A DNA stretch of 63,319 nt, the filler included. It is 5 parts of 5 records of this genome, joined end to end, with 100 filler letters (N's around TTAATTAATTAA, not from the genome) between each part and the next. Parts side by side here need not be neighbours in the genome. Positions count along the whole stretch, not along the records: positions 27,925 to 44,120 come from SRR2962707_3279; 4 more parts are not named here. The stretch is one strand, 5' to 3'. Under the pieces are notes generated by a model. It did not search any database. It saw nothing but the letters and a program-made list of their open reading frames with translations, and had not been told where the DNA came from. The position numbers and the translations under genes were made by a program. Each line of letters starts with the position of its first letter. Within the stretch, counting starts at the first letter, position 1. Of the stretch, positions 1-63,319 are shown one piece after another.

Positions 1-1
1 A

Positions 2-76
2 CCAAAACTTGAAAACGAAAAGCCAACACCAGTGACAGTTAGCTATGACGAGCTAATCAAAGGCTGGCAAAAGTAA
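2..76 (+). CDS. 3' end of a probable sugar/polyol ABC transporter substrate-binding protein (resembles the C-terminus of the glycerol-type GlpV family); partial
   Basis: Manual translation of frame 2 gives PKLENEKPTPVTVSYDELIKGWQK*, followed by a hairpin. Family call is from recall of only 24 aa. Confidence 0.5.
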   Translation, partial: PKLENEKPTPVTVSYDELIKGWQK

Positions 77-104
77 GAACAAGTTATAAGACTTGGTAAT
101 AACG

Positions 105-135
105 AGGCCTATGCGCATAGATTGTGCATAGGCCT
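105..135 (+). terminator. Hairpin/putative terminator after the partial first gene
   Basis: Inverted repeat AGGCCTATGCGCA / TGTGCATAGGCCT; weak U tract. Confidence 0.5.
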
Positions 136-369
136 TCCACATTTCAATCCGGAGATTTTGTTTCCCCTAAAACAACTTTGGGTTTGATAAGCGGCGCTTC
201 GGTAGCAGGCGTAAGGATTGAAGAAATTTTAGTGAGGCTATCTGAATTGAGCCTGCAAGTTTTGAAAATTTCTTACATACCTACGCCATCTCAGCTCCGC
301 TACTGCTGATGAATCGTGAATAATTCGCCTATATCAGCGATATATCGCCGTATAACTACTTTTATGTAA

Positions 370-407
370 GAAAATTATTTACAAGAATGAATAATCCGGT
401 ATAGGCT
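370..407 (+). promoter_or_regulatory. Putative RpiR-type operator overlapping the -35 of the aldolase promoter
   Basis: GAAAATTATTTACA (370-383) contains TTTACA; TATAGG/TAGGCT lies 16-18 nt downstream; similar boxes recur at 3239-3436. Confidence 0.4.
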
Positions 408-500
408 GCCTTAATAATAAGTTTGCTGCGAAAATAAATTAATGCCGTATGCGGTAAATTTTTTTCGCGTGCGGGATCTCGAAAAAAGGCGGAAGTTAAG

Positions 501-1385
501 ATGGCATTTGTAACAATGGGTCCAATGTTGAAACAGGCGCAGGCCGCAGGTTATGGCATAGCTGCTTTTAACATGATCGACTATAACAGCGCTCGATCTA
601 TCGTTTCCGGCGCTTCTGATTTGAACGCGCCGATCATTCTTCAGGTATCAGTTAAAACCATTAAGCATTGGGGCTTTAAGCCTATTGCAACTTGGGTTCG
701 GATGCTGGCGGAAGATGTGGATGTGCCTGTTGCGCTGCATCTAGATCATTGCACAGATGAAGGTGTCATCCGAAACTGTATTGATGCTGGCTGGACATCC
801 GTCATGTTTGACGGCTCCGCACTACCGTTTGCGGAGAATAAAGAGCGCTCTGAAGCGATCTATAATATAACGCAAGCCGCAGGCGTGGGCTTGGAAGCCG
901 AAATCGGCGCGATTGGCGGCGTTGAAGACGATAAATTCGTTGCCGAAGATGCTTCAATTTTAGCTGATTATAGCGAATGTATTTCTTTTGTAGAAAATAT
1001 GCCTGAGCTTGCTGTTTTTGCTCCAGCTATTGGCACGGCACATGGTTTTTATAAGGGTGAGCCGAAGATTGACTACGCGCTTCTTAAGAAAATTACATCG
1101 GCAATTCCTATTCCCATTGCGCTGCATGGCGGCACTGGCCTCAATCAGCAGCAATTTGATAATTGCATTGCTGGCGGTTGCGCAAAGGTCAATATTTCAA
1201 CGATGCATAAAGATCGCTTCATTGCAGGTTTCTTAGGTGTCCGCACGGAAAACCCGACTTTGCAAGAGCCGTTGCCTTTCATCAATGGTCAATTTGACGC
1301 CATGAAGAAGGATGTAATTGATATGATCATCGCATTTGGATCACGTGACAAAGCACAACATGCTGCTGGTCTGGAGACTAAGTGA
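501..1385 (+). CDS. Class II fructose/tagatose-bisphosphate aldolase family protein
   Basis: LHLDH, SVMFDGS, EAEIG, IGTAHG, LHGGTG and KVNIST motifs. Confidence 0.93.
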   Translation: MAFVTMGPMLKQAQAAGYGIAAFNMIDYNSARSIVSGASDLNAPIILQVSVKTIKHWGFKPIATWVRMLAEDVDVPVALHLDHCTDEGVIRNCIDAGWTSVMFDGSALPFAENKERSEAIYNITQAAGVGLEAEIGAIGGVEDDKFVAEDASILADYSECISFVENMPELAVFAPAIGTAHGFYKGEPKIDYALLKKITSAIPIPIALHGGTGLNQQQFDNCIAGGCAKVNISTMHKDRFIAGFLGVRTENPTLQEPLPFINGQFDAMKKDVIDMIIAFGSRDKAQHAAGLETK

Positions 1386-2089
1386 TGTTGCAGGCAATTA
1401 TATTTGATTGCGACGGCGTTCTCGTGGATACGGAGCGAGATGGTCATCGTGTTGCTTTTAATAAAGCATTTGCGGCAATGGGCATCGACTGCCATTGGGG
1501 TGTGGAGCGTTATGGCGTGTTGCTGGGAACTGCAGGCGGAAAAGAACGAATGCGCCGCCATTTTGATGAAACGAAGTGGCCAATTGGGCACCCTGACCAA
1601 GACCTTTTGGTTGCCCAGGTTCATAAACTGAAAACTGAAATATTTATGGAGCTGATAGCATCGGGGGATTTGCCGCTTCGCGCTGGTGTTGAGCGCCTTG
1701 TGGATGAGGCTATTGCCGAAGGGGTTGCGCTTGCTGTGTGCTCCACATCTAATGAACGGGCTGTACAGGCTGTGGTTGATGTGATGTTAGGCTCTGAACG
1801 ATCAAGCAAAATTAAAGTCTTTGCTGGTGATGTCGTTGCTCAAAAAAAGCCAGCGCCAGACATATATAATCTAGCAGCGGAAACTTTGGGCGTAACGCCA
1901 CGCCATTGTGTGGTTGTCGAGGACAGCAACAATGGTCTGAGGGCTGCCAAGGCGGCAGGCATGAACTGTATCGTCACGATATCTTCCTATACCGGCGATG
2001 AAGATTTTTCACAGGCAAACAAGATAGTGTCAGACTTAGATTCAGGTGTGAACGTCAACCTTTGCAGGGGGCTGGCTGCACAGAATTAA
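1385..2089 (+). CDS. HAD-IA hydrolase, CbbY-like sugar-phosphate phosphatase
   Basis: DCDGVLVDTERDGHRVAFN, KKPAPDIY, VEDSNNG; TGATG overlap with the aldolase stop. Confidence 0.9.
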   Translation: MLQAIIFDCDGVLVDTERDGHRVAFNKAFAAMGIDCHWGVERYGVLLGTAGGKERMRRHFDETKWPIGHPDQDLLVAQVHKLKTEIFMELIASGDLPLRAGVERLVDEAIAEGVALAVCSTSNERAVQAVVDVMLGSERSSKIKVFAGDVVAQKKPAPDIYNLAAETLGVTPRHCVVVEDSNNGLRAAKAAGMNCIVTISSYTGDEDFSQANKIVSDLDSGVNVNLCRGLAAQN

Positions 2090-2129
2090 TACGTGGGCGG
2101 CCGAGTGTTTTTGATTGCTGAGCAGTCAT

Positions 2130-3047
2130 CTACTCGGCCCCGTGATTGCGGTAATGTTTTTCAAGTGCTGCGCCGGTTGACTGCAGGCTTTTCGATGTTT
2201 CTTCGCTTGTCCTAAACAGGCTGGCAACATAAAGTAGGTCAATCAAGAATAGCTGGCTTATGCGCCCTTCGAGGAAGTCGCCGTGCAGCGGCACGATTTG
2301 TTGCGAAGCGCCCCATGTTGTCAGCGCCACAGTTGCGGCTTTCGCAACACTTGAGTTAGGGTCACTGGTTATGGCAATTGTTGCCGCACCTTTTTCACGG
2401 GCCAAGAGCATTGCATCTGCAACAGTTTGCGTTGTGCCTGTATGCGAGATCCCGACCATTACATCTTTTGCGCCTAATGTAGAGGCAACGATTGTCTGCG
2501 TATAGCCATCGCAGTAGCTGGTGGCATCGAATCCAGCCTTCATATAAAGATGTGCCGCTTCATCGCAAATCGCTGCGGCGCCACCAACGCCCACAAAAAC
2601 AATTTTTCGAGCATTGTGCAGGGCTTCGACCACAAGATCTAAACGCTGCGCGTCAAGCATCCTATGTGTGCCTTCAATGCCAGAAATGAGCAAAGTTGAT
2701 AGTTTTCCGCTGGTCTCGATCAATGAATCATTGTCGTCAATTTCCAGTGGTAGGTTTACGAAAGAGCGGCGGCTGCGCGCACCTTCTGCAAGTGATAGCT
2801 TTAGATCGGGGTAGCCTCCATAGCCGAGAGCTCGGCTAACGCGGCTGATTGTTGCTTCGCTCACGCCGAGAGTTCTACCCATTTCAGTAATTGACGAATC
2901 GATGCGCTTACCTGCATTTTCGCGCAGGAAATCTGCGACGATACGTTCAGATTTTCTCAATGTGCCGTAACGTTCTTGAATTCTTTCCAATAGGTCACTT
3001 TGTTGCAAATCGGAAAGCGGGCGAGGTTCGGTCATTTTATTGTCCAT
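2130..3047 (-). CDS. RpiR/MurR family transcriptional regulator (HTH + SIS)
   Basis: VSEATISRVSRALGYGGYPDLK HTH; SIS motif ISHTGTT. Confidence 0.93.
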   Translation of the reverse strand: MDNKMTEPRPLSDLQQSDLLERIQERYGTLRKSERIVADFLRENAGKRIDSSITEMGRTLGVSEATISRVSRALGYGGYPDLKLSLAEGARSRRSFVNLPLEIDDNDSLIETSGKLSTLLISGIEGTHRMLDAQRLDLVVEALHNARKIVFVGVGGAAAICDEAAHLYMKAGFDATSYCDGYTQTIVASTLGAKDVMVGISHTGTTQTVADAMLLAREKGAATIAITSDPNSSVAKAATVALTTWGASQQIVPLHGDFLEGRISQLFLIDLLYVASLFRTSEETSKSLQSTGAALEKHYRNHGAE

Positions 3048-3238
3048 ATATTTGCAGCGGGGAGTGCATTTGTATAATTTTGAAAGAATGTAACATCTTC
3101 AATATTATAGCAAAAGTTTTCTTCGAATCTATATTATTACTCACATGCTATTTAGCGAAGCTTACTTGAAGTTCGAGAGCGCGCGATTTTTAGCCAATTC
3201 TTGTGAATGTTCTCACGCAGAAAAAGTGCATTTTTTGT

Positions 3239-3436
3239 GTAAATTATTTCCATAGATTATTATTTCTGAAATTTATTCAATTTCCGGCGCGGCAAATCGC
3301 GATAAAATGCACATTTTTGAAAATTAGTTTTCGATTAATTATCAATAAAAATCAATTATTTATAGGCTTATAGTCTGAAAATTATTCATATTTTGCGCGT
3401 AGGCGGCCCGAAAATACTTTATGAAGAAAATTTTCT
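3239..3436. promoter_or_regulatory. AT-rich divergent control region with repeated operator-like boxes
   Basis: GTAAATTATTTCCA 3239-3252, TGAAATTTATTCA 3267-3279, TGAAAATTATTCA 3376-3388, perfect palindrome AGAAAATTTTCT 3425-3436. Confidence 0.45.
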
Positions 3437-3508
3437 CGACATGCTATTTTCCTGATGCTATGAAGTTTTCAGCAATTCATAAAGTCTAATCCCAGGGAGG
3501 GGAAATCT

Positions 3509-4495
3509 ATGGCAGCTCGGGCAAAGCAATCGAATGCTCCATCGCGAGAGCTTTTGGAAAAACTTTTCAAAACAGCATATAAGATTCGCGTTTTTGAAAC
3601 TGAAGGCATCAAACTCTATCGTCAGGGTCTCATCCGTGGATATTTCCACCCTTATCTAGGGCAGGAAGGTATTGCCACTGGTGTGTGTGCGGCATTGACG
3701 GATGGAGACTACATCGCATCGACGCACCGAGGTCATGGTCATTGCATTGCATGGGGCGCTGACATCAACAAAATGGTTGCCGAGCTGTTGCAAAAGGAAA
3801 GCGGTTATTGTCGTGGCTATGGCGGTTCTATGCATATTGCCGATATTAAGTCTGGCAACTTGGGCGCTAACGGCATTGTTGGTGCGGGAACCCCGCTTGG
3901 TGTAGGTGCTGCGTTGGCATCGCAGATCGCTGGCACAGATGCTGTAACGGTGACTTTCACCACAGATGGCGCATCCAATAATGGCACTTTTCTGGAGTCG
4001 CTTAATCTTGCGGCTATTTGGAACCTTCCGTTTGTATTGGTGGTCGAAAATAACCAATACGCGGTGTCCACAAAAATTGAAGAATCGACGCGTGAAGTTG
4101 ATCTTTACAAGCGCGGCTTGAGCATCGGTGTGGAAAGCTACCAAGTTGATGGCAATGATTCCCTTGCGGTGTATGAAATGGCCAAAGAAGCGGTTGAGAA
4201 GTGCCGCCAAGGCAAAGGTCCAATTCTAATTGAAGCTAAAACATATCGCCATATGGGTCACCATGTGAACGACCCTGGCACTTATATGCCTGCGGAACGT
4301 CTTGCTTACTACAAAGAACGTGACCCAGTAGATCGCGCGCGCAATGCCCTCAAAGAAATGACTGGCATCGAACAAAGTGAAATCGATGCATTTGAAGGTG
4401 AAATCCTGAAAGAGTTTGAGGATGCCGTCGAGTTTTCGAAGGCGAGCCGTGAGATCACAATTGATGAATTCCGCGCATTCGCGGCCGAATATTGA
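3509..4495 (+). CDS. ThDP-dependent dehydrogenase E1 alpha subunit (AcoA/PdhA-like)
   Basis: GQEG, THRGHGH, GGSMH, GANGIVG, ENNQYA, TYRHMGH; ThDP motif reads TDGA rather than GDGA. Confidence 0.93.
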   Translation: MAARAKQSNAPSRELLEKLFKTAYKIRVFETEGIKLYRQGLIRGYFHPYLGQEGIATGVCAALTDGDYIASTHRGHGHCIAWGADINKMVAELLQKESGYCRGYGGSMHIADIKSGNLGANGIVGAGTPLGVGAALASQIAGTDAVTVTFTTDGASNNGTFLESLNLAAIWNLPFVLVVENNQYAVSTKIEESTREVDLYKRGLSIGVESYQVDGNDSLAVYEMAKEAVEKCRQGKGPILIEAKTYRHMGHHVNDPGTYMPAERLAYYKERDPVDRARNALKEMTGIEQSEIDAFEGEILKEFEDAVEFSKASREITIDEFRAFAAEY

Positions 4496-4516
4496 GTTAG
4501 CGGAGAGGAACCGGCT

Positions 4517-5521
4517 ATGTCTAGAGAAATTATGTACCGTGATGCGCTCCGTGAAGCGATCGACGAGGAAATGGAACGCGACGCTTCAATTTTCATGATT
4601 GGAGAGGGAATTGCCGAACGAGGCGGTTCTTATAAGGTGAGCGAAGGACTTTTGGAGAAATATGGCTCCAAACGTATTCGTGACACACCGATTGCCGAGG
4701 CAGGCATGATTGGTGTTGGTGTCGGCGCTGCTATTGCAGGTGCCCGTCCGATTGTTGAAATTTTGTATGTCGATTTTGCCATGCTCGGCATGGATATGTT
4801 GGTCAACCAGGCTGCAAAATTCCGACTTATGACGGGCGGCGATGGGCGCGTGCCATTTATCATGCGCACACAAGGAGGCACCGGCGGCGGTGTTGCTGCG
4901 CAGCATTCGCAGAGCCTTGAGGCCCTATTCTATCACATTCCTGGCCTGCAGGTGGTTATGCCATCTGTGCCCGCAGATGCCAAAGGCTTGCTTAAGTATG
5001 CTTTGCGTCAGTCTGATCCAGTGATGTTCCTGGAACACAAGCACCTTTATATGACGAAGGGGATGGTTCCTGAAGGCGAGCATATTGTTGAGTTTGGTAA
5101 GGCAGACATTAAGCGCGCCGGTAAAGATGTAACAATCATTGCTTGGTCTAATATGATCCCGCGTGCTTTGGCAGCGGCGGAGGTTTTGGCTCAAGAAGGT
5201 ATTGATGCGGAAGTTTTAGATCCGCGCACTTTGGTTCCTCTCGATAAGGCTGCCATTCTGGCATCGGTTGCTAAAACCAACCGTGTGGTGATTGCACAGG
5301 AAGCCGTGCGGCGCGGCGGTGTTGCCTCCGATATTGCGTCCATTATTCAAGAAGAAGCCTTCTATAATTTAGACGCACCAATAGAAATTGTTGCAGGCCT
5401 TAACATTCCAGTCCCATTCAACCTTGAACTTGAAAAGGCCAGCGTTCCGCAAGTTGACGATATTGTTGCCGCCGCGCGGCGGTCACTTAACCCCACATCC
5501 TTTTCGCTCGCGGCGGAATGA
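4517..5521 (+). CDS. ThDP-dependent dehydrogenase E1 beta subunit (AcoB/PdhB-like)
   Basis: DTPIAE, AAQHSQSLE, DPVMFLEHK, DPRTLVPLD. Confidence 0.93.
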   Translation: MSREIMYRDALREAIDEEMERDASIFMIGEGIAERGGSYKVSEGLLEKYGSKRIRDTPIAEAGMIGVGVGAAIAGARPIVEILYVDFAMLGMDMLVNQAAKFRLMTGGDGRVPFIMRTQGGTGGGVAAQHSQSLEALFYHIPGLQVVMPSVPADAKGLLKYALRQSDPVMFLEHKHLYMTKGMVPEGEHIVEFGKADIKRAGKDVTIIAWSNMIPRALAAAEVLAQEGIDAEVLDPRTLVPLDKAAILASVAKTNRVVIAQEAVRRGGVASDIASIIQEEAFYNLDAPIEIVAGLNIPVPFNLELEKASVPQVDDIVAAARRSLNPTSFSLAAE

Positions 5522-5552
5522 CGGGTCATTTATCTCAGGGAGGAGTATGACT

Positions 5553-6773
5553 ATGTCTAAACACGTACTTGAAAAATTGGCGGATACAAATCCTGAATGT
5601 GAGATTTGGTGGGATTCATCCCCGCTCATTTATTCACACTGGAAAAACTCATTATTGAAAGATGCGCCAAAGGATAAACATGCGGAATGGGATGCTCAGT
5701 TGACGCGTCTCTTTGATCCAGAACATGCTGCTAAAACAGGTGAAATGGAATTTAGGGGCGTTACAACCAACCCGCCGCTTTCATTGCAGGCCATCCAAGT
5801 TGATCCAGACTTTTGGGCAGACGAGATCCGCAAAAAGGCTGCAGTCATTGGCTCTGATGATATTGAAGCCATCTACTGGTCAATTTATCTGGATGTCGTG
5901 CGCCGCGGCGCAGCGATGATTGAAAAAGTCTATAGTGCCAGTAACGGCAAATATGGGTTTGTTTCTGGTCAGGTTGACCCTCGCTTTGTTTCCGATAAGG
6001 CAAGTATGCTGGAACAGGGTATGCAACTGGCCGCGATTGCGCCCAACGTTATGGTTAAAGTGCCTGGTTCAAAGGAAGGTTATGAAGTTATCGAAGTGCT
6101 TACCGCACTTGGTATTTCGACTAACAACACGACATCTTTCACCGTACCGCAATATGTCGCATGCATGAATGCAGTTTCACGCGGTCTTGAACGTGCAAAG
6201 GCAAATGGCGTTGATTTGTCTAAGTGGCGTTCGGTTATTACGCATATGTCTTCACGATTAGGCAATGTGGGTGACCTGAAAGCTCAGGCTGAAGCGCGCG
6301 GCATTGACCTGACACCTGAGGATATTATTTACGGCGAATTAGCCGTTCTAAAACGTGCATATCGCTATGGAAAAGAGCGCAACCATCCAAGTAAGATGTT
6401 GCAATGTTCCATGCGTGTGCTTGACGAAGGGCCAGGCGGAGAGGCCTCAAGTTGGCATATTTCAAAAATTGCTGGTGGTGATTTCGTTTATACGTGCCCG
6501 CCTGGATATATCGCCCAACTGATGCAGGCTGAAGATCGTTTGCCAGAATTTGACGCAGGCGCAATCGACGAAGATGCGCCGATTGAAACGATGGAAAAGC
6601 TTCTGCAGCTTCCATACTTCCGGCAAGCCTATGAATTTGATGGGATGCGCCCAGAAGAATTTTCCCAGTTTGGCGCTTTCGTTGTGACTGCATCAGAATT
6701 TGCTGCTGCCACGAGAAAGACAGTCGATTTTGTAGCCCACTCGGTCGAATCAATCAGACGCCGGGTGGCTTGA
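5553..6773 (+). CDS. Long transaldolase-family protein
   Basis: WWDS, GVTTNP, GFVSGQVDPR, Schiff-base VMVKVP; start placed after GGAGGAG RBS (ATG 5547 is an alternative). Confidence 0.82.
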   Translation: MSKHVLEKLADTNPECEIWWDSSPLIYSHWKNSLLKDAPKDKHAEWDAQLTRLFDPEHAAKTGEMEFRGVTTNPPLSLQAIQVDPDFWADEIRKKAAVIGSDDIEAIYWSIYLDVVRRGAAMIEKVYSASNGKYGFVSGQVDPRFVSDKASMLEQGMQLAAIAPNVMVKVPGSKEGYEVIEVLTALGISTNNTTSFTVPQYVACMNAVSRGLERAKANGVDLSKWRSVITHMSSRLGNVGDLKAQAEARGIDLTPEDIIYGELAVLKRAYRYGKERNHPSKMLQCSMRVLDEGPGGEASSWHISKIAGGDFVYTCPPGYIAQLMQAEDRLPEFDAGAIDEDAPIETMEKLLQLPYFRQAYEFDGMRPEEFSQFGAFVVTASEFAAATRKTVDFVAHSVESIRRRVA

Positions 6774-6790
6774 GAAAGAGAGATTACGTT

Positions 6791-8077
6791 ATGGCACGTC
6801 CCATACTTATGCCGCAGGTTGGACAGGATCTAACCGAAGGTAAGCTGAATGCGCTTCATGTAAAAGTTGGCGATAAAGTGAAAAAAGGCGACATTGTTGC
6901 CGAGGTCGAATCCGAAAAAGCGGTTTTTGAAGTTGAGGCTTTTGAAACCGGAACCGTACTAGAAGTGCGCTATCAAGTTGGCGATATGGCCATTGTTCTT
7001 GAACCACTGATTATGGTCGGTGAAGAGGGTGAAGTTCTTGAAAGCGCACCGGCTACCGCCGTTTCGCAGATTGAAAGTGAAGTCAAACCAGTTGTTGCTG
7101 CTGCGCCTCCTGCATCTGAAACAACTCCAGTGGTTGCGATTACTCCAGCAAGCTCAAGTGTTGGCGGATCTTCACCATTGGCGCGCAGACTGGCTGCTGT
7201 TGGTGGCATCGAGATCGATTCCGTCAAAGGTAGCGGGCCGCGCGGGGCCGTTTTAAAGAGGGATATAGAGGCATTTCAGCAAAACGGTAAAACGTCCTCG
7301 ACAAAAAGTACCCAAGGCGCATTACCAATAAAATGCCTTCAGTCCGGCGTTGGTGATCCGGTCTTGCTAATCCACGGTTTCGGTGGTGAGCTTTCTGCTT
7401 GGCGATCATTTATCGGCCTCTTGAGGGTTCCAAATCCAATCTTTGCGCTTGATCTTCCCGCGCATGGCTCTGCTGCCAACATTGTAGCTCGTGACTTTGA
7501 TGATTTGGTTGCGGCCGTTTGTGCGACATTGGTCAGTGAAGATATGGGGACAGTGCATCTGGTTGGTCATTCACTGGGCGCGGCAATTGCTGCCAGCGTT
7601 GCTGACAGTGGTGCTTCAGATGTTCGCTCATTGTCGCTTATTTCGACAGCAGGTTTGGGCGCTAAAATTAATGGTGACTATATTAGTGGTTTCCTTTCTG
7701 CGTCCAGCGAGGCAGCTTTGAAAGTTTGGTTGGGATTACTTGTTAGTAATCCCGCCTCTTTGCCCGACGTATTGGTCAGGGCGACATTGGAGGCTCGAGA
7801 AAGCAGCGATATGGCCGCTAATCAGCGTTTGTTGGCTGCCGGTGTTTTCTCTGGAAGCACACAGCTGTTCTCAATTCGCGATGCATTGCAGCGTTACAGC
7901 GGACCAGCAAGGCTTATTGTCGGACGCGATGATCAGATTGTCCCGGTTGAGCAATCCGACACATTGCCTGCAAATGTTGGGCTCTACCGTCTCCCGCATG
8001 TTGGCCATTTGCCTCAGCTTGAAGCTGCTCCACTTGTTGGGCGTCTTATTGCTGAAAATATACGGAGTGCTGGTTAG
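6791..8077 (+). CDS. AcoC-like E2: lipoyl domain + E3-binding domain + alpha/beta hydrolase (no acyltransferase core)
   Basis: Lipoyl motif EVESEKA; SPLARRLA...GSGPRGAVLKRD; HGFGG, GHSLG, GRDDQI, GHLPQLE catalytic triad. Confidence 0.88.
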   Translation: MARPILMPQVGQDLTEGKLNALHVKVGDKVKKGDIVAEVESEKAVFEVEAFETGTVLEVRYQVGDMAIVLEPLIMVGEEGEVLESAPATAVSQIESEVKPVVAAAPPASETTPVVAITPASSSVGGSSPLARRLAAVGGIEIDSVKGSGPRGAVLKRDIEAFQQNGKTSSTKSTQGALPIKCLQSGVGDPVLLIHGFGGELSAWRSFIGLLRVPNPIFALDLPAHGSAANIVARDFDDLVAAVCATLVSEDMGTVHLVGHSLGAAIAASVADSGASDVRSLSLISTAGLGAKINGDYISGFLSASSEAALKVWLGLLVSNPASLPDVLVRATLEARESSDMAANQRLLAAGVFSGSTQLFSIRDALQRYSGPARLIVGRDDQIVPVEQSDTLPANVGLYRLPHVGHLPQLEAAPLVGRLIAENIRSAG

Positions 8078-8167
8078 CAGCACTCCTCTCCCGGATAGCG
8101 CAGCGGTCATAAGAACGCTGCGCTATTGGAGGGCTATATCAACGATGACTGTTTAAGGAGATCGTGC

Positions 8168-9580
8168 ATGTCCAGCTATGATGTGATCGTTATTGGTGCA
8201 GGTCCCGGTGGCTATGTTGCTGCCATCCGTGCCGCTCAGCTGGGCCTTAAAGTCGCCATTGTTGAACGCCGACATTTGGGCGGAATTTGCCTGAATTGGG
8301 GCTGTATTCCAACAAAATCCTTATTGCATTCAACCGAAGTGCTCCAAGATATAAAATCTGCGCCCACATTTGGCATCAATACCGGCGACGCATTGCCTAG
8401 CTTAGCGAAGATGGTTGAGCGTTCGCGCGGTGTCGCGGGGCAGCTCAATGCTGGCGTGCAGTTTTTGTTGCGCAAAAATAAGATCGATACAATTTGGGGC
8501 GAGGCTGAGCTTGTTGATAAGGGCTTGGTGCGTGTGAAGCCTTCGGCTGGGACATTGCCCAAAGATGCTTTGCCTGCGGGCGACTATCAAGGTGCTCATA
8601 TCATTCTTGCAACCGGTGCGCGGGAACGCGTGTTGGCCGGTTTAGAGCCCGATGGCCAGCGCATCTGGTCTTATCATCATGCGATGACCGCTTCTGAGAC
8701 GCCTGAGTCTCTTACCATTGTGGGCGGCGGTGCTATTGGCGTAGAATTTGCCAGTATATACGCTGCTATGGGTACAAAGGTTACGCTTGTCGAAAGCATG
8801 GGCCGTATCCTGCCGCAGGAAGATGCTGAAATAGCGGACCTGATGTCCAAAGCATTGAAAAAGAAGGGCATCGAGATTGCTTGTAATGCGAGAGTTACTT
8901 CTGCTGCCATTTCGGGCTCGGGCCTGTCCGTCGATATCTCGCAGGACGATGGCGAGCGGATGGTTATTCAAACACAACGGCTTTTATCCGCGGTTGGCGT
9001 GGTGGCAAATATTGAAGGCCTTGGATTGGAAAGTCTTGGTGTTGAGATCAAAAATGGCGTTGTTTGCACGGGCAATCATGGTGCAACAAATGTTGCGGGC
9101 ATCTATGCGATTGGCGATATTGCAGGTCCACCTATGCTTGCGCATAAGGCTGAGCATGAAGGTGTGCTCTGCGCCGAATCCATTGCAGGCAAGGCCCAGC
9201 ACTCAACTTTGGGGCCTGTGCCGTCATGTGTCTTTGCCCATCCACAGTTGGCATCAATTGGCCTGACAGAAGAACAAGCACAAGCCAAAGGCATCCGTGT
9301 TGAAGTTGGACGCTTTAGCTTTAGAGGCAATGGTAAAGCCGTCACTTTAGCGCAGACCGACGGCATGATTAAAGTCGTGTTCGACGCGGCCACAAATGAA
9401 CTTGTTGGTGCGCATATGATTGGTCCAACTGTCAGTGAAATGATTGGTTTTTTCTCATTGGCATTAAACCTCAATGCGACGCGTGAGCAGATTTTAAAGA
9501 CGGTACTTCCACACCCTACTTTGTCTGAAGCAATGTATGAGGCCGTTCTTGCCTCTGAAAATCGTGCCATTCATGCATAG
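8168..9580 (+). CDS. lpdA: Dihydrolipoyl dehydrogenase (E3)
   Basis: GAGPGG, GGICLNWGCIPTK, GGGAIG, HPTLSE. Confidence 0.95.
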   Translation: MSSYDVIVIGAGPGGYVAAIRAAQLGLKVAIVERRHLGGICLNWGCIPTKSLLHSTEVLQDIKSAPTFGINTGDALPSLAKMVERSRGVAGQLNAGVQFLLRKNKIDTIWGEAELVDKGLVRVKPSAGTLPKDALPAGDYQGAHIILATGARERVLAGLEPDGQRIWSYHHAMTASETPESLTIVGGGAIGVEFASIYAAMGTKVTLVESMGRILPQEDAEIADLMSKALKKKGIEIACNARVTSAAISGSGLSVDISQDDGERMVIQTQRLLSAVGVVANIEGLGLESLGVEIKNGVVCTGNHGATNVAGIYAIGDIAGPPMLAHKAEHEGVLCAESIAGKAQHSTLGPVPSCVFAHPQLASIGLTEEQAQAKGIRVEVGRFSFRGNGKAVTLAQTDGMIKVVFDAATNELVGAHMIGPTVSEMIGFFSLALNLNATREQILKTVLPHPTLSEAMYEAVLASENRAIHA

Positions 9581-9591
9581 GAACATATGAA

Positions 9592-10302
9592 ATGAGTGCT
9601 CATCAACATCCTGCAGCTGGAACGATTATATTCGATCTCGACGGCACGCTTGTTGATAGCGCCCCGGATCTGGCTGGCTCACTTGATGCATTGATGGCGC
9701 AAAAATCAGTTGAAGCCATAGGCGTTGATCTCACCCGCAAGCTTATCGGACATGGCATTCCCCATCTTGTTCGTGGCGCATTAAAACTCCGTGGCTTGCC
9801 ATATGAAGATGGCGCCGCAGATGATGACATCCGTCGTTTTGTCGAAATTTATTCTGACCATGTATTTGAGAAAAGTGCTCTTTATCCTAATGTCGCCGCG
9901 ACGATGAAAATTTTAGCGGATGCTGGTTGGCGCATGGGGGTTTGTACCAATAAGGCAGAAGCCCTGGCGCGATCTGTCGTTATCCAATCGGGGCTCGAAA
10001 GCTATTTTGATGTTGTCGCTGGGCCAGATACGTTTGGTATAGGAAAGCCTGATCCGCGCCATTTGTTAGAAGCGATAAAATCTATTGGAGCAAGCGGCCC
10101 TGCGATCTTCGTTGGCGATTCTGAAGTGGATGTGGCGACCGCAAAGGCGGCCAATATTCCGATGATCGCCTTGAGTTATGGCTATTCGAAAGCCCCTTTA
10201 GAAACGCTTCATCCGGAAGCTTTGATTGATCAATTTTCAGATATTCCAAGCACGATAAAGCGAATGCTTGCAACAGAAAATTTCACTAACGCTCGTGACT
10301 GA
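9592..10302 (+). CDS. Phosphoglycolate phosphatase-like HAD hydrolase
   Basis: FDLDGTLVDSAPDL, CTNK, KPDP, VGDSEVD. Confidence 0.88.
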   Translation: MSAHQHPAAGTIIFDLDGTLVDSAPDLAGSLDALMAQKSVEAIGVDLTRKLIGHGIPHLVRGALKLRGLPYEDGAADDDIRRFVEIYSDHVFEKSALYPNVAATMKILADAGWRMGVCTNKAEALARSVVIQSGLESYFDVVAGPDTFGIGKPDPRHLLEAIKSIGASGPAIFVGDSEVDVATAKAANIPMIALSYGYSKAPLETLHPEALIDQFSDIPSTIKRMLATENFTNARD

Positions 10303-10335
10303 TTGTTGAAATGTAAGAATGTATTGGAGAATATT

Positions 10336-11262
10336 TTGGCGCTTAGACTTTCGCTGAATACAAACCCGCTGATTAATCGGTTTGCTGATATTGATAACCT
10401 TGTCGATACGTTGGCAGGTGAAATCAACATTGGCTATATTCAGCTCACGCCCGAATTCATCAACCCATCTTGGCCAACTGCCGTTATTACAAAGCGGGTG
10501 AAACAATTTCAGAAAGCACTGGAGCGCAACAAAATACGTGTAACGTCCTTGATGACGAGCACCTATGGGCGGCTCAATCATTTTGGCCATCCTGACGCTG
10601 ACGTTCGGCGCTATTATGTGGATTGGTTTCGCGCGCTTGCTGATATCGGTGGTGATCTTGGCGCTGATGGTATGGGTTCCCAATTTGCGGTCTTTACGCA
10701 GCAAGATTGGAATGACGAGGCCAGACGCGAACCTCTGATTGATGCCGCTGTTCAGTGTTGGCAGGAAGTCGCAGAACAAGGAAAGGCTGCCGGTCTCTCC
10801 TATATTTTTTGGGAACCGATGTCGGTTGGCCGTGAATTTGGCCAAACGATTGCTGAATGCCGATCCTTTGACGCTCGATTGAAAAAGGCGGGCTTTTCGA
10901 TCCCGTTCAAAATGCTCGTTGATATTGATCATGGTGATGTGACATCGCCTAATCCGGTCGATACCAATCCCTATGCTTGGGCCGCAGCTTTTCCTGACGA
11001 ATCGCCGATCATCCATGTGAAACAGTCATCCATGAATAAAGGTGGCCATTGGCCTTTTACGGCAGAGCATAATGAAGGTGGCCGTATTCAGCCTGAAAAA
11101 TTGATCACCGCCATAACGAACGCTGGCGGCAAGGACAATGAAATTTGCATGGAACTGTCTTTTAGAGAACGCGAACCAACGGACAGCCAAGTGGTGGCGA
11201 TGATCCGCGAATCTGTTGCCTATTGGGAACCCTTTATCGATACAGGAACAAAGAGCCGCTGA
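10336..11262 (+). CDS. eryC: D-erythrulose-1-phosphate 3-epimerase (EryC family)
   Basis: LSLNTNPLINRFA, YGRLNHFGHPD, FWEPMS.GREFG, DIDHGDVTS and ELSFREREP match recalled Brucella EryC; TTG start after GGAGA. Confidence 0.88.
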   Translation: MALRLSLNTNPLINRFADIDNLVDTLAGEINIGYIQLTPEFINPSWPTAVITKRVKQFQKALERNKIRVTSLMTSTYGRLNHFGHPDADVRRYYVDWFRALADIGGDLGADGMGSQFAVFTQQDWNDEARREPLIDAAVQCWQEVAEQGKAAGLSYIFWEPMSVGREFGQTIAECRSFDARLKKAGFSIPFKMLVDIDHGDVTSPNPVDTNPYAWAAAFPDESPIIHVKQSSMNKGGHWPFTAEHNEGGRIQPEKLITAITNAGGKDNEICMELSFREREPTDSQVVAMIRESVAYWEPFIDTGTKSR

Positions 11263-11308
11263 ACACTGGAAATGTAATTTGCAAAGCTATTTGCGTGAGG
11301 AGAAAGCC

Positions 11309-12088
11309 ATGGACAATTCGAAGGTCTGGGTTGGTACAAGTTTTAAGATGAATATGACCCTTGGCGAGGCTCTGGCTTTTGCCGATGGGTTGGCAGCTGC
11401 TTCTGCATCAGCCGACCCGAGGGTACAACGTTTTATCGTGCCTGCTTTTACGTGTGTGCGTCAGTTCAAAGAACGACTTGCTGATACCAACGTCAAAGTA
11501 GGTGCGCAAAATATGCACTGGGAAGACAGCGGCGCATGGACGGGTGAAATTTCACCAACCATGTTGACCGATTGTAACCTAGATGTAGTGGAGCTCGGGC
11601 ATAGTGAGCGACGCGAGTTCTTTAATGAGACCGATGAAACCGTCGGCTTGAAAACCGTGGCCGCGGTACGCCATGGTTTGACACCGATCATTTGTATTGG
11701 TGAAACATTAGAGCAGCGTGAGGCAGGTGCAGCAGACGCCGTTTTGCGGCGGCAAGTCGAGATGGCGCTTAGTCTCCTTGATGGTGATGAGAAGACAGCG
11801 CCATTGGTGATTGCTTACGAACCAATTTGGGCCATTGGCGTTAATGGAATTCCCGCAACCATGGACTATGCCAATGCGCGGCATGAAAAGATTGCCGAGG
11901 TTGCTGAAAATATTTTGGGTGTCAAAGTGCCCATCCTTTATGGCGGCAGCGTGAACGCAAATAATTGCGCAGAGCTGATTAGCCAGCCTGCAATCAACGG
12001 TCTGTTTATTGGACGGTCCGCTTGGCATGTTGACGGATATCTCGACATACTAAAACGCGTTTCTGTCGCTCTTGCCACTGCATCATAA
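11309..12088 (+). CDS. eryH: L-erythrulose-1-phosphate isomerase (TIM family, EryH/TpiB/LerI type)
   Basis: WVGTSFKMN (not GNWKMN), VELGHSERR, AYEPIWAIG, GLFIGRSAW; adjacent to eryC. Confidence 0.85.
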   Translation: MDNSKVWVGTSFKMNMTLGEALAFADGLAAASASADPRVQRFIVPAFTCVRQFKERLADTNVKVGAQNMHWEDSGAWTGEISPTMLTDCNLDVVELGHSERREFFNETDETVGLKTVAAVRHGLTPIICIGETLEQREAGAADAVLRRQVEMALSLLDGDEKTAPLVIAYEPIWAIGVNGIPATMDYANARHEKIAEVAENILGVKVPILYGGSVNANNCAELISQPAINGLFIGRSAWHVDGYLDILKRVSVALATAS

Positions 12089-12143
12089 CCCAAAGGCTCA
12101 AGGCATAGCCTTCGCTTCAAATACTCTTATTAGGTAAAATGAC

Positions 12144-14123
12144 ATGACCAAACATTCAATGCACAACCGAATGGCAAATGCGATCCGTTTTTTGTCGATG
12201 GATGCTATTGAACAAGCAAATTCTGGCCATCCCGGTCTACCGATGGGCGCTGCCGATATAGCGACCGTCCTATTTTCGCGTTATCTAAAAGTAGATCCTA
12301 AAAAACCGCAATGGCCTGACCGTGATCGGTTTGTTCTATCAGCAGGCCACGGGTCAATGCTGATTTACTCTCTGCTTTATTTGACGGGCCACGAGGATAT
12401 TTCGATTGAGGACATAAAGCAGTTTCGCCAATTAGGATCGAAGACCGCGGGTCACCCTGAATTTGGTCATATTTCCGGCATTGAAACAACAACTGGTCCT
12501 CTGGGGCAAGGCATCGCCAATGGCGTTGGCATGGCGATTGCCGAGCGAAAACTAGGTCAAGAGTTTGGTTCTGATCTTCAAGATCACTTCACTTACGTGC
12601 TTTGTGGTGATGGCTGTTTGATGGAAGGTATAAGTCATGAGGCGATTGCTCTCGCTGGTCACCTTAAACTCAATAAGCTTATTCTGTTTTGGGATAACAA
12701 CAACATAACAATTGATGGCGAGGTGTCGCTAAGCGATTCAACAGATCAAGTTGCTCGCTTTAAGGCCGTGAATTGGCACACAATCGAAATTGATGGTCAT
12801 GATCCTGATGCTATCGCGGCTGCAATTGAGGATGCGCAGGTGTCCGATCGGCCGACCTTTATTGCCGCCAAAACGATCATTGGATTTGGTGCGCCGAGCA
12901 AGCAGGGAACGCACAAGGTTCACGGTTCGCCGCTTGGTTCAGAAGAAATTGCATCTGCTCGCAAGACGCTAAACTGGGAATCTGAACCATTTGTGGTTCC
13001 GGAGGATGTGCTTGATGCGTGGCGCTCTGCAGGGACACGTTCGGTTCAGCAAAGGCAGGATTGGGAAGCGCGGCTTTCGTCAACTGCTGCCAATAAAAAA
13101 GATGAATTTAACCGCCGTTTTGCGGGGCAATTGCCGTTAAGTTTTGACGATGCCATTAATGCCCACAAGCAAGCACTTATTGAAAATCCAACGAGTGTCG
13201 CTACGCGTAAATCATCAGAGAATGTGCTTAAGGTGATCAATAATATTTTGCCCGAAACGATGGGTGGTTCGGCAGACCTAACGCCGTCTAACAACACCAA
13301 AACTAGCCAGATGAACTCAATTACAGCGTCTGATTTTTCTGGGCGCTATATTCATTGGGGTATTCGCGAACACGCGATGGCTGCGGCATTGAACGGTATT
13401 GCGCTTCACGGCGGCCTTGTTCCCTATGCGGGCGGCTTCATGATCTTTTCGGATTATTGCCGCCCATCTATTCGCTTGGCCGCTTTGATGGGTATTAGGG
13501 TGATCCATGTGCTGACCCATGATTCAATTGGGGTGGGTGAGGACGGTCCAACGCATGAGCCGGTTGAACATATGGCGGCGCTTAGAGCCATTCCCGATTT
13601 ATTGATGTTTCGACCTGCCGATTCTGTGGAAACTGCAGAATGCTGGCAAATTGCGCTTAAAGAACAATATCGTCCGTCAGGTTTAGCCCTATCACGGCAA
13701 AATTTGGAACCGGTGCGCTTGGTGCATAGCGATGAAAATTTGTGTGCAAGAGGTGCCTATGAATTGGTCTCTCAAGAGAATTCAAAAGTCGCGATTTTTG
13801 CTTCAGGTTCAGAAGTTGAGCTCGCGGTCAAAGCGGCTACTTTGTTGAACGCGAAATCGATCGCCACACGCGTGGTTTCTGTGCCGTGTTTTGAACTTTT
13901 TGCCGAGCAGTCAGACGCCTATCGCAAGCAAATTGTGGGTGCCGAGGCTGTAAAGATTGGGGTGGAAGCCGCGATCCGGATGGGTTGGGACAGCTTCATT
14001 GGCACTGATGGCCATTTCATTGGTATGAATTCATATGGCGCGTCGGGAAAAGGAAGCGATCTGTTTAAGCATTTTGGCATCACGGTTGAAGCAATCGTGG
14101 AAACTGCCGAGCGAGCGCTATAA
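12144..14123 (+). CDS. tkt: Transketolase
   Basis: [46 protein letters not shown]. Confidence 0.97.
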
Positions 14124-14332
14124 CACCAAAGAAATGGAAGCGAGTCTTTTTTATGGCCGCAATAGTGGGCGGGACGTTTCTGCCATGCACTTCGTCAGGC
14201 ATGTATCGTTGCATAAAGACCGCTCAGCATCTGTCACAAACTGCATGGCCACTCTTTCTTGCATAATTATGATTGGAAAGATGAAAGGGTAATGGCTGTT
14301 CGACGGCTTTGTTTTTTTGATCGCCCATCATC

Positions 14333-15211
14333 GTGGAAGTTTTCGGCTATATCGCAGGAGCAGCAGCTTTGGTTGCGATGGGTGCATTTTGGGCTGGCCT
14401 GATTATGCTGTTTTCTAAGAAGCGGCGGCGACATGGTCTTAAAATGTTGCTTGGGTCAATCGCATTCATGTTCATTGGCCCAGCCATGGCCATCTACGTA
14501 AACCATATATCCGCCGAACATGCTGGTTATGCCAGTCTGGCGGATAAAAATACCGCTGTTAAGCAGGGCTTTAAATCCGCCGAAGAATGGAAGGCCTATA
14601 AGAAGAAGCTGTTGGCCGATCTCCACGAGCAAATTGATGCGGATGAAAGGCATGCGCAGAAACTAGCCACAGAGGATGCTTACAGACGTGCTCAGGAGCA
14701 CTGGGAGCAGGATGCGAAGAAAGCTCAGGGTCTGGAGCTGGCTCAAGCTGAGAAGCCAGAGACGAGCGCTGTGCCGCAAGCAACTCAGAGCGAATATGAA
14801 GCAAAGCTCGTTTCCAAGACCGAAGCCATGTCTGAGCAGGTCGCAGCCGTATTGCGCGAGTACTACAACATAGAACCAAAGCCTCGCTTTCCTAATCGGC
14901 CTGTATGCCAAGGCAACGGGTTTTGCGAATATGTTGTCGGCGACTTCAACATGCAGTTCTACGGCGCTGGCATAGCTGAGATTGAAACAACTGATGAAAC
15001 AATACAAAGCAACTACCGTGAAATGTGCGCTGCGATGCTAAGCGGCTTATCAGGAGCAGACTTAGACTTCTCAGCTGTCGCAATCGAAGAAGCATTCATA
15101 TTGGCTTCGCGCAACGGAAGCTTCAACAGTGAGATGGTCGGTGTAGAGGTTAAGGTCACTCGGGACTTCAACAAGCTTTTAGGGTGTCACTTCTTTAAGC
15201 ACGGCAATTGA
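14333..15211 (+). CDS. Hypothetical membrane-anchored protein (2 N-terminal TMs, coiled linker, Cys-containing C-terminal domain)
   Basis: 292-aa ORF with a hydrophobic N-terminus; no recognised family. Confidence 0.65.
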   Translation: MEVFGYIAGAAALVAMGAFWAGLIMLFSKKRRRHGLKMLLGSIAFMFIGPAMAIYVNHISAEHAGYASLADKNTAVKQGFKSAEEWKAYKKKLLADLHEQIDADERHAQKLATEDAYRRAQEHWEQDAKKAQGLELAQAEKPETSAVPQATQSEYEAKLVSKTEAMSEQVAAVLREYYNIEPKPRFPNRPVCQGNGFCEYVVGDFNMQFYGAGIAEIETTDETIQSNYREMCAAMLSGLSGADLDFSAVAIEEAFILASRNGSFNSEMVGVEVKVTRDFNKLLGCHFFKHGN

Positions 15212-15288
15212 ATTGCACCTAGGTTCAATTGGATTAGCCCGATGGGCAACAGCCATAATTGTCACCTATTCGTCTGGTTATTGAGCGC

Positions 15289-15811
15289 ATGAAAAACATT
15301 TTCTGGAAGCTGGATAAATTAGGTCGTGTTCGGCTTTCAGAGCACTTCCAAATGCGGCAATTTCTATACTCTGAGATTGGTATTGCCTACGGCATACCCA
15401 ACATGCCTGATGACATTGACCTTGCTATTGAGGCGGGCACAAAGCTCTGCGAGCATATCCTTGAGCCGCTTGTTGCTGAGTTTGGGCCAATCATCATTCG
15501 CTCAGGTTTTCGTTCGGCTGCGCTCAACGCCTTTGGCAACAAACATGGGCTTATGTGTGCAGGCAATGAGAAGAACTACGCCTATCACATATGGGATCAC
15601 CGCGACGTAAACGGGTATATAGGCGCAGCTGCTTGCATTGTGATCCCTGAATTCAATGAAGGCAAAACCAGACCAGAAACGTGGCAAGACTTGGCTGCAT
15701 GGATAGACGCTAATCTACCCTATCATCGTCTCACGTTCTTCAAGCGCAACAACGCCTTCAACATAGGTTGGCATGAAAACCTGTTTGACATCAGCGCCTA
15801 TGGAACAAATT
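15289..15811 (+). CDS. Peptidase M15A-like protein, open at the contig end
   Basis: RLSEHF..RQF..SE, ILEPL...FGPIIIRSGFRS..LN pattern. Confidence 0.65.
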
Positions 15812-15911
15812 NNNNNNNNNNNNNNNNNNNNNNNNNNNNNNNNNNNNNNNNNNNNTTAATTAATTAANNNNNNNNNNNNNNNNNNNNNNNNNNNNNNNNN
15901 NNNNNNNNNNN
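15812..15911. other. Artificial contig spacer
   Basis: 44 N + TTAATTAATTAA (stops in all six frames) + 44 N. Confidence 0.99.
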
Positions 15912-16550
15912 TATGGCTGGCTGAGCGAAGAAACGGCGGATTCCCCTGCCCGGCTCGGGCATCAGCGTGTTTTTATCGTCGATCCTATAGACGGGACGCG
16001 CGGATATATCCGCGGGGAGGACAGCTGGACGATTTCGCTTGCGGTTGTCGATAACGGAGTGGCCGTTGCCGGCGTGGTCTATGCACCGGTACGAGATGAA
16101 ATGTATGTGGGCGGGTTGGGCCTTGGCGCAACCTGCAACGATGTGCCGATGCAGGCCCGCCGGACGTCCTCAGAGGCTCCGCTGATCCCGGCGCCGGCGG
16201 CAGTGCATCACGAACTTGCCGCCATTGGCCTGAACCACACGAGGGGGCCTGCCTATCCCTCGCTTGCCTATCGGCTCGTGCAGGTCGCCTCGGGCAAACT
16301 CGATGCGGCAGTCGCCCGGCGTGGCGCGCAGGACTGGGACATCGCTGGCGCCGATATCATCCTTTCGGAAGCGGGCGCGCGGTTTGAGGACGTATGTCTG
16401 GGCACGCCGCGCTACAATGGCGCCGATACGCGCCATGCTGCGCTTGCCGCGACCGCCGACATTTCACTATTATCGCCCTTGTGCGATGCCTTGCGCGTCG
16501 TCTATGGCTGCCCGCAACCAGATTCCGACAATCCAGAACCACAGGCTTAA
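15912..16550 (+). CDS. cysQ: 3'(2'),5'-bisphosphate nucleotidase CysQ / inositol monophosphatase family, 5' partial
   Basis: Frame open from the contig start: YGWLSEE, VDPIDGTR, DWDIAG. Confidence 0.85.
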   Translation, partial: YGWLSEETADSPARLGHQRVFIVDPIDGTRGYIRGEDSWTISLAVVDNGVAVAGVVYAPVRDEMYVGGLGLGATCNDVPMQARRTSSEAPLIPAPAAVHHELAAIGLNHTRGPAYPSLAYRLVQVASGKLDAAVARRGAQDWDIAGADIILSEAGARFEDVCLGTPRYNGADTRHAALAATADISLLSPLCDALRVVYGCPQPDSDNPEPQA

Positions 16551-16553
16551 GGC

Positions 16554-16799
16554 ATGAGCGAAGCACCCGCCAAACAATTGCTCCACCTCGTGATCGGTGG
16601 AGAGATGTCCGCACTCGAAGGCGTCGAGTTCAAAAATCTCGATGAAGTCGATATCGTGGGCGTCTATCCCAACTACGCTTCGGCCTATGCGGTCTGGAAG
16701 CAAAAGGCACAGATGACGGTGGACAACGCAGAGATGCGCTATTTCATCGTGCATATGCACAAGCTGCTTGATCCGGCCCAGCCAGCCAAGCCGGCCTGA
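16554..16799 (+). CDS. DUF4170-family small protein
   Basis: QLLHLVIGGE...DIVGVYPNY..A...W...AQ.TVDNA.MRYFI. Confidence 0.85.
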   Translation: MSEAPAKQLLHLVIGGEMSALEGVEFKNLDEVDIVGVYPNYASAYAVWKQKAQMTVDNAEMRYFIVHMHKLLDPAQPAKPA

Positions 16800-16801
16800 G
16801 G

Positions 16802-17023
16802 TTATTTCTCGCCGATGGAGCGTTGATAGGCCGTGAAGGCGGCCTGCGCATCGGCATAGGCCTCCTGCCTGTCCACGCTCCAATAGGTCAGATCCTCGAT
16901 GGGAATGGGCGCGTTGGTGATTGCGCAGCGCACGAAAGTACCCGGCTTGACGACGACGTAGTCGGCATCAAGGTAACGGATCTTGGCTTCGGACGGCGCA
17001 AAGCCGGAATCGAGAATATTCAT
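16802..17023 (-). CDS. DUF2093-family small protein
   Basis: A.IRYLDADY.VV.PG.FV.CAIT...IP...L.YWSVDRQEAY. Confidence 0.82.
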   Translation of the reverse strand: MNILDSGFAPSEAKIRYLDADYVVVKPGTFVRCAITNAPIPIEDLTYWSVDRQEAYADAQAAFTAYQRSIGEK

Positions 17024-17070
17024 GGGCGGCGTTCCTCTGCCCCCTTTTCTAGCGGGCTTTGGGGTGGTGG

Positions 17071-18621
17071 TCAAAACAGACTTTCCTGCTCTCCACCGCC
17101 GCCCTCGGCGCGCGGTTTCTTGCGCGGTATCGGAGGCGCACCTGACACGGTTGCCGCAATCGAGCCCTGGGCCACATCGATATTCAAGGCATCGCCGGGT
17201 TTGACGTCATCGGACGCGCGCACGAGATTGCCACTGGCATCGGTGACCAGAGCGAACCCCCTGGCCAGGACCTGATGATAGCTGACCGATGACAGGAGCT
17301 TGCTCAGCCCGTCGAGGCGCGCCCTGCGGGTTTCGACGATCCGTATGAATGCCGGGTCCATGCGGTTGGAGGTGGCGTCGAGGTGGCGGCGTCCCTGAGC
17401 GATCGGCGTCGTCAGGAGGCCCGGACGCAAGCGGCTGGCTACGGGCGAGAATGCAACCCGCGCCCGCCCTGCCCTTGTCTGCAATCCGTGGCGACCGCGC
17501 GTGCTGGCGGTGTGCAGCCGGTTGGCGGCGGCATCGAGCCTTTGGCGCAAAAGACCAATGGCCAACCGTCCGGCGATCCGTTGGTGATCCATGGCCTTGG
17601 TGTGCTGGGCGGCACGCAAACCCGAACCCAACCGCGCACTCGCCATATCGAGTCGCTGGCGCTGGGTGGAAACGAGATCACCAGCCCGGGGAAGCCCTGC
17701 GGATGCGGCGCGGAGACGATCCTTGAGATTAGCTGCGATACGACGTGCCGCCATGCGCTGGCGCGAACCGAGATCATCGACATAGGCGATGAGTTCGCCG
17801 CGCACCGGTACGGCCATCTCGGCGGCGCCTGTTGGGGTCGGTGCGCGCCTGTCGGCAACGTAATCGATGAGCGTGATGTCGGTTTCGTGCCCGACCGCTG
17901 AAATCACCGGGATTTCCGAACGCGCGACGGCGCGGACCACGCTCTCCTCGTTGAAGCCCCAAAGGTCCTCGATGGAGCCCCCGCCGCGCGCAACGATCAA
18001 CAGATCCGGCCGCGGAATGGGGCCGTTCGGCGAAAAGGCGTTAAAGCCGTCGATGGCAGCGGTCACTTCGGGAGCGCAGGTATCGCCTTGCACCCGCACG
18101 GGCCAAACGATCACGTGGGAGGGAAAGCGGTCATCGAGGCGATGGAGAATGTCGCGGATCACCGCTCCGGTCGGGGAGGTGACGACACCGATCACTCGAG
18201 GCAGGTAGGGGAGCTCTTTCTTGCGCTCTGGCGCAAACAGGCCCTCGGCGATGAACTTTTTCCGCCGTTCCTCGAGCAGCGCCATAAGAGCACCGGCACC
18301 TGCGGGTTCGATGTTTTCGATGACGATCTGATATTTGGACGAACGCGGATAGGTGGTCAGCCGCCCGGTGGCGATGATTTCCAGACCTTCCTGGGGCTTG
18401 AAGGCGAGACGAGAATAGCTGCCCTTCCAGACGACCGCATCCATGGCGGCGCCATCGTCCTTCAACGTGAAATAGCAATGGCCCGAGCTGTGCTGGCCGC
18501 GAAAGCCCGAGATTTCGCCGCGCACCCGCACATAGCCGAACTGGTCCTCGACGGTGCGTTTGACCGCCTGGGAGATTTCCGAAACGGTAAATTCGAAGGC
18601 GTTGGATTGATTATCGCTCAT
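17071..18621 (-). CDS. xseA: Exodeoxyribonuclease VII large subunit
   Basis: VRGEISGF, SGHCYFTLKD, TSPTGAVIRD, ARGGGSIEDL, SAVGHETD. Confidence 0.97.
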   Translation of the reverse strand: MSDNQSNAFEFTVSEISQAVKRTVEDQFGYVRVRGEISGFRGQHSSGHCYFTLKDDGAAMDAVVWKGSYSRLAFKPQEGLEIIATGRLTTYPRSSKYQIVIENIEPAGAGALMALLEERRKKFIAEGLFAPERKKELPYLPRVIGVVTSPTGAVIRDILHRLDDRFPSHVIVWPVRVQGDTCAPEVTAAIDGFNAFSPNGPIPRPDLLIVARGGGSIEDLWGFNEESVVRAVARSEIPVISAVGHETDITLIDYVADRRAPTPTGAAEMAVPVRGELIAYVDDLGSRQRMAARRIAANLKDRLRAASAGLPRAGDLVSTQRQRLDMASARLGSGLRAAQHTKAMDHQRIAGRLAIGLLRQRLDAAANRLHTASTRGRHGLQTRAGRARVAFSPVASRLRPGLLTTPIAQGRRHLDATSNRMDPAFIRIVETRRARLDGLSKLLSSVSYHQVLARGFALVTDASGNLVRASDDVKPGDALNIDVAQGSIAATVSGAPPIPRKKPRAEGGGGEQESLF

Positions 18622-18719
18622 GTGTCGTTGGTGGCCGAGCCGGGAAGCGCCGTCAAGGGTGGCGAGTTGTCATCGCACATGATAGATGGGCGCCAATCTT
18701 ACAGCAAAGAGGGTGAGCC

Positions 18720-19979
18720 ATGCGGGTATTGCTGATCGGATCGGGCGGACGCGAGCATGCGCTGGCCTGGAAGATGACGCAATCGGACCGGCTCGAAAAA
18801 CTGTTTGTCGCGCCGGGCAATGGCGGGACGCAGGCAATTGCCGAAAACGTCGCGCTCGATGTGACCGACCATGCGAGCGTTGTTGATTTTGCGCTGCGCG
18901 AGCAAATCGACCTCGTGGTGGTGGGCCCCGAAGTGCCGCTGGTGGCGGGAATCTCGGACGATTTGCGAGCGGCGGGACTTGCCGTGTTCGGTCCATCGAA
19001 AGTTGCCGCCCAACTCGAAGGCTCCAAGGCCTTCACCAAGGCGCTATGCGACGAGATGGGCATCCCCACCGCAGCTTACGCGAAATTCGATGCGCTCGAA
19101 CCCGCGCTGGCCTATCTGGATCAGCAGGGCGCTCCAATCGTCATCAAGGCCGACGGGCTGGCCGCAGGCAAGGGTGTCACGGTTGCCGAGACGTTCGAAC
19201 AGGCACGGGAGGCGGTGCGCGACTGCTTTTCCGGCACGTTCGGGGCGGCTGGTGCGGAAGTGGTGATCGAGGAGTGTCTGGTCGGCGACGAGGCTAGCCT
19301 TTTTGCCATCTGCGATGGCGAACACACGATTCTTCTGCCGGCCGCGCAGGACCATAAGCGCGCCTTCGACGACGACAAAGGGCCGAACACGGGGGGCATG
19401 GGCGCCTACGCCCCGGCTCCTGTGATGACCGATGCGCTGATCGAGCGTGCCTATCGCGAGATCGTTGCTCCGGCCATCAAGGGCATGGCGGCGCGCGGGA
19501 CACCGTTTTCCGGCGTGCTGTTTACCGGGCTGATGATAACCAAGGACGGCCCCAAGCTCATCGAATTCAATACAAGGTTCGGCGACCCTGAAACCCAGGT
19601 GCTGATGATGCTGCTCGAGAGTGATGTGCTCGATATCCTCGAAGCCACCGCGCATGGCACCCTCGCCAATGTTTCTCCTCGCTGGAAGCGGGAGGTCGCC
19701 CTGACAGTGGTGCTCGCCGCCAACGGATATCCGGGCGCATACGAGAAAAATACGGTCATAGCGAACGCCGCTGGTCTGGATAGCGATACCATTCAAGTCT
19801 TTCACGCAGGAACTGTGCGGGATGGCGACAGGCTTCTGGCCAATGGCGGGCGGGTGCTGAACGTGACAGCGATCGGTGACGATGTGGGTGAAGCGCGCGA
19901 GCGCGCCTATGCGGCGGTCGATGCCATTGACTGGCCGGATGGATTTTGCCGCCGCGACATCGGGTGGCGCGCGCTATAA
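18720..19979 (+). CDS. purD: Phosphoribosylamine-glycine ligase
   Basis: [40 protein letters not shown]. Confidence 0.98.
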
Positions 19980-20039
19980 CAGCAATCACTTCTCAACCCG
20001 ATTTGGCTAGATTAGGCTGACGGAGGAACCGGAGGGCTT

Positions 20040-20909
20040 GTGGCCATGGGGACGATCAGTGATCCCAGAATCGGCATCGCGCTGGGGGGCGGCGCGGCCC
20101 GGGGGCTGGCGCATATTCCCTTCATCGAAGCGATGGATGAGCTCGGCCTCGTCCCGCACCGGATCGCCGGAACATCGATCGGTGCGCTGATCGGCTCGGG
20201 CTGGGCGGCCGGGCTCAAGGGCCGGGAAATCCGTGGGCTGTCCTATGAAATGCTGGGGACGATGAACGGGCTGTTCGGGCGCCTGCTGTCCACGCAGGTC
20301 CGGTCGATGGCCAAGATTTTCCGCGAGGGTATATCGATCCAGCTCGACCCGGTTCAGGTGGTCGATACGTTCACCCCCGATGATATGCCGGAAACATTTC
20401 AGGGGCTCAAGATACCGTTCACCTGTGTCGCGACCGATTTCAGGTCCTGGCATCAGGTTGCGTTCCATGAAGGCGCCCTCAAGCCGGCCTTGGCAGCGTC
20501 GCTTGCCGTGCCGAGCCTTTACAGGCCCGTCCACTACCACAAGACCGTTCTGGTCGATGGCGGGGTGGTCAATCCCCTGCCGCTCGACCACGCAGCGGCG
20601 GGCGCCGACATTCTTGTCGGCATCGACGTGAATGGCGATCCCCATGCCTGGCCGGACGGCTACATTCCGACGATGCTCGACATCGGGTTCGGATCTGCCC
20701 AGATCATGATGCACCAGCTGATCGCCAATATGATCGCGGCCTATCCGCCCGACCTTTATTTCCGGCCCCACCACGTCAATATCGGCGCGCACGAATATTG
20801 GCGTGTGCGGGAAATCATCAAGGCTGGTGAGGCCGAGAAAGATCGCTTCAAGCGCGAGATCTCGGCGAAGGTCGAAGGGTTTATCGCCGCTCAGCGAAAA
20901 ATTTCCTGA
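20040..20909 (+). CDS. Patatin-like phospholipase
   Basis: LGGGAARG, GTSIG, DGG. Confidence 0.92.
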   Translation: MAMGTISDPRIGIALGGGAARGLAHIPFIEAMDELGLVPHRIAGTSIGALIGSGWAAGLKGREIRGLSYEMLGTMNGLFGRLLSTQVRSMAKIFREGISIQLDPVQVVDTFTPDDMPETFQGLKIPFTCVATDFRSWHQVAFHEGALKPALAASLAVPSLYRPVHYHKTVLVDGGVVNPLPLDHAAAGADILVGIDVNGDPHAWPDGYIPTMLDIGFGSAQIMMHQLIANMIAAYPPDLYFRPHHVNIGAHEYWRVREIIKAGEAEKDRFKREISAKVEGFIAAQRKIS

Positions 20910-21330
20910 GCATTTCGGCAGCCCGGCTGGCAGCGACGCCTCCGATCACTTCGGGCACATGGTGGCACGTGGGCTGGTCGAAAAACCGGACGCCGTTATC
21001 GACCGCTCCACCCTTTGGATCTTCCGCGGCGTAATAGAGCCGCCGCAGTTTGACGTGGGCAATGGCACCGGCACACATGGTGCAGGGTTCGAGCGTCACA
21101 TAGAGATCGCAATCGGCCAGACGGCCCGTACCGTCGGCCGCGAGTGCGGCGCGGATTGCGTTGAATTCGGCATGGGCCGTCGGATCGCCGCTCTCGCGCA
21201 TGGTATTGCGGCCCGTGGCCAGCACCTTGCCGCCCCGCATGATAACGGCGCCGACGGGCACTTCGCCGGCCTCGGCGGCCTCGGCGGCAAGCGTGAAAGC
21301 GATTTCCATGGGATTGTCGGACGTGGTCAT
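20881..21330 (-). CDS. tadA: tRNA adenosine deaminase
   Basis: GEVPVGA, HAE, TLEPCTMC. Confidence 0.93.
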   Translation of the reverse strand: MTTSDNPMEIAFTLAAEAAEAGEVPVGAVIMRGGKVLATGRNTMRESGDPTAHAEFNAIRAALAADGTGRLADCDLYVTLEPCTMCAGAIAHVKLRRLYYAAEDPKGGAVDNGVRFFDQPTCHHVPEVIGGVAASRAAEMLRKFFAERR

Positions 21331-21403
21331 GGTCTGGCGCTCATATCAGCTTTGGCGGGACGTGTCCGCCCCGTTAGAATGGGGCAAAGGAGAATCAGCA
21401 CCA

Positions 21404-23224
21404 ATGGCCATCCGGCAGCTTCCAGACGATCTGGTCAACAAGATTGCCGCCGGCGAGGTCGTCGAGCGGCCGGCCAGCGTCGTCAAGGAACTGGTCGAAA
21501 ATGCACTCGATGCTGGAGCAAGGCGCGTCGCGATCACCACGGCGGCGGGCGGAAAGAGCCTGATCCGCATCGAGGATGACGGACATGGCATGGACGAGGC
21601 CGACCTGGTGCTGTCGGTCGAACGGCACGCGACCTCCAAGCTCAAGGATGACGGGCTCGACGACATTCGGACACTGGGGTTTCGCGGGGAAGCGCTGGCT
21701 TCTATCGGCTCGGTGTCCGATCTTTCGATCGCTTCACGTACGCAGGATGCCGAGACCGGGCTGAAAATCTCGCTCAAACGCGGTGTCAAATCCGGTCCGG
21801 TGCCGCATCCGATCAATCGCGGCACGGTTGTGGAGGTCAAGAACCTCTTTGCCGATATCCCGGCCCGGCTCAAGTTCCTCAAAACCGACCGGGCTGAAAC
21901 CGGGGCAATAACCGATGTGATCAAGCGCCTGGCCATGGCGCATCGCGGGGTGCATTTCGTTTTGTCGGGCACGGACCGGCAGCCGATCAACTGGCCCGCC
22001 CAGACTGGCGAGAATGCGGTTCACGCCCGGCTGGCGCAGATCATCGGGGCGGATTTTCCCGAGAACGCCCAGCAGATTGGATTTTCGCGCGGCGGCATCG
22101 TTGTCGGCGGGCTGGCGGGACTGCCGACCTATTCCCGCGCCAATACACTCAACCAGTTCTATTTCGTCAACGGTCGTTCGGTGCGTGACAAGGTCCTGCT
22201 CGGCGCGGTGCGGGCCGCTTATGCCGATTTTCTGCATCGTGACCGGTTCCCGGTCATTGCGCTTTTCGTTGCCATCGATCCGGGCGAAGTCGATGTCAAC
22301 GTGCACCCCACAAAGGCCGAATTGCGCTTTCGCGATCAGGGCGCGGTGCGCGGCGCCGTTATCCGGGCTATTGGCAACGCGCTGGCAGCCGCGGGCTTTC
22401 GTGCGTCGTCAAGTGTGGCGGAATCGGCGTTGGCCAGCTTTCGGGCGCCCATGCCGCAGGGTGGGGCCGAACAGACAAGCAGCTTTGCCGAACCGGCCGG
22501 CGCGTCGACGGGCTACAGAGCGCCGTCACCCTTGCTGGGCCAGCAGAATACCTTTTCACCGGGCTTGGCCGCCGAAATCCGCAAGTTCGATGCTCCCAGC
22601 GCCCGGCATGAGCCGGTAGAGGCGCCTTCAGCCGAGCAGCAGGACTTTCCGCTCGGCGTGGCGCGGGCACAGGTGTTCGAGAATTACATCGTTGCCCAGA
22701 ATGGCGACGCGCTGGTGCTGATCGATCAACACGCGGCGCATGAACGTCTGGTCTATGAACGTTTCCGCACCCAGCTGCGCAGCGGGCCGGTTGCTAGCCA
22801 GCGGCAGCTGATCCCCGTGGTTATCGACCTTCCAGAAGAAGATTGCGGGCGCCTCGAAGACGCTGCGCCGATGCTCGAAAAGCTCGGGCTTTATCTCGAA
22901 CGTTTCGGCCCGGGAGCAGTAGCAATCAACGAAACCCCTGCCCTCTTGGGGCAAGCCGACATCGAGGGGCTGGTCCGCGACCTCGCGGATGGACTGGCGG
23001 AATGGGACAATGTGGCGGTGCTCGAGGAGCGCATGGACGCGATCATCGCTCGTATGGCCTGTCATGGATCGGTTCGCTCGGGACGGCGTTTACGGGCTGA
23101 CGAGATGAATGCGTTGCTGCGGGAAATGGAGGCCACGCCCCATTCGGGCCAGTGCATTCACGGCCGCCCAACCTATATCGAACTCAAAAAGGGCGATCTG
23201 GAGCGCCTGTTCGGGCGGCGATAG
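21404..23224 (+). CDS. mutL: DNA mismatch repair protein MutL
   Basis: IAAGEVVERP, GFRGEAL, DQHAAHER, C.HGRP; true start is MAIRQL at 21404. Confidence 0.97.
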   Translation: MAIRQLPDDLVNKIAAGEVVERPASVVKELVENALDAGARRVAITTAAGGKSLIRIEDDGHGMDEADLVLSVERHATSKLKDDGLDDIRTLGFRGEALASIGSVSDLSIASRTQDAETGLKISLKRGVKSGPVPHPINRGTVVEVKNLFADIPARLKFLKTDRAETGAITDVIKRLAMAHRGVHFVLSGTDRQPINWPAQTGENAVHARLAQIIGADFPENAQQIGFSRGGIVVGGLAGLPTYSRANTLNQFYFVNGRSVRDKVLLGAVRAAYADFLHRDRFPVIALFVAIDPGEVDVNVHPTKAELRFRDQGAVRGAVIRAIGNALAAAGFRASSSVAESALASFRAPMPQGGAEQTSSFAEPAGASTGYRAPSPLLGQQNTFSPGLAAEIRKFDAPSARHEPVEAPSAEQQDFPLGVARAQVFENYIVAQNGDALVLIDQHAAHERLVYERFRTQLRSGPVASQRQLIPVVIDLPEEDCGRLEDAAPMLEKLGLYLERFGPGAVAINETPALLGQADIEGLVRDLADGLAEWDNVAVLEERMDAIIARMACHGSVRSGRRLRADEMNALLREMEATPHSGQCIHGRPTYIELKKGDLERLFGRR

Positions 23225-23251
23225 AAGGCAGCCGCCCGCTGTGGGCGAGTA

Positions 23252-23806
23252 TCAAATCACCTCAAGAAAGGTGATTGCCGTTTCGGCATATTCGCGGCGG
23301 TCGATGATTGTTGTGCCAGATGGGGCCTCGATCACGACGTCCTTGCGTTCTTCCAGGACGATCAGAGCGTCGGATGCAATCCAACCGCCCGCGAGCGCGC
23401 TGGCGATGGCTTTTTCACCGAGGTTCTTGCCGTACGGGGGGTCGACGAAAACAAGGTCCGAAGGTTTGATCCGTTCGACCGGACCAAGATCGGTCGCGTC
23501 GCGTTTGAGCAGCTTGGTCTGGCCGCCAACGCCAAAAAGCTCGATATGGCCGCGAATCAGGCCACGCGCCTCGATGCCGGTATCGATGAACACGCAATGG
23601 GCGGCGCCGCGCGACAGCGCTTCAAAGCCCAAGGCGCCCGTTCCGGCAAACAGATCGAGCACATAGCGCCCGTCGAGATGGGGACCGATACGGCTTCCGA
23701 TTATCGAAAACACGGCCTCGCGCACGCGGTCCGAAGTGGGACGAATATCGTCCGACTTCGGTGCTTCGAGTTGTTTGCCGCGGAATTTTCCGGCGACGAT
23801 GCGCAT
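23252..23806 (-). CDS. rsmD: 16S rRNA m2G966 methyltransferase
   Basis: MRIVAGKFRG, RPTSDRVRE, DLFAGTGALG.EALSRGA, DPPY. Confidence 0.95.
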   Translation of the reverse strand: MRIVAGKFRGKQLEAPKSDDIRPTSDRVREAVFSIIGSRIGPHLDGRYVLDLFAGTGALGFEALSRGAAHCVFIDTGIEARGLIRGHIELFGVGGQTKLLKRDATDLGPVERIKPSDLVFVDPPYGKNLGEKAIASALAGGWIASDALIVLEERKDVVIEAPSGTTIIDRREYAETAITFLEVI

Positions 23807-23810
23807 CTAG

Positions 23811-25451
23811 CTATTTATCCTCGTCCGGGCGCGGCCGGCGGGGGCGATCGGGCCGATTGCCGGTCGATGGCTTTGCGTCTCGACGCGGTGGGCGTCCCGC
23901 GGCCGGCCGGTCGTTTGCATTCTCGCGGCGCGGTCCCTTGGTGAAGGGTTTTCCGCCAGGACGGGTCTGGCCACCGGGGCCTTTAGCGAACGAGCGGTCG
24001 GGGCCGGCCCCTTCGCGTCGCGGACCTTTGGAGAAGGGCCGGTCGCCGCCGGTTCCCTCGCGTCGCGGGCCTTTTGCAAAGGGACGATCACCGCCACCAC
24101 TTTCCCGACGGGGTCCCTTGGTGAATGGGCGATCACCACCAGCCCCTTCACGACGCGGCCCTTTGGTAAACGGGCGATCACCACCCGCGCCATCGCGACG
24201 CGGACCGTTTGAGAATGGACGGTCGCCGCCACCCTCTCTACGGGGGCCTTTGGCAAAGGGGCGGTCGCCACCAGCGGATTCGCGGCGCGGCGGACGATCG
24301 CCGTCCTTGCGGAATGGGCGATCTGAACCGCCGCCAGCATCGCGCGGGCCCTTGCCGAACGACTTACCGCCCGACCGTTGCGGACGATCACCAAAGGATC
24401 TTTCGCCCTTGTCGAACTTTTTCCCACCTGCATCGTCGCGTCGTGGCCTGTCGCCGAAGCCACCGTCATCGCGCTTGCCCTTGCGATCTCCGCCGGACGG
24501 CACAAAGCTCTGGGACGGACGCCCGTCGTCAAAATGGACGGTGCGCGGTGCCTCTTCGCGCCGCTCGGGGCGCTTGAAATCGGGCCGCTTGCGCAGGCCA
24601 CCGAAGCGGTCGCGCTCGGTGGGCTGGCTCTCGCGCTGCGGCGAGCGGCGGCGTGGCTGGTTGGGCTCTTCATTGATCGGAGAATCGAAATCGGCACCGG
24701 CGCTATCGGCCAGACGCGAGCCGAGCTGATCCTTGAGAATGCGGGTCTTGACCTTTTCGACCGAGCCGGTGGGCAAATCGCCAAGCTGGAACGGGCCATA
24801 GGAAAGGCGAATCAGACGGTTCACTTCAAGACCGAGCGCGCCGAGCACGTTGCGAACCTCGCGGTTCTTGCCTTCGCGCAGGCTCATGGTGAGCCAGACA
24901 TTGGAGCCAGTGGTGCTGTCGAGCGCGGCTTCTATAGGTCCGTAGTCGACACCTTCGACCGAAATACCCTTGGCGAGCGTATCGAGTTGTTCCTGGGTGA
25001 CCGAACCAAAGGCGCGGACGCGATAGCGCCGTACCCAACCGGTTGCCGGCAATTCCAGCGTGCGCTTGAGCCCGCCGTCATTGGTCAGCAACAACAGACC
25101 CTCAGTGTTGTAATCGAGACGACCGACGGTCAGGACCCGCGGGAGGCCCAGCTTTTCGAACTCCGAAAACACTGTGGCGCGGCCCTCGGGATCCTTTTCT
25201 GTGACCATGAGGCCAGCGGGCTTGTGATACAGCCAGAGCTGGGTCGCCTGCTTGCGGGCCAGGGGCTTGCCATCGACCGCGATCGTGTCGCTTTCGACGA
25301 CGTTAAAAGCGGGGGTCTTGACCGGGCTGCCATTGACGGCGATGCGGCCGGCAGTGATCCAGGCCTCGGCATCGCGGCGCGAGCAGACACCCGCGCGGGC
25401 GATGACCTTAGCGAGGCGCTCGCCGGCGGGGGGTGGGGCTTTATCGCTCAT
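23811..25451 (-). CDS. rluB: RluB/RsuA-family pseudouridine synthase with long repetitive C-terminal tail
   Basis: S4 domain, GRLDYNTEGLLLLTNDG, EGKNRE. Confidence 0.9.
   Translation of the reverse strand: MSDKAPPPAGERLAKVIARAGVCSRRDAEAWITAGRIAVNGSPVKTPAFNVVESDTIAVDGKPLARKQATQLWLYHKPAGLMVTEKDPEGRATVFSEFEKLGLPRVLTVGRLDYNTEGLLLLTNDGGLKRTLELPATGWVRRYRVRAFGSVTQEQLDTLAKGISVEGVDYGPIEAALDSTTGSNVWLTMSLREGKNREVRNVLGALGLEVNRLIRLSYGPFQLGDLPTGSVEKVKTRILKDQLGSRLADSAGADFDSPINEEPNQPRRRSPQRESQPTERDRFGGLRKRPDFKRPERREEAPRTVHFDDGRPSQSFVPSGGDRKGKRDDGGFGDRPRRDDAGGKKFDKGERSFGDRPQRSGGKSFGKGPRDAGGGSDRPFRKDGDRPPRRESAGGDRPFAKGPRREGGGDRPFSNGPRRDGAGGDRPFTKGPRREGAGGDRPFTKGPRRESGGGDRPFAKGPRREGTGGDRPFSKGPRREGAGPDRSFAKGPGGQTRPGGKPFTKGPRRENANDRPAAGRPPRRDAKPSTGNRPDRPRRPRPDEDK
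23920..24275 (-). repeat. Intragenic tandem repeat encoding about 6-8 copies of GGDRPFxKGPRREG
   Basis: 42-45-nt units visible in DNA and protein; boundaries approximate. Confidence 0.85.
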
Positions 25452-25538
25452 TGGAGCGTCTTCTTTCAATCTGGAGCTATCAAAGCAAAGCGAGGCCAAC
25501 GGCCCCGCCTTGAGCATTTTTTGGTACTGCGCGCGAAA

Positions 25539-26147
25539 TCAACGCGAGGCTGCGGCGCGGACATCAGGCGGACAACGGGGGTCGGACAGGCTGACAAGGT
25601 CGCCATTGGCTGCCTGGCACACGGTCTGCTGGCCTGCCACCGTCTGGAAATACTGCTCGGGCGGCAGATATATATTGCGCTCGGTCTGGCCCTGCGCATT
25701 GCGGTAAGCGGCCATACGTGCAGCAAGCTGGCGGGTTTCGGCTTCCGTCAGCGGACGGCCGGAGGTGGCGCCCGACGAGAGCACGCGACCGGTGCGCAGC
25801 GCTTCAAGATCGGCAGTGGTGAGGCCACTGGAGTCGATGGTCACGGCGCTCGAATCTTCGGGGATGACCGCTGTCGACTGACTGGGAGGCGGTGGCGTTG
25901 CGCCCGATGCCGGAAGAACGAGCGGGCTGCGTTCGCCTGAAACCATCGGCTTTTCCTCGCGCGGCACGATACCCACGCCCTGCAGCGTCGAGCGCATCAC
26001 TTCGCGCTCGAAGGTCAGGGGATCGGTGAACGCATTGGTGCCCTCGACCGTCGTGCAGGCCGCAAGGACAGAGGCTGCTACCGCTGCCAGAAATGTCAGA
26101 CGCAGCAGGCGATTAGCCCTGTTCTTACTTGTTACAACCGTACCCAT
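25539..26147 (-). CDS. Hypothetical lipoprotein
   Basis: Lipobox VLAAC after a hydrophobic stretch; start uncertain (26198 is an alternative). Confidence 0.75.
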   Translation of the reverse strand: MGTVVTSKNRANRLLRLTFLAAVAASVLAACTTVEGTNAFTDPLTFEREVMRSTLQGVGIVPREEKPMVSGERSPLVLPASGATPPPPSQSTAVIPEDSSAVTIDSSGLTTADLEALRTGRVLSSGATSGRPLTEAETRQLAARMAAYRNAQGQTERNIYLPPEQYFQTVAGQQTVCQAANGDLVSLSDPRCPPDVRAAASR

Positions 26148-26228
26148 GGACGTCTCGACCACCCTGATGATCCCTGATTTTGTGGGGTTATAGCCCATTG
26201 GTGGGCGTAAGGCCAGAATTTGGCCGAT

Positions 26229-26711
26229 TTACGATTTTGTTTCCGGTTCGGGCCGGGGGCGGAGGACGTCGATGATCAGTACGATGACGCCTACGCTGAT
26301 GGCCATGTCGGCTATGTTGAAGACATAGGGGAAAAAGCTCAGCGAGAAGAAATCGGCGACCGCTCCGTAAACCACCCGATCGATGGCGTTGGAGAGGGCG
26401 CCGCCGATGGCCAGGGCGATGCCGATGCGGGTGAGGAGGGAATCCTCCTTGACCCACCACCACGCTAGGGCAACCATGGCCAACCCCATGATAAGCAACA
26501 GCATTTCCGGCGTGACGCCCGACATCAAACCGTAGGAAATGCCCGTATTCCAGACGAGCACGTAGTCGAAAAACGGGGCGACTTTGATGACTTCGCCGCC
26601 CGTCCAGCCGGCAACATCGATCTGCAGATATTTGTGCAGGCGGTCGAAAATGAGGACGTCCAGACCGAGGAAAAAGCTCCAGAGGATGGACGGTTTCATC
26701 AGGAAATTCAT
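26229..26711 (-). CDS. lspA: Signal peptidase II
   Basis: WNTGISYG, GGALSNAIDR, V.DF, FNIAD; ATGA overlap with the ileS stop. Confidence 0.93.
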   Translation of the reverse strand: MNFLMKPSILWSFFLGLDVLIFDRLHKYLQIDVAGWTGGEVIKVAPFFDYVLVWNTGISYGLMSGVTPEMLLLIMGLAMVALAWWWVKEDSLLTRIGIALAIGGALSNAIDRVVYGAVADFFSLSFFPYVFNIADMAISVGVIVLIIDVLRPRPEPETKS

Positions 26712-27823
26712 ACGCTTAGCCCTGCCGCCACCCGCTCGCGCATGGCCTGGGCATCGCGGGGGGTCAAATCGGGGTATTCGGGGTCCGAACCGACCTCCGG
26801 GGAGACTTTCCACGAGCGGGCGCAGCGGGTGCCCTCAGCTCTTGCGAAGGCCACTTCGACCCCCGGAACTTCGTCCAACTTGAAGAATTGTTGGCTCGAA
26901 AAACTATGGAGTTGAGTGGAAATTGCCGAGACAATGCACAATTCGGCGAGATCGTGAGTCTCGACCGCTTTGGCGAGTTCGGGATCGGTGATGGCGACGA
27001 TGGGCGCCGCCTCAAGCGAGGAGCCGATCACCTTGTTCTTGCGCTCGATTTCGAGCGCTCCGGTGACGACGCGTCGCACTGCACGAATCTTTGCCCATTT
27101 TGCCGCCAAGCCATCGTCGCGCCATTCGGACGGCACCTCGGGGAAGGTGCGCACGTGGACCGACGATGTCTCGCCCGGGTTCCGCTCGAGCCAGATTTCT
27201 TCCATCGTGAAGACAAGGACCGGGGCCAGCCATGCCGTGAGGCATGAATAGAGCTGGTCGAGAACCGTCAAAGCCGCGCGGCGCTTTTCCGAGGAGATCG
27301 GATCGCAATAGAGGGCGTCCTTGCGGACGTCGAAATAGAACGCCGAGAGTTCGAGGTTCATGAAGTTGGCGATGGTGTTGACCACGCGCTTGTAGTCATA
27401 GGCCTTGTAGCCGGCGCGCACTTCGCCATCGAGGACGGCGAGGCGGTGCAGGATGAGCTTTTCGAGCTCGGGCATATCAGCATAGGCCACAGCTTCCTCG
27501 GGCTTGTAATGGGCGAGATTGCCCAGCAGCCAGCGGAAGGAGTTGCGGATCTTTTTGTACATCTCGACCGTATTGGCCAAGATTTCATCGCCGATGCGGT
27601 GATCTTCGGAATAATCGATGGTCGCGGCCCAAAGGCGCAGGATGTCGGCGCCGAACTTCTTGATGATGTCCTGCGGCGCGATGGTGTTGCCTAGCGACTT
27701 GCTCATCTTGAAGCCCTTCTTGTCCATGGTGAAGCCATGGGTAAGGACGGATTCGTAAGGGGCAAAGCCGTTGGTGGCGCAGCTTTCGAGCAGCGACGAA
27801 TGGAACCAGCCGCGATGCTGGTC
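26708..27823 (-). CDS. ileS: Isoleucine-tRNA ligase, 5' partial
   Basis: DQHRGWFHSS, KMSKS, C-terminal RCARSW; ileS-lspA synteny. Confidence 0.97.
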   Translation of the reverse strand, partial: DQHRGWFHSSLLESCATNGFAPYESVLTHGFTMDKKGFKMSKSLGNTIAPQDIIKKFGADILRLWAATIDYSEDHRIGDEILANTVEMYKKIRNSFRWLLGNLAHYKPEEAVAYADMPELEKLILHRLAVLDGEVRAGYKAYDYKRVVNTIANFMNLELSAFYFDVRKDALYCDPISSEKRRAALTVLDQLYSCLTAWLAPVLVFTMEEIWLERNPGETSSVHVRTFPEVPSEWRDDGLAAKWAKIRAVRRVVTGALEIERKNKVIGSSLEAAPIVAITDPELAKAVETHDLAELCIVSAISTQLHSFSSQQFFKLDEVPGVEVAFARAEGTRCARSWKVSPEVGSDPEYPDLTPRDAQAMRERVAAGLSV

Positions 27824-27824
27824 C

Positions 27825-27924
27825 NNNNNNNNNNNNNNNNNNNNNNNNNNNNNNNNNNNNNNNNNNNNTTAATTAATTAANNNNNNNNNNNNNNNNNNNN
27901 NNNNNNNNNNNNNNNNNNNNNNNN
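27825..27924. other. Artificial contig spacer
   Basis: 44 N + TTAATTAATTAA + 44 N. Confidence 0.99.
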
Positions 27925-28079
27925 ACGTTCGCGGATCCATCCGGCAGCGGAAGTGCCAAGATGATGGCATGAGGTTTGGTGGGTGTGGAAGAAAGTGCTG
28001 GTCGATTCAGATAAACCCATGAAAGCATTGAGCGTACAGCAATGAACTGTGCACAGGCGTGGCTGGGCTGCACGGGCCC

Positions 28080-28222
28080 CAATCTCCGCCCTTGCGGGGG
28101 AGATGTCGGCATCGCCGACAGAGGGGGGTGAGTTGCCGGCTTATTCCAATGGAACGGCGTGTGTGGAACCATACCCCCCTCTGTCACCTATCGTGACATC
28201 TCCCCCGCAAGGGGGGAGATTG
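28080..28222. repeat. REP/RIME-like inverted-repeat doublet
   Basis: About 50-bp arms 28080-28129 and 28173-28222 are near-perfect inverted copies, each with internal hairpins (CTCC(G/C)CCCTTGCGGGGGAG; TGTC..GACA). Confidence 0.88.
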
Positions 28223-28239
28223 CAGCACGTGCAAAGCCC

Positions 28240-28659
28240 TCAATCCTCCGCCACCAACAATCCGGCAGAGCCCTTGGCATATTGCGGCAGACCATCGGTA
28301 ATCTCGTAGAAATCGCCCTTGTCAGCACAAAAGATGTGTTTGGTGAGCGCAAGCTCTGTCGGCTGATCAAACGCCCCTGCCAGCACCGAAATATGCTGGT
28401 CCGCCTGATGCTTCCAGAACAGCGCCGAGCCACAGGTGGTGCAAAAGCCGCGTTTGGCGACATCGGAGGCCTGATACCAGGTGATGTTGTCCCCGCCCTC
28501 GATCTCGATGTTCTCGTCAGGCACATTGGTCGCGGCGAAATAGAGCCCGGACTGACGGCGGCATTGCGAGCAATGGCAGGCAACGACCTCGCGCAAGGGG
28601 CCGGTGGTGCGGAAGCTGACGGCACCGCAATTGCAATGGCCGGTGCGGATGTCTGACAT
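28240..28659 (-). CDS. GFA/CENP-V family protein
   Basis: GHCNCG, CHCSQCRR, RGFCTTCGS. Confidence 0.93.
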   Translation of the reverse strand: MSDIRTGHCNCGAVSFRTTGPLREVVACHCSQCRRQSGLYFAATNVPDENIEIEGGDNITWYQASDVAKRGFCTTCGSALFWKHQADQHISVLAGAFDQPTELALTKHIFCADKGDFYEITDGLPQYAKGSAGLLVAED

Positions 28660-28813
28660 GAGGACTCCAACAGGTACGATTCAGGTTGGAGGCGATCAAA
28701 GCACGGGTGGCGCCTGAAATGCCACTGACATTTGCGACATCGGGTTGACAGAGGAATAAGAAGCTTGAAAGGCGGCCCCCATTCGTTACCTATGGACGTA
28801 GGGAGAATGCACT

Positions 28814-30787
28814 ATGGTTGAGATGTTACCACCGCCACCTGAAGGCGGGCTCAGGGATAAAGTAGGCCTCGATTCTTGGCTTAACAGCCTGCCGGAAAAT
28901 CTAATCAAGCCGGTGGCGCAGCTGATAGCCTGCCGGACTGCTTTGCGGGTGTTGCCCCTTATTCATTTGTCAAACAATGAGAATGAATTCGGAACCATCG
29001 AAGATCGACGACTTGTTTTATCGGCATTGCATACAGCATCTATTTCCTGGGCAGGACTCAGAAATCCCTCGAGAAAAATATACTTAGCCGCCGATTCGGC
29101 AACAGATTTCGCTCCTACCAATGGATATCAATCGACGGACTATGACAGTCTTAGCGACAAACCAGATGCGTTGTTGGGTGCGCTCTCTACAAGCACCGCT
29201 GCGCGAGCGGCTCAATTCGCAACACTTTCGGCTCATGCCGCCGCCTTATCACTTGGTGGTACCAGTAACGCATCCAGCCGCTCTGCTTGCATTTCCGTAA
29301 ATTCTGCCGCGATGTCAGTAGAATCCGCGGTGATTTTCGGTGCTATTTCAAAGAATATCATCTCTCACCACGAATCCTTAATATCTGCCGCCAGATCTAC
29401 AATTTGGGATGCTCTAAACAATGATGCTAGTTTTCTGATCTTGGGCACCAAACCGTTCGAACTTTCAGCGACAAGCCTTTGGCCCGGCGAAAGTCAACCC
29501 GGATGGTGGACCGAAGCAAAAGACAACTTCCAATATGAACTGACGCGCCTAGATCAGCAGTCAAAGCTCAAGAGCAATGAAACAGGCGGCTGGTCTGTCT
29601 GGGTCGAGTGGTATGACGCGATAGCCAAGGGCCAATCCCCATGGCAACTCGAAAAACGTATAGCACTTGGCGATAACCGCGGCGACGAATTTTGGGACCG
29701 CGAGCCAGAAGTAATCAATCGTGAAATTTTGGGGTGGATTGAAGAATTCCGAAGCGGCGCGAATCATTCTGAAGACACAACAGAAAGCGTTGATTTGACA
29801 CAGCGCCCATCTGCTTTCGTATTCAATGCGGATGAAAGCGGCATCTCAGCAAAACCCTTTCAGGAAACGTCTGAAATCGATCCTGTATTGTGCGACGCAC
29901 TGTGGGCTGAAATGCTGGAAAAGCTGAAAAATACCCGTGCTCGGCTGATGGCAACACAAGCGCCCCGCCACGTAGTCGAGAGTTTTGACCGTATCATCCG
30001 CGATTTCGGGGCAAAATTCAGCGATCTTTCGCCCGGTATCTTGCTCTCACGCAGCAGAACCATCGAATCCATCGCCGCGACATACGACTCTCCTGAAACG
30101 CGCAATGAAATGGCGGCAGATGCGCTGGTAATGGTGCAGGACACGGCCACTAGCCTTGCTGATCTTCGCGGCCTGTTTCCCAGCTTGGTAAAAATTGAAG
30201 CGGCCCGTGTTGCCCAAGAAATGGTCAGTTCTGATGCGCCAGCGATTATGCACAATTCCGCTAAAATTATCGACATTGCGCGCGAGTCCGAAATTGTAGA
30301 TCAGAGCGCTGTAGACGCCCTTGAAATGACCATTCCAGAATTTGAGGAATCCCAACGCCTAATCGAAATGGCAGCAAATGACATGGTCCGCGCAGCCGCC
30401 TTGGAAAAACGGGCAGAAATTGTTTCACTACATGTGCTTGATATTCGCAATTTCGGCTCCAGCGTTATCAGTGCCGCAAAGCTAAATAGCTTTCTCAGGG
30501 GAACAAAAAAAGTTAGCGAGAAGGTAGCCGGAGATTTTGGAAGTGACATTTACTCCGGCGTTCGCAGCGGCGTCAAAAAAGTATCCGAAGCAGCAGTTGT
30601 CGGTGGATATTCAGCTCTGGTCGCGACCCTTGTTGATCCCTTCTCTGGCTTGGCCACTTACATTCTTTCGATGCGCTCTCTAGGCACCAAAGCGAGCGAG
30701 ATCAAGCAAGAGCATGAAAACGCCAGCAAAGACCAGAACGTTGAGGCTAGTTCTGACGAGGACGGTAATGATCGGGTCGATGAGTAA
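28814..30787 (+). CDS. Large hypothetical protein (657 aa), lower GC than its flanks
   Basis: Long ORF with GGAGA RBS; RTALRVLP motif, Ala/Ser-rich tract, Trp-rich block (WSVWVEWYD), helical C-terminal half. Confidence 0.8.
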   Translation: MVEMLPPPPEGGLRDKVGLDSWLNSLPENLIKPVAQLIACRTALRVLPLIHLSNNENEFGTIEDRRLVLSALHTASISWAGLRNPSRKIYLAADSATDFAPTNGYQSTDYDSLSDKPDALLGALSTSTAARAAQFATLSAHAAALSLGGTSNASSRSACISVNSAAMSVESAVIFGAISKNIISHHESLISAARSTIWDALNNDASFLILGTKPFELSATSLWPGESQPGWWTEAKDNFQYELTRLDQQSKLKSNETGGWSVWVEWYDAIAKGQSPWQLEKRIALGDNRGDEFWDREPEVINREILGWIEEFRSGANHSEDTTESVDLTQRPSAFVFNADESGISAKPFQETSEIDPVLCDALWAEMLEKLKNTRARLMATQAPRHVVESFDRIIRDFGAKFSDLSPGILLSRSRTIESIAATYDSPETRNEMAADALVMVQDTATSLADLRGLFPSLVKIEAARVAQEMVSSDAPAIMHNSAKIIDIARESEIVDQSAVDALEMTIPEFEESQRLIEMAANDMVRAAALEKRAEIVSLHVLDIRNFGSSVISAAKLNSFLRGTKKVSEKVAGDFGSDIYSGVRSGVKKVSEAAVVGGYSALVATLVDPFSGLATYILSMRSLGTKASEIKQEHENASKDQNVEASSDEDGNDRVDE

Positions 30788-30843
30788 TGCACACTGTCAG
30801 ACCTCCACGAATGGGGAGTTTCGCCGAGTAGTCTCGGTGCTTT

Positions 30844-30993
30844 CCGTCATACCGGACCTCGATCCGGTATCCAGCGGGCGAGCGTCCGCGAGCCGGAAGA
30901 CCGTTTAACTTCCGGGAAATTATTGCTCTGTCAGGAGTCCCTCACCGCGCAGACGCGCGGTGGCTAGATCCCGGATCAGGCCCGGGATGACGG
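30844..30993. repeat. Alphaproteobacterial REP-type palindrome doublet
   Basis: CCGTCATACCGGACCTCGATCCGGTATCCAG (30844-30874) and inverted CTAGATCCCGGATCAGGCCCGGGATGACGG (30964-30993). Confidence 0.85.
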
Positions 30994-31146
30994 TGGCTGG
31001 GATTTTGCGCCACTCTCAGCTTGCCGCAGCTCCGCAAGAAACTCGTCCACATCCAGAGGCCCCGCTTCGCCCGACGCGAGGCCCGCGTCGATAGCGCGGC
31101 GGAGTTCGGCCAATCTTTCTTCGTTTGTCGGATTGGCCGAATTCAT
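30976..31146 (-). CDS. Small ParD-antitoxin C-terminal-like protein, or a remnant of one
   Basis: EERLAELRRAIDAGLASGEAGPLDVDEFLAE; starts 5 nt after the DAHP synthase stop; no RHH N-terminus. Confidence 0.6.
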   Translation of the reverse strand: MNSANPTNEERLAELRRAIDAGLASGEAGPLDVDEFLAELRQAESGAKSQPPSSRA

Positions 31147-31151
31147 CGCAT

Positions 31152-32525
31152 TTACCCGTTCACAACAGCCTTTTCCTCGTCCCGGCCGCCCTTCATGCGT
31201 TCGGCCACGAGGAAGGCGAGTTCCAGGGCCTGGTCGGCGTTGAGACGCGGATCGCAGTGGGTGTGGTAGCGGTCCTGCAGGTCTTCGCCCGAGAGCGCGC
31301 GGGCACCGCCGGTGCATTCGGTGACGTTCTTGCCGGTCATCTCGATGTGGATGCCGCCCGGGTGGGTGCCTTCGGCACGGTGGATCTGGAAGAAGGAATC
31401 CACTTCCGACAGGATCCGCTCGAACGGACGGGTCTTGTAGTTGTTGAGCGTGATCGTGTTGCCGTGCATCGGATCGCACGACCACACCACCTTGCGGCCT
31501 TCGCGCTCGACGGCGCGGATCAGCTTGGGAAGGTGATCGGCCACCTTGTCGTGACCGAAACGGGCGATCAGGGTCAACCGGCCGGCTTCGTTGGCCGGGT
31601 TGAGGACGTCAATCAGATTGAGCAATTCATCCGGCTCCAGCGACGGGCCGCATTTGAGACCGATCGGGTTCTTGATGCCGCGGGCATATTCGACATGGGC
31701 ATGGTCGGTCTGCCGTGTCCGGTCGCCGATCCAGATCATGTGGCCCGACGTGGCGTAGAAATCGCCCGAGGTGGAATCGTTGCGGGTCATGGCTTCTTCA
31801 TAGCCAAGCAGCAAGGCTTCGTGGCTGGTGAAGAAATCGGTCTCGCGCAGATTGGAGTGGTTGTCGGCGGTAATACCGATCGCCTTCATGAAATCCATGG
31901 TCTCGGAAATCCGGTCGGCGAGCTTGCGGTAGCGCTCGGCCTGGGGTGAGTCCTTGACGAAGCCGAGCATCCACTGGTGCACATTGTCGAGATTGGCGTA
32001 ACCGCCCTGCGCGAACGCACGCAGCAGGTTGAGCGTTGCCGCCGACTGCCGGTAGGCCATGATCTGGCGTTCCGGATCGGGAATGCGCGACTTCTCGTTG
32101 AACTCGATGCCGTTGATGATGTCACCACGGTAGCTCGGAAGCTCGATGCCGTCCTTCTTCTCGATGTTGGACGAGCGCGGCTTGGCGAACTGACCGGCAA
32201 TACGGCCGATCTTGACCACCGGCTGCTGTGCGCCAAAGGTCAGAACCACGGCCATCTGCAGGAACACGCGGAAGAAATCGCGGATGTTGTCGGCTTCGTG
32301 CTCGGCGAAGCTCTCGGCGCAATCGCCACCCTGAAGCAGAAAGCCCCTGCCTTCGGCGACTTCGGCAAGCGCCGAGGTCAGCCGGCGGGCCTCACCCGCA
32401 AACACCAGGGGGGGAAACTTGGCCAGCCGGGCCTCGGTCACTTTCAGTGCCTCTGCATCCGGATAATCCGGGACCTGCTGGATCGGTTTGTTGCGCCAGC
32501 TTGATGGGGTCCAGTTCTGTGCCAT
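31152..32525 (-). CDS. Class II DAHP synthase
   Basis: [41 protein letters not shown]. Confidence 0.97.
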
Positions 32526-32665
32526 GTCGTTCACCGTGGTTGTCGGGCTCATGCCCGGCTGTTTTGCGGGCAACATGCCCGCGGATCGATCAATTTCACC
32601 GGGCTTATAGCGGGAGATTGAGCGGCTGCAAACCCGGCAATGCGAATCAAACCTGCCCTGATGGC

Positions 32666-33391
32666 TCAGACAGAGGCGCCGCGGCCAAGCACAACATCAA
32701 ACAGCTCCACTTCTTCAGGCGACAGAGAGACCGCGCGCGGGTAGAGCGGCTGAGCCCGGTCCTCGTGGATCGGGGTGTGAAACGCATCGGTCTCCAGGAC
32801 GAACCGGTGCAGGCCATCCGGCCCGAATTCGCGCAAAAACCCCTGCATCACTGCATCGAGATAGGACCTGAGGATCGGCGCCGGGCCATCAGCCGCCGGA
32901 TGCTCGACCCGTGCCTCATAGACATGCAGGGTGATGTCCGCGCCAAGTCCGTGGCCGGGGTCGGTGAACTCCAGATCGGCAAGCACGATGTCGCGGCGGT
33001 GATAGCGAAACTCGCGGGTATCGACCCCGGCAAGATTGACGGCGAAATCGATCACCAGCAGCCCGTCGATGGAGGCGCCCTCGGCCCGATGCGCCGTGAG
33101 CAGCGACGGCGCGATACCGTCAGGCAGCGTGACACCCGGTGTAGCGCCCATATCAGGTCTGGGCCGCCATGTGCGGCGCCAGCCTTTCAACCGCGCCCGG
33201 TGGGCTTCGACATGGCCGGTGGTCAAAGTGGCGCGGTTGACCAGCGAGCCATAGCCGAAATAGCCGACAAGCTCTCCCGGCCCGTAACGCACCGCTTCAT
33301 CGCAGGCTGCGGCCTGCAACGGCACGGCACTGCCGGGCTCGTTCACAGCCATTCCGGCAAGCACTGGCATCTCGATCTTGGACATCATCAC
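32666..33391 (-). CDS. Gamma-glutamylcyclotransferase-like protein
   Basis: YFGYGSLVN motif, D.RE..Y; start uncertain. Confidence 0.75.
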
Positions 33392-33452
33392 CTCACCTTC
33401 CTACATTAAGAGATAGTGAGCGAACACGAAACCGCCAAACCGGGACAGACCC

Positions 33453-34823
33453 ATGACCTCCATATCAGACCGCATTGCAGCCCTTCGGGCCAGTTTCGAC
33501 AGCCGGAAAACCCGGCCTGAGAAATGGCGGCGCGAGCAGCTCTACCGGCTGATGACCATGATCGAGGAAAACGAGAGCGCCATTGAAGAGGCGCTGCGCG
33601 CTGATCTGGGAAAATCAGGCTTTGAAGCGCGCATGACCGAGACCGGCACGGTGCTGTCGGAGATCGAGCACACGCTGTCAAAGCTAAAAGGCTGGATGCG
33701 GCCCAAAAAGGTTTCCACTCCCTTGTCGAACCAGCCCGGCCGCAGCAAGGTGGTTCATGAGCCGCTGGGCGTGGTGCTGATCGTGGCGCCGTGGAATTAT
33801 CCGGTCAATCTGACGCTGATGCCGCTGATCGGAGCAATTGCTGCCGGCAACTGCGCCGCGATCAAGCCCTCGGAAGTCTCCGCCCGGACCTCCGAGCTGC
33901 TTGCCCGGCTGATCCCCGCCTATCTCGACACCGATGCGTTCGAAGTATTCGAAGGCGGCGCCGACATCTCGACCGAACTGCTCGAACAGCGCTTCGATCA
34001 CATCTTCTTCACCGGCAGCGAAGGCATCGGCCGCATCGTGATGACGGCGGCGGCAAAGCACCTGACCCCGGTGACGCTGGAACTGGGGGGCAAAAGCCCC
34101 TGCATCATCGCCGCCGACAGCGATCTGGCGCTTGCCGCCCGGCGGGTGGCCTGGGGCAAGTTCCTCAATGCCGGACAGACCTGCATCGCGCCGGATTACG
34201 TGATGGTTGACGAAACCGTAGCACACGAGTTCATCAAGGAGATGAAAACAGCGATCACGGCGTTTTTCGGTACCGATCCGAAGGCGAGCCCGGATTATCC
34301 GCGACTGATCAACCAGCGCCATTTCGACCGCTTCGCGGAGCTGATGAGCGGCGGAACCATTGTCACAGGTGGCGAGACAGACCGCGAGACCAGGTATATT
34401 GCCCCGACGATATTGACCGATGTGAACCCCGACGCAGCGGTGATGCGCGAGGAGATCTTCGGCCCGGTGCTGCCGGTCATGACCTATGCGGCGCTCGATG
34501 ACGCGATCCATTTCATCACCTCACGGCCCAAGCCGCTGGCGCTCTATGTCTTTGCCAAATCCGGCGACATCCAGGATGAGGTGATCGCCCGGACCAGCTC
34601 CGGCGGCGCCTGCATCAACGATGTGGTGATGCATCTGGCTGTTCCCGACCTGCCCTTCGGCGGCGTCGGCACCAGCGGAATGGGCGCCTATCACGGCCGC
34701 GCCTCCTTCGACACATTCAGCCATGCCAGGGCGGTGTTGACCAAGAGCGAGCATCTTGACGTTCCGCTGCGCTATCCGCCCTATTCGGCCACCAAGTTGC
34801 GCTGGCTCAAACGGTTTCAATAA
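33453..34823 (+). CDS. Aldehyde dehydrogenase (ALDH3/CalB-like)
   Basis: PWNYP, FTGS, LELGGKSP, NAGQTCIAPDY, EEIFGP. Confidence 0.96.
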   Translation: MTSISDRIAALRASFDSRKTRPEKWRREQLYRLMTMIEENESAIEEALRADLGKSGFEARMTETGTVLSEIEHTLSKLKGWMRPKKVSTPLSNQPGRSKVVHEPLGVVLIVAPWNYPVNLTLMPLIGAIAAGNCAAIKPSEVSARTSELLARLIPAYLDTDAFEVFEGGADISTELLEQRFDHIFFTGSEGIGRIVMTAAAKHLTPVTLELGGKSPCIIAADSDLALAARRVAWGKFLNAGQTCIAPDYVMVDETVAHEFIKEMKTAITAFFGTDPKASPDYPRLINQRHFDRFAELMSGGTIVTGGETDRETRYIAPTILTDVNPDAAVMREEIFGPVLPVMTYAALDDAIHFITSRPKPLALYVFAKSGDIQDEVIARTSSGGACINDVVMHLAVPDLPFGGVGTSGMGAYHGRASFDTFSHARAVLTKSEHLDVPLRYPPYSATKLRWLKRFQ

Positions 34824-34935
34824 CCCGGGCAGCGTTCCTAATGCGTTTTGCGGCCCACATTTTGATGCATATCAAGGCGAAACATTGCACCAGCACTATG
34901 AATGGAACATAGAACCGATCAGCGGAGAGCATTCC

Positions 34936-35559
34936 ATGTCCCAGTCATCCTATTCCAACACCACCGAAGCCGTCGGCATTTTTCACACATCCAGCGATCT
35001 GCAGGCGGCGATCGACGACCTGCTGACCCAGGGTTTCGACCGCATGGATCTGAGCATTCTGGCCTCGGAGAAAGCCATCGAGGACAAGCTGCATGAGGCT
35101 TATGTCCCGGCCCGCGATCTCGAGGACCGCGTCGAGGTTCCCACCACTGCCTTCGTCTCCACCGAATCCATCGGTGACGCCATGGGCGCCGTCATCGGCG
35201 TTCTGGTCTATGTGCCGGCGATGATCGGTGCTGCAGCCGTCGTCGCCTCCGGCGGCGCGCTGGCCGCTGCCGTCACCGCCGCGCTGATTGCAGGTGGTGT
35301 CGGCGGATCGATCGGCACCGTCATGGCTGGCCTGATCGGCACCGCCCAGGCACAGGAGATCGAAAATCACCTGCTGGCTGGCGGCCTTCTGCTCTGGGTC
35401 CGCACCCGGGACAAGAGCCACGAGGAACGCGCACTTGGCATCCTCAAGGGCCACAATGCCGACGGCGTTCACCTGCACACCCTGCCCTCGCTGGTTGGCA
35501 GCGGCACCTCCAAGCCGACGGAAGATGTTGTGGACGTGACCAGCGCAAGTTCCGAATGA
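34936..35559 (+). CDS. Hypothetical membrane protein (general-stress-protein-like, Gly/Ala-rich TM hairpin)
   Basis: AVGIF...LQAAIDDL..QGF, hydrophobic core, GGLLLWV. Confidence 0.75.
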   Translation: MSQSSYSNTTEAVGIFHTSSDLQAAIDDLLTQGFDRMDLSILASEKAIEDKLHEAYVPARDLEDRVEVPTTAFVSTESIGDAMGAVIGVLVYVPAMIGAAAVVASGGALAAAVTAALIAGGVGGSIGTVMAGLIGTAQAQEIENHLLAGGLLLWVRTRDKSHEERALGILKGHNADGVHLHTLPSLVGSGTSKPTEDVVDVTSASSE

Positions 35560-35586
35560 GACAGACCAGTACTGCACGGAAACAAG

Positions 35587-36027
35587 ATGACAGACCCGAT
35601 CCATATCACCTGCCCCGCCTGCCAGGCCAAGAACCGGATACCGGCGGCCAAGCTCGCGGCCAAACCCACCTGCGGCGCCTGCAAGGCGCCGCTGTTTGCC
35701 GATGCCCCGTTCGAGCTTGACGAGGCAAAGCTCAACAAGCACCTGAAGAACGACGACATTCCGTTGCTGGTCGACTTCTGGGCGCCCTGGTGCGGCCCGT
35801 GCCGGATGATGGCGCCGATGTTCGCCGAGGCCTCAAAGCAGATGTCGCCGCAGGTGCGCTTTGCCAAACTCGACACCGAACAGAACCAGGCTGTCGGAAA
35901 CCGTTTCCAGATCCGCGGCATTCCGCTGATCATCCTGTTTGACAAGGGCAAGGAAGTGGCGCGCCAGGCCGGCGCCATGGATGCCCGCGGCATTGTCAGC
36001 TGGGTGCGCCAGCATGTGAAGGCCTAG
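35587..36027 (+). CDS. trxC: Thioredoxin 2
   Basis: Two N-terminal CxxC zinc motifs plus WCGPC. Confidence 0.95.
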   Translation: MTDPIHITCPACQAKNRIPAAKLAAKPTCGACKAPLFADAPFELDEAKLNKHLKNDDIPLLVDFWAPWCGPCRMMAPMFAEASKQMSPQVRFAKLDTEQNQAVGNRFQIRGIPLIILFDKGKEVARQAGAMDARGIVSWVRQHVKA

Positions 36028-36302
36028 CTTCAGGATCATCCCGAAGCCGTCTAGCGAGGGGCGTGAAGGCTCTTTTGGCAGAGCCGCGGCTGGCAAGTTG
36101 CGGCGGCAAATGCGACCCATTGCCTGTGGTTGATGAAGCCAGCCCGCGCCGTTCCAAGCGGTGTGCATCATCTTGTTCAACTCATCGACGAGCGTTTGCT
36201 GAATGCGCTATCGCGGCCTTTGGCATTGACCCAACGGATTTCCGTCCAGGCAGATGATCCTCTCGGAGACATGAAAGTGTGCCGTCTTCATCGGCATCTC
36301 AT

Positions 36303-37103
36303 CTAACCCTTGAATTCTGTCTGCAACCCCGGCCGCGACCCCAATCCCATTGACGCATCCAGAACTGCGCCATGCATGACGCGCGACGCAGGCGTCGCCA
36401 GAAAATGCACCACGGCGGCGATGTCAGCCGGTTCGATCAGGCGGCTCTTGGGCAGGTTGGCGCAAAACCTTGCGCGTTCCTCAGGAGTAAGCTTGTTCAG
36501 CGTGCTGGCCTGGAACATCGGCGTGTCGGTCGCCCCCGGACAGATCGCAAAGACATCGACATCCTTGTGCGTGGTCTCGGCCGCCAATTGACGGGTCAAG
36601 AAGGCCACGGCTGCCTTGCTCATGCCATCGGACAGCCGGAACCCCGGAAATGCGGTAATGCCGCCCCCGACAGAGCTGATGTTGATCAGCTTGCGGTTTG
36701 TGCCTTCTGGCAGCGACAGGAATTCCTGGCACATTTTCAGCGTGCCATCTGCATTGATGGTCATCATCAAGCTGTCCTGTTCGGCAGCGTCATCAGACAA
36801 GGCGGCGACTGTGGCCGAGCCGACCGCGGCATTGTTCAACAGAATATCAATTCTACCGTGTTCAGCGATCACGCTGGCAAAGCACCGGCGGATTGATGCG
36901 TGGCTGCGCAGATCAAGCGGGTGGGCCGTCACATTCAACGGCCCAAAACTGTCCAGCGCCACTGCGCGGTCTTCGACGTTTTCCACATAGGTGAAGGCAA
37001 CCGTTGCGCCATATTGTGCCAAACGTTCCACACAGGCTCGCCCAATGCCGCCCGTGCCGCCGGTCACAAGAACAATCCGGCCGCTCAGATCGAAAGGCGC
37101 CAT
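36303..37103 (-). CDS. SDR family oxidoreductase (atypical active site)
   Basis: TGGTGGIG, NNAA, NISS, CPG.TDT; the YxxxK position reads DGMSK. Confidence 0.88.
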   Translation of the reverse strand: MAPFDLSGRIVLVTGGTGGIGRACVERLAQYGATVAFTYVENVEDRAVALDSFGPLNVTAHPLDLRSHASIRRCFASVIAEHGRIDILLNNAAVGSATVAALSDDAAEQDSLMMTINADGTLKMCQEFLSLPEGTNRKLINISSVGGGITAFPGFRLSDGMSKAAVAFLTRQLAAETTHKDVDVFAICPGATDTPMFQASTLNKLTPEERARFCANLPKSRLIEPADIAAVVHFLATPASRVMHGAVLDASMGLGSRPGLQTEFKG

Positions 37104-37394
37104 CAGGTCAGCAAGTGTCACTCGAAAATTCCTTTTGGTCTTCTGGGATAACGCCACGCGGCGCGAACCGCGCTTATGCGCTTTATGGCACTAAATTCGG
37201 AGCAGGCAAAAAACTATGCGGGCCGTGCCAGCAGAATATGGTTCACCATTTTGTCGCAAGATCCTGTCTTGTGGAAAAGTGTGCCCCAGTCGAGATATCG
37301 AAGTCAGCGCCTGAATAGATGATGCCAGATGTTGATCTGGAAGCGGAAGCCTGCTGCGCGCCCCTCAAGCCGACCCTTCGAGCTTGCGGCCTCT

Positions 37395-37532
37395 TTCCGT
37401 AAAAGCAGCCGTTCGTCCCAATTTGTCCGCAAGCGCAGAAATGGCCGAAAGCACCAATGGGTTTTTGGTCAGTCTGGGCGGGGAGCTGACATTCGCTGTC
37501 GCTCAATAGAAGGGCTAGTGTGTCCGCTTTCG
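37395..37532. repeat. Degenerate intergenic repeat element, copy A
   Basis: GGCCGAAAGCACCAA at 37443-37457 is identical to 39578-39592, with similarity continuing about 70 nt; inverted CGAACGGCTGC nearby. Confidence 0.65.
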
Positions 37533-37539
37533 TCGTCCG

Positions 37540-37571
37540 ACTGTCGCAAAAACGATCCCTTTTGCAACAGT
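37540..37571. repeat. Short inverted repeat resembling abutted IS terminal repeats (scar) or a hairpin
   Basis: ACTGTCGCAAAA-N8-TTTTGCAACAGT, 11/12 complementary. Confidence 0.45.
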
Positions 37572-37652
37572 TACAGAGAGTCAATTATGCGACAATGAAC
37601 AGCAACTGGTTGTGTCGCTGAGTTAGCCACGTCCCCCCCGAATTCAGCGGCG

Positions 37653-38414
37653 TTAGCGTTGCGGATAATTTCCACCGTTGTTGATGCACCATGTCGTGCC
37701 GGGCGTGGCTGAGGCGAGGTCAGGCACGTTAAAGCTGCCTGTACCGTCCCCTCGACTATTGCCGCCATATCTGTTGCCCAAAAGCGACCAAAGTTTTTGG
37801 TTTTCCAACGCAATCAAGGCACTGCCATCCGCGAGAACAGCCGATGGCGTCAAACAGCCATCCCCCGAACCCAATTGCATTTCGCCACTGTAAGAATCTG
37901 AGTCGTCACCGGCATATCCGTTCTCCAATGCTTTGCACCATATAATGCTGTTTTGATGCGGAAGGGCTGCGTCGGTTTGGACTTCCCAGCCCGAGGGACA
38001 ATAGTCAGAAACGAAAGCAACGATTTCACCAGGCCTTCTTCCATCGGGTCGCCCGCCGCCATCAGGTTTGGCAGGATAAACGCCATTAGTGATGACGCAC
38101 CACCGCATCGAGCCACTTTCACGAAGATCGGGCAAAAGAGATTCGACAACACCACCACCGTAATCAGCGCGGCCGAACCTTCCTCCAATGAGATTTTCGA
38201 GGAAATCATTTTGTACAGGTTGACCATTGGCTTCAACTGTGTCCCGTCGGCAATAATCTGCCGCTGTCAAGACAATCGTGCCTGCCCATTCTTCTGCCTG
38301 TGATTCAGACAGTGCAAATCCGGCAAGGCCGGACCCGGTTACCAGTGACGCAATAACCAGAATGCCCAGCCCGCGCGCCAGTTTGCCTAACCGTCCTGAA
38401 TAAAAAATGTACAT
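37653..38414 (-). CDS. Secreted protein with phage tail-collar-like repeats
   Basis: Signal-peptide-like N-terminus; DGS......NQKLWSLLGNRYGG...G..SFNVPDL collar motif plus two degenerate copies. Confidence 0.75.
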   Translation of the reverse strand: MYIFYSGRLGKLARGLGILVIASLVTGSGLAGFALSESQAEEWAGTIVLTAADYCRRDTVEANGQPVQNDFLENLIGGRFGRADYGGGVVESLLPDLRESGSMRWCVITNGVYPAKPDGGGRPDGRRPGEIVAFVSDYCPSGWEVQTDAALPHQNSIIWCKALENGYAGDDSDSYSGEMQLGSGDGCLTPSAVLADGSALIALENQKLWSLLGNRYGGNSRGDGTGSFNVPDLASATPGTTWCINNGGNYPQR

Positions 38415-38734
38415 GATAAATGTCTTTTCGCATGGTTGCAGAAGTCTCCAGGCAAGCCAGTTTAACCCGGGAAATAGGAAAGAACGCTAACAGAGATGCC
38501 GAATCTTAGCGACCTCGATCCTTCACGCGTACAGACTAAAAACCGGGATTTTGCCCCTCAATATTGCGGCAAGGTTTTGCGACACCAAAGCCGTTGAAAT
38601 AGCCGGGCGCGGAAAACCGTTGCAAAATCCGCAAAACGGAATTGGATATCCAGACATCCAAATTAGTGCTAGCACCGGTTCAGGCACGCCAGTTTTGGTA
38701 GAGCTGGGGATTACCCACAAAGGGATTTGCTTTC

Positions 38735-39175
38735 ATGAATTTTACCACAGGCCTTAAACGCACCAGCATCTACGCCGCAACAGTTGTGCTCTCATTCGCC
38801 GCAACAACCGCTAACGCAGCCTGCTCGGACCCAGCTGCACCGGGGGTTAATTGGATGGAGTGCGACAAGACTGGCGTGAACCTGAGCGGCGAGAACCTGA
38901 GCGGCGTGAACCTGAGCGGCGCGGACCTCGGCGGCGTGGACCTGGAAGGCGCGGACCTTTACGGCGCGGACCTGACCGGCGCGTACCTGGGCGACGCGGA
39001 CCTGACCGGCGCGTACCTGGTCGACGCGGACCTGACCGACGCGTACCTGGGCGACGCGTACCTGGGCGGCGCGGACCTCGGCGGCGCGGACCTGAGCAAC
39101 GCGGACCTGACCGGTGCGACGTGGTCGGACGACCGGATATGCCAAAAGGGTTCCATAGGTTATTGCAATTATTAG
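38735..39175 (+). CDS. Secreted pentapeptide-repeat protein
   Basis: Signal peptide ANA|A, Cys-pair caps, 16 x (G/D)A(D/Y)Lx repeats. Confidence 0.92.
38873..39112 (+). repeat. 16 x 15-nt tandem repeat (pentapeptide coding)
   Basis: Units such as GGCGCGGACCTGACC. Confidence 0.92.
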
Positions 39176-39459
39176 AGTTGGCCTGATGAACGGGCCGTGA
39201 TGGATAGCTCAAGCTTGAGACATCTGCGCCCTAAATAGCCGCGCCCGCCCTCCAATCGGGAAGGCGGGACGAGCGCCATGTATGACTCCGGCAAATGCCG
39301 GTTGTCTTACGCTTTCTGATCCCTGCGTCCAAGTTGGCCCCGCCCCAACCATTGATTCAAAACAGCGACGCGCCAGTGTGTGTCCTGTAATGATGCGCAT
39401 GAACATTGGCCGAGTGAGAAAGCCCGCCAATATTCGGGCCGTTTCAGCAGCGCAGCGGA

Positions 39460-39665
39460 TTGGTGCTTTGGCCGCACAGACCCACGTTTCAGTCCACAAA
39501 ATGCCGCGCTCTGCACGAGTGGCCGCTTAGGCGGGCCGCACCGCAGCATTTTGAGGTGGTGGCCAATGGCGGCAAAGGGCCGAAAGCACCAAAGGCGACT
39601 TGGTAACCTTGGGAGGAGCGGTCCTTCGCTGCGGTTTCCACGAATGGCTGCATTGCGGACTTTGC
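39460..39665. repeat. Degenerate intergenic repeat element, copy B (composite)
   Basis: Inverted TTGGTGCTTTGGCC 39460-39473; 39516-39586 aligns with 41500-41570; 39578-39664 aligns with 37443-37532. Confidence 0.65.
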
Positions 39666-39924
39666 CACAGTCGTCTAGCTTCAGATTTGGGGAAGAAGGT
39701 GTTTACGAATCCAGGGGCTATTCAGGTGTCCATTTCATGCAATAACGGACACGTCATAGGCCAGTGCGCAAGTTGTCCCTGGCTGGTTTTATTTGAAATT
39801 GGATAATATAGGCCCTCGTCTGAGTTTGCTGTTTGCTCCTATATGATTAGGACAGGAGCAGATATATTCGTCATCAATTTTAAGCATCTGCGGAATGCAG
39901 GATATTTTGGAATTTTGGAGAAGA

Positions 39925-40698
39925 ATGATGTTTTCATCAAAACGTAGGCTGGTGTCGTGCGCGATGGCTTTGGGGTTGTCGTTGTCAGTGAATGTAGGTT
40001 TTGTAGCTCCCTCGCTCGGGCAGAGCTCAGATACGCCTCCGGTCTTGCAACCAAAGTTCACCGCCACCTGCACAGATACAGACACAGCTATCCTGACCAA
40101 AGCCCATGGCAACATGGCCAAGATGCTCGATGATGCATTGGATGGCGTGACGTCGGAAACCTCGAGCATCGAGTATACGGAAAGCTTCGGCGCATCGGAC
40201 TTCGGGCGTGACTTCACAGTTCTGGCCCGTCTCCTGCTTCTTCGCATAGGTGCCGCAACCGTCGAGATGACCGCCAATTGTGTGCCCGCAGGCGTTGATG
40301 CCATATGCGATGCCGGAACCTGGGCCTATGTTTCAAAGCAGCAGCTTGGGGCTGCAGACAACAAATATAACATCAATTTCTGCAGGAGCTTTTTCGACGC
40401 GACTGACGAAAATGTGCAGGCGATTTCCATGTGGAAAAAAGCCTCCGTCATGCAGGGGGCTGTATTCCTGCATGAGCTCACGCATTTCTCATGGGCAACA
40501 AAGTCCCTGCTCAGGGAAGTGGGAATGGAACCTGATGACAGCGCCCAGGACCAGGCCGGTTCCAAGGACGTCGAATACGATGCCGAGGGCGTAAAATATC
40601 TCGCCGGCACCGATCCGGAGCAAGCCATTCTCAACGCGGACAGCTACCATATTTTCATCATGAGACTGGCTGTCCGCAAAGGCCTGATCTACAACTGA
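39925..40698 (+). CDS. Secreted M35 (aspzincin / Lys-specific) metalloendopeptidase
   Basis: Signal peptide; INFCRSFF, LHELTH (HExxH), GSKDVEY (GTxDxxY equivalent), NADSY. Confidence 0.87.
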   Translation: MMFSSKRRLVSCAMALGLSLSVNVGFVAPSLGQSSDTPPVLQPKFTATCTDTDTAILTKAHGNMAKMLDDALDGVTSETSSIEYTESFGASDFGRDFTVLARLLLLRIGAATVEMTANCVPAGVDAICDAGTWAYVSKQQLGAADNKYNINFCRSFFDATDENVQAISMWKKASVMQGAVFLHELTHFSWATKSLLREVGMEPDDSAQDQAGSKDVEYDAEGVKYLAGTDPEQAILNADSYHIFIMRLAVRKGLIYN

Positions 40699-40764
40699 TC
40701 CGGCAGCGATTTGCGGGCGTTCAATGCCCGTGCTGCCTTCTTCCGCACAAAGGACATCAAGCTC

Positions 40765-41475
40765 ATGTCGATGAAGTCCAGCAGGATTGCCGTCGCCCTT
40801 TTTGGCCTCCTGATTTCGACGTTCTGGCACAACGCCGACGCGATGGCCTGTTCATGCAGGCCATCGCCGAAGGAGAAGATTGTCGCGTCAAGTGACATCG
40901 TCGTGGTGGGGCGGGTGCTGGATGTCCGTGTAGACGGCGAGCTGAGGCGCGCGCGCGTTGAAGTCGAGCAGACGATAAAGGGCACTATCCCTCCCCGCCA
41001 GATCCTGGAACTCGTCACCCAACTCGACAGCGCCCAGTGCGGCTATGACTTCAAGGTCAGTGACGAACCGATCACCATAGCGGCGGACCGGCAAGATGCG
41101 GGCGAACTGCTCGTCCACAATTGCAAGATGTACAGCCTGAAGACGGCGGACAGACGCATGAATGCCGCCAAGAAGGCATTGCAAGCCGAACCGAAGGTCA
41201 CAACTGCCTCGTGCATGGCGCAAAACCTGACCGGAAAGGCCTCCTGCGAAGCCATATGTCCGACCGGACGCGCCGTACTTAACTGCACACACAATGCCGG
41301 CAAGCTGAGTTCGGGCGACACATGCAGCGCATTGGCGCAGGTTTTCGCCGGTTCCACGGATGAAAACGGCCAGCCCGCTCCTCAACCCCATGATCGATGC
41401 AGCGTATCTGCCACGTGTTCGGATGACCAGCAGACCTTGTCTGCACAAGCCTGGGCAAGCTGCGCCAGACCTTAG
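40765..41475 (+). CDS. Secreted TIMP/NTR-like protein with Cys-rich C-terminal domain
   Basis: Signal peptide AMA|CSC; SDIVVVG.V, IKG, T..DSAQCGY.F, G.L....C; 8-Cys C-terminal module. Confidence 0.78.
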   Translation: MSMKSSRIAVALFGLLISTFWHNADAMACSCRPSPKEKIVASSDIVVVGRVLDVRVDGELRRARVEVEQTIKGTIPPRQILELVTQLDSAQCGYDFKVSDEPITIAADRQDAGELLVHNCKMYSLKTADRRMNAAKKALQAEPKVTTASCMAQNLTGKASCEAICPTGRAVLNCTHNAGKLSSGDTCSALAQVFAGSTDENGQPAPQPHDRCSVSATCSDDQQTLSAQAWASCARP

Positions 41476-41499
41476 TGTCTGGGTATCATCTGGCGCCGT

Positions 41500-41661
41500 C
41501 GAATGGCGGCAATGCGGCAGTTGCGGCGCAGCATTTGACAAGATCATCGAGGTCCGCAATGGGCCGATTGTTTCGGTCCGCCTCGGATGCGCACATGACA
41601 TCGCTCCCACGCAGGTTCCCAGGAGCAGGTAGTCCCCTGGCGGCCCCATTTCAGCCATTCG
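41500..41661. repeat. Degenerate intergenic repeat element, copy C
   Basis: CGAATGGCGGC...CGCAGCATTT...CGCAATGGGCCG plus inverted CGGCCCCATTTCAGCCATTCG at 41641-41661. Confidence 0.6.
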
Positions 41662-41906
41662 ATCAACGCCGCTACAGGTATCGCCCAGCCAATTGGTTCA
41701 CCACCGCAAAACCATGAATCAGTGCATTGCAATTTCATCGCAAGCCATTGAAACCGCGACGTAATATCCACCATCCAGAAACGGCCTCCCGGCCCCACCT
41801 ACTCGATCCCTGCTCCGGCGATCCAAAACCTTGCGCAGCGCACCTGCCCCCTCACCGCCGCCTCGAAGTCCGGGTCTTGTGCGTCATCTCGTTGTTGATC
41901 AACCCA

Positions 41907-41922
41907 TTGACGTGAACGTAAA
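41907..41922 (+). promoter_or_regulatory. LiuR-like (MerR family) operator overlapping a TTGACG -35
   Basis: TTGACGTGAACGTAAA versus recalled LiuR consensus TTTACGTWWACGTAAA; 43 nt upstream of the hydrolase ATG. Confidence 0.6.
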
Positions 41923-41965
41923 CGTTATTCAGATTGGCTCCGTGCGAAGCAGGAGGCGATTTGCC

Positions 41966-42856
41966 ATGCAGTCAGGTTCCAGTCCATCAGCGGCTCGGTC
42001 AGTCCATGTCGAAACCATCCTGTTCGACACCGAAGACGGCCACCCGATAGAGGGCACGTTGACGACAGGGGCTGGCTGCGGCCCGCTTGCGCTGATCTCC
42101 TCGGCCACCGCCGTCAAGCGCGGATTTTATCAGAAATTCGCCGAGAGCCTGATTGCCCGGCACGGATTCCGCGCAGCCCTCACCTATGATTACCGCGGCA
42201 CCGGCGGATCGCTCAGCGACTGGTTCAATCCACGCCATATCTCGATGGCTGACTGGGGCATGAAGGACTTTCCCGCGGCCCTTGCCCGGCTCAAACAGGT
42301 TGCCCCCGGCCACCCTGTGGTCGGCGTTGGCCAGTCCTATGGCGGACAGGCGCTCGGGCTGGGCAATGTCTCTCAGCGGTTCGCACGCTATCTGATGGTG
42401 GCAACGATCTCGGGCTACTGGCGCAATCTGGGTGGCGGCCCGAAACTCTATGCCATGATGAATTTTGTCGCCAATCCGATAGCAATCGTGCTGGGGCGCG
42501 TGCCCGAAGGCCTCGGCCTGGGAGCGGGACTGCCCGGCGGGGTGTTTCGCGACTGGACCAGATGGTGCTCGAAACCGGATTACTTCTTCTCAGAACCCCG
42601 GTTTGACGCCACCAGCCTGTTTGCCTCGGTGGAAACCCCGATCCTGGCCATCGGCGCCACCGATGATCCGTGGGGCACGCCCGCGGCGCGCGATGCCATC
42701 ATGCGCCATTTCGTCAATGCACCGGTGGAAACCAGATGGCTCGATCCGCAAACAGCCGGCGGCCCGATCGGCCATCTCGATTTCTTCCGCTCGCGCTTTC
42801 GCGACACGCTCTGGCCCGGCCCTGCCGCCTGGCTGAAAGGCGAAGCCGACGCCTGA
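41966..42856 (+). CDS. Alpha/beta hydrolase
   Basis: YDYRGTG, GQSYGG nucleophile elbow, DD.W, GH..FF; AGGAGG RBS. Confidence 0.9.
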   Translation: MQSGSSPSAARSVHVETILFDTEDGHPIEGTLTTGAGCGPLALISSATAVKRGFYQKFAESLIARHGFRAALTYDYRGTGGSLSDWFNPRHISMADWGMKDFPAALARLKQVAPGHPVVGVGQSYGGQALGLGNVSQRFARYLMVATISGYWRNLGGGPKLYAMMNFVANPIAIVLGRVPEGLGLGAGLPGGVFRDWTRWCSKPDYFFSEPRFDATSLFASVETPILAIGATDDPWGTPAARDAIMRHFVNAPVETRWLDPQTAGGPIGHLDFFRSRFRDTLWPGPAAWLKGEADA

Positions 42857-42859
42857 GAC

Positions 42860-44119
42860 TCAGACCCGCTCGCCGCCCTTGACCCGGTAGCTCGGGGTGT
42901 ACATCGTCACCAGCTCTTCAGACGCAGTCGGATGCACCGCCATGGTGCGGTCGAAATCATCCTTGGTGCAGCCGGCCTTCAAGACGATGCCGAGGATCTG
43001 CGCCATTTCACCGGCCTCGTGGCCGAGAATGTGGACGCCGATCACCTTGCGGTCAGCAGCATTGACGACGATCTTCATGATGGTCTTTTCGCTCCGGCCC
43101 GACAATGTCGCCTTCATCGGGCGGAATTCGGCGCGGTAGATTTCCAGCTCGTCATAGGTCTTCGACGCCTCGTCTTCCGACAGGCCGACCGTGCCGATTT
43201 CGGGCTGCGAGAACACGGCCGTTGCAATCAGGTCATGATCCGGAGACGTTGGCCGGTCATGGTAGAGCGTGTCGATCAGGCACATGGCTTCGTGGATTGC
43301 CACCGGGGTCAGCTGCACCCGGTCGGTGACATCGCCCACCGCATAGATGCTTTCGACATTGGTGCGCGAATACTCGTTGATCAGGATCTCGCCCTTGTGG
43401 CCGGTCTTCACACCCGCCTTGTCCAGTCCGAGGCCTTCGGTGTTGGGATCACGGCCAAGCGCCAGCATCACCTGATCGGCGACAAGCGCCTTGCCGGCTG
43501 ACGTGTGCGCCAGCAACCGGCCATCGGGCCCGCGTTCTATTTTCTCGAAGACTTCGTGGCATAGAATGCGGATGCCCTTCTCTTCCATCGCGGCATGCAG
43601 CCCGCGGCGCATGTCCTGGTCAAACCGCGACAGGATCTCCTTGCCGCGGTAAATCAGCGTGGTGTCTACACCCAGACCATGAAAGATATTGGCGAATTCG
43701 ACAGCGATATAGCCGCCACCGGCGATCAGGATCGCCTTGGGCAGCTCGGCAAGGTGAAAGGCTTCATTGGAACTGATGCACAGCTCATGACCCGGCAGTG
43801 CGGCATGCGGGTTGGCACGCCCGCCGACGGCGACGAGAATGTGCCGTGCAGTGACTTCCTGCCCGGTCGCCTTGATCAGCACCGAATTGGGGCCGGTGAG
43901 CTCGGCGCGCGAGGCGATGATCTCGGCACCGGCATTTTCCAGCCCGCGCCGGTAAAGCCCTTCCAGCCGGTCGATCTCGCGATCCTTGTTGGCAATCAGC
44001 GTCGGCCAGTCGAACGAACTCTCGCCGACACTCCAGCCGTAGCCGTGCGCATCTTCGAAATGCTCGGAGAATTGCGAGGCGTAGACGAAGAGCTTTTTCG
44101 GCACGCAGCCGCGAATGAC
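42860..44119 (-). CDS. gor: Glutathione-disulfide reductase, 5' partial
   Basis: VIRGCVPKK, GGGYIAVEFA, LTPVAI, HPTASEE. Confidence 0.95.
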   Translation of the reverse strand, partial: VIRGCVPKKLFVYASQFSEHFEDAHGYGWSVGESSFDWPTLIANKDREIDRLEGLYRRGLENAGAEIIASRAELTGPNSVLIKATGQEVTARHILVAVGGRANPHAALPGHELCISSNEAFHLAELPKAILIAGGGYIAVEFANIFHGLGVDTTLIYRGKEILSRFDQDMRRGLHAAMEEKGIRILCHEVFEKIERGPDGRLLAHTSAGKALVADQVMLALGRDPNTEGLGLDKAGVKTGHKGEILINEYSRTNVESIYAVGDVTDRVQLTPVAIHEAMCLIDTLYHDRPTSPDHDLIATAVFSQPEIGTVGLSEDEASKTYDELEIYRAEFRPMKATLSGRSEKTIMKIVVNAADRKVIGVHILGHEAGEMAQILGIVLKAGCTKDDFDRTMAVHPTASEELVTMYTPSYRVKGGERV

Positions 44120-44120
44120 G

Positions 44121-44220
44121 NNNNNNNNNNNNNNNNNNNNNNNNNNNNNNNNNNNNNNNNNNNNTTAATTAATTAANNNNNNNNNNNNNNNNNNNNNNNN
44201 NNNNNNNNNNNNNNNNNNNN
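44121..44220. other. Artificial contig spacer
   Basis: 44 N + TTAATTAATTAA + 44 N. Confidence 0.99.
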
Positions 44221-44225
44221 GTCGG

Positions 44226-44243
44226 TTGTCATAAAAATGCAAC
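44226..44243 (+). promoter_or_regulatory. Pho box upstream of phnD
   Basis: TTGTCAT-AAAA-ATGCAAC versus PhoB consensus CTGTCAT-N4-CTGTMAY. Confidence 0.65.
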
Positions 44244-44275
44244 ATAAACGACACATTGGAGATTGGGAGGTTTTC

Positions 44276-45235
44276 ATGAAAAAGTTTATCGGTGCCGCAA
44301 TCGCTGCGGCATTCCTTGTGTTGAGCGGCGCAGCCAGCGCTGAAGATTGTCCGCGCAGCTTTCTTGATGAGCAGTATTGCGACAGGGACGGCGACCTGAC
44401 CGCCGATCTGCCCACGGACAAGAGCAAAATCGCTGACCCGAGCACCATCATCTTTGCCTATACGCCGGTCGAAGACCCGGCCGTGTATGCCAAGGTATGG
44501 GACGGGTTTATCAAGCACATGTCTGAAACCACCGGCAAGAAGGTCGTCTTTTTCCCGGTTCAGTCCAACGCCGCACAGATCGAAGCCATGCGCTCCGGCC
44601 GTCTGCACGTTGCCGGCTTTAACACCGGGTCCAACCCGATTGCCGTTGCCTGCGCCGGTTTCGTTCCGTTCGCCATGATGGCCGCCAAGGATGGTTCCTA
44701 CGGCTACGAGATGGAACTCATCGTGCCGACCGACAGTGACATCAAGGACCCGGCCGGTCTTAAGGGACGGACCCTTGCTTTCACCTCACCGACCTCGAAC
44801 TCCGGCTTCAAGGCACCGTCTGCGCTTTTGAAAAGCGAATTCGGCCTGATCGCTGACAAGGACTTCAAGACCACGTTCTCGGGCAAGCACGACAATTCCG
44901 TGCTGGGCGTCGCCAACAAGGATTATGAAGCCGCCGCCGTCGCCAACTCGGTAATGAACCGAATGATCCAGCGCGAAGTCGTCAAGAAGGATGCGATCCG
45001 TTCGATCTACAAATCGCAGACCTTCCCGACCACCGGTTACGGACTTGCCCATAACCTTGACCCGGCTCTTGCAGCCAAGATCAAGGAAGCTTTCTTCTCT
45101 TTCCCATGGGAAGGCTCCGAGCTTCAGAAGGAGTTCAAGAAGGAAGGCAAGTTCATCCCGATTACGCACAAGAAAGATTGGGACGTGATCCGCAAGATCG
45201 ATGCCGCCAACGGCGTCAAGTATACGTGCAAGTAA
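44276..45235 (+). CDS. phnD: Phosphate/phosphite/phosphonate ABC substrate-binding protein
   Basis: Signal peptide, AFTSPTSNSG, SGKHDNS; operon context. Confidence 0.88.
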   Translation: MKKFIGAAIAAAFLVLSGAASAEDCPRSFLDEQYCDRDGDLTADLPTDKSKIADPSTIIFAYTPVEDPAVYAKVWDGFIKHMSETTGKKVVFFPVQSNAAQIEAMRSGRLHVAGFNTGSNPIAVACAGFVPFAMMAAKDGSYGYEMELIVPTDSDIKDPAGLKGRTLAFTSPTSNSGFKAPSALLKSEFGLIADKDFKTTFSGKHDNSVLGVANKDYEAAAVANSVMNRMIQREVVKKDAIRSIYKSQTFPTTGYGLAHNLDPALAAKIKEAFFSFPWEGSELQKEFKKEGKFIPITHKKDWDVIRKIDAANGVKYTCK

Positions 45236-45321
45236 GCCACCGTACTTGAGGGTCCGAGGTGCCGGCGAACAACCGGCACCTCGATCCTTTTACAAGGTCT
45301 GAAAAAGGGGGCGTGTTGGCG

Positions 45322-46113
45322 ATGCTGCGACTGGTTGATCTCGTCAAGCAATACAAGACCGGAGACAAGGCGCTCAAGAGCGTCAATCTTGAGGTGCCCG
45401 ACGGTCAGGTCATGGCCCTCATCGGCCCGTCCGGGGCCGGCAAATCGACGCTAATCCGTTGCGTCAACCGTCTCGTCGAACCGACGTCGGGACAGATTTA
45501 TCTTGGCGATATGCAGTTATCATCCCTGAGCCAGGGCGCACTCCGCAAGGCGCGGCGGCGTATGGGTATGATCTTTCAGGAATATGCGCTGGTCGAACGT
45601 CTGAGCGTCATGGAAAACGTGCTCTCCGGCAGGCTCGGCTATGTCCCGTTCTGGCGCAGCTATTTCCGCAAATTTCCACAATCCGACGTGGACGAGGCGT
45701 TCCGCCTTCTGGCACGCGTCGGTCTCGACCACATGGTCGACAAGCGCGCCGACGAGCTTTCGGGCGGACAGCGCCAGCGTGTCGGCATTTGCCGGGCGCT
45801 GATCCAGAACCCCGAGCTGCTTCTGGTCGATGAACCGACGGCATCTCTCGACCCCAAGACATCCCGTCAGATCATGCGCTTGATCCGCGAACTCTGTGAA
45901 GAGCGTAACCTGTCCGCCATCATCAACATTCACGACGTCATGCTGGCGCAGATGTTTGCCGAGCGGATCGTCGGCCTGCAACTCGGCGAGATCGTCTATG
46001 ACGGCCCGCCGGACGGTCTGACGCCTGATGTTCTGACGCAGATTTACGGCGAGGAAGACTGGGAAGCGACCATCGCCAAGGTCGAGGACGAGGAAGAAGA
46101 AATCGAACCATGA
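45322..46113 (+). CDS. phnC: Phosphonate ABC ATP-binding protein
   Basis: [36 protein letters not shown]. Confidence 0.93.
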
Positions 46114-46934
46114 GCGGTGACATCAGCCCCCCTGCCCCGGCCGCTGCCGGTCGCCACTGGAAGAAGCCGCCGTTCATCCAAAGCTCTCTCCTGCGCTGGT
46201 CACTGATCGTCGGCGGCGCTGCCTATCTGGCGCTGGCGTTCGGCACCATGGACATCAACTGGGGCCGTGTTGCCGATGGCATTCCACGCGGCCAACGCTT
46301 CATTGCCGCGTTCTTCCCGCCTGATTTCGTGTCTCGCGCCGGCGATATTTTCGACGGCATCATGGAAAGCCTGTGGATCACCATCATCTCGACGGTGGCC
46401 GGAATCGCACTGTCGATCCCGGTCGGACTTGGTGCGGCGCGCAATCTGTCGCCACGCCCGGTCTATCTGGTTTCGCGGGCGATCCTGGCCCTGTCCCGGA
46501 CCTTCCCCGAGATCATCGTCGCGCTGTTTGCGGTCAAGCTGTTCGGGTTCGGGCCGTTTGCCGGGTTCATCGCGCTGTCGGTCGGCACTGTCGGCTTCTA
46601 CGGCAAGCTTCTCGCCGAAGACATCGAAGATATGGACCCGTCACAGGCGGAAGCGGTCAAGGCCACCGGCGCTGGCTGGTTCCAGTGGCTGAACTATGCC
46701 GTCCAGCCGCAGGTCATGCCGCGGATGATCGGTCTCGGCATGTACAGGCTCGATATCAACTTCCGTGAATCCGCCGTTGTCGGTATCGTCGGTGGCGGTG
46801 GGATTGGCGCCACTTTGCTGACGTCGTTCGACCGCTATGAGTTCGACTCTGCAGCCGCAATCCTGCTGATCATCATCGCTATCGTGATGGCCGTGGAATA
46901 TTCGTCCAGCTACATCAGAAAATGGGTGCAGTAG
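46110..46934 (+). CDS. phnE: Phosphonate ABC permease
   Basis: [29 protein letters not shown]. Confidence 0.92.
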
Positions 46935-46935
46935 C

Positions 46936-47751
46936 ATGCCGGTGAAAGAAAGCGCGGGAACAAGACTCTGGCAGCGCCGGGACCGCCAGACACAGTTGAC
47001 CATTTGGGGCATCCAACTCGTCTGCCTGATGATCTTCGTCTATTGCTGGTCACTTGTTTCCGACAAGACGATCTGGGAGTTCGTCTACGACGCGCCGCAT
47101 CAGGCCGGTGACATGGCCTCCCGCATGGTGCCGCCGGCGTGGGATTACATGGACAAGCTGTGGCTCGCGGTATGGGACACCATCAACATCGCCACGCTGG
47201 GCACACTGATGGCCGTCGTGCTCGCCTTCCCCATCGCCTTTCTCGCCGCCAGCAACACAACGCCGTCAAAAGTCTTCATCCGGCCGATTGCGCTCTTCAT
47301 CATCGTATCTTCACGCTCCATCAATTCACTTCTCTGGGCGCTGATGCTGGTGACGATCATCGGCCCCGGCGTGCTGGCAGGTGTGCTGGCGATCGGATTC
47401 CGTTCGATCGGGTTCTGCGCCAAGCTGCTTTATGAAGCGATCGAAGAAATCGATACCACGCAGGTCGAAGCCGTCACCGCCACCGGTGCCAGCGGACCAC
47501 AGATTTTGCACTATGGGATCGTGCCGCAGATATTGCCGGCGTTCGCGGGTATTTCCGTCTTTCGCTGGGATATCAACATCCGCGAATCGACCGTGCTCGG
47601 TCTGGTCGGTGCCGGCGGGATCGGCCTGCAGCTCAATGCCTCGATCAACAATGTGGCCTGGACACAAGTCTCACTGATCCTGCTGGTCATTCTCGGCACC
47701 GTCATCGTCAGTGAATGGGTCTCCGCCAAAGTCCGCCATGCCATCATCTGA
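46936..47751 (+). CDS. phnE: Phosphonate ABC permease (second copy)
   Basis: KLLYEAIEE, RWDINIRESTVLGLVGAGGIG. Confidence 0.92.
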   Translation: MPVKESAGTRLWQRRDRQTQLTIWGIQLVCLMIFVYCWSLVSDKTIWEFVYDAPHQAGDMASRMVPPAWDYMDKLWLAVWDTINIATLGTLMAVVLAFPIAFLAASNTTPSKVFIRPIALFIIVSSRSINSLLWALMLVTIIGPGVLAGVLAIGFRSIGFCAKLLYEAIEEIDTTQVEAVTATGASGPQILHYGIVPQILPAFAGISVFRWDINIRESTVLGLVGAGGIGLQLNASINNVAWTQVSLILLVILGTVIVSEWVSAKVRHAII

Positions 47752-47863
47752 TGGATTGAAGCTATCGGCGGCTAAGGCCATGAAATCGCCAAATGTTGAC
47801 TCTCCCATGGGAAGGTGATTCCCTGAATCTGGACTTTACGCTGGTTTATTTGAGGATCCGTAT

Positions 47864-48457
47864 ATGCGACGTGGCTTTTTTGCCTTCAGCGCCTGTGTTC
47901 TGGGCGTTCTGATTTATACGTCCCCCCTGTCGGCACAGGGTGTGGAGCTGAATGCCGTGTCCTTTGCGGATATTCCACGGGGCGAGAGTGTCGCCGTGGA
48001 AACCTTCAACGATGCGGATGAAATCTTGAAGCTCAAGAAAATCTTCGAGGACGAACTCCGTCTTCAGGGCTACACGGTCAGCGATTCAGGCCGCCTTATC
48101 CTCAGCTTTGAAACTCAGGACTCATCGGGCAAATGGAGCGGCGGCGGCCCCAACCGCCTGGTTGAAATCGGCAATAGCGACAACCATACCGGCAAGGATG
48201 CCCCGGATGTACGGGTCAACATCTTCGATTCAAAGCGAGGCGGCCTTTTGAACCCGAAACGCGACACCGGAATCACCCAGGTTTCGCCAAGTCAGCTGCG
48301 GATTGATGCCAGTATCGAGGACCGCCAAACCGGCAAACGCCTGTGGCAGGGCTGGACTGTCTCCAACCAGGGTTCAAGCACGGAAGATGACATGGCACAC
48401 CAGTCCATGGTGAAACCGATCATCGAAAACATCGGCAAAACCGTTCGCAGCGAATAA
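47864..48457 (+). CDS. Hypothetical exported protein (DUF4136-like)
   Basis: Signal peptide LSA|Q; I.D.QTGKRLWQG motif. Confidence 0.65.
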   Translation: MRRGFFAFSACVLGVLIYTSPLSAQGVELNAVSFADIPRGESVAVETFNDADEILKLKKIFEDELRLQGYTVSDSGRLILSFETQDSSGKWSGGGPNRLVEIGNSDNHTGKDAPDVRVNIFDSKRGGLLNPKRDTGITQVSPSQLRIDASIEDRQTGKRLWQGWTVSNQGSSTEDDMAHQSMVKPIIENIGKTVRSE

Positions 48458-48597
48458 CCGCTCTTATCCACGCCCCCCAAGCTTGCCCTCAGCGTGCAAA
48501 ACCGTTACGAAACGTGCGCACATATGGCATGATGTGCAGGTGTTGCCCGGAAATATCTCGGGCGATCCCTCGGTTCATTTCATTTGGATTTCAGCGG

Positions 48598-49779
48598 ATG
48601 ACGAAATCGACAGAAAAAGCGCTTCTGCCTGCCGGGCTGACGGACGGGCTGCCGCCCGACGCAGCGTTCGAGGCAGATGTTCGTGAGCGCCTGGTCGCGT
48701 CTTTCGTCGGACGTGGCTTTGACCGCGTCTCACCGCCTCTGGTCGAATTTGAAGACAATCTCCTGGCCGGCACCGGCGCCGCCATGGCCGGGCAGACCTT
48801 CCGGCTCATGGACCCGGTCTCGCAACGGATGATGGGGCTGCGCGCCGACATCACCCCGCAGGCCGCACGTATTGCCACGACACGGCTTTCCCATGAACCC
48901 CGTCCATTGCGGCTGTGTTATGGCGGTGAGGTTCTCCGCATTCGCGGCACCCAGTTGCGGCCCGAGCGCCAGTTCAGTCAGGCCGGTGCAGAACTGATCG
49001 GCACCGCCGATCCCCGTGCCGACGCCGAAATGGTACTTATGGCTGCGGAAACCTTGTCCATGCTTGGCATAGACGACATCAAGGTCGACCTCTGTCAGCC
49101 GACACTGGTGCCCCTGGTGATGGCCGAACTTGGCATCAGCGGGGATGCCGCCCGTGATCTCCGCGCCGCCCTCGACGCCAAGGATGCGGCTGAAGTCAAA
49201 GCCCTCTCCTCCGCGCTGGGCAAGGAAGCACAGGCGCTCTTCGTCAAGCTGCTGGCCGCATCCGGTCCATCGGAAAAGGTCGCCCCGAAGATCGCTGATC
49301 TGCCGTTAAGCGGCGATGCCGCCGACGCCCGCGCCACGTTGCTTGAGACGGTCAGCCTGGTCGAGCGCGCCGACCCGAAACTTGATCTCACCATTGATGC
49401 CGTAGAAAACCGCGGCTTCGAATATCACACCGGCGTAACCTTCACCCTGTTTGCGCCCGGCGTGCGGGGTGAACTGGGCAGTGGCGGCCGCTATATGGCC
49501 GGGCTGAATGATACGGATGCGCATGCCGACGGCGAGCCCGCGACCGGATTCACGCTGTTTCTGGACAGCATCCTGCGTGCCATCAAGCTTCCGGCGGCAA
49601 CGCATAAAGTCTATCTGCCCGAAGGCACACCGCGTGCAACAGGCGCCGCATTGCGCGTCAGTGGTATGCGCACCCTTGAAGGTTATAAGAATGGCAGCGA
49701 TGACGCCGCCGAAGCAAAACGCATGAAATGCACTCACATTCTGCGGGACGGCAAAGCCGTACCGCTCAGCGATCTTTGA
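48598..49779 (+). CDS. hisZ: ATP phosphoribosyltransferase regulatory subunit
   Basis: [32 protein letters not shown]; upstream of purA. Confidence 0.92.
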
Positions 49780-49798
49780 TCCGAAGGAGACAATTCGC

Positions 49799-51091
49799 AT
49801 GGCCAACGTAGTCGTGATCGGCTCGCAATGGGGCGACGAAGGTAAAGGTAAGATCGTCGACTGGCTCTCGGAACGCGCCAATGTCGTGGTGCGCTTTCAG
49901 GGTGGCCATAATGCCGGTCATACGCTGGTTATCGATGGGGTCACCTACAAGCTGAGCCTGCTGCCGTCGGGAATCGTCCGCAAGGGGAAGCTGTCGATCA
50001 TCGGCAACGGTGTGGTCGTCGATCCCTGGGCGCTGATGACGGAAATCGCCAACATCAAGGAACTGGGTGTCGAGGTGACGCCGGAAAACCTGCGGATTGC
50101 GGAAAACTGCCCGCTGATCCTGCCGCTTCACAAAAACCTGGATCAGGCCCGCGAGCAGGCCGCAGGGAAAGCCAAGATCGGCACCACCGGGCGCGGCATC
50201 GGCCCGGCCTATGAAGACAAGACCGCACGCCGTGCCATTCGTGTCGGCGATCTGGCCGATACCGACGTGCTGGCGGACAAGGTCGACGCCCTGCTGTTCC
50301 ACCACAATGCGCTGTTGCGGGGTATGGGCATGCCCGAAGTCGACGGCGATCAGCTGCTCGGCGAACTCAATGAAATGGCGCCGCTGTTGCTGCCGTTCGC
50401 GACCACCGTATGGCAGGATCTCGATGAAATGCGGCGCAAGGGCCATCGCATTCTGTTCGAAGGCGCCCAGGGCACGATGCTCGATATCGATCACGGCACA
50501 TACCCGTTCGTCACATCATCCAACACCGTCGCCGGTCAGGCGGCCATCGGCTCCGGCCAGGGCCCCGGTGCTATCAACTATGTTCTCGGCATCACCAAGG
50601 CCTACACGACCCGTGTCGGCTCAGGTCCGTTCCCAACCGAGCTGACGGACGAAGTCGGCCAGCGCCTGGGTGAGCGGGGCCGTGAATTCGGTGTCGTAAC
50701 AGGCCGTAAGCGCCGCTGCGGATGGTTCGATGCCGTGCTGGTGCGCCAGGCCGTCAAGGTCAACGGCATAACCGGGATCGCCTTGACCAAGCTCGACGTG
50801 CTCGATGGCCTCAAGGAACTGAAAGTCTGCATCGGGTATGACGTCAATGGTGAGCGCCTTGATCACCTGCCCGCCTCCACCGTGCGTCAGGAACGCGTCA
50901 AACCGATCTACGAAACCCTCGAAGGCTGGGACGAAAGCACGCAGGGCGCCCGTTCATGGGCCGATCTGCCGGCGACCGCGATCAAATACATCCGCCGCAT
51001 CGAAGAACTGATTGATGCCCCGGTTGCGTTGCTGTCGACCAGCCCCGAGCGTGACGACACCATCCTCGTCCACGATCCGTTCGAGGACTAG
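49799..51091 (+). CDS. purA: Adenylosuccinate synthetase
   Basis: [35 protein letters not shown]. Confidence 0.98.
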
Positions 51092-51098
51092 GCGAAGA

Positions 51099-52184
51099 TC
51101 AGACTGCGAATTCAGCGACTTTCTTGGCATCCCATTCGATGCCGAGGCCGGGACCACGCGGAGTGACCGCGCCGTCAACGGCGTCGTAAGGCTGTTTCAG
51201 GATCGGCCGGGCCTTATCCAGATACTCAAGCCAGTGTGCGCCCGGCGTTGCCGCCAGAGCATGTGCACTGACCTCGACAAACGCATGGCTTGAAACGGGC
51301 AGGTTATGGGCTGCGGCCATTTTGGCCACCGTCATCCAGCCGGTAAAACCACCGATTTTCATCATGTCCGGCATGATGTAATCGCTGGCACCGGCTTCTA
51401 TCGCGTTTTTGGCTCCGGCGGGATGCCACCAGTTTTCACCGGTCTGCACCTTGATCGGGCATTCGGCCCTGACCGCTGCGTGGCCAGACAGGTCTTCAGC
51501 CGGCACGGGCTCTTCGATCCAGTAGATATCGTATTCTGCCAACCGGTTGGCGTAGGTGAGCGCCGTTTCTGTGTCCAGCGACTGGTTATAATCGATCATC
51601 AGATGCACATCGGGTCCGATCACACCGCGCACAGCGGCGACACTCGCCAGATCATCATCGAATGCCCCTACACCAAGCTTGAGCTTGATCGCCTTGAATC
51701 CCGCCTTGATGCTGTCCTCGATCATCGGCAAATCTTCTTCAGGATCGATAAACCCGAAACTGTCGTAAGCCTGGACAGGCTTTTCCTCTCCCCCCAGCAG
51801 AACGCATACGGACTTACCGGCCATCTTGCCAAGGGCATCCCAGATCGCCTGTTCAATACCGGCGAAATACATCCCCAGCAGCCCCTGAATGCCAAGCAGC
51901 CGGAACGTCGACTGAAAGCGCTGCATCTGCCATTCCGGGTCCAGCGGCGTTCCCGTAAACATGTCACCCACGCTCGCGTGCAGGTGGGCCATCGCCGCCA
52001 GCACCTTCGGTGTATATGTGAAAATATAGGATGTCCCGGTAACACCGCTGTCCGTCTCGACATCGATCAGGCAAAGCGCTGCCCCCGGCAAGGTTCCGGA
52101 CGCGGTCCGCATGGGCCGCCCCAGAGGTACCTGAAGGGGCGTCAGTCGGACGGCTTTTATGGTTCCATTCGGTTTTACCTGCAT
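51099..52184 (-). CDS. Mandelate racemase / enolase superfamily enzyme
   Basis: KLK, DYNQ, EEP, GEN, MPD.MKIGG, SSH, LEY. Confidence 0.92.
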   Translation of the reverse strand: MQVKPNGTIKAVRLTPLQVPLGRPMRTASGTLPGAALCLIDVETDSGVTGTSYIFTYTPKVLAAMAHLHASVGDMFTGTPLDPEWQMQRFQSTFRLLGIQGLLGMYFAGIEQAIWDALGKMAGKSVCVLLGGEEKPVQAYDSFGFIDPEEDLPMIEDSIKAGFKAIKLKLGVGAFDDDLASVAAVRGVIGPDVHLMIDYNQSLDTETALTYANRLAEYDIYWIEEPVPAEDLSGHAAVRAECPIKVQTGENWWHPAGAKNAIEAGASDYIMPDMMKIGGFTGWMTVAKMAAAHNLPVSSHAFVEVSAHALAATPGAHWLEYLDKARPILKQPYDAVDGAVTPRGPGLGIEWDAKKVAEFAV

Positions 52185-52389
52185 GATTTTACCCTCAGAA
52201 TTTTTGCAGCACATCCGTTGCAAGCCGCCTTCTCATGTTAACCATAAACCCCGGGGAATGAAGGAAAAGCTTGCGATTTTTAATGATTAGCGATTCAATG
52301 TGGCGATAGGCCGAAGAGAATCTAGTTTGGCCAAGGTGTCGTGTGTGCAAATGTGCAGACCGGCGTAATGTTCTTTAAGGACGCGTGCG

Positions 52390-54435
52390 ATGGCAGAAGA
52401 GCCTTTTGACGCGGACGAGATCGACGAACCCGCCCCGATAAAGGGAGGTTCAGTAGTTCTTCGTGAGCGCTTTCTGATCAACGGTGACAAACCGTTGCCC
52501 GGTCTCAATTCGCCAAATGCCAAGGCATACATGGCGGAAGACCGGCATGATCTGTCGCGCAATCTTTTTGCCCTTGTCTGCACGCCAGGTATCCCGCTCC
52601 GCACGCGCGAAATCAAGAAACTGCAGGCTACACCGGGTCCAGGCGTTCTCGAACTCGTCGAGTGGGAAACTGTGTTCTGGCCCACCATCGGCCAACGCAC
52701 CATGATCATTGTCTATGAACGACCCATGGGCGGTCGTGTCATAGATCAGATCAAAAGTGGCCAGGCGCGCATTACCGAATACGATATCCCTCGCAAGATC
52801 ATCCAGCCGATCGTCGACGGGCTTCGTCATGTGCGAACGCTGAATACCGCGCACCGCGCCTTGCGGCCGGATAACATTTTCTTTCTCGATGAAGATCTTC
52901 AGGAAATCGTGATCGGTGATTTCGTCACCGCCCCTGAAGGTTTTGATCAACCTCTCATGTACGAACCCCTCGAACGCGCGTTGGCCAGCAGTCCGGCCGG
53001 CCGCGGCACCGGTTCCGCCACCGATGATATGTACGCACTCGGCGCATCGCTGGTTGTCCTGACACTTGGCACCAATCCGATTGAGCGTATGAAGGGCGAG
53101 GATTTGCTGTTCCGCCGTACCAATCTCGGCAGTTATGCAGCCATCTGCGGCAACGCCCGGATACCACTATCGTTGCTTGAACCCCTGCGCGGCCTGCTGT
53201 CTGACAACCCATCCGAACGCTGGGGACTGGACGAAATAACGAAATGGCTGAATGGCCTGAAGCAGACACCGCAGCAGAAAAAACCTGCCCGCAAGGGCGA
53301 TACGCCGCTGCGTTTCGGCGGCCGCGAGCATACCAATGTCCGAACGCTTGCGCATGCTTTCAACCGCCAGATACCGGAGGCCGTTCGGGCCCTGAAGGAC
53401 GAGACCTTTCATGCCTGGCTGAAACGCTCGGCGGGCGAAGGTGATCTGTCGGAATCCCTCAAGGGTTTTGTCGATACGGCGAATTTTCACAAAGACGATT
53501 ATCAGGGGACGGATGAATATCTGATTGCACGCTGCTGTGCGATCATGGATCCGCATGGCCCGATCCGCTACAAAGGCATTTCTGTCTATCTCGATGGATT
53601 TGGCCCGATGCTGGCGATGGAGATTATTCGCAACGGCAACGTCCAGGCGCTGACCGAGATCATCAACAGGGAAATCTACCAGTTCTGGGTCAGCGACCGG
53701 GCGACGTTCCTGGACACGCTCGAAACCGCCCAGCAATTCGCACAGTTGAAAGCCTGGCTCGCCAGCAAGGAAGCCGGGCAAGGTCTGGAGCGCTGCCTTT
53801 ATGAACTGAATCCCGGCCTCGCCTGCCACAGCCCGCACATTCTTGAAGAAGGCATCATCTTCATCGAAGACCTGTTGCCGGCCCTGAATCGCGCTGCCGG
53901 ACATGCGGAGGGCCATTCCAAGCCCATCGACCGGCACATCGCCGCATTCATAGCCGCCCGCTTCAATGAAGATATTCATCCGCACCTTCGCGCCCTATCC
54001 GCCACCAAGGAGAGCACGTCCGTCATCGGTATGCTGAGCCTGCTCGCGTTCCTGCAATGGAAGCTCAAGGTTGAACCGCTGTATGGCCTGACAAGCTGGA
54101 TCGGCGGGCTTCTCGGCCCTGCGATCAATGCCTATCACAGCCGGACAACCCGCCGCGATCTGGAAAAGGAAATCCCGAAGCTGGTCCGGCGTGGCAGCCT
54201 CCCGGATATGTTCGACCTCATCGACAATGCGGAAAAGCGTCAGGAGGACCAGGACGGGTACGCAGATGCGGTAGACGAATATACCGTCTGCGCCAACGAA
54301 ATCCGCGAGATTGAAGGCAACGGTAACGAAATGACCGAAAAAGCCGAGAAAACCGGACAGAAAGTGGCTGCCACGTTATCGATCATCACGACCATGATCG
54401 CCGTAACGATCATATTCTTTGCGGAAATACTGTAG
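52390..54435 (+). CDS. Ser/Thr protein-kinase-fold protein with degenerate catalytic motifs and C-terminal TM anchor (probable pseudokinase)
   Basis: HRALRPDNIF, IGDFV, DDMYALG, LL...P.ER; terminal hydrophobic helix. Confidence 0.8.
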   Translation: MAEEPFDADEIDEPAPIKGGSVVLRERFLINGDKPLPGLNSPNAKAYMAEDRHDLSRNLFALVCTPGIPLRTREIKKLQATPGPGVLELVEWETVFWPTIGQRTMIIVYERPMGGRVIDQIKSGQARITEYDIPRKIIQPIVDGLRHVRTLNTAHRALRPDNIFFLDEDLQEIVIGDFVTAPEGFDQPLMYEPLERALASSPAGRGTGSATDDMYALGASLVVLTLGTNPIERMKGEDLLFRRTNLGSYAAICGNARIPLSLLEPLRGLLSDNPSERWGLDEITKWLNGLKQTPQQKKPARKGDTPLRFGGREHTNVRTLAHAFNRQIPEAVRALKDETFHAWLKRSAGEGDLSESLKGFVDTANFHKDDYQGTDEYLIARCCAIMDPHGPIRYKGISVYLDGFGPMLAMEIIRNGNVQALTEIINREIYQFWVSDRATFLDTLETAQQFAQLKAWLASKEAGQGLERCLYELNPGLACHSPHILEEGIIFIEDLLPALNRAAGHAEGHSKPIDRHIAAFIAARFNEDIHPHLRALSATKESTSVIGMLSLLAFLQWKLKVEPLYGLTSWIGGLLGPAINAYHSRTTRRDLEKEIPKLVRRGSLPDMFDLIDNAEKRQEDQDGYADAVDEYTVCANEIREIEGNGNEMTEKAEKTGQKVAATLSIITTMIAVTIIFFAEIL

Positions 54436-54449
54436 GAAGGCCGGGGAAT

Positions 54450-54935
54450 ATGCGCACGCTCATCTGGGCCCTTCTGATCCTTGTCCTGCTTCTGATCGTC
54501 GCATTGCCGACGGTATTGCTGCTCGGGTTCGGTATGTTGCCGGCAATTGTGGCGCTGATTATTGACCGCACCGAAGAGCGCTCGGCGACATTCTGTGTCG
54601 GCGGACTGAATTTCTGCGGTGTCTTTCCTTACCTGATGGAACTCTGGTTCGAAGATCACGACCTCGGTCAGGCCATGCATATTCTGACGGACGTCTTTGC
54701 GCTTGCCGTAATGTACGGCGGGGCTTGCATGGGTTGGATGCTGTATCTTTCGCTGCCGCCGGTAATCGCGTCGTTCATTCAGGTCATGTCAGAACGACGC
54801 CTTCAGCAACTGCGCAAGACACAAAAGCAGATCCTCGATGAATGGGGGGACGAAGTCATTCACGACGCCGATCTGAGTGACGATGGCATTGCGCCACCTG
54901 AACAGCCCGGGCAAAAGGTCCCGGCTGCCGCCTGA
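54450..54935 (+). CDS. Hypothetical membrane protein, probably co-transcribed with the kinase-like gene
   Basis: Several hydrophobic helices; starts 14 nt after the upstream stop. Confidence 0.82.
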   Translation: MRTLIWALLILVLLLIVALPTVLLLGFGMLPAIVALIIDRTEERSATFCVGGLNFCGVFPYLMELWFEDHDLGQAMHILTDVFALAVMYGGACMGWMLYLSLPPVIASFIQVMSERRLQQLRKTQKQILDEWGDEVIHDADLSDDGIAPPEQPGQKVPAAA

Positions 54936-54941
54936 GCAGGG

Positions 54942-56177
54942 TTACGCCAGCGGGATCGTCAGAAACGCTGTCGTACCTTGGCCTTCCTCGCTCTCCAGTC
55001 TGAATACAGTCTGCATCCGCTTCGCCAGCGAAGCGACGATCGGCAGACCAAGACCGGTACCCTGCTCCTTGCGGGTCAGTTCGTTTTCCACCTGGATGAA
55101 GGGCTCTACGATCTTGTCCAGCATGTCCGCGGGAATGCCGATCCCCTGATCGGCGATGGCGAGTGTAAGATGCTTTCCTGACACCTTGGCCTGTATACGG
55201 ATCACCGACCCCTCACCAGAAAATTTAACGGCATTGCTCAGAAGGTTGATCAAAATCTGCCGTGTCGCACGAATATCGGCGCGGACTGCCGGCATTTCAT
55301 CAGGCAGATCTTTGACGATACTGATCCCTTTACGGGTGGCGCGCCCGTCAACGAGTTTGACGGTGTGCTCGATGATTGTTTCCAGCCGTAGAGTTTCCAG
55401 TTTCACACTGAAATACCCGGACTCGATCTTCGACATGTCGAGAATATCGTTGATGATGTCCAGCAGAAGCCTTCCGCTTGCATTGATATCCTGCGCGTAT
55501 TCCTTGTAGCGATCGGATATGTGCGGTCCGAAGGCTTCGCTCGTCATCATTTCAGAGAACCCGATGATCGCATTCAGCGGGGTACGCAGTTCATGGCTCA
55601 TGTTTGCAAGAAAGCGTGACTTGGCGGCATTGGCATGCTCCGCCGCATGTTTCGCCTCGGCAAGTTCACGAGCGCGGGTTTCCGTCTGCGCCATTCCAAG
55701 CCGGAGAATTCCAAGCGATGTCCCGATGCCGAGATAGCGATCGCCGCTGATGATGACAAAACCGTCTTCAAGCGCCGTTGGCGCTTCATGAATGACACGA
55801 TGGCGCAGCGTGTCGAGCGTCGTCCGCGCATCCACCACCAGCGGGTTCTGGGTCATCAACCGCGAGACGGGTCGCCGGGCGAATACCGCATGACCGAACT
55901 GACGGGAAAAATTCAAAAAGACTTTCTGGCGTGTCAGAATACCGACGACCCTATTGTGGTCCAGCACCGGCATCGCGCTCAAACCGGGGTCCCGGTTGAA
56001 CAGTTCTATCGCCGCAGCACCGGGCATATCCGGCGGGACAGGTTCCACATAGTGGGCAATGTCATGCAGATTGAAATGCCTGTTCTGGAGAGTTGCGGTA
56101 TCAGCCGACATCTCCGTTGGCGCGGATTTACAGGGATCATCCTGTTTTCCTGCGTCTTTATTATGTACGAGTGTCAT
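54942..56177 (-). CDS. Soluble CBS-domain sensor histidine kinase
   Basis: CBS pair, FLANMSHELRTPLNAIIGF, NLLSNAVKF, DQGIGI, GTGLGL; start uncertain. Confidence 0.9.
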   Translation of the reverse strand: MTLVHNKDAGKQDDPCKSAPTEMSADTATLQNRHFNLHDIAHYVEPVPPDMPGAAAIELFNRDPGLSAMPVLDHNRVVGILTRQKVFLNFSRQFGHAVFARRPVSRLMTQNPLVVDARTTLDTLRHRVIHEAPTALEDGFVIISGDRYLGIGTSLGILRLGMAQTETRARELAEAKHAAEHANAAKSRFLANMSHELRTPLNAIIGFSEMMTSEAFGPHISDRYKEYAQDINASGRLLLDIINDILDMSKIESGYFSVKLETLRLETIIEHTVKLVDGRATRKGISIVKDLPDEMPAVRADIRATRQILINLLSNAVKFSGEGSVIRIQAKVSGKHLTLAIADQGIGIPADMLDKIVEPFIQVENELTRKEQGTGLGLPIVASLAKRMQTVFRLESEEGQGTTAFLTIPLA

Positions 56178-56295
56178 GAAAAGGCATCTACTTTCAATAC
56201 GGTATGCACACGTTGACGGCGGCACCGTAAATCGTATCGCCTAGCCATGTCGCTTTTGTGACAGTGTCGTTTTGATTGCAGGACGTAACAGCCCG

Positions 56296-56380
56296 GAAAG
56301 ACATTGGGCCGCCGGAAGGGGGGTGTCCGGCGGCCCAAGTCAAAGAAGATCACGACAACCCTCAGGGGAGAAGACGTTAC
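56296..56380 (-). ncRNA. Candidate small RNA (suhB/MmgR-like architecture) ending in a strong hairpin
   Basis: Minus strand: CTCCCCTGAGGGTT...TTGACTTGGGCCGCCGGA-loop-TCCGGCGGCCCAA (13-bp perfect stem 56304-56338). Confidence 0.35.
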
Positions 56381-56525
56381 AGGCCAGTTGCCGTTGATCT
56401 GTGTTTATTACGCGCCTGCTGAGGCACTGGATCACCGATCACGAATTATTTTTACCCGGCACGGGAAAACCCTCCGAAACCTCGGGATTTCTGGGACTTA
56501 TCCCGTGACCCGGGAAATCATGCCC

Positions 56526-56554
56526 TTGACCCCGGCGCGGATAAGCCGCACCAT
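56526..56554 (+). promoter_or_regulatory. Sigma70-like promoter with GC-rich discriminator at the contig end
   Basis: TTGACC-N17-CACCAT followed by CCGCGGG. Confidence 0.45.
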
Positions 56555-56597
56555 CCGCGGGTAATTTGTTCCGCGGGGGGCCCTGGTAAAGGGGCTG

Positions 56598-56697
56598 NNN
56601 NNNNNNNNNNNNNNNNNNNNNNNNNNNNNNNNNNNNNNNNNTTAATTAATTAANNNNNNNNNNNNNNNNNNNNNNNNNNNNNNNNNNNNNNNNNNNN
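56598..56697. other. Artificial contig spacer
   Basis: 44 N + TTAATTAATTAA + 44 N. Confidence 0.99.
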
Positions 56698-56698
56698 C

Positions 56699-57268
56699 CT
56701 GGGTATGCAGGTATTCGGTGGTCACGGCTTCATCACCGAGTGGGGCATGGAGCAGAACGTTCGTGATTCCCGCATCGGCATGATCTACGAGGGTACCACC
56801 GGTATCCAGGCGCTGGATCTGCTGGGCCGTAAGGTTCTGATGACCCAGGGTGAAGCTCTGAAAGTGTTCACCAAGCAGGTTCACGTCTTCTGCAAAGAGA
56901 ACGCAGACAACGAGCAGCTGAAAGAATTTATCGAGCCGCTGGCTGCGATCAACAAGGAGTGGGGCGATCTGACCATGAAGGTTGGTATGACCGCCATGAA
57001 GAACCGCGAGGAAGTCGGTGCTGCTGCTGTGGACTACCTGATGTACTCCGGTTATGCGGTCTTCGCTTACCTGTGGGCCCGCATGGCCAAGGTAGCACTG
57101 GACAAGATGGCCGAAGGCACCTCTGAGGAGATGTTCTACAACGCCAAGGTTCAGTCTGCACGCTTCTACTTCAAGCGTCTGCTGCCGCGCACCCGGACCC
57201 ACGCAGAAACCATGCTGGCCGGTGCAGACAGCCTGCTGGATATGCCGGAAGAAGCCTTCGCTATCTAA
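56699..57268 (+). CDS. Acyl-CoA dehydrogenase, 5' partial
   Basis: QVFGGHGFI.EWG.EQ.VRD.RI..IYEGT.GIQALDL. Confidence 0.93.
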   Translation: MGMQVFGGHGFITEWGMEQNVRDSRIGMIYEGTTGIQALDLLGRKVLMTQGEALKVFTKQVHVFCKENADNEQLKEFIEPLAAINKEWGDLTMKVGMTAMKNREEVGAAAVDYLMYSGYAVFAYLWARMAKVALDKMAEGTSEEMFYNAKVQSARFYFKRLLPRTRTHAETMLAGADSLLDMPEEAFAI

Positions 57269-57300
57269 GGCGGGGTTGCTATCTGGTTGATGGCACTGAG

Positions 57301-57334
57301 AAAGCCCGTTCTCCCGCAGGAGGCGGGCTTTTTT
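57301..57334 (+). terminator. Rho-independent terminator
   Basis: AAAGCCCG..CTCC-loop-GGAGGCGGGC-TTTTTT. Confidence 0.85.
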
Positions 57335-57488
57335 CATGAGTTGCCGGCGTGTTTTGAGGTAGAATAGCGCGCCATAGAACAACAACCTTGTTTCGGACAC
57401 ATAGCCGAGCGGGTGGGCTCCGACCTCCAACAGAAGAGGCATCAACACCGCCCCCCAAGTGACTGACTGAATTTCTGGAGAGTTTTAC

Positions 57489-59279
57489 ATGGCTGATTAT
57501 CAGGCACCCCTTCGTGACATGCGTTTCGTTCTGAACGAAGTGTTTGACGCACCCTCCCTGTGGGCGTCACTGCCAAAGATTGCAGAAAACGTAGACCCCG
57601 ACACCGCTGACGCCATCCTTGAAGAAGCGGGCAAGATCACCAGTGGCGTACTGGCGCCCCTGAACCGTGAAGCCGACGAACAGGGCTGTAAGTGGAACGA
57701 AGGCGAAGTTTCCACGCCGGAAGGGTTCAAAGAAGCCTACCAGACCATCGTGGAAGGTGGATGGAATGGTCTGGGTGGTAACCCGGACTTCGGTGGTATG
57801 GGTATGCCCAAGACGCTGGTGGCCCAGTTTGAAGAAATGATGCAGGGCGCCAACATGGCCTTTGGTCTGGCTCCGATGCTGACCGCCGGCGCCTGCCTGG
57901 CCCTGGACGCCCACGGCAGCCAGGAGCTGAAAGAAAAGTACCTGCCGAACATGTACTCCGGCGTCTGGTCTGGTGCAATGGACCTGACTGAGCCTCACGC
58001 CGGAACCGATCTGGGTATTATCCGGACCAAAGCTGAACCGAACGACGACGGCTCCTTCAACATCACCGGCACCAAGATTTTCATCACTTGGGGCGAGCAT
58101 GACATGGCGGAGAATATTATCCACCTGGTGCTGGCCAAACTGCCGGACGCGCCGAAAGGCCCGAAGGGGATTTCCCTGTTCCTGGTGCCCAAGTTCATGG
58201 TGAACGACGACGGTTCCCTGGGCGAGCGTAACCAGTTCAGCTGTGGTTCCATCGAGAAGAAGATGGGTATCAAAGGCTCCGCCACCTGCGTGATGAACTT
58301 TGATGGTGCCAAAGGCTGGCTGGTTGGTGAAGAAAACAAAGGCCTGGCCGCCATGTTCACCATGATGAACTACGAGCGCCTGGGTGTGGGCATCCAGGGC
58401 ATTGGTGCCGCCGAAGCGTCCCTGCAGAGCGCCCGCGAATACGCCAACGAGCGTATCCAGAGCCGCGCGCCGACCGGTGCCCAGCAGCCTGAAAAGGCCG
58501 CTGACCCGATTCTGGTGCACCCGGACGTGCGCCGCATGCTGATGACCATGAAGAGCTACGTAGAGGGTGGTCGTGCCTTCTCTACCTACGTTGCCCAGTG
58601 GCTGGATATCTCCAAGTACTCCGACAACGACGAACAGCGCAAGCATGCCGAAGGCATGGTTGCCCTGCTGACGCCGGTCGCCAAGGCCTTCCTGACCGAT
58701 CGTGGTCTGGACACCACCATCATCGGCCAGCAGGTCTTTGGTGGCCACGGTTTCATCCGCGAGTGGGGCCAGGAGCAGCTGGTACGTGACTGCCGCATCA
58801 CCCAGATCTATGAAGGTACCAATGGCATCCAGGCCATGGACCTGATGGGTCGTAAAGTGGTGGGCAGCCAGGGCAAACTGTACGAACTGTTCGCTCAGGA
58901 CGTTGCTGCCTTCATCGAAGCCAACAGCAGCGACGAAGCCCTGCGCCCCTATCTTGAGCCGCTGGCGGCCTCCCTGGAGCGCCTGTCAGACGTCACCGAA
59001 CACGTGGTGAACCAGGCGGCTAACAATCCGGAAGCCATTGGTGCCGCTGCTGTCGATTATCTCGACATGTTCGGCTACACCGCTCTGGCGTATATGTGGG
59101 CCAAAGTGGTCAAAGCTGCTGCTCCGAAAGCCGAGAGCGATACCTCTGGCTTCTATACCGGCAAGGTCAAGACTGCTCGCTTCTACTTCGACCGCCTGTT
59201 GCCAAAGACCGTGTCTCTGGCCGAAGGCATTCGCAGTGGCAGCGACGCCATGATGGCGCCGGCTGCTAACGAAATCTGA
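57489..59279 (+). CDS. Acyl-CoA dehydrogenase (long, about 600-aa type)
   Basis: M.LTEPHAGTDLG, GTKIFIT, KMGIKGSATC, IYEGTNGIQ. Confidence 0.96.
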   Translation: MADYQAPLRDMRFVLNEVFDAPSLWASLPKIAENVDPDTADAILEEAGKITSGVLAPLNREADEQGCKWNEGEVSTPEGFKEAYQTIVEGGWNGLGGNPDFGGMGMPKTLVAQFEEMMQGANMAFGLAPMLTAGACLALDAHGSQELKEKYLPNMYSGVWSGAMDLTEPHAGTDLGIIRTKAEPNDDGSFNITGTKIFITWGEHDMAENIIHLVLAKLPDAPKGPKGISLFLVPKFMVNDDGSLGERNQFSCGSIEKKMGIKGSATCVMNFDGAKGWLVGEENKGLAAMFTMMNYERLGVGIQGIGAAEASLQSAREYANERIQSRAPTGAQQPEKAADPILVHPDVRRMLMTMKSYVEGGRAFSTYVAQWLDISKYSDNDEQRKHAEGMVALLTPVAKAFLTDRGLDTTIIGQQVFGGHGFIREWGQEQLVRDCRITQIYEGTNGIQAMDLMGRKVVGSQGKLYELFAQDVAAFIEANSSDEALRPYLEPLAASLERLSDVTEHVVNQAANNPEAIGAAAVDYLDMFGYTALAYMWAKVVKAAAPKAESDTSGFYTGKVKTARFYFDRLLPKTVSLAEGIRSGSDAMMAPAANEI

Positions 59280-59301
59280 TCTGATTTCTGAAGCAGAAAT
59301 G

Positions 59302-59332
59302 AAAAAAGCAGGCCTTGATGGCCTGCTTTTTT
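59302..59332. terminator. Bidirectional rho-independent terminator
   Basis: AAAAAAGCAGGCC-TTGAT-GGCCTGCTTTTTT between convergent genes. Confidence 0.92.
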
Positions 59333-59357
59333 ATGGATGCTATTAACTCAGGTTTGG

Positions 59358-59470
59358 GCCAGGAGGTGGGGTAGAGCTTTCCGAAACCTTGTGGAGCCAG
59401 GGATGGCGGAACAGAGCGTACATGGAAGTATTCACAGCGTGTTTCGGAAAGCTCTACCCCACCTCCTGGC
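59358..59470. repeat. 113-bp intergenic element with 30-bp perfect terminal inverted repeats (REP/MITE-like)
   Basis: GCCAGGAGGTGGGGTAGAGCTTTCCGAAAC / GTTTCGGAAAGCTCTACCCCACCTCCTGGC. Confidence 0.85.
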
Positions 59471-59480
59471 TTGCGTCAGT

Positions 59481-60116
59481 CTATAGACGTTCTATCAGCC
59501 CAGGATTCACTACAAACGGGTTCTCATTGCCCTGAATTTCGGCAATCCGCTTATGCCGGCTCAACTCCCGGTCATCCGGGGGATCCAGTTTGCTCCAGCC
59601 TTTGAACACCGGCGTGGCCCCCAGCCAGGGCAGGCCATAAGTATCCACCATATAGGCCATGGTGCGGGCAACGTCACCTTTAACCCGCTCTGGCGGTTCA
59701 AAGAACTGGGCGCTTTCACGAATCCCGCAATCATCGGCGCCCGTGGTCTCGCCAAGATTCTCATACCGGGCGTTACGCCGCCGCATTTCAACGCGGGTTC
59801 GTACCGGTACCATGTTATGAAGATCAGACGTAATTTGCCGATAGCGATTGTCCTGGCGGCACTGGGAGGTTGTTCCGCAGTCCAGGGCAGTGCGAATGTC
59901 GGCAAGTGGATAAACGTAGCCATCGGTCATGACAAAGCCCTTACCAGTGAAGGGAGTATCACAGAAAAACGACGAGCCGCCGTCAGCATACAGGTTGCTC
60001 CAGAATTCATTATCAATGACCGTTTGCGGGTCACTGAAACGGGTATTCTGGCCCACGACCATGCCGGCGGTAAGTGAGAAAGTCAGGGTGACGGAGAGTG
60101 CGATTATTTTTTTCAT
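59481..60116 (-). CDS. Secreted endonuclease I (EndA/Vvn)-family homologue, active site degenerate
   Basis: Signal peptide; SDLHNMVP, FEPP..VKGDVAR..AYM...Y, W...DPP...E..R...I..IQGN.NPFV. Confidence 0.85.
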   Translation of the reverse strand: MKKIIALSVTLTFSLTAGMVVGQNTRFSDPQTVIDNEFWSNLYADGGSSFFCDTPFTGKGFVMTDGYVYPLADIRTALDCGTTSQCRQDNRYRQITSDLHNMVPVRTRVEMRRRNARYENLGETTGADDCGIRESAQFFEPPERVKGDVARTMAYMVDTYGLPWLGATPVFKGWSKLDPPDDRELSRHKRIAEIQGNENPFVVNPGLIERL

Positions 60117-60305
60117 ATGACCGTTATACCTCACAGCACGTGTCATACGCCGTGGCCAGCCAGACGACTGGTTGATGGCAAAATGAACAGTTCGACGAAA
60201 TTATGACGAACTGTTCAGTCTTTACTGTGAAGTATGGCACAGAGGTAGTGAGACAAAAGCCTCTGTGCACGGAGAGATGTGTTTATTTGTTAACCAGTTA
60301 ACGCT

Positions 60306-60569
60306 TTATTTCAGTTTGTTACGGATGTTCTGATAACCGGTTTTCAGATCCTCACCAAGCTTTCGGGCGGTTTCCCTGGCCTCATTGCTGGCATTCTCGG
60401 CATCATGGAAAATCTGATCCAGCTTTGACCGGAACCGATCCCAATCCTGCTCCAGATCGTCCCATTCGTCTTTTACATCTTCCCTTGCAAGGTGCAACTG
60501 AACGCGCGCCTCGTCACGATATTGCTTGATCTTGTCGGACAGCTTGTTGAAATCGTCTTGCAGACTCAT
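60306..60569 (-). CDS. Small coiled-coil hypothetical protein
   Basis: 87 aa, GGAGA RBS, RDE.RVQLHLA.....DEW..LE..W pattern. Confidence 0.8.
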   Translation of the reverse strand: MSLQDDFNKLSDKIKQYRDEARVQLHLAREDVKDEWDDLEQDWDRFRSKLDQIFHDAENASNEARETARKLGEDLKTGYQNIRNKLK

Positions 60570-60672
60570 GGTATTTCTCCTTCCCTGATGAGTTGGGAGT
60601 TCTACAATGCGCCCGTACGTGAAAAAGTGTCAAGTCCCTGAGCGGGCCGGTGTTATCCCGCTTTGATTCAGA

Positions 60673-61686
60673 TCAGCTGGCCCGCTTGCCGGCCAGAATA
60701 AGGGAGAGATCCCGGAGGTGATGCCAGGGGGAAAGATCATCGAAGCCCTTGGCAGCCCGATCAATCAGACTACAAAGGTTGATTGCCTGGTGTAACTCGG
60801 CCAGTGAAAGTCTTCGAGCCGCTTGCTGGACGGCGGACGAACGCTTTGGCTGGAAAACGCCGCGCTTTTTCAGAAAGCCCGCGGGGTTTTCTCCACCGGG
60901 CAAGGCGGTTTTAAGCTCAACAATAAGATGAAGGTCACGAACGAGCACAGTGAGTAGTCCAAGAGGATTTTCGCCCTCCTGCTCCAGCACCCCGATCATG
61001 CGGCCGGCATGAACCGCCTTGCCGGATAGCAGTTCCGTGACCAGTTCAAAGCCGTTGAACCTGGCACTATCCTGTACGGCCTGTTCCACCGTCTCTTCAT
61101 CGATGGTTTTGCCGTTGGTGAGCAGCGTCAGACGGTCCAGCTCCTGGCTGGCGGCCAGCAGATTGCCCTCCAGGCGCTCTGCAAGAATACCGAGTGCTCC
61201 ACGTGTCAGGCTGAGGCCTTTTGCGGTGGCCCGTTGCTGCAACCATCCGGGAAACTTGTCTCCCTCGACCGGCCAGAGCGGAACGTGCACGCCATGGCCC
61301 TGAAGTTCCTTGTACCATTTGCGTTTGGTTTCGGCGGCATCCAGTCTGGCGCTGATCAGCAATAGAATGACGTCTTCCGGCGGGGATTGCAGTACCTGCT
61401 CCAGAACCCGGCGGCCATCGCCAAGTTTGCCGGTGGGCAGATGAATCTCAATGCGACGTTTTTCAGCGAACAGGGACAGGGCGTTGCATTCGTCAGCAAC
61501 CGTATTCCAGTCGAACTGATTGTCTGCGTGAAACGTGAGCCGGTCCAGATAGCCAGCTTCACGGGCGGCGGCGCGGATCTGGTCACAGCATTCCTGAACC
61601 AGCAGGGGTTCATCGCCGGAGATCAGGTAAACCGAAGCCAGGCCTTTCTTCAGAAGTTGCGGGAGTTGGCCGGGCTGGGTTTTCAT
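60673..61686 (-). CDS. holA: DNA polymerase III delta subunit
   Basis: YLISGDEPLL, SLFA, EGNLLAA.QE; leuS-lptE-holA synteny. Confidence 0.95.
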   Translation of the reverse strand: MKTQPGQLPQLLKKGLASVYLISGDEPLLVQECCDQIRAAAREAGYLDRLTFHADNQFDWNTVADECNALSLFAEKRRIEIHLPTGKLGDGRRVLEQVLQSPPEDVILLLISARLDAAETKRKWYKELQGHGVHVPLWPVEGDKFPGWLQQRATAKGLSLTRGALGILAERLEGNLLAASQELDRLTLLTNGKTIDEETVEQAVQDSARFNGFELVTELLSGKAVHAGRMIGVLEQEGENPLGLLTVLVRDLHLIVELKTALPGGENPAGFLKKRGVFQPKRSSAVQQAARRLSLAELHQAINLCSLIDRAAKGFDDLSPWHHLRDLSLILAGKRAS

Positions 61687-62258
61687 GGTGATTCAGGCTC
61701 CTCACCATCGGCGGTGTGTTCCTGAACCAGGGCATCAATTCGTTGTCGGGACATAGGCGCCAGCCGGAAGATGACTTGTTGGGCAAGGCGATCGCCCAAT
61801 TGTTGCCGTAATTCGTCTTCCTCGCGCTGTTTGGCGAGCACATTGGTCTCGTCGTAGCGGTAGGTTTCACTGGCGTTCAGGTCAGTATTGGCAATCAGCG
61901 GGATCTGGTCTTTGGTTACCAGCTCCATGGCAACCGTGTGGCGCAGAATGTACTCAGCCGCCGCTGCCTGTGCGGTAATGGCTGAAGCCCGGCGGTCCTG
62001 GCGGTAGTCCGACAGGCGCAGCAGGTAGTCTGCCTGACCCGGATTCCGCAGCTCGATGCCACCGAGCTCCAGCTGTTCACGCAGAGACTGGCAGAACTGT
62101 CCGGGCAGGGAGGACGGGCAGTCGATGGCCAGGGGTTGCAGGGCAGCCGGGACCGGGGAGCTGCCCCGTAACTGAAAGCCACAGCCGGTCAGGGTGAGCA
62201 GCGAGGCAAGCAGTGCCAGAAGGCCCAGCTTTTTCAGTTCAGGGACAGGGCAGGGCAT
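61683..62258 (-). CDS. lptE: LPS assembly lipoprotein
   Basis: Lipobox LTGCGFQLRG; synteny. Confidence 0.93.
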   Translation of the reverse strand: MPCPVPELKKLGLLALLASLLTLTGCGFQLRGSSPVPAALQPLAIDCPSSLPGQFCQSLREQLELGGIELRNPGQADYLLRLSDYRQDRRASAITAQAAAAEYILRHTVAMELVTKDQIPLIANTDLNASETYRYDETNVLAKQREEDELRQQLGDRLAQQVIFRLAPMSRQRIDALVQEHTADGEEPESP

Positions 62259-62259
62259 C

Positions 62260-63318
<1,059 letters not shown>

Positions 63319-63319
63319 G

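What the first reader, a model, noticed from the sequence alone, without database searches (positions are those of the whole stretch)
39925..41475. Secreted M35 metalloprotease encoded next to a TIMP-like protein: candidate bacterial protease/TIMP-inhibitor pair
Seen: two co-oriented genes 66 nt apart, both with signal peptides. The first has intact aspzincin motifs (HELTH, GSKDVEY, NADSY) and no obvious long propeptide. In the second, cleavage at AMA| exposes Cys-Ser-Cys as the mature N-terminus (codon 40849). This is followed by SDIVV, IKG, T..DSAQCGY and G.L....C, in the same order as the TIMP-1 N-domain (CTC, SDLV, YKG, T..MESVCGY, GLLH..TC), with four Cys for the two core disulfides. Established: animal TIMPs inhibit metzincins by chelating the catalytic zinc with the free Cys1 N-terminus, and bacterial TIMP-like sequences exist but are largely uncharacterised. 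Inference: this is a cognate protease-inhibitor (or effector-immunity) module, which would extend TIMP-type inhibition to the M35 family.
Basis: partly seen in the sequence, partly recalled or inferred. Interest (0 to 1): 0.8.

Follow-up and report, generated by a model that had tools for sequence, protein, structure and literature searches.

The report
Bacterial protease with TIMP-like inhibitor gene
Two neighbouring genes of an uncultured bacterium encode an exported zinc protease and an exported relative of the animal TIMP protease inhibitors that is predicted to plug the protease's active site, which gives an unstudied bacterial protein family a natural, testable target.

Summary
39925-40698 (+) encodes a 257-aa exported M35 aspzincin (Pfam E 3.4e-12) with HELTH, GSKDVEY and NADSY intact and no long prodomain. 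After 66 nt, 40765-41475 (+) encodes a 236-aa exported protein. Its N-domain passes Pfam's TIMP cut-off (25.1 against 23.1 bits).

It models at pLDDT 93.5, and its best structural matches are TIMP-3 and TIMP-1 (Z 12.0 and 9.8), aligned from mature Cys29 onto TIMP Cys1.

The N-domain belongs to a large bacterial family (1010 clusters). In 137 of 138 representatives a Cys-x-Cys follows a signal peptide, mostly after A-x-A.

A complex prediction places Cys29-Ser34 and Leu88-Cys92 in the HExxH cleft: ipSAE 0.86, best control 0.00. This supports binding but does not show it.

The pair recurs in a second lineage (48% and 44% identity) in a different arrangement. Two other M35 relatives lack it, and family-wide the two families are not linked: 0 of 16 loci.

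Best reading (0.6): a cognate TIMP-type inhibitor of a prodomain-less M35. This scan noted the bacterial TIMP-like family before on other DNA (36 notes), but never with M35. It is a new variant of a known kind, and inhibition is untested.

The parts
39925..40698 (+). Gene for an exported M35 (aspzincin) zinc metallopeptidase, 257 aa (P0001). The start may instead be the ATG at 39928.
   Evidence: ORF and translation. Pfam PF14521 E 3.4e-12, residues 78-244. Weak match to peptidyl-Lys metalloendopeptidase 1g12.
39925..40020 (+). Predicted Sec signal peptide of the M35 (residues 1-32). Cleavage is inferred before Gln33.
   Evidence: Read from the sequence: KRR, then a hydrophobic stretch, then SLG|Q. 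Homologues carry A-x-A|Q at the aligned place. No signal-peptide predictor was run.
40471..40485 (+). HELTH: zinc-binding His183 and His187, and catalytic Glu184.
   Evidence: Invariant in 26 M35 sequences. Part of the predicted interface.
40558..40578 (+). GSKDVEY: the aspzincin motif, with the third zinc ligand Asp215 and Tyr218.
   Evidence: Asp215 and Tyr218 are invariant in 26 sequences. Residues 212-219 lie in the predicted interface.
40633..40647 (+). NADSY motif. Asn237 and Asp239 are conserved; this is the presumed S1' pocket region.
   Evidence: Invariant Asn237 and Asp239. Aligned with NADNH of 1g12. Residues 238-239 touch inhibitor Ser30 in the model. The pocket role is recalled, not tested.
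40699..40764 (+). 66-nt spacer between the two genes, with AAGGA 9 nt before the ATG. No terminator-like site lies here.
   Evidence: Sequence. Terminator scan.
40765..41475 (+). Gene for an exported two-domain TIMP-like protein, 236 aa (P0002).
40765..40848 (+). Predicted Sec signal peptide (residues 1-28), ending A-M-A.
   Evidence: Sequence. In 130 of 138 family representatives the Cys-x-Cys is preceded by A/V/S-x-A.
40849..41139 (+). TIMP/NTR-fold N-domain (residues 29-125). It starts Cys29-Ser30-Cys31 and has the SAQC92GY loop and Cys120.
   Evidence: Pfam TIMP. AlphaFold2 pLDDT 93.5. Foldseek and VIA-align best matches are TIMP-1 and TIMP-3. Cys29, Cys92 and Cys120 are invariant in 78 sequences.
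41140..41196 (+). Helical interdomain linker. The Lys count was made on residues 121-149 (41125-41211), a wider stretch than these coordinates (residues 126-144); it holds 5 Lys in 29 residues.
   Evidence: Secondary structure. Lys content.
41197..41472 (+). C-terminal all-beta domain with 8 Cys (residues 145-236). It is a separate module found alone or behind other N-domains elsewhere.
   Evidence: No Pfam family. Middling structural matches to the PCSK9 C-terminal domain, Z 6.5 and 6.1. Not in the predicted interface.
41551..41565 (+). Terminator-like hairpin after the second gene.
   Evidence: Consensus scan only.

Best explanation
The two genes form an operon for a Sec-exported protease and its cognate inhibitor.

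The first product is an M35 aspzincin that lacks the roughly 200-residue N-terminal extension of typical proteobacterial M35 enzymes. The second product is a TIMP-fold protein.

Signal peptidase I is inferred to cut after Ala28, which makes Cys29 the free N-terminus. Cys29-Ser30-Cys31-Arg-Pro-Ser and the loop Leu88-Asp-Ser-Ala-Gln-Cys92 together form a wedge. The disulfide from that loop to Cys29 is inferred by analogy with TIMPs.

The wedge is predicted to occupy the active-site cleft over the zinc held by His183, His187 and Asp215. Residue 2 (Ser30) points at the S1' region (Asn238, Asp239), as in TIMP-metalloproteinase complexes.

The likely purpose is to keep a prodomain-less protease latent in the periplasm or after release. 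The C-terminal 8-Cys domain does not touch the protease in the model. It is inferred to be a targeting or anchoring module.

What is shown here:
- Family membership of both proteins.
- The fold, and the conservation of the N-terminal Cys-x-Cys.
- Recurrence of the gene pair in a second lineage.
- A passing complex prediction.

What is inferred:
- The cleavage site and the disulfides.
- Binding and inhibition.
- The physiological purpose.
For: 1. Both families are assigned above Pfam's cut-offs.

2. With a 90-sequence alignment, the AlphaFold2 model has pLDDT 93.5.
- Foldseek against the PDB gives 20 matches at E <= 0.001. Listed ranks 1-13 and 15 are all TIMP-1, -2 or -3 (rank 14 is not shown). 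The best is 3ma2_C at E 9.2e-6 and TMt 0.69. 1uea_B has rmsd 2.2 over 100 columns.
- VIA-align against 48161 chains gives N-TIMP-3 (3cki_B) at Z 12.0, rmsd 2.5, 94 aligned, with model 29..135 on chain 1..111. TIMP-1 (1uea_B) gives Z 9.8, rmsd 2.0, 97 aligned, with model 29..132 on chain 1..109. The predicted mature Cys therefore falls on TIMP Cys1.

3. A profile search of 1.84 billion representatives found 1010 proteins at E <= 0.001.
- Of the 138 listed outside the fused clade, 137 have Cys-x-Cys in the first 80 residues. It follows A-x-A in 111, V-x-A in 11 and S-x-A in 8.
- The domain comes first in all 10 multi-domain members checked; their C-terminal parts include SLH and CarboxypepD_reg domains. 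This fits a need for a free N-terminus.
- 39 of 78 members match Pfam TIMP at E <= 0.01.

4. Complex prediction (ESMFold2, Zn riding along, alignments not used).
- ipSAE was 0.81, 0.86 and 0.86; the best of 3 controls was 0.00.
- The mark was reached by 51 of 78 solved complexes and by 2 of 108 mismatched pairs.
- The runs agree in at least 89% of contacts, and the partner's pLDDT is at least 81.
- The interface is inhibitor residues 29-34, 86, 88-92 and 116-121 against protease residues 126-138, 180, 183-184, 187, 212-219 and 238-239.

5. Synteny.
- L001 has the same arrangement at 96% and 92% identity.
- L006 holds an M35 at 48% identity (1201-1935, +) and a TIMP-like plus C-domain protein at 44% identity (3363-4097, -), with two genes between them.
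- Both families are very rare: 8 and 6 relatives among 5.8 billion proteins.

6. No terminator-like site lies between the genes.

7. Ten proteobacterial M35 genes fetched here encode proteins of 353-424 aa with HExxH at 303-374. The window's clade is 237-263 aa with HExxH at 176-190.
Against: - No experiment bears on this. The complex score is the model's own confidence. Solved TIMP-metzincin complexes may have taught it the docking mode, even though M35 is not a metzincin. The job also differs from the calibration set because zinc rode along.
- Two of the four informative M35-clade lineages have no TIMP-like gene nearby: L002, with 5 kb downstream, and L004, with 2.4 kb on each side. A prodomain-less M35 can therefore exist without this partner.
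- Family-wide, the two families are not linked. In 401 genomes of the phylum of G001, the TIMP-like profile hit 16 and PF14521 hit 17. Only G242 and G278 hold both, on different contigs or 1.4 Mb apart.
- None of 16 loci has an M35 within 8 kb, and the neighbours are mostly housekeeping genes.
- In L006 the two genes are convergent and 1.4 kb apart, so they are not one operon there.
- TIMPs are known to inhibit metzincins, not aspzincins (recalled).
- The N-domain has 4 Cys, not the 6 of N-TIMPs (recalled).
Confidence: 0.6

Rival explanations
1. The two proteins are neighbours without direct interaction. They share a small cluster of exported-protein genes, and the TIMP-like protein inhibits other metalloproteases, either foreign ones from competitors, predators or hosts, or other proteases of the cell.
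For: - Most family members have no protease gene next to them: 0 of 16 loci have an M35 within 8 kb, and the neighbours are mostly housekeeping genes.
- The two upstream genes also encode proteins with signal-peptide-like N-termini, one with a tail-collar domain and one with pentapeptide repeats.
- M35 relatives occur without a TIMP-like gene in L002 and L004.
Against: - Two very rare families lie within 2.2 kb of each other in two lineages that share only 48% and 44% identity.
- The complex prediction scored 0.86 against 0.00 for the controls. Blind-drawn neighbouring genes reached the mark in only 7 of 44 cases.
Confidence: 0.17
2. The TIMP-like protein is a substrate or processed partner of the M35 rather than its inhibitor. 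The protease cuts the Lys-rich interdomain linker and releases the N-domain from the C-terminal module, much as Listeria Mtz cleaves and releases the TIMP-like lipoprotein Tim.
For: - The linker is Lys-rich in 6 of 9 fused homologues (17-24% Lys against 3-8% elsewhere). These include both lineages that sit next to an M35.
- M35 enzymes include peptidyl-Lys endopeptidases, and 1g12 was the only PDB sequence match.
- There is a precedent: in passages read from PMC8235301, Tim is cleaved by Mtz and released.
Against: - The predicted interface is the N-terminal wedge, not the linker.
- Three fused homologues have linkers that are not Lys-rich: P0007 at 3%, P0018 at 9% and P0020 at 0%.
- Lys specificity of this M35 was not tested.
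- This reading is compatible with inhibition, so it is not strictly exclusive of the best explanation.
Confidence: 0.1
3. The pair is a toxin and its immunity protein. The M35 is an exported antibacterial or anti-eukaryotic weapon, and the TIMP-like protein protects the producer.
For: - The pair is adjacent and co-oriented, with a predicted active-site block.
- The region has a lower GC content (0.55-0.58) than its flanks (0.62).
Against: - Both proteins carry Sec signal peptides.
- Pfam scans of the other genes on this piece found no secretion-system, rhs, vgrG or mobile-element family.
- M35 relatives exist without the partner.
- This reading differs from the best explanation only in purpose.
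Confidence: 0.08
4. The N-domain is an NTR module that does not inhibit anything, for example a binding or metal-handling domain. The Cys-x-Cys start would then serve only for disulfides.
For: - Many NTR modules, such as agrin NtA, complement C345C and PCOLCE, also match the model structurally and are not inhibitors (recalled).
- 6 and 5 of 78 family members also hit Pfam NtA and NTR.
- The silver- and copper-binding proteins SilF and SilB match at Z 6.1-6.7.
Against: - TIMPs outrank the other NTR modules.
- The domain is always N-terminal, directly after an A-x-A cleavage motif. This is the feature TIMPs need for chelating zinc.
- The ridge residues S-A-x-C-G are conserved.
Confidence: 0.05

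Closest known systems
Animal TIMPs (TIMP-1 to -4; Pfam PF00965; MEROPS I35, label recalled), N-terminal inhibitory domain
   Same: - Sequence match above Pfam's cut-off.
- OB/NTR fold, with TIMP-3 and TIMP-1 as the best structural matches, aligned from residue 1.
- Cys-x-Cys at the predicted mature N-terminus, a small residue at position 2, and an S-x-x-C-G-Y loop cysteine.
- A predicted wedge in the zinc site.
   Different: - Bacterial origin.
- 4 Cys in the N-domain rather than 6 (the TIMP count is recalled).
- No TIMP C-terminal domain: the Pfam match ends at profile position 111 of 183. An unrelated 8-Cys beta domain takes its place.
- The predicted target is an M35 aspzincin, not a metzincin.
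- Papers read in passages place the origin of TIMPs in eumetazoans (PMC10755359).
Listeria monocytogenes Mtz-Tim pair (PMC8235301; abstract and passages read)
   Same: A secreted zinc metalloprotease gene is followed directly by a gene for a TIMP-like exported protein. The pairs are conserved across relatives.
   Different: - Mtz is a metzincin.
- Tim is a lipoprotein (lipobox LTAC). It resembles TIMPs only by fold prediction, and it is cleaved about 50 residues in and released.
- Inhibition was not what that paper showed.
- In the window the protease is an M35, the partner is not a lipoprotein, and it is TIMP-like by sequence.
Serralysin-type proteases with their periplasmic inhibitors (AprA/AprI, Inh; MEROPS I38, recalled)
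   Same: An operon encodes a bacterial metalloprotease together with an exported inhibitor whose N-terminus enters the active site. PMC8235301 states that the alkaline protease inhibitor interacts with its metzincin in a similar fashion to TIMPs.
   Different: The fold is a different beta-barrel, with no Cys-x-Cys. The target is a metzincin secreted by a type I system (recalled). No sequence relation was seen here.
Bacterial and fungal M35 peptidases with prodomains (peptidyl-Lys metalloendopeptidase 1g12; AsaP1, recalled)
   Same: HExxH plus the GTxDxxYG-type Asp ligand, and a conserved NAD motif.
   Different: The window's clade is about 250 aa with no long N-terminal extension. Ten other proteobacterial M35 genes fetched here encode 353-424 aa proteins with HExxH at 303-374. 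That the extension is an inhibitory prodomain is recalled, not tested.

Membership tests
TIMP / NTR clan (Pfam PF00965) | Sequence match to the family model above the curated cut-off | tested here: met
   25.1 bits against a cut-off of 23.1, E 1.7e-5, residues 28-124 on profile positions 2-111. 39 of 78 bacterial relatives also match at E <= 0.01.
TIMP / NTR clan (Pfam PF00965) | OB-type NTR fold | tested here: met
   Model pLDDT 93.5. 3cki_B Z 12.0, rmsd 2.5, 94 aligned. 1uea_B Z 9.8, rmsd 2.0, 97 aligned. Foldseek listed ranks 1-13 and 15 are TIMPs.
TIMP / NTR clan (Pfam PF00965) | Mature N-terminus is a free Cys1 in Cys-x-Cys, made by signal peptidase I | tested here: inconclusive
   The sequence motif is met: A-M-A|C-S-C, with no lipobox. 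137 of 138 relatives have the motif and 130 have A/V/S-x-A before it. The model aligns residue 29 with TIMP residue 1. The actual cleavage was not measured, and no signal-peptide predictor was available.
TIMP / NTR clan (Pfam PF00965) | Disulfides from Cys1 to the loop Cys and from Cys3 to a late Cys | not testable with these tools
   The four cysteines are at the aligned places, and Cys29, Cys92 and Cys120 are invariant. Model coordinates could not be inspected, so the bonds are inferred.
Canonical two-domain TIMP (12 Cys) | Third N-domain disulfide and the TIMP C-terminal domain | tested here: not met
   Only 4 Cys lie in residues 29-125. The Pfam match stops at profile position 111 of 183. 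The C-domain has no Pfam family and matches the PCSK9 C-terminal domain only at Z 6.5. The canonical Cys count is recalled.
Canonical two-domain TIMP (12 Cys) | Inhibits metalloproteinases 1:1 through the N-terminal ridge | not testable with these tools
   There is only a prediction: ipSAE 0.86 against 0.00 for the best control, with the interface at residues 29-34 and 88-92.
M35 aspzincin peptidases (Pfam PF14521) | Sequence match above the curated cut-off | tested here: met
   47.4 bits against a cut-off of 30, E 3.4e-12.
M35 aspzincin peptidases (Pfam PF14521) | HExxH plus an Asp third zinc ligand in the GTxDxxYG-type motif | tested here: met
   His183, Glu184, His187, Asp215 and Tyr218 are invariant in 26 sequences.
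M35 aspzincin peptidases (Pfam PF14521) | Proteolytic activity, and preference for Lys at P1' | not testable with these tools
   The only evidence is conserved Asp239 aligned with the NAD motif of 1g12. The pocket role is recalled.
Operon-encoded cognate protease-inhibitor pair | Conserved gene linkage across diverged lineages | tested here: inconclusive
   The pair is linked in the window, in L001 (same lineage) and in L006 (second lineage). It is absent in L002 and L004. L003, L005, L007 and L008 are too short to tell. Family-wide, 0 of 16 loci are linked.

The most novel reading that the evidence does not exclude
TIMP-type inhibition, in which a free Cys1 wedge sits over the catalytic zinc, is not an animal invention. 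It would be a widespread bacterial mechanism, and in this lineage it controls a non-metzincin protease (M35 aspzincin) that has given up its prodomain. The protease may in turn cut the inhibitor's Lys-rich linker, so that the pair works as a self-resetting latency switch tethered by the C-terminal 8-Cys domain.
Probability: 0.2. Interest if true: 0.85.

Novelty: new variant of a known kind. Interest (0 to 1): 0.7.

Why it matters
TIMPs are treated in the papers I read as a eumetazoan family (PMC10755359, passages). Two other TIMP evolution papers, PMC9409782 and PMC4860685, mention bacteria only in their reference lists.

Here a sequence-detectable bacterial relative keeps the feature on which TIMP inhibition depends. 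It belongs to a family of about 1000 clusters. I found no study of that family in five literature searches.

This scan noted the family 36 times on other DNA, without a target protease that I could see.

This window supplies what was missing: a natural candidate target next door, with a strong complex prediction. The function of the whole family becomes testable with two small recombinant proteins.

If the reading is confirmed, it would extend TIMP-type inhibition beyond metzincins. It would also bear on the origin of the TIMP fold.

Tried and rejected
- **Own genome:** none is held for the window.
- **NCBIfam:** no family for either protein.
- **PDB by sequence, TIMP-like protein:** only a chance-level hit at E 0.98.
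- **First structure model:** with 7 sequences it was poor (pLDDT 63.7). It was replaced by the 90-sequence model.
- **Pfam TIMP model on 401 genomes:** 0 hits and no control rang, so the model is too animal-specific for this use. A family profile was used instead.
- **Genome-contig scan:** it found only a stand-alone C-domain gene in a Rhodospirillales MAG (L009), with no M35 in that genome.
- **M35-clade profile on 396 genomes of the class of G001:** 4 weak matches to the C-terminal motif only, so there was no further pair to examine.
- **Plasmid collection:** no match for the TIMP-like protein. Two distant M35 genes (28-29% identity) were found.
- **Protein atlas for the C-domain:** best score 0.87, unnamed clusters. 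One row at 0.83 carries PCSK9_C families in 10% of its members, which is a lead only.
- **Sequencing runs:** no RNA holder is listed.
- **Promoter scan:** 0 sigma-70-like sites in 39100-41900.
- **tRNA scan:** none in the window.
- **Lipoprotein reading of Cys29:** rejected. A-M-A-C does not fit the lipobox pattern [LVI][ASTVI][GAS]C (recalled), and the family consensus is A-x-A.
- **Lipoprotein reading of the M35 (LVSC at residues 9-12):** rejected. The Cys comes too early in the signal peptide and is not conserved.
- **L036 as a second protease pair:** rejected as a family member. The protein next to the matrixin lacks the Cys-x-Cys.
- **Paper PMC2853873:** not held.
- **Supplementary files:** not opened. 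Figure S1 of PMC8235301, on the distribution of mtz-tim pairs, might bear on the precedent.
Full report
**What is there**

The window is a chain of five pieces joined by N spacers. The finding lies on the piece 27925-44120. On this piece, housekeeping genes come first: class-II DAHP synthase, aldehyde dehydrogenase, thioredoxin 2 and a short-chain dehydrogenase. A run of genes for proteins with signal-peptide-like N-termini follows:
- a tail-collar-domain protein (37653-38414, -);
- a pentapeptide-repeat protein (38735-39175, +);
- the M35 gene (39925-40698, +);
- the TIMP-like gene (40765-41475, +).

An alpha/beta hydrolase gene and a glutathione-reductase-like gene cut by the end of the piece come next. 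GC is 0.55-0.58 across 36-42 kb and about 0.62 on either side.

**Checking the observation**

- The gap between the genes is 66 nt. It holds no terminator-like site, whereas one follows the second gene at 41551-41565.
- Pfam assigns gene 1 to Aspzincin_M35 (E 3.4e-12, 47.4 bits, cut-off 30).
- Pfam assigns residues 28-124 of gene 2 to TIMP (E 1.7e-5, 25.1 bits, cut-off 23.1).
- NCBIfam has nothing for either protein.

This is an all-beta domain with 8 Cys, joined to the N-domain by a helix.

**The protease**

His183, Glu184, His187, Asp215, Tyr218, Asn237 and Asp239 are invariant in an alignment of 26 M35 sequences that span 21-96% identity. The catalytic equipment therefore looks intact.

The only PDB match by sequence is the peptidyl-Lys metalloendopeptidase 1g12. 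It aligns over the GxxDxxY...NAD region (E 0.016).

The close clade is rare, with 8 relatives among 5.8 billion proteins. Its members are short, 237-263 aa with HExxH at 176-190. Ten M35 genes fetched from other genomes of the phylum of G001 encode proteins of 353-424 aa with HExxH at 303-374. That the long N-terminal extension of such enzymes is an inhibitory prodomain is my recollection and was not tested here.

**The TIMP-like protein**

Close relatives are even rarer, with 6 hits. They share the two-domain build. The C-domain also occurs alone (L009; P0021, P0022, P0024-P0026) or behind other N-terminal parts (P0008, P0023, P0027).

A profile search of 1.84 billion cluster representatives found 1010 proteins at E <= 0.001. 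Beyond the fused clade these are mostly proteins of 120-130 aa that consist of a signal peptide plus the N-domain.

Of the 138 listed representatives outside the fused clade:
- 137 have Cys-x-Cys within the first 80 residues;
- it follows A-x-A in 111, V-x-A in 11 and S-x-A in 8, with 7 others;
- residue 2 is Ser in 105, Lys in 18 and Thr in 5.

In a 78-sequence alignment Cys29, Cys92 and Cys120 are invariant. Cys31, Gly49, Lys72, Gly73 and Gly93 are at least 90% conserved. Thirty-nine of the 78 match Pfam TIMP at E <= 0.01 (best 3.8e-10), 6 match NtA and 5 match NTR.

In all 10 multi-domain members I checked, the Cys-x-Cys that opens the TIMP-like domain lies within the first 30 residues. Behind it come:
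- SLH repeats (P0040, P0064, P0086);
- CarboxypepD_reg domains (P0057, P0115, P0151);
- in P0035, a stretch that matches the Pfam TIMP profile over positions 1-164 of 183.

A domain that must always sit directly behind an A-x-A cleavage site is what a mechanism needing a free alpha-amino group would predict.

**Fold**

With 7 sequences the AlphaFold2 model was poor (pLDDT 63.7). With 90 sequences it reached pLDDT 93.5.

Foldseek against the PDB gave 20 matches at E <= 0.001. Listed ranks 1-13 and 15 are TIMP-1, -2 or -3 chains, and rank 14 is not shown. 3ma2_C has E 9.2e-6 and TMt 0.69. 1uea_B has rmsd 2.2 over 100 columns at 22% identity. Meteorin NTR, agrin NtA, complement C345C and PCOLCE come below.

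The Foldseek-independent search of 48161 chains gave:
- N-TIMP-3, Z 12.0 (rmsd 2.5, 94 aligned, model 29..135 on chain 1..111);
- meteorin NTR, Z 10.0;
- TIMP-1, Z 9.8 (rmsd 2.0, 97 aligned, model 29..132 on chain 1..109).

The predicted mature Cys29 therefore superposes on TIMP Cys1.

The C-domain (142-236) matched the PCSK9 C-terminal domain at Z 6.5 and 6.1, and apicomplexan perforin APC-beta domains at Z 5.4-6.0. At these Z values the match may reflect only a common arrangement. The protein atlas gave no named relative.

**Do the two proteins bind?**

I sent the mature M35 (33-257), a zinc ion and the mature TIMP-like protein (29-236) to the complex test.

The verdict was that the model supports binding but does not show it.
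- ipSAE was 0.81, 0.86 and 0.86; the best of 3 controls was 0.00.
- The mark was reached by 51 of 78 solved complexes and by 2 of 108 mismatched pairs in the calibration.
- The runs agree in at least 89% of contacts, and the partner's pLDDT is at least 81.
- The job differs from the calibration set because zinc rode along, and my alignments were not used.

The confident interface on the inhibitor is residues 29-34, 86, 88-92, 116 and 118-121, plus scattered single residues. On the protease it is residues 126-138, 180, 183-184, 187, 212-219 and 238-239. The tightest pairs link Ser30 to residues 132-135, 180, 183, 184, 238 and 239, and link residues 89-92 to residues 135, 136, 187, 214 and 215.

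This is the TIMP mode: the N-terminal strand and the loop tied to it lie in the cleft, with residue 2 toward S1'. The C-domain is not in the interface.

One caveat matters. Solved TIMP-metzincin complexes exist, so the mode may be partly remembered by the model. M35 is not a metzincin, however, and I know of no solved TIMP-aspzincin complex (recalled).

**Gene linkage**

A scan of metagenome contigs with the M35 alignment gave 8 loci.
- **L001** (96% and 92% identity) repeats the window's arrangement.
- **L006** carries an M35 at 48% identity (1201-1935, +), then two paralogous Cys-rich exported proteins, then a convergent TIMP-like plus C-domain gene at 44% identity (3363-4097, -).
- **L005** is the same sequence as L006 but ends too early to tell.
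- **L002** (5 kb downstream of the M35) and **L004** (2.4 kb on each side, housekeeping genes) have no TIMP-like gene.
- **L003, L007 and L008** are too short on the downstream side.

So 2 of 4 informative lineages have the pair. Both families are very rare, so two occurrences at 44-48% identity are hard to ascribe to chance. The partner is nonetheless not obligatory.

**Linkage at family level**

In 401 genomes of the phylum of G001, the Pfam TIMP model found nothing. The family profile found 16 genomes; one hit is a C-domain only, and several are weak. PF14521 found 17 genomes.

Only G242 and G278 hold both families, on different contigs or 1.4 Mb apart. No M35 lies within 8 kb of any of the 16 loci.

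Most neighbours are housekeeping genes. L036 has a matrixin next door, but its OB-like neighbour lacks the Cys-x-Cys.

A further 396 genomes of the class of G001 gave only 4 weak M35-clade hits. Plasmids gave none for the TIMP-like protein.

**How it most likely works**

My best reading, at 0.6, has these steps.
1. Both proteins enter the periplasm by Sec.
2. Signal peptidase I exposes Cys29.
3. The oxidising periplasm forms the Cys29-Cys92 and Cys31-Cys120 disulfides. Both bonds are inferred.
4. The resulting wedge blocks the M35 cleft with the free N-terminus over the zinc. This keeps latent a protease that lacks a prodomain.

The purpose could be latency during export, self-protection or timed release, and it remains open. 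The linker is Lys-rich in 6 of 9 fused homologues (17-24% Lys against 3-8% elsewhere). If this M35 prefers Lys at P1', it could cut the linker. That would resemble the Listeria case, where the metzincin Mtz cleaves and releases the TIMP-like lipoprotein Tim (PMC8235301, abstract and passages). This step is speculation.

**Comparison with what is known**

The N-domain passes the sequence and fold tests for the TIMP/NTR clan. It is not a canonical TIMP: it has 4 rather than 6 N-domain Cys, no TIMP C-domain, and is bacterial.

The nearest bacterial precedent is the Listeria Mtz-Tim pair, which differs in three ways:
- its protease is from another family;
- its partner is a lipoprotein;
- its TIMP likeness rests on fold prediction only.

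Serralysin inhibitors work alike but have another fold (recalled, and stated in PMC8235301).

Papers on TIMP evolution place the family's origin in eumetazoans (PMC10755359) or do not mention bacteria in their text (PMC9409782 and PMC4860685). My searches for bacterial TIMP homologues found no study of this family.

**Earlier notes of this scan**

Thirty-six notes describe bacterial TIMP-like proteins on other DNA. None mentions M35. One (e1-2213649) reports that a neighbouring HExxH protein was not the conserved partner. These are leads only. I confirmed the size of the family and the N-terminal rule myself.

**Verdict**

It is a new variant of a known kind.

Noticed in passing
window 15812-15911, 27825-27924, 44121-44220, 56598-56697; piece 1-15811: The window is five pieces joined by spacers. 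Each spacer is two 44-N runs around 12 bases that read as stops. The first piece has GC 0.46-0.51 against 0.54-0.65 for the rest, so it may come from another replicon or a mis-binned contig.
   Followed up: partly
L036 7872-8672 and 8665-10707: A 680-aa exported matrixin (Peptidase_M10, E 1e-11; HELGHGLGLSH) with thrombospondin type 3 repeats overlaps by 8 nt the end of a gene for an OB-like exported protein. That protein weakly matches the TIMP-like profile but has no Cys-x-Cys.
   Followed up: partly
L006 394-939, 1996-2520, 2737-3261; L007 169-558; L008 4-150, 949-1242: In the more distant M35 sub-clade, the protease gene is flanked by two recurrent families of small exported proteins with no Pfam match. 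One lies upstream. The other is Cys-rich, lies downstream, and is duplicated in L006. Neither occurs in the window.
   Followed up: partly
window 41125-41211 (residues 121-149 of P0002) and homologues P0004-P0006, P0017, P0019: The linker between the TIMP-like domain and the C-domain is Lys-rich in 6 of 9 fused homologues: 17-24% Lys against 3-8% in the rest of each protein. It varies from 29 to 59 residues in those six.
   Followed up: partly
P0035, P0040, P0064, P0086, P0057, P0115, P0151: Multi-domain relatives carry the TIMP-like domain first, followed by SLH repeats or CarboxypepD_reg domains. P0035 (201 aa, 14 Cys) matches the Pfam TIMP profile over positions 1-164 of 183, which reaches into the C-terminal TIMP domain.
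   Followed up: no
window 37653-38414 (-) and 38735-39175 (+): Just upstream of the pair lie genes for a phage-tail-collar-domain protein and a pentapeptide-repeat protein. Both have signal-peptide-like N-termini.
   Followed up: no
L009 9836-10279: The 8-Cys C-domain occurs as a stand-alone small exported protein in a Rhodospirillales MAG, among housekeeping-type genes. That genome has no M35 match.
   Followed up: partly
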